From: Piromyces finnis finn
Taxonomy: Eukaryota; Fungi; Neocallimastigomycota
Direction of reading: 5' to 3'
DNA length: 64,000 bases
NCBI GenBank assembly: GCA_002104945.1
Contig: MCFH01000064.1
Location: 186,001 to 250,000 of the forward strand
Under the pieces are notes generated by a model. That model had not been told where the DNA came from. It saw nothing but the letters and a program-made list of their open reading frames with translations, and searched no databases. The position numbers and the translations under genes were made by a program. Positions 1 through 64,000 of the stretch are shown piece after piece (position 1 is the first letter of the stretch; each line of letters starts with the position of its first letter).

Positions 1-59
1 TTTTATTTCATCAAATTGGTTTCCAAACTTTTATAACCAAAAAAAAAAAAAGGTCTATA

Positions 60-690
60 GACAAAGGATAATTAGCATCTAACTGTTGTAAATTAATTAA
101 ATTATCAACTTCTTTTGATAAAATAATTAATTTATTGTTTTAAGATTTAATTATACTAAATTCCTATTTCGATTATCATTAAGATACAATCTTTTCAATT
201 TCGAAAGAGTTTCATTATTTCTAAATTCCTATTTCGATTATTATTAAGATATAATTTTTTCAATTTCGAAAGAGTTTCATTATTTCTAAGATATAAATCT
301 TCCGAATTTTAAATATTTCTTATGGAAATTATTTAACATTATTATTATTAATTAGTTAATTAAATCTAATTTACTAAATTTGTAAGGTTTCCTATTCCTT
401 TTGGTAAATTTATAATTTGAATTTCTTTAATACTTAAATACCACCAAATTTATTCAAATTTCCTATTTCTCTCTTGATAATTTGGTTATTCACTTTTTAT
501 CAAATATCAATTTTTTTTTAAATTATTTAATTTTCCTATATTTTTTGGTAACTTCGTTAACTTAATTTTCATGCGATTTAAATTAATTAAATTGTCTATA
601 CTTTCTGGTAACTAACTTTCTTAATATGTTACGTTTGAGTTTAAAAATTGATAAATTAATTAAATTGACTATATGCTCTGGTAATTCTTT
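60..690 (-). pseudogene. Decayed leucine-rich-repeat (LRR) gene fragment
   Basis: Minus-strand translation gives frameshifted LRR units: ELPEHIVNLINLSIFKLKRNILRKL, LPESIDNLINL, KLPKNIGKLNNLKK, LPKGIGNLTNL, LKKLYLNNNR. No long ORF survives. A ~65-bp tandem duplication lies at 158-287. Confidence 0.65.
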
Positions 691-739
691 TTAAAAGAAT
701 TTGCATTAAAAAAGTATAAAATAGGTTATAAAATGTATA

Positions 740-2200
740 AATTATTAAAAAAAGAAATAGGAAATTTAAAAAAATTACTATTTTTAAATTTTGAAGATGC
801 TTACTTTATTTCATCACTAAAAGAAATAAGATATCTAATTAATTAAACTAATTTAAATTTTGGAAATAATACACTAACTTCCCAAAAAAAAAGGAAACTT
901 AACAAAATTAACTAATTTAAATATTAAAGAAAATGTATTATAGTTAAATTTTCAAAAGTAAAGATTATTTAACCATAAATATTTAAATTTTAATACTTTC
1001 AAACTTTTTGATTTCCACAGTATTTCTAATAAAATAAAAAAAAAAACTTCATTTATTTTTACAATTTCTGTCCCTTCTTTTTTAATTATTATTTTGCTTA
1101 AATTTAAAAATGAGAGTTTTTTTTTTTGCATGAATATCAGTAAAATGATAATCTATAGCAATCTTTCATTGTCATTGTTTCTTATGTTATCCAATGAAAA
1201 TATGGATTGCATTATTCTTCCTCTATTTTGTAATTTAATTTATTTACTTTATTTTAAAAAAAATATTATAATTTTATAAATATGAACTACTTAGCCGCCT
1301 CATATAAGTATTTGACAATTAATAAAGTTAAAAAATGAATAATTTATTCAAAATTTTTATGGTAATAAAATTTTTAATATTAAATTTTATTAATAAAATT
1401 ATCAAAATATTAAAAATGAAGAAGTCCTGAAATAGATTTCTAAATTAATAAATTTAAATATTGAGAACTACGAGTAAACTGAATGATAACAAATTATAAT
1501 AAATTTATCAAACTACCGATAAAAATAACAAATTTAACAAAAATACAATTGAAGATAACAATGGATTACTAATGAGTTAATTAAAATACTAAAACGCCAA
1601 AAAATATAAGGTACTCAAGACAATAATGATTTAACTTAAATTTATCATCTCTGGATGTATTATTTCTCACTTTTACTTATATAAAAATTTATATTTGCTA
1701 ATTTTACAATTGTATCCAATGAACTAATTTAATTTTATTATTGAAAATTTTACAAATGTTAATAATATCCTTCTTTCCTGAAATTATAACTTAATTGGAT
1801 TACTAAAAAGATATAGTAATTCTCTAAAATAATGAAACGGTTAGTAAGAAAACTATTTGAAGATTTAACAAGTTTTTAAGTCGAAATTCCAACTCAATAA
1901 AGTAATTTTATTCTAAAATAAAATAATAAGTTATTTTGAAAAGATTTTATAATTTAAATAAATAGACAAAGAACTCAAATATTTAATATATAAATATTTA
2001 AATTTGTGTATAAGAAAAACTGAATGTCAAAAATAATCACTTGAAAGAATATTCATCCCTCGCAATTATATTGCAAATTTTAAAAATTAGTAATCTTGGT
2101 AGTAATTTTAAAAAATTCAATTCAGTAAATATGATTTAGGATACAATATTAATACTATCAACATTAGACACTACTGTTCCTTACAACTAGAAATAAATAA
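740..2200 (+). pseudogene. Second decayed LRR gene fragment, opposite orientation
   Basis: KEIGNLKKLLFLNF...KEIRYLIN*TNLNFGNNTLTS and GNLTKLTNLNIKEN at 750-930. Weaker LRR-like pieces continue to ~2200. The right boundary is uncertain. Confidence 0.5.
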
Positions 2201-4785
2201 TATATATATATAATAGTGTGAACTTTTAAAATTAAACGATCAAAAAAAAACTATTTAAAATGTAGTAATAATAAAGATTAATACAAAAGATTTAGAAACA
2301 TAGTTAGAAAAAAAAATAATGTATGAATATTGTATATATAAAGAAAAGAATATATCAAAAAAAATTTTAATTTTTAAGGTTAGTATTTAGTTGCATTTTG
2401 AGTTATTATAATTATTTTACTTTGATATGGCATAACTCTAATTTATGTAATAATTGTAATGATTGTGATATAAAGTTTATTTGAAATATTAGAATAAAGC
2501 GTAATAACACATCACATTATTGATTATTGACTCTATATATCAGTAATACCTCTATATTAATTGTTTGTTTTTAATTTGCATTTCAATAAAATTCTTTTTT
2601 TGCCATAGAATAATAATTAAAATAATAAAATTATTAATAAATAAAGTTTTTACAAAAATGTTTAAACCATTACACGTGATTTTAATATCATGTTAAATTA
2701 AAATTAAATTTTTTATAATTATCATTTTTTGATGTTTTGATGTTGAATAAAAAATATAAACATTAATACAAACTTACAAAAATAGTATTTCTGTCAAAGA
2801 TAATGATTAAAATAATTTATGCATCTTTTGTTGTATTGCTGTATTTATTGTTAATTTTTAGTTTTTATTTTAATTCTAATCTATTATATATGATACGCTT
2901 CACATCATGCCTACATTAACAATGAAAATGAAAAGATTTTTTTTAACAACATTGGTAACAACATTGGTAAAACAAAGATATAATTTAAGTAATTGGTGTG
3001 GTATTATTAATTGTGTCTTTTATTAGGAATATAAATTTAATAAACTTTTTTTTTTTAAATAGATTTATACCTTTAGAATCAACACTTCTTACCTTTTTTT
3101 TTTTTTTGAAAAGATGAATTCTATAAAAGCATTTTTTTGAAAAGAATCAATTAATAATATATTGTATTCATATATTTCTATTAAATCCATACTTAAAACT
3201 ATAGTGTTATTTTATATCCATTTTTTTTTTTTTTTTACTATTTTTAATATATATTTGATATACCAAGAAGTTAAAATAATATATATAATATTTTTATTTC
3301 TATATATTTAATATATAATATTAATTTATATACAAGGTATTATATAATTTGTATATACATTCCTTTTTAATTTATTTTATATTAAAAAATAAAATTATAT
3401 TGTTTAATATATTATTTATTATTCGTCTAATATATAAAATAGTTTTACAATTTATTTCTTATATATAACAATTCCTTTTAATAAAAACGTTTTTTATTAT
3501 AGAACTAAAAAAAAAAAAAGAATAAGTGTCAATAATAAAATAACATTGGCAGGCAGGTAGGTGAATGCGGTATTTTTTTTTTTTTTTTGAGATGAACTAT
3601 GAAGTAAATATTATATTAAAACAAATATAATAATTAAACTATCAAAATAGTAATATTTATAATCTATTATAATAAATTATTTTGTTTTGTTTTTGGATAA
3701 AAATATATCATAGATGATATATATATTAAACTATTTTATACTCTATTTACTTTAAAAAATTATTATCATTTAAAATTAATCATCAAATTTATAATAATTA
3801 TAAAATTTCATAATTTTAATATTATTGAATATTTATGTATAAAAAATTTTATTTATTGAAAATTTTATGATTAAAATATTTTCCATAAAAAATTATTAAT
3901 ATCCTATAATTATTTATTAATTATAATAATTTATTTTCTTGTGTTTAAAATTTTTTTTTTTTATAATATTTATTGTAAATAATAAAGTGTTTATTTTTCT
4001 TTAGCTTAAACCTCGGTCTTTGCTTTTGATAAATATAAACATTTATATAATTGTTTTTTCATTTATAATAAATATATATTGCATTTCTATTAAAAAACAA
4101 TTATAAATAAAATTAATCTTCAATCAAAAACTATAAATATAAATAAATATTTATTATATTTAATAAATTTTACTTGATTTTTAATTGAACCTTTTAATAG
4201 TATCATAAAAAGGAAAAGAAGAAGAAAGTTTACCAATAATAATATTATTTTATATCAAATAGTTCAATTAACAAATAATAAATATACAAATTAAAATAAA
4301 AATATTATTATCCATAAAAAAATAATAATAACAAAATAAAAATATATCAAACAATTAAAACTCCAAATTTTTTTTTTTAAAAAAAAAAAATAAAAAAAAA
4401 AAAGCGAAAAGAAAATAACATACTAAAGCATAAACAAAATATAAAAACAAATAATATATATACATAAAAATAAAATTCATTTTAAATTTTTAAATTAAAT
4501 AAAAATACAATATATTCACCATTATAAAATTAATGTAATATATAAATATTTTTAACTAAATACAACATAAACTCAGTGTTTTTAAATAAAATAAAATAAA
4601 AAATACATTTTTTACTTAATTAATAATAGAAAGTAAGTGTAATAGTTCGTAATTTTTTAATAAAAAATATAAACACAAAAACTTTATATTATATATTTAT
4701 AATATAAATAATAAATAAATATGTAAATATGTAAATAAATGTACTAGACATTTAAATATTATCTTAATAACAAAGAAATTAATTT

Positions 4786-4789
<4 letters not shown>

Positions 4790-4831
<42 letters not shown>

Positions 4832-4842
4832 TAATAATAATA
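4790..4842 (+). repeat. (AAT)n microsatellite upstream of the RasGAP start
   Basis: Direct reading of the sequence. Confidence 0.9.
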
Positions 4843-4885
4843 TAAACTATCGGTTAAATATATAAATATAATAGAAAAAAACAAA

Positions 4886-7800
4886 ATGATAGAATCAAGA
4901 AGAGATCCAAATCAATTAAAAGCAAATCGTTATCAATCTTTAAGAAATTATCAACCATCAAATATTGCAAAGGCTGCTTATAAGGCAGCAGCTTTTGGTG
5001 TTCCTTTAGGTAACAGTGGAAATGCCAAGATTGACAAACGTTATTCTGTTGCATCATTATGGTCTATGGTTGCTGAAAATGATGTTGAAGTTGATGATGA
5101 ACTTACTAAAGGTACTACAATAATATTTAATAATATTTGTAGTTATTTAATTCGGAAAAATAATAAATATAAATAGAATTGAAAAATTAGTTATTTTATT
5201 ACACTATAGAATTGAAAGATTAGTTATGTTTTTTTACTAAGAATATCATATGATAATATGATAATAATAAATAAATAGCTCAACGTAAGCTTCGTGATTT
5301 AAAAGCAAGAATTTCAGCACAATCCAAAAGAAACTTTACTTTAGAAAGAGATGTAAGATACTTAGATAGTCGTATTGCATTATTAATTCAAAATAGAATG
5401 GCATTAGATGAAGTAAGTTCTTCTAAAATAATATTAAATATTATATTCTTTTCTTCACTTTAACAGATATATAATTAGTAAGCAATATATTTATCTATCG
5501 TTAACTAATAAATATTTAATTAAATAAAAAAAAATTTGAATATTTCGAATATTTTTTATTTAAAAAGCAACAAGAAGTTGCAAGTCACTTAGATGAAATT
5601 GATAATACTGTTGGTACTATACCAGATGATCGTAAAAGACAATCCTATGGTAATTTATTCTTTATGTTGCAATCTGAACCAAAACACATTGCTAGTCTTG
5701 CACGTTTAGTTTCTTTATCCGAAATTGATACACTTTTGCAAACAGTTATGTTTACTATATATGGTAATCAATATGAATCTCGTGAAGAACATCTTCTTTT
5801 AACTATGTTCCAAAATGTTTTAGCTGCACAATTCGATTCTTCTACTGATTTCGGTAGTTTGTTACGTGCTAATACACCAGTTTCTAGAATGATGACCACA
5901 TATACTCGTCGTGGTCCAGGTCAAACCTACTTAAAGAATGTTTTATCCGAAAGAATTAATAATTTAATTGATCATAAAGATCTAGATTTGGAAATTAATC
6001 CTTTAAAGGTTTACGAACAAATGATTAAAGATATTGAAGAAGAAACTGGAAAGCCATGTGATTTACCAAAAGGTATTACCCAAGAAGCTGCTCAAGAAAA
6101 TGCTGATGTTCAAGCTATTATTGCTCCAAGATTAAATATGTTGATGGAAATCACAGGTTCATTCCTCTCTACTATTATTGCATCCATTAATCAAGTTCCA
6201 TATGGTATTCGTTGGATATGTAAACAAATTCGTTCTTTAACAAAGGTAAATATATATTAGTTTATAAGAATTGATTAATCCTGCAGTTAATTAAAATGTA
6301 GCCCTCGAAAATACATATTTTGATTTTATATTATAAAATGTTTAATAGTATAAAAATAAGTGGATTTTTTTATTGATTACATTTTTTATTTTAAATTGGT
6401 ATATTTTATTCATTAAATAGAGAAAATATCCAGATGCTACAGATTTCAATATTTGTTCTTTAATTGGTGGTTTCTTTTTCTTAAGATTTGTTAATCCAGC
6501 TATTGTTACTCCACAAGCATATATGTTAGTTGATTCTAATCCATCACCTAATCCACGTCGTACCTTGACTTTAGTAAGTTTTAATAGGAAGAAAATGAAA
6601 TTATAATAATAGAATAATATTAATATATTTTACATTTTATTAATTCGTTTTATTGCATGATTATCAATTTAAAAAGGTTGCTAAATTATTACAAAATCTT
6701 GCTAACAAACCAACTTACTCAAAGGAAGGTTATATGCTTTCTCTTAATCCATTTGTTGAACAAAATAAAACTAAAATTAATAAATTCTTAAATGATTTAT
6801 GTGAAGTTGGTGATTTCTATGAATCCTTAGAAGTACGTATATTAGAATAAAATATTAAATTTGTTATTTTAAGAATTTCAAAAAATAGTAATGTATTAGT
6901 ACATGAAAAAGAATACTTAAATCATTCGTTTTTTATATAAATATTTACTATTTAAAAATTTTATACCAATTATTAGATGGATCAATATATTGCTTTATCA
7001 AAGAAAGAACTTGAATTAAACATTACCTTGAATGAAATTTATAATACACATTCATTACTTCTTCAACACGCTGAAGTTTTAGTAATTATTAATTATTATT
7101 ATTTATATAAAAAAAAAAAAAAAAAGAAATCAAAGGAATATACTAATATTATTTTTTTTCTTCTAAATATAAAGTGTCCAAATGAAGATGATCATCTTAA
7201 TATTATCTTAAAGGAACTCGGTACTCCACCACCACAAGTTCCAAGAAAAGAAAATAAATCAATTATATTACCACTCTTCAGTAGATGGGAAACTCTAATT
7301 GCCGGTAATTATTAAAACTCTTTATCGCTAATTATTAGATATATATTATTAAAATAAAAACACTGATGTTCTCTAATTAATTAATAAATGCTATATTATA
7401 TTTAAAGATAATCCATCTATGTTAGCTGATAGTCAATTGACTCAAGGTGATGTTTTATATATGGATACCAAAGCATTAATGGTTCAAATTGTTAGAACTA
7501 TGCCATCATTAGCAAAAGAAAAACCATTAAACTTAAAGCGTATCGCAGAAGCTGCTGCTACTAGTCATGATGCTACATTAGTTAGAAAAGGTATCAAGGT
7601 ACGTGATATGCTTTTCCAATTAGAAGAAATTGGAGTATCTGATTCTAAACATGAATTTATGGCTAATGAAGTAGCTCAAGAAATTATATACTTGGGTAGT
7701 TTAAAGGATAAAGTTATGAAAGAAATTAAATCCTTAGAAGTTGTATTTAAGGTAATTAATAAATATAATTTAAAAATATACTTAATTTTCTATTTCAATT

Positions 7801-8451
7801 AACTAATTAAAAAATATTTAAATATTATAAAATTTTAATTTTAATAATATGAATTTCAAATAGACTATTTGTGATCATAATAACTACTTACGTTCACAAT
7901 TAGAATCTTACAAAGCATATCTTCAAAATGTTAGAACTCAATCAGGAACACAGGTTATTAAAGGAAAAGAAAAGAAAAGCAAACAAGGACATGTGTTCGG
8001 ACCAATTAAATATACACATTCACAGTTGGAAAAAGAAGGTATTATTGTTGAAAGTAATGTACCAGAGAATAGAAGAAGTAATATATTCTTTAATATATCA
8101 TCACCAATACCAGGTTCATTTGTTATTGAATTATATTATAAAGGTATATAGCATTTCCTCTTTTTTTTTTTTTTTTTTTTTTTAATATAAATATTATAGA
8201 TTTTAATGAAATTATCAATTTCGCTTTTAAAATGAATTTTATCCTTTTCTAATATTAATATATTAAAAATTTTATTATTTAAAAATGCATAATATGTAGG
8301 TAGAGAAAAGCCAATTCTTGAAATGGATTTAAAATTGGATGATTTATTGGAAAAACAACAAATGGGCATTCAATTATTAGATTTAGAATATGTTCGTTTG
8401 AATGTTAATAGAGTTATATATTTACTTAATAAGCAATTCTTAAAACGTTAA
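4886..8451 (+). CDS. gap1: Ras GTPase-activating protein, Gap1/Sar1 (RasGAP + RasGAP_C) type; 10 exons, ~785 aa
   Basis: Exons 4886-5111, 5279-5412, 5568-6245, 6421-6573, 6677-6832, 6977-7081, 7175-7304, 7408-7751, 7864-8143 and 8300-8451 join in frame over GT-AG introns. Motifs [54 protein letters not shown] and [16 protein letters not shown] match fission-yeast Gap1/Sar1 as recalled. Confidence 0.93.
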
Positions 8452-8874
8452 AGAAAATACATTTTTATATATTATTACTTCATATCATTTTTATTCAGTA
8501 TATATATATACAAATTTATTTTTCAGCATCTTTTTTTTTTTTTTTTTACCCTTTTTATTTTCTCTTTTTTTTTTTTTTAAATTATTATATTTTTTTCAAG
8601 TATAGATATGAAAAGATTATATACAATTTTAATAGAAGTCTAATTAGATAAATAAAATGCATTAAAGAAAAACAAAAAAAGGGTAAAAATAATATTAAAA
8701 AAAGGAAATTTTAAAGTATTATCCTTAAAAAATGTTAAATATAAATAAAAAATGTATTAATAATTAAAAATTAGAAAAAAGATAGTAATTTAAAAAATAT
8801 AATTTTTTCAATATTAAAAATATACATATATATATTAATATACAGAACTTATAAGATATAATAATAATTCAAGT

Positions 8875-8909
<35 letters not shown>

Positions 8910-9501
8910 CAATAAAAAAAAACGTATTTCATATTTTATTAAATAAATATTAAAACATTATATGTGTTTATATACTTTATTTAAATGCTTTAATTTATTA
9001 AGAAAAAAAAAGGTGGATGTAAATTTTAGTTTTACAAAAAAAGTAAATCTGAAATATATTATTAGAAAATATTTTTAAATATTAATACATTAATTTGTGT
9101 CATATTTAAAATTTCATTTAATATATAGTTTTTAAACTATATAATGTGGTACTTTTTCTTTAAAAAAATAAATGATAAAACCTTTTTTAATTTTTATTTT
9201 ATTAAAACTTTTACATTTTAAATAACTATTAAAGTTTAATCAAAAATAACCCACATTTAATTAATTGAATGAAAAATAATTTAATTTTATACATAGGAAG
9301 GATAATACCTATTTTTATAATTAATTTTCACTTATTAATTTTTATAGTTCATAATACAACTTTATTCATTAAAGAATATATTTGTATGTATATATTTATT
9401 CATTTATAAAAAAGTAGTGAGTAGTATCGTCCTTAGCGATTTTAAATAATAAATATATTAAATAATAATTATTATAGTATTAAAGTTCTCAAAAAAATAA
9501 A

Positions 9502-9532
<31 letters not shown>

Positions 9533-9772
9533 TTTTTGTAGTTTCCTTTACTCAATATTATAATTCATCAGTTATTTTAACTTTATAATTTTAAAACAGC
9601 ATTTTTTTTTAATGTTAAGTTATTTATCGTTCTTTATATAATAATACTTTCATAACAATATTTTTTTTTTTATTTTATTTTATTCTTGTAAAAAGTGAAT
9701 ATCAATAATTTGTATATTATTAGTTCTTTTTTTATTTAAAAAAAAAATATAAGATAAAATATAAAAATACCA

Positions 9773-11018
9773 ATGACTTCAATACAAAAATCTAACACAA
9801 TGGATGAAAATGAGGCAGGATCCTCTACATCCATAAATATACCAATTTATAATGTTAGACAAGAAATGCAAAGAAATAATACTATTCGAAAAAATAATAC
9901 TATTCGAAAAAGTAGTACTGTCCGAAAAAATGGGGCTAATTCTAATTTTAATAATCTTAATGAGGTGATAGCTAATAACTATCAAAATAACTTTTCGAAT
10001 CTAGACCCAAATGATTTTATGTATTACCAACAATTTCTATTAAATAATTATAAGGATGAACAACAACAAGCTAAAGAATTAATCGAAAAAATAAATAATG
10101 ATATTGATTTAAGTAATGTTACCCTTTCAGAGGAAAATGAAACCTCAAAAAATAATGTAAAAGGAAATAGTGGACAATTAAAAAATAAAAGTAAAAAAAA
10201 TGATGATGATGATAATTGTTGTTGCTGTAAATGTTGTGGTATAGTTTCATGTATAGTGATTTTTATATTCATGGTATGTATATTAGGATTATTTGGATTC
10301 CTTTTTTATCCAAGAATACCTTCAATTATTGTTAATAAAGTCGAAATAAATAATATTACATCAATTCTCACTACACTTCAAACTTACAATAATTATAATA
10401 AAGACATTCAACAAGTTTTTCCTTTACAAAATTTAGATTTAACTTTTGATTTCAATGTTACTTTTTCTTTTAAAAGTATTAATCCATATAATTTTACATT
10501 TACAAATGTTGAAATCGAGGTAAATATACATATATTTTTATTTTTATATTTATATATATATATTATAATTATAAAAGTAAGATAGCGAGGAATGATAAAT
10601 AAATCTAATGAATATGAAATTTTTTTTTAAAAAAAAAAAAAAAAAAATCAATTTTAATTCTTTATATATATTATATATTTAATATTATTTATACAAATAG
10701 TTAATTTATCCTGGTACCTATGTAACCCCAAGATTCCATATTGCGAGAGGTTACAGTGATAATCTCTTAATTGCTAGTAGTAAAGTTACAAATGTAACAA
10801 TACCATTTACAGGAGTTATCAATTTCCAAAATATACTATCTAAAGGGTATTTCTATAATATCTTTTCATCTTGTACTTGGGATACTAATTTTAAAGGAAA
10901 TACAAAAATTTTTGGTATTTTTAAAAATTATTTAATATTTAATTATTCTAAACGTCTAACAAGAACATGTATTATAGAAGAAATATTAACAGAATTTCAA
11001 AAACTGAATAAGTCTTAG
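9773..11018 (+). CDS. Type II membrane protein (~354 aa): Cys cluster, one TM helix, LEA_2/NDR1-HIN1-like luminal domain
   Basis: Exons 9773-10519 and 10701-11018 join in phase 0. CCCCKCC precedes a hydrophobic helix, followed by PRIPSIIV...FKSINPYNFTF and many N-x-S/T sites. The domain call is pattern recognition only. Confidence 0.7.
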
Positions 11019-11834
11019 ATTTTTTTATACTTTAAACTTTAAAAAAATTAAATCCATACATCAACTAACCAATATATATATATATATAAAAATTAAATAT
11101 ATATATATATTAATAATTTACTATCTTATAAAAAAAACTTTTTTCTTATTTAAAATTAATTTATTTCATTCACACATTAATTATTATTAAAATCACTATT
11201 ACAATAATAATAATTATATATTATTTATAGATATTAAATATGCTCAACTATCTTTTTTTAAAAAAAAAAATGTATAATAATCTCTTTTAATAGTAAATAC
11301 ATATGTATATTCAAATTTAATAGGTTTATTTTTTATTCTTGATTTTGGTATTTTGTATTAATCAATAATATAATTATTATAAAATGTTATTATTTCCTTC
11401 ATTCTATAAATTAAATTTTAAAAATTGGGAAAATAGAAAAAAAAAAAGTTATAAATAGGTTGAAAAATAGTTAAACAAATAAATATAATAAAATGCTTTA
11501 AAAGTGGTATAAATTAATACTAAAGTATATTAATTAATTTTGATATTGAAAACTTAAAAATAAATATAAAACAATAAAAAATAAATAAATAAATAAATAA
11601 ATAGAAAAATAAAAAAATATTATCATTATATTTTATATTTTTTATATGACTTATTAAAAAAAATGAAAAAATAGTTATCTATAGCATCTTCTATTGGTTA
11701 ATAAGTAATATGAATGATGATGATGATGGTATCAGTTTAATAAATTAAACTAATTATAATATATATTATTCAATGGTATTATATAAGTAATATCATCAAA
11801 AAAAAAAAAAATAGTTATTTATTTCTACTTTGAA

Positions 11835-17589
<5,755 letters not shown>

Positions 17590-18968
17590 TAATATTTATT
17601 CTTATTTAATAAATGTTTTATTTTTACTATTGTTATTATTTTATTTTTATTTATTTTTTTTTTTTTTTTAATTTTTATTATTTAAAAAAAAATAAGATTT
17701 CCCTATAAAATAAAACATTCAAATTTAAACTATTAATTTTAATTTAATTATACATTAATAAAATATTATTGAAAAAATATTTTATGAATTATTTTAATTT
17801 TGTTATTGTTGTTGTTATTATTACTATTATTATAATAATTATATTTTAGAATTTATATTTATATTATTCATTTTTAATAATTAATATTATTAAAATAGTA
17901 AATTTCAGTTAGTAAGGTTTTATAATTAAATATAAAATATTACTTTTGGGTTTGATTCTTTTTAATAATAATTAGAATAGTATGTATTTATGTGTATATT
18001 AAAATAAATTAAATTATATTTTATATATGATTTATATGATTTAAAATTATAATAAACTATAATTAGAATTTATCTTTGAATAATTTGTCCTACATATATA
18101 TATATAATTTAAATTTAATTATTACTATTACTTTTGAAAGAAAACAATAAAAACTTATTCATTTTAGCAAGTATTTTTAATTTTGTTTCATACCTTTCAA
18201 TCTCATTTAAGCAGTTTACTTTTGGAAATAAGATTATTTTTAATATAATAAAATAAGGGATACTACCTAATCATTTTGATTCAATATTAATATTTTTAGA
18301 ATCATTATTAGATTGATTTATAAAATCTTATAATAAACACTATTTTGCTTTTATTATTAATTTATTTATTTACAGTTTTTAAATTGTGATGATAAAAGCA
18401 AAAAAGGTGTATAATTTTTATATAAAATTAAATGTATTTATAAATAAATTATTATTACGTATAAAAAACATACATTTATATATATTTAATATTTAACAAT
18501 ATTAAATGTCATCAACCATAATAAAAAAACGTATTGATGTATTTCCATTATTATGATAATGCCCCCTAAGATTCAAATTAGAATTTGAATATATGTTTTT
18601 TTTTTTAAGTATTTTATTATACTAAATAAATTTTTATATTTTTAAGATATGTTTTTTTTATAGTAATGATTTATTATTAAATATATATAAGTCTTTCTTT
18701 AGTTCAATATAAAATTAATAAAATCTTTTTTTTATTTCTGTTTTATTTTCATTAAATATATAGATTTATTCCTTTTTCTCAAAATGTATTACACTTTTAA
18801 AAAAGATTTTAATTATTTTTCGAAAAATGGTTTACATACCAGTTTTACTTAACTTTTTTTTTCAATTTACAAAATAACAATAATAAAATATTATTATATA
18901 TATTATAAAAAGTATATTTTTCGTTTAAAAAAAAATGTGTAACATATATATCAATATTTCTTTTCATC

Positions 18969-18970
<2 letters not shown>

Positions 18971-19013
<43 letters not shown>

Positions 19014-19545
19014 TTCCGAGTGCATTTCTCCCATCGATCAGAGTTAGCTCCAATGGTGGTTCTTAGAGAAACGTTGGCTCATTCCTATTGCTAGGTGGTT
19101 GTGACCCTCCTGGTCTGTCATACTGTTTCTTCAGCTTCGACGCTCACTTAATCCATGTACATTAGATGCATGTCGTTGTACGATATTTCACAACTACAAT
19201 GCTAAGCCTCTTATAGTCAATTTGATCACGTGTCAACCGCCCCCTAATGTTTACACTTAAATTGATTAAGGAATATTATGTGTTTTTGGCATAGCCTAAG
19301 TCACCACTTATTAAGTTCTAATTTGGAATGTACCATGTACACTAGACCCTCTCAGGCCGGCTAGACGAGTGTTATTATCATAGTAGTAAATTAGAAAGTT
19401 CATTTATACTTACCTGAATATCATAACCCAACCCATGGCAAACCCAGTGGGAAAATCCACAGGCACTGACATCTGCGGGGTCGAACCAGAAGCCTTATGT
19501 ATGCTAAGGAAACGCCTTAACAACCAGGATAAAAACTGGAACGAC
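18971..19545 (-). mobile_element. tRNA-headed SINE-like retroposon: 535-nt body plus 40-nt polyA, 12-bp TSD
   Basis: TCTTTTCATCTA occurs at 18959-18970 and 19546-19557. T40 at 18971-19010 is the polyA on the minus strand. The body is GC-elevated and non-coding. The minus-strand head reads TGGTTGTTAAGGCG...GGTTCGACCCC (D-loop-like segment and B box). Confidence 0.85.
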
Positions 19546-20816
19546 TCTTTTCATCTAAATCAGAAAAAAAAACATATTAAAATTATACTAATATTAGTAT
19601 TTAAAGTTAATAATTATATGTACAATGTAACAAACATTATTGAATAACTAACTTTATGAAAATAAATTTATTTTCTTAAACATTATTTTTACTTCTTCTA
19701 TGATATTAAAGTAATAATAATATAGACTAAAAAATATGTATTGTTTTAATTTAATATTTGTTAATATAAGTTATTATATGAATCCTTTTTAAAGAAAAAT
19801 AGTATATTTTTATATTATATTTTATTATTATGTATCTATTTATATTTTAAATACTTTAAATATCTTTAATTTTTTTTTAATATATAATTATTAAACATCA
19901 ATTTCTATTATAAAAATAAAATTATTAATATTTATAATAAAATTTCTTGTTGTTTGATAAAATATTGGTAAAATTATTTTAATATAAGCCAGTTTTTTTT
20001 TTTTTTTTGCTTTATTTTTAAAGGAAAAAAAAAGTATATAGAGATTTATATTATAATATTATTATAAATAACACAGAAATTAGTGTTATTGAAAAAAATA
20101 AAAATAAATATTAAAAGAGTTGTTAAATAAGGCATATTATTTCATTAAATTTCTTATACTTTTTTTGAAATAAAAAAGGTCTATATACTTTTTTATTGTG
20201 TTTTTTCATTAGCTATAGATTTATAACAAAAAAATTATTAAATAACTTTTTTAATATAAATTCGAAAATTCATTAACAAAACTTTTATTTTTATGAAATA
20301 TCTTCTATATCTATCTTTTTATTAGAGTGAATAAATAATGAAAAAAGGCTTTATTAATATTAATTACATAATCTCATAATCTCATAATATAATATATATA
20401 ATGTAGTATAAAAATTTTGAGATTTATTACTCCAAATATTTGAATCTCAGAATTAAAATTTAATTTAATCTATAACATAACCCTTAACATAATATTGAAA
20501 ATAAAATTAAAAATATTTATAATGTAAAAATACTTAGTATTATTTCTGTGAACATTTATGGACACATAATTTTATTTATCTATATCATATATTTATTACA
20601 CACGTGACTATTTTATAAAAACATAAACATGTATTAAAAGTGTTGTAAACGTAATGTCTACGTGTTGTAGAGAAAGTTATTTTTTATTTATTTTATTTTA
20701 TTTTTTATGGTCACATGACCTTACATCTCATTATATAACTGTAATATTTACAATGTAACTTTTTCTCTTTGTTAACCTTATTAATAAAATTATTTATTAA
20801 TTAAATTTATTTCACA

Positions 20817-20830
20817 GATTAAGAGTCTCA
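20817..20830 (+). promoter_or_regulatory. Copia primer-binding site complementary to the tRNA-Lys(CUU) anticodon arm
   Basis: GATTAAGAGTCTCA directly follows the 5' LTR. Its reverse complement TGAGACTCTTAATC is the anticodon arm of eukaryotic tRNA-Lys(CUU) as recalled. Confidence 0.75.
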
Positions 20831-20900
20831 AACTCTAATCAATAATAAAAATTTCTTAAGAAAAATTTAAAACAAAATTTTGTGTATTAAAAATTTTAAT

Positions 20901-23900
20901 ATGTCCCAACAATTCATTTTAGCCAATGACCAACGTCTTCATGGAAAGTCCAACTTTGATACTTGGAGTCTTTTAATCAAGGCAGCCGCCACTAGACAGG
21001 GTCTAACTAGCTACCTTGAACAAGACATAGTTGGAACCATTAAAGACAACAACTTTGAGATAAACCTTAATCTCAAAGATGAATATAATATGGCTATTAT
21101 TGTAATGAATTGATAAATAATAATTATAAATATATTATAAATTTGATATTTGTAGAACGTTTTATTATAAAAATAATTATTAAATAATTTTATATAGTTT
21201 AGCATAAAAATATAATTTACATAAAATCAAATATTTTATAAATTTATATATTTGATTGGGTTAAATTATAAAAATAATTTTTAATATAAAGAATAATAAT
21301 AATTTTTAGTAGAAAATGGGAAGACTTAACATATTAATAAGAAGTTGAATTTTTAATAATAGTTAATATAGTTAGTTAAATAATACATAATAATAATTAA
21401 AAGACAAAAATAAGTTTTTATATAATAAAAATTATTGTTAAAAAAGAGTATAAAAACAATAAATAAAAGAAAATATAAAAACGAAATTAAACTTGTCTAG
21501 TTTGTAATTATTGTGTTAATAATAAATAATATTTTATAGAATAAATCTGGTGTTATTATTCTATATAAATATTATTAAATAATAAAACTATAAATATTAT
21601 AAAATATTATAAAATAAATTAAAATAAATAATAAAACAAGTAGATATTGTTAAAGCTCGTACAATAGCTGTCGAGATAAAACAATATAAGGTAACGAATA
21701 AGTAGTTTAAAAAGTTGTAATATAACTACCAATCCGTTATCAGAATACTAGAAATAACTAAATTGTCTTAGTGTTTAGTAGCTAAGACTTTGAGTCTGAA
21801 TGACACTAGTTCGAGACCTCATAGATACTATTTTAAAAAAATTATAATTTTATTTTATTTTATTTTATTTTTAAATTTTATTTTATATGAAGATTATTGA
21901 TTGGTGTAATGAGGTATATCTAATGATAAGGGTTAGACTAGAAAATCATTAAGGTTAGATTAATGAAAATTTCATAATTATATTTTTATAACCAATCATT
22001 AAGTAATTAATTCACTTATCAAATTGTATTAAAAAAAAAAAAAATAATTTTCATGTATAAAAGAGAGAATAAGAAAGATAAAATAGTTCTTTAGTGTTTT
22101 TATTAATAATTAATAAAAATTAGTTTTTTTTGTTTCGTCTTTAGTTTGATAATTAGTCGTATTATAATAATAAATTTAATAAATAAACATTATTAAAAAA
22201 AAAAATACATATATTTGATACATTAGAGTGTGTGTGTTTATTATTATAATATTTCGTTACAATAAAAACACTCTAAGAAAAAGATCGCTACCTCAGTGCC
22301 TCGTTTATTTGCTTACTTCTAATTTTTTTTATGGATAACTCTGCTGATTTGAAGAACGGTTTTGATGGCAACCGTCGCTACCTGAAGGGATTCTTAGCCA
22401 AAATGGACATGATCTTTATGATCCATCCTGAAATAGGAAGGGACGATGGAGAAAAGGTCTTCTACGTCGTTAGTCGCCTCTACGGGGATGCAATGAATTG
22501 GGCTGCTACCTTGATTAACAACCATGATCCTTGCTTACAGGATTATGGCGCCTTTGTTGGAAAGCTGAAGGCTGCTTTTGGTTTTCAGGATATGGTCTAT
22601 ACTGCCAACCAAAAGCTCAAGAAGATCAAACAACATGGCCTATCCAATACTCAAGAGTATATCAAGGAATTTAACTACTATGCTGATGAATCCACTTGGA
22701 ATGAACAAGCCAAGATGGATGCTTTTGTTGATGGGTTGGACGATAGAATCGCCACCCATATCCTTCAGATGTTTCCTGGCCCTTCTACCTTGATAAACTT
22801 ACAAACAATAGCCAGTCGTATAGGAAGTAGATTGGCATGCCACCAAGAGGAAATAAACAGAAGATCCAATAGAAGTTTCCGTTCTAAACAAAGCTTCCAA
22901 TCCCGCTCCTCAGAAAGATCTACAAGTAAATCCACTCAGCCCAAGAAGGAAAATAATTTTGGCCCCATTTCAAGTGAAGAACGTAGCCGCCGAATGAAAG
23001 AGAATCTCTGCTTATATTGTGGTAAACCTGGTCACCGATTATCTGAATGCCCTATTAGAACCAAAAAGGAAAACCATACTAATAATGCTGGGGTCCATGT
23101 TTTGAATGAACAAGAAAAATCCACTCGACTTTCGGATAACTCCTCTTTACCTCAAACTGTTATCGATGTTGATGTTGTTCTTCCATACAAATCTGTCGGA
23201 ACTAAAGTTCTCTTAGATAGTGGTTCACAATTCTGTTTGATAGACCACGCCTTTGTTAAGGCCCATGAGATCCCTATAATTACCAAAGTAAAATGTCCAC
23301 AAATTATAGGTATTGGAGGTCACCCAAAGATTATCGGCCAGACTTGGCCTATAACTGTGGAACACATGAATCACTCATGCCAGTTACAATTTTACGTCGT
23401 AGAATTGCCTTCTTACTGTTGTATTCTTGGCTCTGATTGGCTGGCCCTTCACAATCCGACAATCAATTTTGCTAGTAAGGACGTTTCCTATCATTCTGAA
23501 TACTGTAAGGAAAATTGCTTAAGGAAAGAATCTGCTAGCTCTACCACTTCTGAACTCGAAGACCAATCGAAGGACGAAATGTCAGTTGGAAATACACCTG
23601 AATACCCTTTCAATGTATTCACTTGTTTAGAAGAACCTGAAGTTGAGTCACCCCAAATTCCAATTCACTACTCTCAACACTCCAAAGTGTTCGAGGAAAG
23701 GCTCGCTGATAAACTCCCTCCTCATCGCCCGTACGACTGTGAGATCAACCTGAGACCAAATAGCAACTTGTTTTATGGTCCAATCTACCGACTTACTGAG
23801 AAAGAATCAAAGGTATTAGAAGAAACCATTAATGAAAATTTAAAAAAGGGGTTTATCCGCAAATCCAAATCGCCAGCTGGTGCTCCCGTTCTGTTTGTCC

Positions 23901-26525
23901 CGAAGAAGAGTGGAGAACTTCGTATGTGTATCGACTACCGCCGCTTGAACGAAATCACCATTAGGAACTCGTACCCTCTCCCATTGATCCAAGACATGTT
24001 GGATCATCTAGGAAAAGCTAAGGTGTTCTCGAAGTTAGATCTTCGATCCGCCTATAACTTGGTAAGAATCAAAGAAGGCGATGAATATAAGACCGCCTTC
24101 ACCTGTCAATTTGGCCATTTCGAATATCTGGTAATGCCTTTCGGTCTCAAGAACGCTCCTGCAGTCTTCCAACATTTTATTAACGACGTTCTTGAAGGCA
24201 TTATCGGTAAATTCGTCTTTTCGTATATTGACGATATTATCATTTTTTCTGATAATATAGCCGAACATCATGAACACGTCAATGAAGTCCTTCGTAGACT
24301 CGAAGAAGCCGGACTGTACGCTAAACTTGAAAAATGTCTATTCGACTCTCCTTGTCTTGACTTCCTTGGTCATAGAATCTCTGCCTCTGGTATCGGAATG
24401 GACCCTAATAAGGTGAAAGCCATTGCGGAATGGCCGACTCCTAAATCGGTCCATGAGCTACAATCTTTCCTAGGCTTAGCCAACTATTATCGTAGATTTA
24501 TTCCTGGCTTTGCTAAGATTGCTCACCCACTCCACCAACTTTGCAAGAAGAACACCGCCTTCGTTTGGAACGATACCGCTCAAGATGCTTTTGATGCTTT
24601 GGTTAAGCATTTTATTAGTCAGCCTATCCTTGCATATCCTGATGTTGACCTACCTTTCGTTGTCGAAACCGATGCAAGTAACTTCGCCATAGGTGCTGTA
24701 TTGTCTCAAGTCAACAAGTCCGACAATATTCTTCACCCTGTTGCGTTCTTTTCTAGATCCCTTACAAACCCGGAGAAGAACTACCCTATCTATGATAAAG
24801 AACTTTTGGCTATCGTCGCGTCCTTAGAAGTGTGGAGACATTTTTTGAAAGGTGCGAATCATCCTTTCAAAATTATATCAGACCACAGAAACCTCCTTTT
24901 TCAGAAGAAACCGGAGAAGATGACTCAGAGATTAATTAGATGGTCCCTTTTCCTTGCTGAATTCGATTTTGTCATTGAATATCGCCCTGGCTCCTCGAAC
25001 GGGAAAACCGATGCCTTGTCAAGAAGACCTGACTATCTTGATCACTCTTGCAATTCCGATTCTAATAACTCTGTCTTTCGTCCCGAAAATTTCAGCTCCT
25101 GCTTTGCTTCATCCACTCCTTCTTCTCTTCTTGAAAAAATTGCTCTCTCTTGTAAACTTGACAAATTCTTCATTGAGACTTCTAATCAACTTCTCAATGA
25201 TAATTGTTCTTCTGACTACAAACTTAGTAACAACGTCCTCCTTTTCCAAGATAAAATCTATGTTCCTAATGATTGCCGAGTTGAAATTCTGTCTTCTTGT
25301 CATGACTCCCCTGCTGCCGGCCATTTTGGTATTTCAAAAACTTTATCCTTGATTTCCCGTAACTACTGGTGGCCCAAAATGTATCAGGATGTTAAGGACT
25401 ATGTCCGTTCTTGTGAGGTCTGCTGTCGCTCGAAATCCTCTAGACATAAACCTTACGGGTTATTATCCACTCTTCCTTTAGGTGAACGTCCCTGGTCTTC
25501 CATTGCTATGGATTTTATCACTGACCTCCCCTCTTCTCGTGGATTTACCTGTATCTTCGTTGTCATTGATCGATTGACAAAAATGGCTCACTTTATCCCT
25601 CTTGAAAAAGTTCCCACTGCTGAACGTGCTGCCGAAGCTTTCATTAACAACGTCTTCAAACTTCATGGATGCCCCTCCGACATTGTTCTCGACCAAGGGT
25701 CTCAGTTCACTTCAAAGTTTTGGAAGAAATTCTTTGCTACCCTCAAGATTGATTTGAAATACTCTTCTGCTTATCACCACCAATCCAATGGCCAGACGGA
25801 GAGAGTGAACTCCGTTGTAGAACAATATCTACGCTGCTTCTCAAATTACAAAGGCACTAACTGGATCGAATACTTAAGCCTAGCTGAATTTAGTTACAAT
25901 AATTCAGTTCAAGAATCTGCAAAACAAACACCCTTCTTCTTGAACTATGGTTTCCATCCTAATTTTAATCCAACAATTCCAACAACAAGTGAAGTTCCAA
26001 GAGCTGAAGAATACACAAAAGAATTAAAAGAAATTATCAGCACCCTCAAGAAAAACCTTTCGGAAGCCCAAAAGAAACAAGAACATTTCGCCAATAGACA
26101 TAGACAACCAGGCCCGTCATTCAAACCAGGAGAAAAGGTATGGTTAATCAATAATAATTTAGTTAAGGGAAATAAAAAATTCACCCCTCGGAAACTCGGT
26201 CCCTATGAAATTGAACAACAAATATCAGAAGTCTCATTCAAATTGAAACTCCCTGGTAACATGAAGATTGATCCGGTATTCCATAAATCATCTCTCGAGC
26301 CTTACTTCGAAGGGAAAAGTACAAACCGAAAAGTTCAACCTCCACCACCTGTCATTATAAACGAAGAGGAGGAATACGAAGTAGAAGAAATTCTGGACAA
26401 AAGAAGACGCTATAACAAAACTCAGTACTTGATCAAATGGAAAGGATATCCTATTTCAGAAGCCTCATGGGAACCCGAAGAAAATCTGAACTGTCCAGCA
26501 AAGCTAAGAGAATTCAACAAGACCC

Positions 26526-26573
<48 letters not shown>

Positions 26574-26912
26574 AATAATAATAAAATTAACTAATTTTCA
26601 TTAATTTTTAGACACAAATGAGGGAATATTAATTTTTAGAATAAACTTAACCGATACCGTTTTGGCGAAGCTCCCATAGGGATTTACTGGACTTACAAGC
26701 GTACCAAGAACAAGTACTATCAAACGGCCATATTGGAACCTTGCCTATGAAACCTCTAGTACTTGTTGGACATACTTTAGTCTTGGCGCCAACCCGCCTT
26801 ACATCAAAGTTACTCTACCAACCCCGACTTCGAACCCGCAACCTTCTAGTTCATTGCCAACTACTCGACCATTGTACCACACCTTTTAATTCTCATATGA
26901 AGTCAACTGCCT

Positions 26913-26952
<40 letters not shown>

Positions 26953-28709
26953 ATTAGCTTATAAATTCGTCTGGAATCCGAATTTAGAGGAGGAGCTTGT
27001 AATGAGGTATATCTAATGATAAGGGTTAGACTAGAAAATCATTAAGGTTAGATTAATGAAAATTTCATAATTATATTTTTATAACCAATCATTAAGTAAT
27101 TAATTCACTTATCAAATTGTATTAAAAAAAAAATAATAATTTTCATGTATAAAAGAGAGAATAAGAAAGATAAAATAGTTCTTTAGTGTTTTTATTAATA
27201 ATTAATAAAAATTAGTTTTTTTTGTTTCGTCTTTAGTTTGATAATACACTGACCTAGCGAGTTAGTCGTATTATAATAATAAATTTAATAAATAAACATT
27301 ATTAAAAAAAAAATACATATATTTGATACATTAGAGTGTGTGTGTTTATTATTATAATATTTCGTTACAATTGGTTAAGAATTTTAAGTTGAAAAAATTT
27401 TATAAATTAATTTAAAAAATTTTAGTATAAATACGAGTGAATTTTCCCAAATATTTTAAAGAATCGAGATTTTATTAATAAATAATTATATTATTAAACA
27501 CTAACTTATTAAGTTAAATTCTATGTGTTTTTAATGATATTTTTATAAATTAATAATTTACAGAATATTTTAAAGTGTTAATATTACTAAGTTATTTAGT
27601 AAATATTATAATTTGTTTTATTGTTAAAGACACATTTCTTTACAATAAAATCTCCTTATAATATAAAAGCTTAATACCTTAGTGTTTAAGAAATTGTTAT
27701 AGATAAAACTTTTAAGTTTTATTGTTGAAGCTTTTCTTTAAAGAAATATTTTTACTTAAAGTAGTAGAATTAGTACGCTTTAGAAGCGGTATATAATTCA
27801 AACTATAAAAAGTAAAAGATTAACGGGATCGAGTTTAACCTGTACAATAATTGGGTTGGCAGGCTCTGAGCTATTCTACTTTGAATAAGGAAGTAGGAGA
27901 ATCCGAGGTACACCACGTACAAGACGCTGTAATAAGCAAGCTGGCGTGAGATTTATAGTTGTATACTATCTTTTGCTGTTTGATTATAGACCGGAAAATA
28001 GTCGGAAATGCCTTACTTTAATAAAATAATATTTCTTAATTAATACATTTTAAAATAAAGTTTTCTAATAAAACAATTTCTAATTTTTAATTATAATTAT
28101 TAATTGTTAAGACAATTTATTAAAATTGTAATAATATAAAATAATATTCTTTATAACTCCTTTAGCGTGAGAAGTTAAACTCTTATACATAATACTTCTA
28201 CGTGTAAAGAACTAATGTTCAATAAATAAAAACACAAATATATAAAAAGGAAAATAATAAAAGCAAATAAAAATTTTATTATTGAACACTTAACAAAATT
28301 ATAACAGGTTAGTGTTTAATAATTTTATTTTTATTATAAAATTTCTTTGTTAATAAAAACTCGAATTCCAAATAATTTTTTGAGAAATTTCACTCGTATT
28401 TATATAAATGTTTTTAAAAGTAAATTTATAAAAATTTTACAACTTAATTTTTTAAGCCAATCAGAAATTATCTTCTTTGGTAAAATTTCGTTATAAAATA
28501 TTTTAATAATTAAAAAAAAGATATTAATGAGGTTTCGAACTCGAGTAGTTCAAACCAAGGTCTTAGTTACTAACCACTAAGACAGGTTACTAATTTCTAT
28601 GATTCGTTACATGGTCCTCCTCCAGGATTCGGATACCAGATGAATCAACTAAATTTATTTGTTACTTTATTATAAAAGAAATAATTGAAACGAGTGAATA
28701 CATTTTGAA

Positions 28710-28752
<43 letters not shown>

Positions 28753-31700
28753 TGAATATTAAATTATAAATATATTTTTTCATTTTCTATTTTCTATTTT
28801 CTATTCTCTTTTTCTCTTATCAATTACTAATTTTTTTTAAATTAATAACTATTACTAATGTGAATTATTAAAGTTTTTAATTAGTTCATCGCAGTTTAAA
28901 TTACTTTCAGGTTCCCAAGATGCTTCTGAAAGCGGATAACCTTTCCATTTTATTAGATATTGAATCTTCCCATAATGCTTTCTTTTATCAAGTATTTCTT
29001 CTACTTCGTATTCTTCTTCTTCATTTACTATTATAGGTGGAGGTGGATCTTTGATTCTTCCAAAACTATCTTCATAATACGGTTCTAGGTTTGAAACATG
29101 AACAATTGGGTAAATCTTCAGCGATTTTGGTAATTCTAATTTATAAGTGAGATTAGAGATTTTACTAATTATCCTAAACGGGCCAAGTTTCCTAGGATTA
29201 AATTTTTTATTTCCTTTATGAATTATCAAGGAGCTATCCAACCATACTTTGTCACCAGTCTTGAATGTCGGAGGTTCTTGTCTATACTTGTCGGCATATT
29301 TCTTTTGAACTTGGATGGCCTTCTTTAAGTTTTCTTTTAGTTTCTCCATTAGGTCTTCAAAGTCTCTTGTAAACTCTTCAGCTCTTGGAACATTCGTTTG
29401 GTCAGGAATTACCGGAGAGTATTTTGGGTGATAACCATAATTTAGGAAGAATGGTGAGAATTTTGTTGAGTCTTGAACAGCATTATTGTAACTGAATTCT
29501 GCCAATGGAAGAAAGTTGATCCAGTTTGTTCCTTTATAATTAGAAAAGCATCTTAAATATTGTTCAACAACGGAGTTTACCCTCTCCGTTTGGCCATTGG
29601 ATTGATGATGATATGGTGAAGAATATTTAACATTGACGTCCAAAGATTGACAAATAGATTTCCAAAATTTCGAAGTGAATTGCGCGCCTCTATCGGAAAT
29701 AATTTCAGAGGGGAGACCGTGAATTTTGAAAATATAATTCAAAAAAGCAAAAGCAGTATCAGAAGCAGAAGGAATACCTTTAAAGGGAATGAGGTGGCAC
29801 ATTTTAGTAAGGCGGTCAACTACAACAAGAATAGTGTTAAATCCATCCGAAGGAGGGAGGTCAGTAATGAAATCCATAGAAATAGAAGCCCAAGGATGGT
29901 CACTAATCTCAAGGGGTTGAAGTAAACCATATGGTTTATGACGAGAAGGCTTGGAGCGGCAACAAATCTCGCAAGATCGGATATAATTCTTAACATCAAT
30001 AGAAATGGATGGCCACCAAAAGTCACGAGAGATCAAAGAAATAGTTTTGCGGATACCAAAATGACCGGCAGAGGGGGAATCATGACAGAGTTTCAAAACG
30101 GAGGGACGGCATTTTAAAGGGACATAGATTCTACTATCAAAAAGAAGAAAACTATTACTAAGGGAGAATTTATTACTTTGTGGATGTGGAGCTGGGAGAT
30201 TCTTATTTTCAAGAAAATTGCAAATGTCAATGTAAAAAGAGTCGTTCACATATTCAGATAATATTTCATCATTAAGAGAAGAAATGGAACAAATCAAAGC
30301 GCAGAAATTCTCAGGGCGTAAAACCGAAAAAGGAGCATCAGAAGGAAGAGAGGAATCCATATAATCAGGTCTTCGTGAAAGCGCATCAGGTTTACCATTA
30401 GATGAACCAGAGCGGTAGAGAATTTTAAAGTTAAATTCGGAAAGGAAAAGGGCCCAACGAACAAGACGTTGTGACATTTTTTCCGGTTTCTTTTGATATA
30501 GTAAGTTTCGATGATCTGAATAAATAGTAAACGGGGTTAAAGCACCTTTGAGAAAATGTCGCCAAGTTTCAAGAGCATTAACAATAGCTAAAAGTTCTTT
30601 ATCGTATATAGGATAGTTTCTTTCAGCGGAAGTAAGAGATCTTGAATAGAAAGCGACAGGATGGATCATTTTATCATCAGGAGATTTTTGAGACAGAACT
30701 GCTCCTATAGCAAAGTTGCTAGAGTCGGTTTCAACAATAAAGGGAAGATCACGATTTGGGTGAGACAGGATGGGAGCAGATGAAATTAATGATTTAATGG
30801 TATTAAATGCATCAAGAGCTTCAGAGGAAAAATCAAATTTAACGTTTTTACGAAGTAGTCTGTGAAGGGGTTGTGCAACTTTGGCAAAATTAGGAATAAA
30901 CCGACGATAGTAGTTGGCTAGGCCAATAAAAGATTGAACTTCCTTGACACTGGACGGAACTGGCCAATTAATAATAGCAGAAACTTTATTGGGGTCCATA
31001 TGTATACCTTCAGAGGATATCCGATGACCAAGGAAATCAATAGAGGAAACAAAGAATTCACACTTTTCAAGCTTAGCATAAAGACCAGCATTTCTTAAGC
31101 GATCCAGGACTTCGATAACGTGCTTAATGTGGGATTTATGGTTTTCAGAAAAAATAATTAAATCGTCAATATATGAATAAACAAAAATCCCTAGAATATT
31201 TTCCAGAACATCATTGATAAAATGCTGAAAAACAGCCGGGGCGTTTTTCAGTCCGAATGGCATTACCAGGTATTCAAAGTGGCCGAATTTGCAGGTGAAA
31301 GCTGTTTTATATTCATCACCCTTTTTGATTCGGACCAAATTATATGCTGATCGTAAATCCAATTTTGAGAAGATTTTCGCTTTACCAAGATGCTCTAGCA
31401 TATCTTGAATCAGAGGTAGAGGATAGGAATCTCTAATGGTAATTTTGTTGAGTTCCCTATAATCTTGACAAAGACGGAGTTCACCATTCTTTTTAGGAAC
31501 GAAAAGTACAGGCGCACCAGCAGGAGATTTGGATTTCCTAATGAAACCCTTTTTGAGGTTTTCATCGATATAATCCTTCAAAACTCTTGTTTCTTCGTCT
31601 GTTAGTGGGTAGATTGGTCCATAAAATAGCTTGGCATTTTCGATTAGGTTTATTTGGCAATCATAAGGACGATGAGGTGGTAATTGAGCAGCAGAAGATT

Positions 31701-34700
31701 CGCTAAAGACGTCCATATATGATTCTAATTCCTTCGGAAGTTTAGTAGTAGGATTTGAGTCTTTAAAAGAGTTTTTTGGTGAACAAGAATCAACTTTAGA
31801 AAGAGATATATTAGAAGCCATGACAGTACAAGTCTCTTGTGATAAAGGATCGTTAACAGATTCATTGTTAATTAAGACAGATTTAGAACGATTTTCTTTG
31901 GGATTACGAGAATGAGATAACTTAGAATTTGAAAAAGAAGATTTAGGTTTGTCAATAAAAATAGGCAAAGAAACGGAAGAAGAGTTATTGCAATCAGTAG
32001 AAAAAACAGAAGTTTCCTGATGGAATTCGGGAACATTCGAAGGGAGAGTCATACAATGATCCAAGCAATATGAAGAACCAAAGGATAATTTATTATTTTC
32101 AAAGTCAATACTTGGATTATGTTCCTTAAGCCAACGTAGACCTAGAATACAAGGATATACAGGTAGATCAGTAACGTAAAAGACAGTACGGCATAGGTGA
32201 TCCATGTAGCGAAGATTAAGAAGTGGAGTAACTCCGAACAGTTTTTGGCTACCACCAATACCGAATACGTTGGGTAAATCTTCTTCATAGTGGTAGGGAA
32301 TATTGTGATCGTTGCAATAGTCGACATCTATTAGATTAAGTGTAGAACCGGAGTCTATAAGAATTTTTGTGTCTAGTTCAAACGATAATTTAAAATTTGA
32401 GGTTACCCTATCTTGTTGATTTTTCTTGGAATTGGTAGAATTATTTTGTAGAGAAACTAAAGATTCGAATGCTGAGTTTTTATTTCTTCTCTTATGACAA
32501 TCTTTCAGTTGGTGTCCTGGAGATCCACAATAGACACATAAGTTTTCCTTACTTCTTCTTTCTTTTTCTTCCTTGGATAACGGACCAAAGTATCTTTTCT
32601 TCTTGGGATGTTCTTTTAGATTTGTGGAAGCCTTTCTGGAGCCATTGCTGGAATTAGAACTTGGTCCCTTAGTATTTTTGTCAAAAAATAATCCCCTGGT
32701 AGCAAGTCTGGAGTCTATTCTAGCTGCAATAGTTTGGAGGGAAAACAAATCTCTTGGTCCTGGGAACATCTCTAATATCTTCATTGCAACTTCTTGGTTG
32801 AGCCCAGCGATAAAAGCATCCATCTTAGCCTCTTCATTCCAGTTAGATTCATCAGAGTATTTGTTAAATTCAAGGATGTATCCTCTGATGCCGCCCAAAC
32901 GATGTTGCTTGAGAGTACGTAGCATTTGATTGGCTACGTAGACTGCATCATTGTTCCCGTAGAATGCCTTTAGTCTTTCCTTGAATGCTTGGTAGTTGGT
33001 CAGACATGGATCATGGTTGTCAATAAGCGTAGCGGCCCAATTTAATGCATTTCCATAAAGGCGAGAAATCAGGTAGATAACCTTGCTCTCTTCATCTTGA
33101 TATCTTTCGGGATAAAGGAGAAAAACAAGTTCTATTTTGGCTAAGAAACCTTTGAGATATTTTCTGTCTCCTGCGAAACCGTCTTTTAGTGAGGCGTTAT
33201 CAAATATTTGTCCTTCCATTAAAATTAAAAAAATATAATTGTTTGAAAATAAAAATTATGTAAATAAGATAAAGTTATGTTTGAAGAAATTAAGAAAGAA
33301 AAAAAAAATTAAATCTTTATTATTATTTATTGATTAAAATATTTTAAATATAGACAAAGAGTCAAATTAAATAGTATTGGACCATCAAATATTTAATTTT
33401 ATTAGTATTCAATACTAGGTCCCTTGTAGCTCTTTGTTGATAACGTAGATATTATCAATTGTTAATATTGGAAATGAAAATTTTCAATAAAAGGAATTAA
33501 CGGTATTAGTTTCTTTATTGTCACTTACTTAATTAAGCGGAAAGAAAAAAAAATAGGTTTAATTCCCCGATTATTAATAATATCTAAACAACAAAGTATT
33601 ACGTATAGGTGTCCAACTATCCACGCTAAGGGAGGTATTGAATCCTAACTTCTTTGTTATTTTAATATTTTTTCAAAAATAATAAATAAAATTTAATTTT
33701 ATTTATTAAAAGTAGAAAACGTTTTATTAGAAAATGAATTTTTTCTTTATTATTAAATTAAGCGTCCTGGCGCTCCCCTTATAATAACTGTGGGTTTTAC
33801 TTTTGTTTTCAGTACCCTTATTGTTAAAATAAGCTTCACTGACTTACTTAATTTTTTAATAAATTAAAAATTCTTCCTTTTTTAAACACTAAGGTGTTAT
33901 TATATATTTTAGGAGTTTTTATTGTAAAGAACTAATGTTCAATAAATAAAAACACAAATATATAAAAAGGAAAATAATAAAAGCAAATAAAAATTTTATT
34001 ATTGAACACTTAACAAAATTATAACAGGTTAGTGTTTAATAATTTTATTTTTATTATAAAATTTCTTTGTTAATAAAAACTCGAATTCCAAATAATTTTT
34101 TGAGAAATTTCACTCGTATTTATATAAATGTTTTTAAAAGTAAATTTATAAAAATTTTACAACTTAATTTTTTAAGCCAATCAGAAATTATCTTCTTTGG
34201 TAAAATTTCGTTATAAAATATTTTAATAATTAAAAAAAAGATATTAATGAGGTTTCGAACTCGAGTAGTTCAAACCAAGGTCTTAGTTACTAACCACTAA
34301 GACAGGTTACTAATTTCTATGATTCGTTACACTACGTTCGGATAAGGTTGATATAGGGAAAGAAAACCTGTAATAATTTTTATTGCTAACAATAAGTTAG
34401 ACACTAAAAAAAATTTTTACACCGTTCCTTTCTTTTATTAATTTAATTAATATTAACAATCGACTTTATACGTGTTATCGTGAAGAGCTACGAAGGACTT
34501 ATTATAAAGAATAAAACAGGTTATATATTTGATGGTTTAACACTATATAATCTGGTTTATATTATTATTTAATAAAAAGATTTACTCAATTAATAAATAT
34601 AATTAAATACTTTATTCTATTATTTTTACAAACTTATTAAAGTTTATTAAAGAAAACATCATAAATACTATGGAAGAGAACGAAAACAACCACATGGATA

Positions 34701-37700
34701 ATAATAATATTTTCGAAAACGCAACTCTTAAGGATGGTTTTGCAGGGGATCGCAGGTATCTGAAGGGTTTCTTAGCTAAGGTGGAGCTAGTGTTTATGCT
34801 ATATCCTGAACGGTATCAAGACGACGCAACCAAAATTCTCTATATAATATCAAGACTTTATGGGGACGCTATGAATTGGGCTGCTACTCTTATAAACAAC
34901 CATGATCCGTGTCTTAATAACTACCAAGCTTTTGTTGACAGGTTTAAGGCTTTTTATGGATATAACGATGCTACTTATGTTGCAAATCAAATGCTTAGAA
35001 CCTTAAAACAACGCCAATTAGGAGGAATTAGAGGATATATCTTGGAATTTAACCGCTATGCTGATGAATCAAACTGGAATGAACAAGCCAAAATGGATGC
35101 ATTTATAGCTGGTCTTAATCAACAAGTTGCCGTTCGTATTTTGGAAATGTTTCCGGGTCCTAGGGATCTTCTTTCATTACAGACTATTGCTTCAAGAATC
35201 GATTCAAGATTATCTACACATCATACCTTTTTCCCTTCTGGTTCAAACAATAACCAAAACCGAAAGAAAAGATCTTTTCATCACTCTTCAAAAATAACAA
35301 AGTCCATTACAAACAGGAATAACCATGGCCCTATCTCAAACGAAGAAAAGGAAAGAAGAAAGAAAGAAAATCTTTGTGTGTATTGTGGTGCTTCAAGTCA
35401 TAAGCTTAATAATTGTCCAAAAAGAAAGAATAAAGATCGTGAAAATCCTTCACTAATATCTATTCCCACACTTATATCCGCTCCTAAAGAAGAAAACAAA
35501 ACTCATAATAAAATGACAACTAAATTTAAACTTTCTTATGAACTAAATACGGATATTCTTATTGACTCAGGATCCAAACTTAATTTAATTGATGTAGATT
35601 ACTGTAACGATAATAACATTCCTTATCATGATGATGGTAACCTCCCAAATATCGTTGGTATCGGTGGTCGACAATCTCTTTTTGGAATTACATCTCCTTT
35701 GAATCTTCGCTACAAAGATCATCTCTGTCGAACACAATTCTATGTAACTGATCTACCTTATTATCCTTGTATTCTTGGAATAGACTGGCTTAAAGAACAC
35801 AATCCTTCTATCGATTTCACAAAGAACAAAATTTCATTTGTATCCGATTACTGTTATAATCGTTGTATAACACTCTCCAATAATGTCCCTGAATTTCCTG
35901 AAGAAAGATCTGCTTTTCCTGCAATGGAAGATCCTTCCTACGAACCTCCGCATGATTCATTCGCTTACCCTATATTTGTCGATAAACAAAACATCCAATC
36001 TCAAAACGAAACTAATCGTACTTGTACTATTCTCTGTTCGGGTTCTTCAAAAAATATTAACAATTCTGTTTCTAAGAAGTCTTCTGTTAACTTTTCTACT
36101 TCGTCTCTCTCAAATCAAGAACCAACTTCTGTTTTGACTTCTTTTTCTGATTCTAATATTCAATCCAATTCTATTCTCAAATCCGATTCAAACTCTAAAT
36201 CAGAACCCAATTCTTCTATTATACTTCCGGATGTTCTCTCTGACTTTGCTGATGTCTTCAATGAATCTAATGCTGAAAAACTTCCTCCACACCGTCCATA
36301 CGATTGTGAAATAAAACTCAAAGAAAATTCAAAACTGTTTTATGGACCGATTTATCCTCTAACAGAAACCGAATCAATTGCTTTAGAAGAATATATAAAA
36401 GAAAATCTCAAGAAAGGATTTATTAGAAAATCAAAATCGCCTGCGGGAGCTCCTATTCTGTTTGTACCTAAGAAAAACGGTCAACTTCGTATGTGTGTTG
36501 ACTATCGCCAATTAAACTCCATAACTATTCGTGATTCTTATCCCCTTCCTCTTATACAAGATATGCTTGAACATCTTGGAAAAGGGAAGATTTTCTCAAA
36601 ATTGGATCTTCGTTCTGCCTATAACTTGGTCAGGATTAAAAGTGGTGATGAATATAAAACCGCTTTTACTTGCAAGTTAGGTCATTTTGAATACTGTGTG
36701 ATGCCTTTTGGGTTGAAAAATGCACCTGCTGTTTTTCAACATTTCATTAATGATGTTCTTGAAGACGTTCTTGGTAAATTCGCTTTCTCTTACATAGATG
36801 ATATTATTATTTTTTCCTCTGATTATAAATCTCATATATCTCATGTCAAAACTGTTTTGAAACACCTGAGGGATGCTGGGCTCTATGCTAAATTGGAAAA
36901 ATGCGAGTTCTTTGTTTCTTTTATTGATTTCCTTGGTCATAGGATTTCTACTGATGGTATTCACATGGACCCAAATAAAGTTTCTTCTATTTTAAACTGG
37001 CCTACTCCATCTAATGTTAAAGAGGTTCAATCTTTTCTTGGTCTTGCGAACTACTACCGTCGATTTATTCCAAATTTTGCAAAGATCGCTCATCCTTTGC
37101 ATAAACTTTTGAAGAAAAATGTTAAATTTGTATGGTCTAAAGAAGCTCAAGATGCTTTCGATTCACTCAAGTCCTTATTTGTTTCTGCTCCTGTTCTTAT
37201 ATTTCCTAATCGTGAACTTCCATTCATAGTCGAAACTGATTCAAGTAACTTTGCCATTGGTGCTATTCTCTCGCAAGTCTCTCCAATTGATAATATGACC
37301 CATCCAGTTGCTTTCTTTTCTCGCTCTCTTACTGGTCCTGAACGTAATTATCCAATATATGATAAAGAGCTCTTAGCTATCGTTGCTGCTCTTGAAACAT
37401 GGCGTCATCTACTTAAAGGCTCTTCTTCTACTTTTAAGATTTACTCGGATCATCGAAATTTACTCTATCAAAAGAAACCTGAAAAAATGTCTCAACGTCT
37501 TGTTCGCTGGGCTTTGTTTCTCTCTGAATTTAACTTTGTTATTATTTATCGTTCTGGTTCTTCTAACGGTAAGCCTGATGCCCTATCTCGTCGTCCTGAT
37601 TATGCTATCAATTCGAATTCCTCTTCTGATGTTCCTTTTAATGTTCTTCGCCCTGAAAACTTTTGTGCCATTGTGACTTCTGTTTCGTCCATTAGTGATT

Positions 37701-40700
37701 CTTTTCTTTCCGAATATATAAATGATGACTTTTACAATAAAATCTGTGAATATCTTGATTGTAGGAAACCTCCAATACCTCACCCTCAAATTGACAAATT
37801 TTCCTTAAGCAATAGTTTTCTCCTTTTTACTGACAGAATCTATGTTCCTCCAAATTGTCGTCTTTCAATTCTTAAACTCTGTCACGACTCTCCTTCAGCT
37901 GGTCATTTCGGAATAAAGAAAACATCTTCTCTTATTGCTAGAGACTTCTGGTGGCCTTCTATTTCTTCTGATGTTAAAGACTACGTTCGTTCTTGTGAAG
38001 TTTGTTGTCGTTCAAAAACCTTTCGTCATAAACCTTATGGTCTTCTGAATCCTCTTGATATTGCTGAGCGTCCTTGGTCATCCATTTCAATGGATTTCAT
38101 TACAGATTTGCCTTCATCTTCTGGTTTCACTTGCATTCTTGTTGTTGTTGATCGTCTTACAAAAATGGTTCATCTCATTCCGTTCAAAAGTATTCCTTCC
38201 GCCGCCGAAACAGCCACAACCTTTATTGATAATATTTTCCGTTTTCATGGCCTACCTGAATCTATTGTCTCGGATAGAGGTTCTCAATTTACCTCTAAAT
38301 TCTTCCAATCCATCTGTTCCTCCCTTGGCATTGAACTTAAGTTGTCTACTCCATTTCATCATCAATCAAACGGTCAGACGGAGAGGGTGAACTCCGTTAT
38401 AGAACAATATTTAAGATGTTTCTCAAATTATAAAGGTTCAAATTGGAAAAGTTTTCTTAGTCTTGCAGAATTTAGTTATAACAACGTGGTCCAAGAATCA
38501 TCCAAATTTTCTCCATTCTTTTTGAATTACGGCTTTCATCCAAAATATTCACCAGTTATTCCAGACTTATCTAAAGTCCCAAGAGCAGAAGAGTTTACAA
38601 GAGATTTTAAAACTTTAATTAATACCTTAAAAGAAAATTTAAAATCTGCCATGGAAACCCAGAAGAAGCATGCTGACAAACGTAGAAAAGAAGCTCCGAA
38701 TTTTAAAGTTGGTGACAAAGTTTGGCTGGATAGTTCTTTAATTATCCACAAAGGAAATAAAAAATTTAAGCCAAGAAAACTCGGCCCATACAAAATCTTG
38801 GAAAAAATATCAAATGTTACATTTAAATTAAGTCTCCCAAAATCTATTAAGATTCATCCAGTTATTCATGTATCCAATCTCGAGAAATATGTCGAAGATA
38901 AATTTGGAAGATCTCAACCACCACCGCCACCTATTACCGTTGACAATGAAGAAGAATACGAAGTTGAAGAAATTCTGAATAAAAGAAGACATTACGGAAA
39001 AATACAATACCTGATTAAATGGAAAGGGTATTCAATCAATGAAGCTTCGTGGGAGCCTGAAGAAAATCTAAATTGCAAGGGGCTACTTAAAAAATTTAAT
39101 AGAAAGAAATAAAAAATAGTTAAAAAATTCAAATTATATTTATTATTAATATTAAAATCACAATTATTATTATTATCAAAACTTATTAATATCATTATCA
39201 ATATCAATTTTATTATTAAACAATTTATTAATATCAAATTTATCAATATTTTATTTTTAACTTTAGTAATATTAAAAAAAAAAAAAAAAAAAAAAAATGT
39301 ATTTTATTATATTAAATGTATTTTTATAATTAAGAAAATTCACTCCTTAGTTTAGTTTATTAAAAAAGAAAAACATATATTTAAATATTAAAATTCTAGA
39401 TTCGTCTGGTATCCGAATCCTGGAGGAGGACCATGTAATGAATACTAGAAATAACTAAATTGTCTTAGTGGTTAGTAGCTAAGACTTTGAGTCTGAATGA
39501 CACTAGTTCGAGACCTCATAGATACTATTTTAAAAAAATTATAATTTTATTTTATTTTATTTTATTTTTAAATTTTATTTTATATGAAGATTATTGATTG
39601 GTTAAGAATTTTAAGTTGAAAAAATTTTATAAATTAATTTAAAAAATTTTAGTATAAATACGAGTGAATTTTCCCAAATATTTTAAAGAATCGAGATTTT
39701 ATTAATAAATAATTATATTATTAAACACTAACTTATTAAGTTAAATTCTATGTGTTTTTAATGATATTTTTATAAATTAATAATTTACAGAATATTTTAA
39801 AGTGTTAATATTACTAAGTTATTTAGTAAATATTATAATTTGTTTTATTGTTAAAGACACATTTCTTTACAATTATGAGGATTATTGCTGAAGCCGTGGA
39901 CTACCGTCCTAACAGCAATCTTGCGTCTGTTTATAAAACCCTCATTAAGACTACGGGGGAGGACGCCAATACAAGCAGCAACATTAATAACAATGTTGTA
40001 GCCGCCAATAAATTGGCAAACTTGTCAATTTATAATGCCGGGATTATATCAGCGGCTGAAAAGCTAAATGCTGATACTTACCTTATGATCATTCAAAATG
40101 TGGATGAGAAGATCCTCAGAGAGATTGGTCATAGTTCCAATAGTTACCAAGTATTCAAAAAGTTGAATACAAAATACGGTAACGCCAATGCAGACATTGA
40201 ATACTGGCTAAAGAAGTTAAGAAAATTACATACAGAAGATGTAAGCAAAGTCAGTAAAACAATCGATAAAATCAAGGAAATCTTCCTTGAGATGTCTGAA
40301 TTAAAAATGTCCTTAAGTGAAAGGGAAAAACTAAAATATATGTACAATTCCCTTCCAAGAAGTGTCAAGAACCAAGTAAGTGTAACCTTAGATGAAACTT
40401 ATGATCAGCTCTATGAGAAGGTCAAAAGTTATATCAACGCCAAATCCTACTTCGAAGATTGGACCAACAACGACCAAGATGAAGATGACGAAGTTGATGA
40501 TCCAATGGATGTTGATTTTGTTAGTAGAGAAAACAAATCAACAAAGAATAAAAGCTACGGTAATAGAAGAAATATAAACAGAAGCCACCGTACCTACTGC
40601 CATATCTGTTGTGAACATGGACACTCTACCGAAATGTGTGAATACAACCAAAAGGCCAAAATGGAAAGGGACCAAAGAAAAAACAACAACAGGGCCTTTA

Positions 40701-43700
40701 ACCAAAGTAAACAAAAGAGAAATTCACAACAAGGGAGGCAAGTTCACAAGAAAAAACAACAAAAGAAATTCGAACAAGAAGTAGATTTCGTCGAAGACTA
40801 TGACGATAATGAAAATTATGGAATTAACGTAGAATTCGAAGATATCAGACCTCTGACAGAAAGAAATATCTACCTAATTGAAAAGGATGAAGTTACAGAG
40901 GAAGACACTCCTAACACAAAGGATATAGATTATGTGTATGGAGAAAATAAATACGACGAATGGTTCTATGATACTGGTGCCGCCGAACATATCGTTAATA
41001 ATAAGGACATTCTAGAGAACTTCACAGAAGAGCACATTCAACTTAGATGTGCAAATGGAACTACATGTGAATTTAGTGGTTATGGTTCATATGAGTTTAA
41101 GGTAAAAGACAAAACTTACAAGTTAGAAAAAGTTTTGTACTCAGACAAAGTTAGCAAGAATTTAATTAGTGGTGTAGGACTTGCTAAAGTTGGTTTAAGA
41201 AGCATTATAGATATTACTGATGATGGAAAAGTCAGGCTTATTTTCAAGGACTCTGAAAATAAAAATATAATGCAAACGTATTCAAATGAATTAAACCAAT
41301 TTAAAATTAAGCTCATAAACATTGATAAAAAGATAAATGAACCATTTATTGCAAAATTTGAAGATGATTTAGGTATATGGCATAAGAGATTAGGCCATTT
41401 CTACCAGAAGGATCTGAAGAAATACCTAAAACAACATAAAATTAAAGTAACTCCTTGCCTAGACTGTAAAATATCTAAAATGAAGAAGTCTCCACATAAC
41501 AAAACTGTACCCAAAGCCGGAAGAGTTCTAGAGACTATTCACTCCGATATTTCAGGCCCGTTTAATTCATCCGTCAATAATAAGAAGTATTTTATGACTA
41601 TGCTGGATGAATACTCAAGAAAACTCTGGATTTATACTCTCAAGTCAAGGTCTGAGGCACCGGACATTATTATTGAATTCCTAAAGAATGCCAATAATAC
41701 TTTTGACAAATATAAAGTCAAAACATTCAAGACAGATGGTGCAAAAGAGTATAATAGTAGTAAAGTTATAAAATATTGTAAGGAAAACGGTATATCTAAG
41801 ATAAATTCACCTCCTTACATACATGAATTAAATGGTAAAGCAGAAAGAATAAACCAAACAATTCAAAATTCTACTAAAACGCTTTTATATTGGGCTAAAT
41901 TATCTGAAGACTTTTGGAGTTTTGCTGTTAAATATTCTTGTTATATTTACAACAAAATACCACACCAAGGAAACGATAACTTAATTCCTGATGAAGTGTT
42001 TACGAACGAGGAAGCCGATCTAAAATACCTAAAGGTATTTGGATGCATATGCTACTTTAAGGACTATTCTCTTAAAAAGTCAAAATTCGCGCCTGTAACG
42101 AAATATTATAATAATAAACACACACACTCTAATGTATCAAATATATATGTATTTTTTTTTAATAATGTTTATTTATTAAATTTATTATTATAATACGACT
42201 AACTCGCTAGGTCAGTGTATTATCAAACTAAAGACGAAACAAAAAAACTAATTTTTATTAATTATTAATAAAAACACTAAAGAACTATTTTATCTTTCTT
42301 ATTCTCTCTTTTATACATGAAAATTATTTTTTTTTTTTTGTTTTTTTTAATACAATTTGATAAGTGAATTAATTACTTAATGATTGGTTATAAAAATATA
42401 ATTATGAAATTTTCATTAATCTAACCTTAATGATTTTCTAGTCTAACCCTTATCATTAGATATACCTCATTACAGCGCCTAACTCGAAGGAAGGAATATT
42501 TCTTGGGCTCAGTGAAGCACATCACTCATATATCGTCATGGAGATATGTGGTGATAAACTTAAAATCCACTATTCTAGGGAAATAGAATGCTGTGAAGAT
42601 AAGCCGGCACATTATAATTATAAAAATAAAAATATAAACGATCCGTATTTCTCTTTCAATGATTCATATAATATCAATAATTACGACAGAAAGGACCCCT
42701 CAGAATCATCAAAGAACAACAACAATACGGATACAAATTCAATCATAAATAAAGAAAATAATAACACAGAAAGGACTACTTCCAAGAAAATGGTGAATAT
42801 CCACTCCAAATATAAAGACGAAGAGATAACTACCAAAGAAAAAGAAGAAACTAATATAAGGACTAATATTAATTCCAAAATTGAAGAAAATTCAAAAAAC
42901 AATTTAAACAGTAATTTAAAAAGCGACACTCAAACCAATAACAAAAATAATAATTCAAATTCGAAATTTAATAAAAATAAATTTACAAATGACATTTTAA
43001 AAGTTTTAGAAGAAATTGCAAATGACAATTGCAATTTCGAAAAGAAAAATTACAAAATTTCTAATAATATTGACGAAAATAATAAATACCAATATCCTGT
43101 AACTCCTGGTCCTGATTACGTTTGTTATGGTAATACTCTTGCCGACAAAAACAAAAATGAAATCATTAAAAATCCTGAATATTATAAAAATTCTCCTACT
43201 GAATATTCTACCACCGAAAATATTTCCTATACCAAAAATACTGGTGAAAATACTACTGAATATCCTAATACTGATCATAGTGAAAAAAATTTTATTAATA
43301 AAAATTTTTCAAAAATTCAAATTAAGAATGAAGACATTCTATTGGATGATAAACCAAATAATCCACGTCATAATTCTAGCAAAAATTCTAACGTTACACA
43401 GGATAATTCTACCTACTCTGATAATATTCACATTGATGATACTAAAAATTTAAATTCAAAAATTTCTGATTCTCCTGATATGACACGTGATTCCCATTCT
43501 TATATTTCAGATGACAATAAATCTATGGATGATCCTGATCCAAACTTGGAAGATGAAAATGATATCATGGATGATATCATGGCCGATAAATCTGATGATT
43601 CCTACCATCCTGAAAGAAAAAGGCCTTGCAGTCCTACCTCTCTGAATAATTCCAGTACTCCTAAGAAGCACAAAAACAAATTTATAGCTACCGTTTTTAC

Positions 43701-45222
43701 TGATGCTCCCACTACGTACAAAGAAGCTATGTCTTGTACGAATTCTAAATATTGGAAAGCAGCCATTCAAGATGAATTAAATAATTTATATTCTAACAAA
43801 ATTATGTCCCTGGTTAAAAATATCCCAAAAAACAAGAATATTATATCTACCAAATGGGTTTTTGCTGTTAAAAGGGACAGCAATAATAATATTGTACGTT
43901 TTAAAGCTAGACTTGTCGCTAGAGGTTTCCGTCAAAAACAAGGTATTGATTTTGACTTAACCTATTCCCCTACATTAAATATTGACAGTCTAAAATTTAT
44001 TATTGCTATTGCTGCAAAATTTAAGTGGGATATATATCAGCTTGATATAAAAGCTGCCTACCTCAATGCTCCATTGGATACAGATATTTATACCACAATT
44101 CCGCTTGGAGATAGCAACTTTGGGGGAGGATACTGGAAGCTGAATAAAGCTCTCTATGGTTTAAAACAATCAGGAAGACAATGGAATAAAACAATAGATA
44201 AATTCCTGAAAAATAATAACTTTAAACCATTAAAATCCGAACCATGTATTTATACGTTAAAAGAAAATAAATACGTAAAATGTATAATTGGTCTATATGT
44301 AGACGACATGGTTATAATTGGAAAAACAAATACAATAGAGAGAGTAATAAGCAAAATTAAAAGTAGATTTAAAATATCAAATAGCGGCCCTATTAGTTAC
44401 ATTCTAGGAATAAAGATTGAAAAGAAAGGATCCAAATACATTATTTCCCAAGAGAATTACATTAATAATGTATTACAAAGATTTCATATGGAAAACGTAC
44501 GTAGAAGAAATACGCCATGTACAACAACCGACAAGAACACCTCAAATAATAACCAATTTGATAAAACAAAATATAAAAGTGCAATAGGTGCATTAATATA
44601 TCTGTCAAAATGTACAAGACCGGATATAGCGTTTGCAGTAAACAAAGCTGCAAGAAAATCTGAAAATCCAACAGTATCTGACTGGAATACAATTGTAAAT
44701 ATTTTCAGATACATATCTACTACCAAACATTACAAAATCGAATACAGTGGAGAAGGAAAAATACAAGGATACACTGATTCGGACTACGGAGGCGCAGAAG
44801 ACTTTAAATCTACCTCTGGAGGGATAATCCTAATGGGAAATAGCCCAATATGCTGGTTATCCAAGAAACAAACTTGTGTGGCAACATCTACCGCTGAGGC
44901 TGAGTACATTAGTACGTCCATGAATACGAAGAAAATCTTATGGATCAAAAACATGGTGGACGAAATTTTTAATTACAACAAAAATATAACTTTATTCACC
45001 GACAACAAAGCAAGCAAGAAAATAATAGAAAACGGTGAAATAAACACAAAGTTAAAACACATAAATATACACTACCACTTCATTATTGACAACATAGAAA
45101 AGAACAATATAAAAATCGAATATGTAAATACTAAAGAAATGTTAGCTGACCCTCTAACTAAAGATCTACCTGGTCCAAGAATGTTTGATTATACAAATAA
45201 GATATTCTTAAAGAAAATCTAA
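20901..45222 (+). CDS. Copia gag-pol polyprotein split by insertions: 20901-21100 + 39877-42093 + 42480-45222 = 1719 aa
   Basis: Removing each insert plus one TSD copy restores one frame (EYNMAI/MRIIAE and [15 protein letters not shown]). Motifs: [14 protein letters not shown] knuckle, [10 protein letters not shown] protease, WHKRLGH and IHSDISGP integrase, KARLVARGF and LYVDDM RT, YTDSDYG and ADPLTK RNase H. Confidence 0.92.
21111..21742. mobile_element. 632-bp non-coding TG..CA element E (probable solo LTR of another family), 4-bp TSD
   Basis: Ends TGATAA...TTATCA. GAAT is duplicated at 21107-21110 and 21743-21746. It interrupts LTR C at nucleotide 10, as shown by the intact 3' LTR (TGTAATGAATACTAG). 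Confidence 0.8.
22331..26530 (+). CDS. Chromovirus A single-ORF gag-pol (1399 aa): Gag, CCHC, PR, RT, RNase H, IN, chromodomain
   Basis: [46 protein letters not shown]; C-terminal [31 protein letters not shown]. Confidence 0.96.
26821..26884 (-). other. tRNA-derived A/B-box segment, antisense within the 3' UTR of element A
   Basis: Minus strand GGTGTGGTACAATGGTCGAGTAGTTGGCAATGAACTAGAAGGTTGCGGGTTCGAAGTCGGGG: A box TGGTACAATGG, B box GGTTCGAAGTC, tRNA spacing, no intact cloverleaf. Confidence 0.65.
28203..34331 (-). mobile_element. Ty3/gypsy chromovirus B inserted in the 5' UTR of element C
   Basis: 409-bp LTRs at 33923-34331 and 28203-28611 appear identical. TSD CTACG at 28198-28202 and 34332-34336. 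PPT TGGAGGAGGA on the minus strand. Confidence 0.97.
28855..33219 (-). CDS. Chromovirus B single-ORF gag-pol (1454 aa) with chromodomain
   Basis: [27 protein letters not shown], integrase [31 protein letters not shown]. Confidence 0.96.
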   Translation of the reverse strand: MEGQIFDNASLKDGFAGDRKYLKGFLAKIELVFLLYPERYQDEESKVIYLISRLYGNALNWAATLIDNHDPCLTNYQAFKERLKAFYGNNDAVYVANQMLRTLKQHRLGGIRGYILEFNKYSDESNWNEEAKMDAFIAGLNQEVAMKILEMFPGPRDLFSLQTIAARIDSRLATRGLFFDKNTKGPSSNSSNGSRKASTNLKEHPKKKRYFGPLSKEEKERRSKENLCVYCGSPGHQLKDCHKRRNKNSAFESLVSLQNNSTNSKKNQQDRVTSNFKLSFELDTKILIDSGSTLNLIDVDYCNDHNIPYHYEEDLPNVFGIGGSQKLFGVTPLLNLRYMDHLCRTVFYVTDLPVYPCILGLRWLKEHNPSIDFENNKLSFGSSYCLDHCMTLPSNVPEFHQETSVFSTDCNNSSSVSLPIFIDKPKSSFSNSKLSHSRNPKENRSKSVLINNESVNDPLSQETCTVMASNISLSKVDSCSPKNSFKDSNPTTKLPKELESYMDVFSESSAAQLPPHRPYDCQINLIENAKLFYGPIYPLTDEETRVLKDYIDENLKKGFIRKSKSPAGAPVLFVPKKNGELRLCQDYRELNKITIRDSYPLPLIQDMLEHLGKAKIFSKLDLRSAYNLVRIKKGDEYKTAFTCKFGHFEYLVMPFGLKNAPAVFQHFINDVLENILGIFVYSYIDDLIIFSENHKSHIKHVIEVLDRLRNAGLYAKLEKCEFFVSSIDFLGHRISSEGIHMDPNKVSAIINWPVPSSVKEVQSFIGLANYYRRFIPNFAKVAQPLHRLLRKNVKFDFSSEALDAFNTIKSLISSAPILSHPNRDLPFIVETDSSNFAIGAVLSQKSPDDKMIHPVAFYSRSLTSAERNYPIYDKELLAIVNALETWRHFLKGALTPFTIYSDHRNLLYQKKPEKMSQRLVRWALFLSEFNFKILYRSGSSNGKPDALSRRPDYMDSSLPSDAPFSVLRPENFCALICSISSLNDEILSEYVNDSFYIDICNFLENKNLPAPHPQSNKFSLSNSFLLFDSRIYVPLKCRPSVLKLCHDSPSAGHFGIRKTISLISRDFWWPSISIDVKNYIRSCEICCRSKPSRHKPYGLLQPLEISDHPWASISMDFITDLPPSDGFNTILVVVDRLTKMCHLIPFKGIPSASDTAFAFLNYIFKIHGLPSEIISDRGAQFTSKFWKSICQSLDVNVKYSSPYHHQSNGQTERVNSVVEQYLRCFSNYKGTNWINFLPLAEFSYNNAVQDSTKFSPFFLNYGYHPKYSPVIPDQTNVPRAEEFTRDFEDLMEKLKENLKKAIQVQKKYADKYRQEPPTFKTGDKVWLDSSLIIHKGNKKFNPRKLGPFRIISKISNLTYKLELPKSLKIYPIVHVSNLEPYYEDSFGRIKDPPPPIIVNEEEEYEVEEILDKRKHYGKIQYLIKWKGYPLSEASWEPESNLNCDELIKNFNNSH
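34670..39112 (+). CDS. Chromovirus C single-ORF gag-pol (1480 aa) with chromodomain
   Basis: [27 protein letters not shown], integrase [31 protein letters not shown]. Confidence 0.96.
39461..39515 (+). promoter_or_regulatory. tRNA-like Pol III A/B-box cassette in LTR U3 (also at 21764-21818 +, 28531-28584 -, 34251-34304 -)
   Basis: C: TGTCTT AGTGGTTA GTAG C TAAGA CTTTGAG TCTGA ATGAC ACTAG TTCGAGA CC. B: TGTCTT AGTGGTTA GTAA C TAAGA CCTTGGT TTGAA CTAC TCGAG TTCGAAA CC. Spacing from D-loop to T-loop is canonical. Confidence 0.6.
42094..42474 (-). mobile_element. Solo LTR of the element A family inserted in copia pol
   Basis: Reverse complement of the LTR at 26998-27369. TSD GCGCC at 42089-42093 and 42475-42479. 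Confidence 0.96.
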
Positions 45223-46517
45223 TTTGAGGGGGAGTGTGAACATTTATGGACACATAATTTTATTTATCTATATCATATATTTATTGCACACGTGACTATT
45301 TTATAAAAACATAAACATGTATTAAAAGTGTTGTAAACGTAATGTCTACGTGTTGTAGAGAAAGTTATTTTTTATTTATTTTATTTTATTTTTTATGGTC
45401 ACATGACCTTACATCTCATTATATAACTGTAATATTTACAATGTAACTTTTTCTCTTTGTTAACCTTATTAATAAAATTATTTATTAATTAAATTTATTT
45501 CACAATTTCAAATTTCTTACATAATTATATATCTAAATATATATTTTTTATTATTTATTATATACAGTTAATATCATAAATGTATTGAAATATTGAAATC
45601 CTTTTTATATTAATATTATTAATTGATGCTAATCTGTATGGATATATGTAAATCGTTTTTTAACCAGTTGAGTTTTGTTAAAATTGATTTTTATTTTAAA
45701 AACAAATTTATTTTGAACTTTACGAAAATAAATTCAATCCATTTGCAACACAAATTCATCCTATATTTTTATGTGTTATTAAACTTATGGCAAATATGCT
45801 AAAATAAGCCATTCATTAATAGATCTTGGGTATTTTTTTTTTTACCCTTCATTAATTTGGATATGACCAAAAAAACATTTAATTTACATTTTCAATTTTA
45901 AATTAATGATTTAATTAATATATACAATATTATATATTAAAGTATATTATTAGTAATTGCTTAATGTATTTAAATCAAAATTTTAATATTTATCCAATGA
46001 AAAAAGGTAAAGTATTATATTTCTTTATTATAGTATATGTAAAAATTAAAATACTTTCATATTTATTCATGTATACAATTGTTAGCATAATATCATGTAT
46101 TAATGTATTATGTATTATCAACATTCATTTATATTTAAAAAATTTGAATTTGTTTGTTGAGTGATATTCAATATATAAATATTATATTGAGTTCATATAT
46201 TTAATGTAATTTGATCTTTTATATAGATTTATTTTTAATTTTTTTTTTACCTCACTTATTATTACCTTTAGTTTTTTTTATAAAACTTTTTATATAAAAA
46301 TTAAGAAGGTAAGAATTATTAAAAAAATGAAAGATTTAGATTAATGAATAAATGTTTTATTTTATTTTGTTGTATATATATTTAAACAATATTTAAAAAT
46401 ATTTACTGTTAAAATCTATTTATTTAAAATGTAACATATTAAATAATTGAATTAATCTTTTATGAATTATATTTAAAGGTGTATTTTTCTTTTTTCTTTT
46501 TATTTTATTATTATTTC

Positions 46518-46552
<35 letters not shown>

Positions 46553-46785
46553 AATGTAGCTATATATTTATATATGTTTATATTACTTTTAATAGTGTAT
46601 TGCGTATATTATTAATCCTTATATTATCAAATTCTTTATATATAAAGTTTTAGTTTAAACAAGTTATAAAAGTAAATTTTTTTTTTCTTAAAATTTAAAC
46701 GTTTTCCACCCTGGCTAGAACAATTTTAAGGTTTGGGTGGTTCTCAGCCTCAAAATCATTATCTTCAAGGTCTTTTACATGGACC

Positions 46786-47893
46786 ATGAATGAAAATGAT
46801 TTGAATGTTGTAGCGTCCTTCACTAAGGTATATAATTTTTATAGTTATATTTATTTTTCTAGTAGATTAATAGTTATTATTATTAAAAAGAAAAAAGATA
46901 AAAAGTAAAATTATTTAAAATGAATTTGTTAAAATTAAAATTAATATTTTAACAACATTTGAAATTATTTAGAAATAAACTAGATTTGAATTTTTAGTTT
47001 ATGTAATTATGTTAATTAAATTTATTTTTATATTATTGATTTACATTGTTAATAATTTATTTATAGTGTGTTGAGGACCTCCGTTCCGGCAGTAAGAGAA
47101 ACCATCGTATTAGACGTATTCGTCACCGTGCCCAAAAGCGCTCTCGTAAAAATAGAATTACTCAACAAACTGTTGAACCAACTATTGAAAAAATTGTTGA
47201 AAAACCAATTGAAAAGGAAGTTGTACTTCCAGTTAAAAAAGTACGATATAATTTTTATATTAAGATTTTATTATAAAATTTTATTCTAACATATTGATGT
47301 TTTAAAATAAATAAATAGGAAATCTCAGAAGTTGAAATCATTGTTGCACCAACTTTAAAAAGTTCAATAAATAACAATGACAACTTTGAAAAGGTTACTG
47401 TCCCAAAGGTTAAAAATATTAACACGTAAGTTCTTTAAAAATAAGTGTTTAAGTATATATTATATAGAAAATAATTGTAAATCAATTATAATTTATTTAG
47501 AATTAAGAAGAAGGAAACTTCTAAGGTCAGAAATTCTCTTCCTTTAGTTGATCTTTGTCGTGATAGACGTCGCCGTATTTCTTCAATTAAAAAGAACTCA
47601 TCAGAAAATATCAGTAGAAATGATATTGCTTATGCACTTAAACCAAATTACTCAGTTAAAAAAACTGCTAAACAATCTTTTATGCCAACTTGGGCTAAAT
47701 TCTCTCTTTCATGGGTAAATAATAAAATTAAATGTTATAAAATGTAGTAGATTAAAAAAATTTAGATTTTATTCTAATTAAAAAAATATATAATTTAATA
47801 TAGAATAATGAAAGTAGTATTCTCGATTCTTTAAGAAACGTTAAAATTAATTCTCCTTTAAATAATTTACCATTAATTACTCTCGCCGCATAA
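46786..47893 (+). CDS. Orphan basic protein (~208 aa, 5 exons) immediately upstream of TRP2
   Basis: Exons 46786-46827, 47067-47240, 47319-47425, 47501-47714 and 47804-47893 join in frame over four GT-AG introns, two of them with a clear CTAA branch motif. Host-like codons (CGT, GCT, AAG). No recognisable domain; contains KRNHRIRRIRHRAQKRSRK. Confidence 0.75.
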
Positions 47894-47917
47894 ATAATAT
47901 AAATAAAAATAATAACA

Positions 47918-49693
47918 ATGAATGTAATATTAATAAATCTATAATGATTATATGTTTTATATATTTTAGTATTTTTTTTTCATGCATAATTTTAAATAAC
48001 AATTATTGAAATTAATAATTTATCAATATAGAATAATATTAAGCCTACATTCGATGAAATCGTTGAATTGGTAAACTCTAAGAAGGGAAACACCATCCCT
48101 GTTTACCAAGAAATGTCAGCTGATATGTTAACTCCAGTATCTGCTTATCTTAAGATTTCTAATGGTAAGAATTATTCTTTTATGTTAGAATCTATTGAAG
48201 GTGGTGAACAAATTAGCCGTTATTCATTTATTGGTGCTGGTATGTATTTTATTAAAATATAAATAATTGAATTAATACTAATAGACATTGAATTTAATTA
48301 TTAACTATTTTATAAAATAAAAGACCCATACAAGATTATTAGATCCGGAAAGGATGAAGAATTAAAGGGTGATCCACTTGTTCATATTCAAAAAGAAATG
48401 GATAATATTAAATATGTTCCTCTTCAAGGACTTCCACAATTTACTGGTTAGTATAAATATAAAATTCTTAGTAAAAATATAAGTAATAATAAATATTAAT
48501 TTAATATAAAATAAAATCAAAAAGGTGGTGCCATTGGTTACATTGCTTATGATTGCGTTCAATATTTTGAACCAAGAACAGCTTGTGAATTAAAGGATAA
48601 TATTGGTGTACCAGATATGATTATGCTTTTATGTAATACTTTGATTATATTTGATCACTTAAAGCATGTTGTTAAGGTTGTATCTCATATTAAAACTGAA
48701 GATAAGGATCTTTCAAAAGAAGAATTAAAGAAATTATATGATGAAGTTTCTTCTAAAATATTTAAGGTTATTGCTACTCTTCAAAACCCAGAAGTTCCAA
48801 TTCCAGATCAAAAACCAATTATTTTAAATCAAAAACCAGAATCAAACACTGGAAAGGAAGGTTACGAAAGATTTGTTACCGAACTTAAGCGTCATATTAT
48901 TGAAGGTGATATTATTCAAGCCGTTCCATCACAACGTATTAGTAAGAAGACTACTTTACATCCATTTAATGCTTACCGTCATTTACGTAGTATCAATCCA
49001 TCTCCATACATGTTCTATATTGACTTAAAGGAATTCCAAATTGTTGGTGCTTCTCCAGAAATGTTAGTAAAGGTTGATTCTGACAAGTATGTTCATAATC
49101 ATCCAATTGCTGGTACTAGACCACGTGGAAAGACTCCAGAAGAAGATGAAGCTTTAGCTGTTGATCTCTTATCTGATGTTAAAGAATGTGCTGAACATGT
49201 CATGCTTGTTGATCTTGGTAGAAATGATATTAACCGTATTTGTCAACCAAACACTGTTTCTGTAACTTCTTTAATGCATATTGAAAAATACAGTCATGTT
49301 ATGCATATAGTTAGTAATGTCATTGGTAAATTAAGAGATGATAAAACTAGTTATGATGCTTTCCGTTCCATTTTCCCAGCTGGAACATTATCCGGCGCAC
49401 CAAAAATTAAGGCCATGGAATTAATTTATGAACTTGAAAATGAAAGACGTGGTGTTTATGGTGGTGCTGTTGGTCACTTTGATTACTCAGGTGCTCTTGA
49501 CACTTGTATTGCTATCCGTACTATGGTATTTAAGGATGAAACCGTTTATCTCCAAGCTGGTGCTGGTATCGTTTATGATTCAGTTCCAGAAAAAGAATAC
49601 CAAGAAACTTTAAATAAATTAATGGCAAATGTTACTGCTTTAGAAAACGCTGAAAAATTTTATTATAATCAACAACAAGCTAACAAAATATAA
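47918..49693 (+). CDS. TRP2: Anthranilate synthase component I (TrpE homolog), 4 exons, ~501 aa
   Basis: Exons 47918-47923, 48032-48239, 48324-48446, 48525-49693. Motifs LTPVSAYLK, LESIEGGEQISRYSFIG, GGAIGYIAYD, NPSPYMFY, PIAGTRPRG, EHVMLVDLGRND, GTLSGAPK, QAGAGIVYDS. The 6-nt first exon is inferred. Confidence 0.94.
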
Positions 49694-49729
49694 ATAATTA
49701 GTAATAAATAAGAACAGAATATATAAAAA

Positions 49730-52117
49730 ATGACTACATTATTAATTGATAATTACGATAGTTTTACATATAATATCTATCAATATTTATGCCAATTAGG
49801 CGCTAAAGTTGAAGTTTATAGAAATGATAAGATTACTTTGGAAGAATGCATTAAAATTAATCCAAGAAATGTTGTTATTTCTCCAGGTCCAGGTCATCCA
49901 GATAACTCTTCTGGTATTTCAAAGGAAGTAATTAAGTATTTTGAAGGCAAAATTCCTATTTTTGGTGTTTGTTTAGGTGAGCAATGTATGTATTCACTTT
50001 ATGGTGGTACTGTTACCTATACTGGTGAAATTGTTCATGGTAAAACATCACCATTAACCCATGATGGTAAAGGTGTTTTCTCTGGTATTCCACAAGGTGT
50101 TGAAGTAACTCGTTATCATTCATTATCTGGTGATCCAGATACTTTACCTGATTGTTTAGAAATCACTAGTTGGACTGATAGTCGTAAGGTTATGGGTATT
50201 CGTCATAAGAAATATGTAATTGAAGGTGTTCAATTCCATCCTGAAAGTATTGCTAGTGAATATGGTAAAACTTTATTAGCAAACTTTTTAAAGTGGGAAG
50301 GTGGTACTTGGGATTCTCTTAAGATTAGAGATGATTTAATTAATCCAATCAACGAACATATTCCAAGAAATTTAAGATCTAATACTAGTCATCAAGTTTC
50401 ATTACCTTCTACTTCTGGTAAATCAGTTGAAAAGAAAGAGCAAACTATTTTAGAAAAAATTGCCGAACAAAGACGTATTGATGTATCTAAGGCTAAAGCA
50501 ATTCCAGGAAGATCTTCTTACCATCTTGAAAAGAGTATTGCTTTAGGTCTTGCCCCACCAACTATTGATTTCTATGAGAGATTAAAAAGAGGTACAAATC
50601 CAAATGATGATGTTGCTTTAATGGCCGAAGTAAAGAGAGCTTCTCCAAGTAAGGGTAATATTGATATTGTTGCTCATTCAGCTGCCCAAGCTTTAGTTTA
50701 TGCTAAAGGAGGTGCTTCTGCTATTTCAGTACTTACTGAGCCAACCTGGTTTAAAGGAAACTTAAATGATTTGCGTGATGTCAGACAAATTTTAGATAAA
50801 TTACCAGATAGACCAGCTATTTTAAGAAAAGATTTCGTTGTTGATAAATATCAAATTTTAGAAGCTAGATTGTGTGGTGCTGATACTGTTTTATTAATTG
50901 TTAAAATTTTAACAGATGAACAATTATCAGAGTTCATGGCCTTTGCTCGTACTTTATCTATGGAACCATTAGTTGAAGTCAACAATGCTGAAGAAATGGA
51001 AAGAGCTATTAAACTTGGTGCTAAGGTTATTGGTGTTAACAATAGAAATCTTCATACTTTTAATGTTGATCCAAAAACTACAACAAGTCTTGCTAATATG
51101 GTTAATGTTAATAAGGATATCATTTTATGTGCTTTAAGTGGTATTAATTCTAGAGAAGATGCTGAAAACTATATTAATGCTGGTGCTAGAGGTATTTTAG
51201 TTGGTGAAGCTTTAATGCGCGCTGAGAATACTGATAATTTCATTAAGGAATTATTAGGTAGAGTTCCATCTTCTAAAAGTAAAAAGACTGTTGATGAAAT
51301 TATAGAAGAAACATCAGGTGTTCAAAAACCACTTAAAAACAACAATACTTTAGTTAAGATATGTGGTATCAAAAATGTTGAAGATGCTATAGCAACAGCT
51401 GAAGCTGGTGCTGATTTCATTGGTCTTGTATTCTTCGAAAAATCACCAAGATGTGTTACAGTTGAAAAGGCTAAAGAAATTGTTCAAGCTCTTAATAAAT
51501 ATAGAGAAGAAAAATATGGTCCATCTTCATTAACAATTAAATGTGAAATGCCATATCCTGGTGATGCTAGTTTATCTTCTTGGTTCAATACTACTTCTAA
51601 GATCATTAACTTAACATTAGAAAAATGTAAGCCACTTGTTGTTGGTTTATTCGTTAATGAAACTTATGAATACATTAATAATATTGTTTCAGAGGTTGGC
51701 TTAGATATTGTTCAATTACATGGTAAAGAACCACTTGAATTAGCTCGTATGATTCCTGTTCCGGTTCTTAAGGCCTTAAGTATTGGACCAGAAGATACTG
51801 AAAAGGAAATCGTAGAGAATATTAGAAAAGGTAATGGTTTGAATTCAATGTTCTTACTTGATACTAAGGTTGTTAGAAGTGACATTCCAGGAGGTAATGG
51901 TGTTACTTTTAATTGGGATGCTGCTAAAGAAGTTAATAAGATTGTTCCATTCATGGTTGCTGGTGGATTAGATTCATCTAATGTTAAGAAGGCTATTGAA
52001 ATTATGCATCCATGGGCTGTTGATGTTTCAAGTGGTGTTGAAAAGGCTAAAGGTGTCAAGGACATTGAAAAGGTTAAAAAGTTTATTGATGATGTCAAAT
52101 CTGTAAAGAATATTTAA
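49730..52117 (+). CDS. trpC: Trifunctional TrpG (glutamine amidotransferase)-TrpC (IGPS)-TrpF (PRAI), intronless, 795 aa
   Basis: IDNYDSFT, SPGPGHP, GVCLGEQ, GVQFHPES (GATase). EVKRASPSKG, VLTEPTWFKG, RKDF, LVEVNN, GVNNRNL, LVGEALMR (IGPS). VKICGI, VQLHG, LLDT, AGGL, VDVSSGVE (PRAI). Confidence 0.97.
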   Translation: MTTLLIDNYDSFTYNIYQYLCQLGAKVEVYRNDKITLEECIKINPRNVVISPGPGHPDNSSGISKEVIKYFEGKIPIFGVCLGEQCMYSLYGGTVTYTGEIVHGKTSPLTHDGKGVFSGIPQGVEVTRYHSLSGDPDTLPDCLEITSWTDSRKVMGIRHKKYVIEGVQFHPESIASEYGKTLLANFLKWEGGTWDSLKIRDDLINPINEHIPRNLRSNTSHQVSLPSTSGKSVEKKEQTILEKIAEQRRIDVSKAKAIPGRSSYHLEKSIALGLAPPTIDFYERLKRGTNPNDDVALMAEVKRASPSKGNIDIVAHSAAQALVYAKGGASAISVLTEPTWFKGNLNDLRDVRQILDKLPDRPAILRKDFVVDKYQILEARLCGADTVLLIVKILTDEQLSEFMAFARTLSMEPLVEVNNAEEMERAIKLGAKVIGVNNRNLHTFNVDPKTTTSLANMVNVNKDIILCALSGINSREDAENYINAGARGILVGEALMRAENTDNFIKELLGRVPSSKSKKTVDEIIEETSGVQKPLKNNNTLVKICGIKNVEDAIATAEAGADFIGLVFFEKSPRCVTVEKAKEIVQALNKYREEKYGPSSLTIKCEMPYPGDASLSSWFNTTSKIINLTLEKCKPLVVGLFVNETYEYINNIVSEVGLDIVQLHGKEPLELARMIPVPVLKALSIGPEDTEKEIVENIRKGNGLNSMFLLDTKVVRSDIPGGNGVTFNWDAAKEVNKIVPFMVAGGLDSSNVKKAIEIMHPWAVDVSSGVEKAKGVKDIEKVKKFIDDVKSVKNI

Positions 52118-52638
52118 TTTATAAACTAAAAACAAAAAAATATAATAAAAAGTAAAAAATTGGCATAAAGTATTAAAAAATAATAATACTAAAAATAGAT
52201 GCATATAATTAAAAATTAAATAAGATGTTAAATATTAAATGTAAAATTATTAAAAAGAATTAAATTATAAAATAATCTTTAAAAACAAGTATTTATTATT
52301 GATACAATTAAAAATAATTAAAAATGTATTTTTTTTAATAAATTATTGAATAAACTTTACATATATATATATATATATAAACATTACTTCATTTTTTATT
52401 GCATTATAAGAAGGGATCTTATATACCTAAATATTTGAATATTTTCTTTATTTTTTATTAATATGTTTATTATAGAAATTAAAAAAAAATCATTATTAAC
52501 CAATCACATTTAAAGTTATATTTTTTTCAGTTTTTTTTTTAAAATTAATTTTTTTTTTTTTAAAAATAAATATTATTATTTAAATAATAATTATTTATTC
52601 TTTATTTTATTAATAAATATTAATAAAATTTATTAAAA

Positions 52639-55600
52639 ATGGCAAGAAAAAAGGGAAATAGAAAACCAGTTCAAAAAAGTGAATTTTCAGATGAAGAAGA
52701 TTTTAAAACTGGAGCTTCATTAAATCGTTGGGAAACTGCAGATGATGTTGAATTAGATTCCGAGGATGAATGTAAATTATTAAACCAATACAATTAAATT
52801 TTAATATTATCAGTAAAAATAATGTTACATTTAAATTGATAATTAATTTTCAATGTATTCCCAAATTTATCGTAGTAAATATTAATAATTTAAATTTGTT
52901 ATATATTATTTTATTGGCATAATGATTTCATTAGTTCACAAACAACGTGAAATGATTGATTTAGGAGAAGATTATAATGAAGAAAGTGAAGAAGGTATAT
53001 ATAAGGAATAATTAAAATTTAAATTAAATAAACATTATTATTATTTAAAATACATTAAAACATAAAATGTATTTTCTTATTAAGATATAAATAATATTAA
53101 TAATTATTTGTTAATTTAATAAAATTTAATAAATTAAAAAAAAAAAAAAAATTAACAGAAGAAGGAAATGATGAAGTTTTTGGTTTAGATGGTGTTTCAA
53201 GTGATGAAGATGATGAAGAAGCTGATTTGGGTATTTACAAAGTTCAAAATAATGATGATATTATTGAAAAAGAAAAATACAAAGGTAATTAAAATATTAT
53301 ATTTATACTTTTTGAATAAAAAAGTCAATTGTTTTATGAGAAATATATATATTGAGATTATAATACAATAATAACAATAATATTAACAATAACAATAATA
53401 ACAATAGAAATTGATGAAAAGGCTTGGGGTAAAAGAAGAAATACATATTATAATGCAGATGATGCAGATGCAGATGATGAAGTTGCTAAAGAAGAAGAAT
53501 ATGAAGCTATTCGTTTACAAAAAGAAAGAATGGAACAATTGGATGAAGAAGATTTCTTAGACGATAGTTTTGCAGCTCAATTATCAGGAAAATCAGGAAT
53601 TGTAAATTTTAAAATAAAAAGCAAACATATAGGATTTATATATCTAAAAAAAAACATATTTCTTAAGAAGGGGAATTTATAAAAATTAATATAAATAATT
53701 TATATATATATTTTATTTGAAATTTATTATAGGATCTTGATATAGAAAAAGAAGAAGAAAGTGAAGAAGATGAAGAACAATTAGAAATTGCAAACAAAAA
53801 TTTAAAAGCTAATATTTCAAAAATGTCTAAGGATGAACAATTATCAATAATTTTCAATCAAACTCCGGAAATGTTAGAATTGATTGAAGATTACAAGGAA
53901 AAGTTAAGTGAATTAAAAGAAAAAATTATACCAATATTAAATATGATAGAAAAAGATGAAATAAGAAATTCATTAGAAAAGAAAACTGTTAAATATCTCA
54001 AATTTAAATATCGTAAATATCTAAATCAATAATATTATTATATTTTTATATATAAACTTAATTATGAAAATAAAAAAATATATATATTAAAATTTCCCCT
54101 TTTTTCAATATTAAAATTAAAATTATATATATATATTATTTATTTTGCATTTATCAAACATTTATATTTGCTATATAAAATTTTATGCAATTTAATTAAT
54201 ATTGCTTATTCAACGATAACTCATTATTTAATTAATTTAAACAAAAACATTTTGAAAGAACTTATCTTCTCATATTTAACAAACATTTCATTTTATTTGG
54301 TTTTAAGATCATCATCTTCAGCTAATAAAATAAAGGATCATCCAGTTATTAGTACTTTAGTAGACATTAAATTAATCTTAGATAAAGTTGAAAAGGAAGT
54401 TGAAGGAAAAGAAGAAGAAAAGAAAAAGAAAAAGAAGCGTAGTCAACCAAAAGAAAAAACGATTATTGCAAAAATGATTGAAGAATTAGAAAGACAAGTA
54501 ACTGAAGGTAGACCAAAGGATGATAGTGAAGAAATTTCTAAGAAATTATTAGCAGAAGTTCATGAAGAATTTAGTAATGAAGAAGAAGAACAAGAAATTG
54601 AAGAAAATGAAGAAGAAAAGGATGAAGAAGAAGAAGAAGAAGAAACAATATCATCAATTCTATCTGGTGAAAATAAGAAAAAGAATAAGAGTGGAAAACA
54701 TGTTCAAATTTCTGAAGAAGTTCAAGAATATAGTGATAGTGATTATGAAGAAAGATTCATATCCTTAAAAACTAATGATAAAAAATCAAAGAGTAAGAAG
54801 GAAAAGAAATCTGAAGACTTTAATGAAGCTAAGATTAATGAAGATGATGATGAATTTGATGAAGGTGATAAGAAGAAGAATAGTTTAAGATTCCATGCTT
54901 CTAATATTAATAAGGTAATTATAAAATTCATTTGATATTGATTAATCATATATAATCATATATGTATAACATTATTTAAATATATATTTATTGTAATTCT
55001 TTGTAATTCATTTTTTATACAAATTTTTTAAACAATAAACATAATGATTACATAGACATTAAATAAATTATCAGGAAAGAAATCCACTGGTGATTTAGAT
55101 GTACCATATAAAAGAAAGGACAAGAAAGAAATTTCAGCAGAAGTTAAGAAGTCAAGAGAAAGTGCTGACGCTGATATATTTGATGATACCGATGATTTAG
55201 ATCTTAACGAAGGTTTAGATTTAAATAGCAACTTAAGATCAAATAAGCGTCCAAGAGAAGAAGATGAAGAAATTGATAATGATTATGTTGATGACTTTGA
55301 TGATGAAGATCTTAAATACTATGAAGATATTAACAATGCTTCTAAGGAAAAGAAGAGAATTAAGGAAGAAAACTTTAGAAAGATTAAGCAAGAATTATTA
55401 GAAGAAAGGTAATTTTACTTTAAAAAGATATTTTATAAAATGCAATTTAATTTGAGCATATATAATTTATAAAATTTATGTTCGAGTGTTAATATATATA
55501 TTTTTAAATTATTATTTCTATTATTACAGTATGATTGATGAAAATGATCTTGCTCCAGGTGAAAAGAGACACATTAATAGAACTATAGAAAAGAACCGTG

Positions 55601-55791
55601 GTTTGACTCCACACCGTAAACGTGAAAAGAAGAACCCACGTGTCAAGCATCGTAAGAACTACGAAAAGGCAATGATTAAATTGAAGAGTTTCCGTCGTGT
55701 TGCTGTTAATAAGAATGATGTTGGTCCATATGCTGGTGAAACTACTGGTATTAAAACTAAACTATCGAGAAGTGTTCGTTTCACCAATTAA
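52639..55791 (+). CDS. SAS10: Sas10/Utp3 U3 snoRNP (SSU processome) protein, multi-exon
   Basis: Acidic N-terminal exons, and a C-terminal domain KRHINRTIEKNRGLTPHRKREKKNPRVKHRKNYEKA...YAGETTGIKTKLSRSVRF. Not all internal splice sites were verified. Confidence 0.9.
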
Positions 55792-56383
55792 AACTAACTT
55801 ATTCATTTTTAGTTGGCATAAGATTATAAGTTATTTTTTTATTATTATTATCATTATAATTTTTTTTTCCTTTATATTCAAACCATAATGAAATAAGAAA
55901 AGAATTTCAAAAAAAAAAAAAAAAAAAAAAATAAAAAAAAAAAAAAATAAAATTATTTTAAATAATATTAATACTTTGAGCAATAATTATTTAAAGATAA
56001 ATAACCAAAAACAAAAAAGTTTAAAATCTTTTTTTTTTTTTTTTTTTTTTTTAAATATTTAAAAGATTAGTAATAAAATGTTTTTTTTTTTTAATTTTAT
56101 ATAATCATTTTTTTTTCTTTCATTAAATTATAAATAAAGCAAATAATATAAAATACATCGAATTATTAGCATGAATGAATTATTAATAAAGAATAATAAA
56201 AAATAATTAATATTATATATATAAAAAAGACAATTTTCAATTTTCAACTATAACTTTTTTTTTTTTTTTTGGATTTATACTAATAATACTATATAGTTAT
56301 TTATTGATTAAATCGTTGTTTTAGTTTAAATTATTTTAGTAAAATTTCAATAATAATAACAACACTAATAATTTTAAATTATT

Positions 56384-56416
<33 letters not shown>

Positions 56417-56449
56417 CTTTAGAAAAAGGTTTAACAATAATAATTCAAT

Positions 56450-57300
56450 TGAATGAAAAGAACTTATTAAACTTTGCAAGTATCATCTTACCCCAGGTTT
56501 TTATGAAATAATTTTGTTAGATTTATGAGGCTAAGTTCAATTGGAAGTCATATTTTTAGTATATTAGGGATCTTTCTTATTTTTTATTCATTTATAAATT
56601 AATAAATTAAAGGTTAAAAAGGTTTACTTTTATTTTAAAAAAAAATTTCTTACTAATATTATACTGATTATGATTTGTAATTTTTATACAATGATCGATT
56701 TGAATAAGTATTCTAGATACAGAATTAGACCAACTATTACTAGGAAGTTAGAGAAGAATTCCAAATTGAAGAATGAAATAATAATTATAATATCATACAC
56801 AAGGATTTATTATCAAGTAATAAGAAAAATTAGAGGATTTTTCTTTCTCTTTATTCATTATATAATTTTCTTTTTTTATATATTTTCAATTTTTATTTAA
56901 ATATGTTTATTATAATAAAATTTCATATTACTAAAGTCTAGTCATTATAAAATTTCATATATCATATACACTATATAATTTTAGTATATTATTTTTACAA
57001 TCACCATGAATGAAACCTATATAATATCCCTTTCCTTTATCCTTTATGTGGTGAATCTTCACATGAATAATTTACTTCACATGAATGTCTAGCAAATGCA
57101 GTTGCTATTAAGAAAACTAACGATAATACGTACTTTAAATACATTTGGCAAATAAATTTATATAGAATATAAGAAAGAATATTTCAATTTTTGAGAAATA
57201 TATGTAACTATGGATGACAAAATGTTTATCATTAAAAATCAACAAATCAAAAATATACATTAAAAGAGGGTAATAAAGTATTAATGTATGACTGAATATT
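56450..57300 (+). pseudogene. Possible heavily decayed coding relic, perhaps the C-terminus of a non-LTR retrotransposon ORF2
   Basis: Slightly GC-richer patch with stop-riddled protein-like translation, including YPLCGESSHE*FTSHEC, which resembles a degenerate zinc knuckle. Confidence 0.25.
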
Positions 57301-60079
57301 GAAATACCTTTTGATTTAATAAAATATTTTAAAAAGTTTCATTATTAAAAATAAAAGTTCGTATTAAAATTATAATACTACTATTTTTATCTATATGTGA
57401 CTTATAAACTATTATGGAATTATATAAATTAACATAATATAATAGTGTATCATGTAAATATACTAAATGAAAATATACAGCTTTGTTTAAATTGTTAACA
57501 AAAATATAATTTAAGTTTAATATTAAAATATCAAACCATAATAACTATCAATTTAACATGCACATAAAATTTTTATCCACAATTTATAAAAGCTTTACGA
57601 ATAAATAAATTAGTATTTTTTTTAATAAAAATTTTCATATAAAAGAAAAGATGTACAATCCTTATTTAATTTTATTTATTATAAAATGTATATAATGAAA
57701 AAATAATATTCCATTAATAATTTTTATTGAAAATGATTGGATTAAATATTAATATCAATTTTTTTTTATGTGTGACAAAATATTAAAAATATTTTTGATT
57801 TCATTGAATATATAAACTATATTATATTTTGTTTTATAATATTTAAAGTTTATTAATATATTAAAATTATTAATATATGATAGCTATGAAAATTTAAAAT
57901 ACATGAAAAATTTTCTTTCTTATATACAATTTGTGGCTTGATTCTAGACCACTAAATATTTAATACAAATACATTAAATTAATACAAATACATAAATTGA
58001 TGGGTTTGTAGAACAATGTAATAAATTAATAATATAAATTTAATTTAATTCTTTTGGTTGTTAATAGAATATATTAAAAAGTTTTACCAAATAAATTAAA
58101 TTTTTATCCAAAATTTATATATAAAAGTTTTATGGATAAATAAGTTAATAAAAAAAAATTTTTTTTTAAAATAAATTAGCTAAATGAATTAAATTAAATT
58201 TATATTAATAATTTACTTTGTATCAAGTTGCTCTAGAATTATAATTTAAGTTAGTTAATATTAAAGTTTTAATGAATAAGCTTATTATAAAAAGCATCTT
58301 TTTTTAATCAGTAATTATAAATCGCTGATAACTGATTAATTAGAGAGCCTTTTTTATTTTTTGTTAATTATAAATCGCTAATTACTGATTAATTAGAGGG
58401 AACAGGAATTTATTTCTAATATTATAATAGTATTACTTAAAATTAATTTTATTACTAACGTAAATTATAAAATATATTTTAAAACTTCATTTTTTTGATT
58501 TCTAATTATGCTAAATTTTATCATGAATGTAGGTGACTTTTTTTACAGTATGGCTTGAATATTATTTCAAATCATTGTTCTACAGACTATAATTCTATGT
58601 ATTTATATTATTTATATTAATTTAATGTATTTGTATTAAATCTTTAGTTATATAGAAACATGCCACAACATATATAATAAATAAAAATTTTATGTATTTT
58701 AATACATATTATCTATTAGAAATAATTTATTACATTTTCTATTTTTTTGTACCAAAATTGTTTGTATATGTTTTTTAGTTGTTTATAAAACTATAAATTA
58801 TGAAAAATACATTATGTATTAAATAAAATGTAATGCAAAAACTGCATTATAATCTATCCCATTAATTTATATTTAACTAACATTTATTGTATATATAAAT
58901 ATTCATCATTTTATATTTTTTATTTTTTAGATTCAGCTTTACGCAGGTAGTTATGATTTTATTATATTTTAATCCTCATATAACTTTTTTTTTTAAATTT
59001 AAGCAAAATTATGTAATTTTCATATATTTAAATATAATGAAACTGGTTTTTTTTCTAAAGATTTTTTTTGTATTCTTTGTGGTTATGAAAAATTTTGGGC
59101 TAATTAAATATATAGTTTTATATATAGGTAGGAATATAGATATTATATGATACTTTGAAATTTACTATTTCCTTTATATCTTATTATAATCGTAACTTCC
59201 AATATTGTGCAATAAAAAAAATAATACACTAATAATTTGCTAAAAAAATTTGGTTTGCTATTAAGTTATACTATTTAGTGAATCTTCACATCAACTTTAT
59301 TAAATTTATTTCTAAAAAAAAAAAAAATAAAAATCAAGTTTCAAATTAATTTATCAATAAAAGAATTATTTAATTATTTCTTATTAAGTAAGCAATGGAT
59401 TAAATACATAGAATAAAAATGTATATATATATCTTTTAATAATTATAAGTTATGTTTTATTTGCCTAGTTGCTATTAATTTAAATAAAGCAAACTTCTAA
59501 AAAGTGTGTATTAATAAAGTAAATTTTAAATTCTTGTATATTCATTAACGCCGCAAGTTCTGCCGTTCAATATTTAATTTTAATTTATTTATATAATTAA
59601 TAAAAACAAATTTTATTAATAGTTAAAGTTTATATTATAAATTAATAATAATGATTTTTTTTTTTTTTTACAAAAATTACCATTTAAAAATGTTGTGTAA
59701 TCATAATTTAATTTTAATTATTATATAATATAAAAATGATTTTCTATTATTAGTTTTTATTGAAAATTATAGGATTAAATCATAAATTTAATTATATTTT
59801 ATAATTATTTAATATAATAAAATTAATATATAATTTATATATGTTAATTTATTTAAAGCATTAAAACTATATATGTATAACAGTATTATTCAATTGATTT
59901 TATTATATTAAAAATTAAATTATTAATTTTATAAAAAAAATTATAAATATTAAGTTATATCCTTTTTTTTTTAAATAGGTTTTGCGATTTAAAGTTCATT
60001 ATTGTAAATAATTGTAATATAATAAAAAAACGATAAATCAATAAAAAATTATTTATTTATTTATTAAATCTACATAAAA

Positions 60080-60406
60080 ATGAGAATTGAAAGTGTATTT
60101 GGAATATTAGGTGCCATTAAATTAGCCTCTGCTGCATGTGGAGGTGCATGGAGTCAATGTGGTGGTAGTAATTTCCAAGGTGATAAGTGTTGTATGGATG
60201 GTTATAGTTGTAAAAAAGTCAATGATTGGTATTCATATTGTGAAAAATCTAATGATGCTCCAGTAGCTGCTGCTTCAAATAATTCAGAAAAGAAGGCAGC
60301 TTTTGGTGATAACGTTTGGGGTAATAATAATTCTTGGAATAACTGGGGAAATAATGGTAACAATAACAATAACGCTGCTAACACATGGGGTAATTGGGGT
60401 AATTGG

Positions 60407-60445
<39 letters not shown>

Positions 60446-61363
60446 AATAATAATAATAATCCATGGAGTAATTGGGGTAATTGGAATAACAACAACAACA
60501 ATAACAATGGTTGGAATAATTGGTTTAATGCTGGAAATACAGCTGGTAATAATCAACCAGCTCAACAAAACCCAGCCCCAGCCCCAGCCCCAGTTCAACA
60601 ACCAAATGAACAACCAGTCCAACAACCAGTCCAACAACCAGCTCAACCAACTACTAATGCCAATGCCAATGTTAAATGGCCAAAGGCTGAAAAGCATATT
60701 AAATTAGATGCTCCAATTGTTGTTAAGGCTGGTGAAACATACGATGGTCTTAAGGAAAATGGTGTTTGGACTAGTTATGGTAGAGGTGTAGATGCTGGTG
60801 ATTGTGTAGATATTGAAGGTAGTTATGCTGATGCCGTTTTCCATGTAGAAACTGGTGCTACCTTAAAGAATGTTATTCTTGGTAAAGATTCCATTGAACA
60901 TGTTCACTGTATTGGTGATGGTTGTACTATTGAAAATGTTTGGTGGGATGATGTTTGTGAAGATGCCTTATCTTTAAAGTACTCAACTAACCCAGATGCT
61001 AAATTCTACTTAATCGGTGGTGGTGCTAAAGATGGTTCAGATAAGATTGTCCAACACAATTCTGCTGGTACTGTTTATATTAAAAACTTCGATGTTAAGA
61101 ATGCTGGTAAATTATATAGATCTTGTGGTAATTGTAAGAGTGGTTACCAAAACACTAGACATGTTGTCATTGAAAATGTTAATGCCTCAAATGTTGGTGT
61201 TTTAGCTGGTATTAACAGTAACTATGGTGATACCGCTACTTTCAAGAATGTTAATGCCAATGGTGGTCCTGTTTGCTACTCTTTCACTGGTAATAATAAT
61301 GGTAGTGAACCAAAGAAGACAGGTGAACAATGTAAGGGACAAAGCAACTGTACTTGTAAATAA
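60080..61363 (+). CDS. Secreted pectate lyase family PL3 with N-terminal CBM1, intronless, 427 aa
   Basis: Signal peptide, then CBM1 CGGAWSQCGGSNFQGDKCCMDGYSCKKVNDWYSYC and an N/W/G- and P/Q-rich linker. PL3 motifs GATLKNVILG, VHCIGDGCTIENVWWDDVCEDA, DKIVQHN, GKLYRSCGNC. Confidence 0.93.
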
Positions 61364-61972
61364 ATTGAATAAATTTATCTAAAAAGGACGAAATAATAAA
61401 TCCAATTGGAAATAAATACGGCATAAAAAATATATTTATTATATACTATCCATTTTTATTTAATATAGTTGTAAAAACAAAAAATTATTAATATTTCTAT
61501 ATAGAATTATATACATGTAATGTAAATTTTTATTTTCTATTAATAAAATAAATTCTAAAAAATAAAATATTTTTAATTTTATTCTATATTTTATTTTAAT
61601 TCAAATTTGGTTAAAACTTTGATAAAATGATATTTTTTAAAGTGCAATAATTTCAAAAAAAAAAAAAAAAAAGTGTATATAAAAAGTGTATTTTTAAAAA
61701 AATGGATGATATTGGTAGGTAATCCAGAATATATATATATTTATATATATATTTTTTTCAAAAAAAAAGTTATCTTTACAATATATTTATATTAAACTAT
61801 TTACTTATTATTACAACGATATCATCAACATCTTTCTTTTTAATTATTAAGGTTTTTTTTTTTTTTATAAAAAAAATTTAAAGGCTATATATAACTATAG
61901 ATAGGTATATATATTACCACACAATACCAGAAAAAATAATTTATATTACACATATTACATAATATATACAGT

Positions 61973-62932
61973 TTATTCTTTTTCATCATTTTTATGCTGT
62001 GATTCAGGTGATATCTCGGTTTTATTAGATATTATGGGATTTGAAAGTGTAGAATCTTTTTCCTTAAAAGTTGGCATATAGGTTGGATATTGACCGTAGT
62101 TTTGTTGATAATTTTGAGAAGCGTAATCTTGTGGATAGTTTTGTTGATAATTTAGAGGGTAACCTTGATAGGTGTAATAACTTTGATCTGAGTATTGACC
62201 TTGTTGATAAGATGGAGGTATTGGCATTATACCATTATTATTAGTAGTATTGATATCATTTAAATTATTATAATTATTATTATTGCTATTATTTATATTA
62301 TTATAATTATTATTAGTAAATTCTGGAAATAGTTGTCCAAATGTATTCGATGGTTTAGCATCATCATTTAAACAATGTTGAACATATTGCCCATTTAAAT
62401 ATGGATTAGATCCATTTGAATTATTCGAAGTAGATTGATTATTATTTGAATTTGAAGGAAGGGTGATGGAAGTCATTTGGGGTGAACTATTTGGTGAAGG
62501 ATTAGAAGTATTTAAATTATCATTATAGGGAAAATAGCCCATTTGATAATTGTTAGGAGTATAAATTGTCTGCATTTGACCACCATTATTTTGTGAATAT
62601 GAATTTTGGAATTGATAGTCATTTTGCATATCAGTAGTTTGATTTTCATTATTGAAAGGGTAAGGAGTAACTGTATTATTTGCATTTTGTTTTGTTTTGG
62701 CACATTGAGAGCAACAATATAAAATACCAAACATGATGATAACAAAAACAATAATAGCAAAAATAGCACTAAAAGCTTTTCCTTTACCTCTTTTTTCCAA
62801 ATGAACAAAGTGGGATGGTGCTATTTCATGATTATAATTTAAATCTTTACTATTAATGACATTTTCATCATCAATTTCCTTAAAAAAATTATTTATAACA
62901 AGATTAATTAAAAAGTATTGAATATTATCCAT
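61973..62932 (-). CDS. Single-pass membrane protein with KR site, Cys pair after the TM, and an N/Q/Y-rich tail with a PPSY motif (RCR-like)
   Basis: HLEKR-GKGK-AFSAIFAIIVFVIIMFGILY-CC, and IPPSY in the tail. A possible acceptor at 62879-62880 suggests an unlocated upstream exon. Confidence 0.65.
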   Translation of the reverse strand: MDNIQYFLINLVINNFFKEIDDENVINSKDLNYNHEIAPSHFVHLEKRGKGKAFSAIFAIIVFVIIMFGILYCCSQCAKTKQNANNTVTPYPFNNENQTTDMQNDYQFQNSYSQNNGGQMQTIYTPNNYQMGYFPYNDNLNTSNPSPNSSPQMTSITLPSNSNNNQSTSNNSNGSNPYLNGQYVQHCLNDDAKPSNTFGQLFPEFTNNNYNNINNSNNNNYNNLNDINTTNNNGIMPIPPSYQQGQYSDQSYYTYQGYPLNYQQNYPQDYASQNYQQNYGQYPTYMPTFKEKDSTLSNPIISNKTEISPESQHKNDEKE

Positions 62933-63473
62933 TTTTTTTTTATTCTACTTTTTTTTTTTTTTTTGTTAAATATTAATAGTATATAATATATATAATATTC
63001 TTTTTTATATCTACTTCACGATATTTAAACTCTATTGAAATAAGATAAAATCTACAAAAAAAATATATATATATTTAAGATATTTTATTAATTTTTATAT
63101 TTTATTTTATTTAAAGAAATGAAGGATATCTAAGGATATCTAAATATGATAATAATGTATATTTAAATATAAATTACATGTTATATTAATGGAAACATTA
63201 TATTAAAGTTAAATAGTAATTTTAATTTTATTCCATATAATATTTTTAAAATTAAAAGAAAAATAAGTTTTAGATTTTATATATATAAATACTTTTTTTT
63301 TTTTAGAAAAAAAAAAAAAAAAGACAAAAAAAAAAATAATAATAATTAGTTACACATATTTATTATATTAGGATAAATATAATATATATATAATAAAAAA
63401 GTATACAGTCAAAATATTATCTTTAGATACTTTTTTATTATTTAAAATTTTATTTTTTTTATAAGAGTTAAAT

Positions 63474-63998
63474 TTATTTATTTTCATTTTCGTTTGAACT
63501 ATTTTTTGTGTTATTATTTTCTTGATTTGTTTTATCTTTATTATTAGTTTTTGATGTTTGATTGGCTTCTGGAGATGTGGATGGAGGTGAGGATGAGGAT
63601 GTTTGTTGTAAATTTGATTTAAAGGAGGAGGAAGAACTATCACATTGATGATTAACCATGTGTTGTGGTGGTGGTGGTGGTTTTGAAAAAAATGGACTAG
63701 GATAATTTTGAGAAGGGAAAAATCCTGGTGGAGGATACATAGCAGGTGAAGGTGGATCATTTCTATTTGATGTATTAAAACTATTAGGTCTTTTTGAGTG
63801 ATACTGTAGAGGTGGAAAAATACAGTCATTTGATGGTATTACAATTTGGGTCATTTGTACAGGTACAGAATAAGTTTGAATTGAAGTATTCATTGTTTTA
63901 ATTATGGATGGGTCATCATAAATATTTACATCATTTAATTGGTTATAGGCTTGCTGAGAATAAGCTATTGAATTTTTTAAAGTGTCCTCGGATGAATT
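63474..63998 (-). CDS. 3' part of a Pro/Asn/Ser-rich protein truncated by the window edge
   Basis: The frame of ORF 63474-63893 stays open to the window end (NSSEDTLKNSIAYSQQAYNQ...). Contains PPAMYPPPGFFP and a poly-Pro run. Confidence 0.65.
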   Translation of the reverse strand, partial: NSSEDTLKNSIAYSQQAYNQLNDVNIYDDPSIIKTMNTSIQTYSVPVQMTQIVIPSNDCIFPPLQYHSKRPNSFNTSNRNDPPSPAMYPPPGFFPSQNYPSPFFSKPPPPPQHMVNHQCDSSSSSFKSNLQQTSSSSPPSTSPEANQTSKTNNKDKTNQENNNTKNSSNENENK

Positions 63999-64000
63999 AT

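Follow-up and report, generated by a model that had tools for sequence, protein, structure and literature searches.

An operon-like tryptophan gene cluster conserved between anaerobic gut fungi and aerobic chytrids

Introduction

Nuclear genes that share a polycistronic mRNA have been described in nematodes, kinetoplastids, green algae and some mushrooms. To our knowledge, the fungal cases represent read-through of independently expressed genes, and no account has been given of how they are translated. In the trp operon of Escherichia coli, translational coupling goes with stop/start overlaps between trpE and trpD/G and between trpB and trpA. The bacterial trp leader peptide comprises about 14-30 codons with tandem Trp codons and is followed by alternative hairpins. 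Termination-reinitiation is found in viruses of the calicivirus and influenza B type, and an AUGA overlap is present in the fungal totivirus HvV190S. Eukaryotic ribosomes normally reinitiate with very low efficiency once they have translated an ORF of 200-500 codons. TRP2 and trpC/trp-1 are unlinked in yeast and Neurospora.

Nuclear polycistronic loci of green algae have been documented by Iso-Seq, proteomics and in vitro translation; their upstream ORFs are small, and leaky scanning is the favoured mode of translation (Gallaher et al., 2021; PMC7896298). In Agaricomycetes, transcripts with more than one ORF arise by read-through of independently transcribed genes, and beyond this class they are less and less conserved (Gordon et al., 2015; PMC4503453). 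Another multi-ORF fungal transcript is the glpks3-glnrps7 operon of Glarea lozoyensis, whose genes act in one pathway (PMC4471562). In yeast, 80S reinitiation is selectable, and bicistrons stay untranslated unless selected for (PMC11952965).

The locus described here lies in a window of 64,000 nucleotides, the whole stretch of DNA that was analysed, from the anaerobic gut fungus Piromyces finnis (Neocallimastigomycota; contig MCFH01000064.1). As in bacterial trp operons, E and G are adjacent, with an ATGA overlap in Borealophlyctis, 14 nt in Spizellomyces and 36 nt in P. finnis, and the presumed benefit is matched synthesis of the two subunits. Unlike those operons, the locus is nuclear, carries spliceosomal introns, encodes fungal-type proteins and has no Shine-Dalgarno mechanism; the chytrid unit adds an unrelated first cistron, termed U, does without TrpD, TrpB and TrpA, and its coupling is a proposed one. 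With the green-algal loci it shares short gaps, cross-species conservation and random frame relations and would share the presence of two or three ORFs per nuclear mRNA, but its upstream ORFs span 208 and 501 codons, and it is known from short-read contigs and comparative anatomy. It resembles the mushroom and Glarea units in being a fungal transcript with several ORFs; unlike the Agaricomycetes units, it has spacers that leave room for neither promoter nor terminator, joins genes whose products are both subunits of a single enzyme of primary metabolism, and is conserved across phyla of zoosporic fungi. As in viral and yeast reinitiation, the second long ORF starts at the stop of the first or within a few tens of nucleotides (AUGA in one chytrid), whereas the viral systems require an upstream element, an 18S-complementary motif or a pseudoknot, and the junctions in P. 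finnis are predicted to be unstructured. The proteins and their domain orders are those of TRP2 and the trifunctional trpC/trp-1 of model fungi, yet here a single RNA contig carries both genes, separated by 36 nt.

Anatomy of the locus

U, TrpE and TrpG-C-F (TrpGCF) follow each other head to tail on the plus strand (Table 1). The original prediction had placed E before G-C-F on one strand, with a TAA at 49693 and an ATG at 49730; these coordinates and the 36-nt spacer were verified. It had also put the other intergenic gaps of the host at 0.5 kb or more, in agreement with the flanks of the cluster, which are far larger than both internal spacers: about 1.4 kb of 13-18% GC between the end of a copia element (45222) and the start of the RNA contigs (~46645), and 521 nt between TrpGCF and the next gene, Sas10/Utp3 (ATG 52639).

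Table 1. Features of the U-TrpE-TrpGCF locus, in positions of the window
Feature	Position	Strand	Basis
Transcript 5' leader	46645..46785	+	RNA contig 5' ends at 46645-46678, 4 runs
Gene U, 208 aa, 5 exons	46786..47893	+	exon joints in RNA, spliced ORF verified
Gene U coding exons	46786-46827, 47067-47240, 47319-47425, 47501-47714, 47804-47893	+	four GT..AG joints, all 4 RNA runs
U-TrpE spacer, 24 nt	47894..47917	+	96% A+T, no ATG, retained in mature RNA
TrpE / TRP2, anthranilate synthase component I, 501 aa, 4 exons	47918..49693	+	RNA joints, ORF, Pfam
TrpE exons	47918-47923 (6-nt ATG micro-exon), 48032-48239, 48324-48446, 48525-49693	+	RNA joints
TrpE-TrpGCF spacer, 36 nt	49694..49729	+	A-rich, no ATG, predicted unstructured, retained in RNA contigs
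Trifunctional TrpG-TrpC-TrpF, 795 aa, one exon	49730..52117	+	Pfam, homologues
3' untranslated region	52118..52347	+	RNA contigs end at 52047-52347

Judged by domains and homologues, the 501-aa protein is TrpE (fungal TRP2) and the 795-aa protein is of the fungal trifunctional trpC/trp-1 type. The TrpE exons of the window encode both the Anth_synt_I_N and the chorismate-binding domain, which a full-length orthologue matched as PF04715 (1.4e-30) and PF00425 (5e-93). TrpGCF contains GATase (PF00117, residues 4-187), IGPS (PF00218, 241-508) and PRAI (PF00697, 622-787). The best 120 database matches of TrpE are all fungi or other close opisthokonts, with 62-68% identity to chytrid and other fungal TrpE against 39-51% in full-length comparisons with the fetched bacterial loci. 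TrpGCF is 88% identical to its counterpart in Anaeromyces robustus and 50-56% identical to the trifunctional proteins of chytrids and Mucoromycota, its best matches outside the anaerobic fungi. These matches bear out the view that both enzymes are fungal-type and came by no recent bacterial transfer.

Automatic annotation mishandles the locus: a fused model is found in Borealophlyctis, the fetched record of S. punctatus lacks an annotation for U, and P. finnis has no recorded product that matches TrpGCF exactly.

Conservation across fungi

At least 11 other taxa or assemblies have the cluster with the same gene order and strand, which excludes chance. The U-E and E-G spacers measure 28 and 97 nt in Anaeromyces robustus, 27 and 14 nt in Spizellomyces punctatus, 38 and 26 nt in Powellomyces hirtus and 16 and 57 nt in Rhizophlyctis rosea; in Borealophlyctis a U-E spacer of 11 nt is combined with the E-G overlap. 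Overall, the U-E spacer has 24-29 nt in six Neocallimastigomycota and 11-38 nt in chytrids. The E-G spacer is variable and at times long: it ranges over 14-97 nt, exceeds 141 nt and contains long runs of A in the locus L007, and measures 110 and 236 nt in the monoblepharids Gonapodya and Hyaloraphidium; the full triplet is assigned to Gonapodya more tentatively. The arrangement is kept from rumen fungi with 17% GC to soil chytrids with 47-52% GC, and its reality and conservation are practically beyond doubt.

In Thoreauomyces, of the family of Powellomyces, a derived E-G-C-F fusion is encoded by a stop-free frame of 1392 codons (5857-10035; protein of 1344 aa) with no Met at the start of G. 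Such a fusion by stop loss is possible only if both genes were already on one transcript. E and GCF are unlinked in Phycomyces nitens and Chytriomyces confervae, so linkage is no general property of fungi.

The proposed comparison with relatives, including Anaeromyces and several aerobic chytrids, thus found the linkage present and the spacers short. It did not uphold the idea of a de novo origin in this lineage: linkage of E to GCF and the triplet are common to aerobic Chytridiomycota and Gonapodya, and the cluster therefore predates the anaerobic fungi. On the preferred reading, the unit is ancestral to chytrid fungi sensu lato (Chytridiomycota, the monoblepharid Gonapodya and Neocallimastigomycota) and its genes have stayed together ever since.

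The first cistron

What had been taken as a leader upstream of TrpE is instead a conserved gene for a protein of about 200-290 aa with invariant motifs and does not encode a leader peptide. U is a chytrid-specific, mostly disordered, arginine-rich protein whose family homology rests on two alignments (A1, A2). The protein of the window is identical to P0123, a hypothetical protein of P. finnis. It has no Pfam match, and a profile search among 1.84 billion proteins returned only 19 representatives. AlphaFold predicts one confident helix (residues 123-140; mean pLDDT 59.6). A role of U as a bacterial-type leader peptide in attenuation was rejected, given its 208 aa and motifs conserved along the entire length. 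Its conserved Trp pair is 7 residues apart, at a distance from the stop that varies among taxa (29-36 codons here).

Upstream of the U ATG, positions 46702-46785 of the transcript leader are strongly conserved across six Neocallimastigomycota. This stretch begins with CCACC-CTG-G, the CTG at 46711-46713 being in frame with the U ATG, and its plus-strand frame is homologous to the ATG-initiated N-termini of chytrid U proteins. Two hairpins were predicted within it by folding (z = -2.7).

RNA evidence for a probable single transcript

Four RNA runs, drawn from three studies, each yielded a spliced contig of 4620-4943 nt that spans U, TrpE and TrpGCF, with all seven introns removed and both spacers kept. 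Between 47889 and 48032 the contig record has 34 letters, namely 47890-47923, i.e. the U-TrpE spacer is retained. Depth over introns and flanking intergenic DNA was about 0-10 vs 128-435 for the contig, so genomic DNA was not its source. The contigs stop short of the next gene at 52639. Spliced contigs with three ORFs were also present in four other Neocallimastigomycota assemblies, with U-E and E-G spacers of 25 and 32 nt (L003), 25 and 26 nt (L005), 25 and 65 nt (L006) and 29 and 87 nt (L008). Of the proposed polycistronic mRNA or shared-leader processing, the former is supported by these contigs and the latter is not, since mature contigs retain both spacers. A co-transcribed tricistronic RNA very probably exists, on the evidence of short-read contigs, in which an assembler would merge overlapping mRNAs at spacers of 24-36 nt.

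This property of the contigs is one argument for a different reading, in which three independent mRNAs, with promoters and caps inside the preceding coding sequence and with upstream mRNAs polyadenylated inside or just before the next ORF, overlap and were merged. Short-read contigs cannot separate overlap from continuity, and the L005 contig runs on into its upstream neighbour, bridging about 350 nt of 6.5% GC. In Agaricomycetes, genes that share a polycistronic transcript have transcripts of their own as well (PMC4503453), the 36-nt spacer holds an AATAAA, and the 110-236 nt spacers of monoblepharids could house a minimal promoter. Against this, spacers of -4 to 97 nt in ten relatives, like those of P. 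finnis, are too short for a terminator plus a promoter, so that promoters in coding sequence would be needed from Piromyces to Spizellomyces, including at the ATGA overlap and at spacers of 11-16 nt. Conservation of synonymous sites is only slightly raised near the junctions (0.86-0.87 vs 0.79-0.83), and at the 3' ends of U and TrpE it is hardly above the level of other regions. The TrpE start site would be confined to the exon stretch of about 115 nt before its ATG or to the last intron of U. Deep adjacency and a simple in-frame fusion in Thoreauomyces would also be unexpected, as elsewhere in fungi the genes drifted apart. Three overlapping mRNAs are thus considered unlikely.

It is less probable still, and by our estimate improbable, that one primary transcript is made and processed forms of it are translated, through alternative splicing, an alternative or trans-spliced 5' exon, or cleavage and re-capping. 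Skipping of U exons would leave TrpE as the first long ORF, or after only a short one, and could occur in frame, as the end of U exon 1 (46827) and the start of TrpE exon 2 (48032) are both in phase 0; rare isoforms are dropped by contigs. By the 5'-exon route, the new exon would be spliced to an acceptor site within the transcript, ahead of TrpGCF. A second contig meets the main one at 49605 in all four runs, directly behind an AG and 125 nt short of the TrpGCF ATG; such a join would leave only an upstream ORF of 23 codons that ends 36 nt before this ATG. The joined letters occur neither in the window nor in any fetched locus, and the estimated depth of this contig exceeds that of the main one in run X4, which suggests a different, more abundant transcript sharing an AT-rich 30-mer. 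Moreover, only the seven constitutive splice joints were reported in any run, and an Rfam search gave no relevant match.

We know of no description of spliced-leader trans-splicing in fungi. No shared trans-spliced leader was seen in the RNA contigs, the 49605 junction being at neither spacer, and an operon resolved by spliced leaders as in nematodes or kinetoplastids was rejected because mature contigs keep the spacers and all ORFs.

Translation of the downstream ORFs

The preferred explanation is a single transcription unit, which would start about 110-140 nt before the U ATG and end about 100-230 nt beyond the TrpGCF stop, giving after splicing a mature RNA of about 4.8 kb with three separate ORFs. 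A ribosome terminating U at the TAA 47891-47893 would stay on the unstructured, ATG-free, A-rich spacer and restart at the TrpE ATG (47918); after the TrpE stop (TAA 49691-49693) it would cross the second spacer likewise and restart at 49730. Reinitiation of this kind would tie the production of one anthranilate synthase subunit, TrpE, to that of the other, the TrpG domain, in the manner of the translational coupling in bacterial trp operons.

Several features of the junctions are consistent with this route. The geometry fits: an ATGA overlap or distances of 11-38 nt (U-E) and 14-97 nt (E-G), with no intervening AUG. Across 22 spacers (1045 nt in total) not one ATG was counted where shuffled sequence predicts 8.7 (P<0.0005), a pattern that scanning of the spacers by ribosomes would produce; ordinary 5' leaders, which the overlapping mRNAs would have, are also expected to be ATG-free. 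The TrpE ATG and one further codon share an exon with the U stop codon. This micro-exon and the following intron are conserved in Piromyces, Anaeromyces, Spizellomyces, Rhizophlyctis and Borealophlyctis, with a 9-nt exon as counterpart in Gonapodya and Hyaloraphidium, and TrpE consequently has no separate first exon. Folding of both junctions found no reinitiation-promoting RNA structure; they are less structured than shuffled sequence (z of +1.5 for 47803-47923 and +1.4 for 49620-49760). Leaky scanning of the green-algal type was ruled out, as U and TrpE contain 10 and 42 ATGs, respectively, without depletion relative to shuffles. Several observations speak against the preferred explanation: the low efficiency usual for reinitiation behind long ORFs, the failure of yeast to translate unselected bicistrons (PMC11952965), the negative search for a promoting structure, the small rise in synonymous-site conservation, the variable and in places long E-G spacer, and the second contig joined at 49605.

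From this evidence we infer that individual RNA molecules contain all three ORFs and that reinitiation on these molecules yields the two downstream proteins. One tricistronic unit with termination-reinitiation is the best explanation, although as much doubt as confidence attaches to it; that TrpE and TrpGCF are produced mainly by reinitiation is at best an even prospect.

Fusion artefact and bacterial transfer

That the stops are errors or recent nonsense mutations in a fusion, or are bypassed by read-through or frameshifting, is extremely improbable. This reading draws on the true fusion in Thoreauomyces, on NCBI models that fuse both genes in Borealophlyctis and on the 36-nt spacer of the window being in frame. 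It is already contradicted: the RNA contigs reproduce both stop codons, with zero differences in three of the four runs, so these are no assembly errors, and, as originally argued, the spacer is no broken fusion, with two extra in-frame TAA at 49709 and 49724 (three counting the TrpE stop). The spacers of relatives (26, 32, 65 and 97 nt; in chytrids 14 and 26 nt and the 4-nt overlap) shift the ORFs into different frames, and the conserved GCF start Met-Thr-Thr-Leu-Leu occurs in every locus with separate ORFs and is missing from the real fusion alone.

Horizontal acquisition of a bacterial trp operon by anaerobic gut fungi, equally improbable, could be suspected from the common bacterial order E, G, C, F, from the many fetched bacterial metagenome contigs with trpE directly before trpG and from the many bacterial genes known to have been acquired by these fungi, but a recent transfer, as distinct from an ancient operon origin at the fungal base, is already contradicted by the fungal TrpE matches, the fungal trifunctional G-C-F fusion, the seven spliceosomal introns, some at positions common to aerobic chytrids, and the linkage in aerobic chytrids beyond the supposed recipient lineage.

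Significance

The cluster has the look of an operon-like unit of great age in a eukaryote and not that of a recent oddity. What sets it apart are spacers without space for promoters (11-38 nt, one ATGA), an exon shared by the U stop and the TrpE start, the two subunits of one enzyme, an arrangement kept across very different lineages and a fusion protein in one of them. A stronger interpretation, possible but doubtful, is that of a true eukaryotic operon, with one capped mRNA translated three times by efficient reinitiation and subunits of anthranilate synthase coupled in the bacterial style. Such an operon would probably be very old, since it predates the divergence of Neocallimastigomycota, monoblepharids and Chytridiomycota. 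The U protein, disordered and rich in arginine, may be an RNA-binding factor needed by the system, and the order E-G-C-F may be the relic of an operon ancestral to the fungal genes, preserved in chytrids through the loss of separate promoters from the downstream genes.

Spizellomyces punctatus, one of the fungi carrying the cluster, is transformable. If the coupling is real, the locus would represent a natural example, of ancient date, of eukaryotic ribosomes reinitiating efficiently behind long ORFs and would provide a ready design for multi-gene expression in anaerobic fungi.

Anatomy of the locus and its transcripts

The tryptophan locus of Piromyces finnis holds three ORFs on one strand: U (208 aa), TrpE/TRP2 (501 aa) and the trifunctional TrpG-TrpC-TrpF (TrpGCF, 795 aa). 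Their coordinates are listed in the table together with those of the compared loci. GC content in the region is 25-38% in coding parts and 10-18% in the surrounding non-coding DNA. Pfam searches place Anth_synt_I_N and Chorismate_bind domains in TrpE, and GATase, IGPS and PRAI domains, in this order, in the long ORF. The TrpE stop, the TrpGCF start and both spacers of the original prediction proved right when re-read from the sequence, and the two further in-frame stops that it had placed between TrpE and TrpGCF are present.

RNA from the same organism (four runs, three studies) was mapped to region 46450-52400 as short-read assemblies; a run search limited to PacBio RNA listed none. Each run yielded one contig of 4620-4943 nt with its 5' end at 46645-46678 and its 3' end at 52047-52347. 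Six GT..AG introns are directly skipped by these contigs. The seventh, 47924-48031, was deduced from the contig record coordinates, since the 34 contig letters between 47889 and 48032 equal 47890-47923. These letters represent the stop codon of U, the 24-nt spacer and ATGAAT, and the start codon of TrpE plus one more codon share an exon with the 3' end of U. When the window is spliced at the RNA joints, the three ORFs come out at 208, 501 and 795 codons. Sequencing depth is about 0-10 in intronic and flanking intergenic bins versus 128-435 for the contig, so genomic DNA is not the source of the contig continuity. The downstream Sas10/Utp3 family gene (ATG 52639) is not joined to the RNA contig. 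RNA and DNA do not differ in three runs, and the fourth shows four substitutions, none of them at a stop codon. Co-transcription of the three genes is likely, and the anatomy and conservation of the unit are solid. An exact-sequence look-up of the 795-aa TrpGCF in the protein collection returned no record, though U of the same locus is recorded; a correct TrpGCF model may be missing from the public annotation of P. finnis.

Positions and spacers of the three-gene unit, its neighbours and compared loci (U-E and E-G, spacers between U and TrpE and between TrpE and TrpGCF; GCF, TrpGCF)
Feature	Source	Position	Strand	Details
Ty3/chromovirus-type polyprotein ORF	window	34670-39112		1480 aa, with chromodomain
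copia-type element	window	39848-45222		gag, integrase, RVT_2
Conserved stretch before U ATG	window	46702-46785		about 84 nt
U coding exons	window	46786-46827, 47067-47240, 47319-47425, 47501-47714, 47804-47893	+
U stop TAA	window	47891-47893	+	TrpE ATG 47918 follows after 24 nt
TrpE exons	window	47918-47923, 48032-48239, 48324-48446, 48525-49693	+
TrpE stop TAA	window	49691-49693	+	from sequence
E-G spacer	window			36 nt; two extra in-frame TAA besides TrpE stop
TrpGCF	window	ATG 49730 to 52117	+	795-aa ORF, no introns
Sas10/Utp3 family gene	window	52639-54935		intron-containing
CBM1-pectate lyase ORF	window	60080-61363		427 aa
Spacers	L003			U-E 25 nt, E-G 32 nt
Spacers	L005			U-E 25 nt, E-G 26 nt
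Spacers	L006			U-E 25 nt, E-G 65 nt
Spacers	L008			U-E 29 nt, E-G 87 nt
Spacers	Anaeromyces robustus			28 and 97 nt
Upstream part of transcript contig	L005	1-1200
GATase-fusion paralogue (probable)	L009	897-3986
GATase-fusion paralogue (probable)	L010	217-2031
U homologue	Spizellomyces punctatus, L085	3372-4188
Spacers	Spizellomyces punctatus, L085			U-E 27 nt; TrpE stop, 14 nt, GCF ATG
Spacers	Powellomyces hirtus, L091			U-E 38 nt, E-G 26 nt
Gene models	Powellomyces hirtus			U homologue g02282, TrpGCF g02284
Spacers	Rhizophlyctis rosea, L092			U-E 16 nt, E-G 57 nt
Gene models	Rhizophlyctis rosea			U homologue 001225, TrpE 001226
E-G junction	Borealophlyctis nickersoniae, L088	7771-7774		TrpE TGA overlaps GCF ATG as ATGA; U-E 11 nt
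Spacers	Gonapodya prolifera, L087			E-G 110 nt; U-E 11 nt, tentative
Spacer	Hyaloraphidium curvatum, L086			E-G 236 nt
TrpE-TrpGCF fusion	Thoreauomyces humboldtii, L004	5857-10035		one intronless stop-free frame, 1392 codons
Gene models	Gaertneriomyces			U homologue 000188, TrpE 000187

Retroelements, a Ty3/chromovirus-type ORF and a copia-type element, lie directly upstream of the unit, and its upstream neighbour is therefore not conserved with Anaeromyces. The Sas10/Utp3 gene is also the 3' neighbour of TrpGCF in Anaeromyces robustus. Further downstream, an ORF encodes a fusion of a pectate lyase domain with a fungal CBM1 cellulose-binding module.

Conservation in anaerobic fungi and aerobic chytrids

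The same unit was found in relatives among the Neocallimastigomycota, namely in the Logan RNA contig L003 and the JGI contigs L005, L006 and L008, each of which carries three intact ORFs on the spliced sequence. Full-length identity of their TrpGCF is 89-91% (92-98% in the GATase part). The genome of Anaeromyces robustus has an identical exon structure. Spacers of the anaerobic fungi are all rich in A. Between U and TrpE their length hardly changes (24-29 nt), and the E-G spacer varies from 26 to 97 nt, with a longer one containing long A runs in a further locus, L007. In seven of the eight contigs the 5' end lies 110-200 nt ahead of the U ATG. The sole exception, L005, reaches 1.3 kb upstream of U, crossing an AT-rich tract of about 350 nt (core GC 6.5%) and then entering a serine-rich low-complexity coding region. 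Two rumen-type contigs (L009 and L010), whose GATase is 80-81% identical to the TrpG of the window, have a longer and different C-terminal part; they were set aside as probably a different GATase-fusion paralogue, a candidate aminodeoxychorismate synthase.

Aerobic chytrid loci were reached via TrpGCF homologues, and a check of synteny found the linkage in anaerobic fungi and aerobic chytrids alike. The main correction to the original prediction, which had seen a probable de novo eukaryotic operon, is that the unit is far older than the anaerobic fungi. Searches by tblastn place U immediately ahead of TrpE, in the same orientation, in Spizellomyces and Borealophlyctis and, more weakly, in Gonapodya. 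Annotated U homologues were also found by database searches in Spizellomyces 'palustris' and Nowakowskiella, and U lies on the contig of TrpE in Chytridium lagenaria and Dinochytrium (in the latter also on that of TrpGCF). In Spizellomyces punctatus, the U homologue has recognisable exons and sits inside a 2.2-kb stretch for which the record used has no called gene. Gene structure is kept as well: the ATG micro-exon and its immediate intron read ATGAAT/GT here, ATGAGT/GT in Anaeromyces and ATGACG/GT in Spizellomyces, Rhizophlyctis and Borealophlyctis, with a 9-nt version in both monoblepharids, and the U intron directly after the second invariant Trp codon is also conserved.

The annotated Thoreauomyces humboldtii model is a 1344-aa TrpE-linker-TrpG-TrpC-TrpF protein; the linker spans about 55 residues, and the G start has no Met. 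This fusion is derived, because Powellomyces, of the same family, keeps two separate ORFs. The NCBI model of Borealophlyctis nickersoniae (1281 aa) likewise fuses both genes, which appears to be a mis-annotation. TrpE and TrpGCF matches on contigs of identical length suggest that the two genes are linked in Polychytrium, Cladochytrium, Phlyctochytrium, Fimicolochytrium, Irineochytrium, Dinochytrium, Entophlyctis, Quaeritorhiza and a second Gonapodya. The adjacency is absent in Phycomyces nitens (Mucoromycota) and Chytriomyces confervae, and in most Mucoromycota and in Basidiobolus the contigs of the two matches differ in length.

The 120 best TrpE matches all come from fungi or from Capsaspora and nucleariid-type opisthokonts (56-68% identity), and TrpGCF is a trifunctional fusion of fungal type. 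On these grounds a recent transfer from bacteria is rejected, as had been anticipated from the fungal type of both enzymes. Bacterial loci from a metagenome scan encode TrpE with 39-51% identity over its full length.

The first gene of the unit

The upstream ORF had been called a leader. A leader-peptide reading is rejected: U is a real protein gene whose product is identical across all 208 residues to the P. finnis hypothetical protein P0123. Its family is small, with 19 representatives among 1.84 billion proteins in a profile search, all named ones being from chytrids. The family-wide motifs VEDL, RHRAQKR, VD.CRDRRRR and P.W..FSL.W are invariant in the 11 closest members (alignment A1). Comparison with Pfam gave no match at or near threshold (weak ones at E 0.004-0.09), and comparison with the Atlas no convincing neighbour (best score 0.68). 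The AlphaFold model is mostly disordered or of low confidence (mean pLDDT 59.6) apart from one confident arginine-rich helix at 123-140, with which RNA binding would be compatible, as a lead only.

The stretch immediately before the U ATG is nearly invariant in six Neocallimastigomycota, with third-position-like variation. It opens with CCACC-CTG-G, a CTG in Kozak-like context and in the U frame; the matching position in Spizellomyces reads AACC-GTG-G. The encoded plus-frame peptide (..LRFGW.. ..RSF.WT) matches the N-termini of other chytrid U proteins, which begin at an ATG, and on this ground U may carry an N-terminal extension started at a non-AUG codon. The RNA of the stretch is predicted to form two hairpins (z -2.7), one enclosing the U AUG. 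A minus-strand coding exon upstream of U was dropped, as Spizellomyces lacks a Met in the minus frame and the plus frame matches U N-termini.

Expression of the downstream ORFs

The most economical reading is that one tricistronic mRNA would carry U, TrpE and TrpGCF, and that ribosomes, by post-termination reinitiation, would reach TrpE first and TrpGCF next. It draws on one stop/start overlap, very short spacers, an exon shared by U and TrpE, the fusion as a derived state and an arrangement kept while the genes are unlinked elsewhere in fungi. The main rival, overlapping independent mRNAs with promoters within the upstream coding sequences, is considered less likely; it is compatible with contigs assembled from short reads, and L005 shows that such an assembly can run into a neighbour gene. 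Processing of the transcript to serve the downstream ORFs is rather improbable. Each of the four runs also has a second contig that meets the main one at 49605, right behind an AG and 125 nt ahead of the ATG of GCF. This second contig represents an alternative or trans 5' exon or else an unrelated transcript with an AT-rich 30-mer in common. Its estimated depth of about 270-450, above that of the main contig in run X4, hints at an unrelated abundant transcript. The loose-end letters at 49605, 48251, 48263, 46927 and 47487 were not found in the window or in any of the fetched loci. Leaky scanning is excluded by 10 ATGs in U and 42 in TrpE, without depletion, and a read-through or frameshift fusion by multiple stops and by frame relations that vary between taxa, which also bears out the earlier view that the spacer is not a broken fusion.

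For the single mRNA with reinitiation, the spacers resemble leader sequence traversed by scanning: 22 spacers (1045 nt) contain no ATG versus 8.7 expected from shuffles. A caveat, minor because conserved N-termini anchor the starts, is that any in-frame ATG with no stop in between would be counted, by definition, into the downstream ORF. Folding of both junctions revealed no structure beyond shuffles and predicted less structure than in shuffled sequence. No reinitiation-promoting element was found at the junctions, a sliding test of synonymous-site conservation in five Neocallimastigomycota transcripts showed no decisive signal there, and an Rfam search of 46300-52500 (E<=1) returned only a sub-threshold, irrelevant match to IS009. 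Reinitiation after long ORFs is usually poor. Yeast bicistrons are not translated unless selected for it (PMC11952965).

Relation to known polycistronic systems

Literature searches gave nothing relevant on polycistronic expression in Neocallimastigomycota, on anthranilate synthase gene linkage or fusion in chytrids, or on anthranilate synthase with polycistronic eukaryotic mRNAs. Green-algal polycistrons share short spacers and conservation with the chytrid unit but depend, unlike it, on small, AUG-poor upstream ORFs (PMC7896298). Polycistronic transcripts of Agaricomycetes are read-through products of genes also expressed alone, and their conservation fades beyond the class (PMC4503453). The Glarea operon serves secondary metabolism in a single species (PMC4471562). 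U-TrpE-TrpGCF is a deeply conserved three-cistron unit of primary metabolism in zoosporic fungi with bacterial-style junctions, in which reinitiation after U and TrpE may feed the downstream ORFs and would match the output of both anthranilate synthase subunits.
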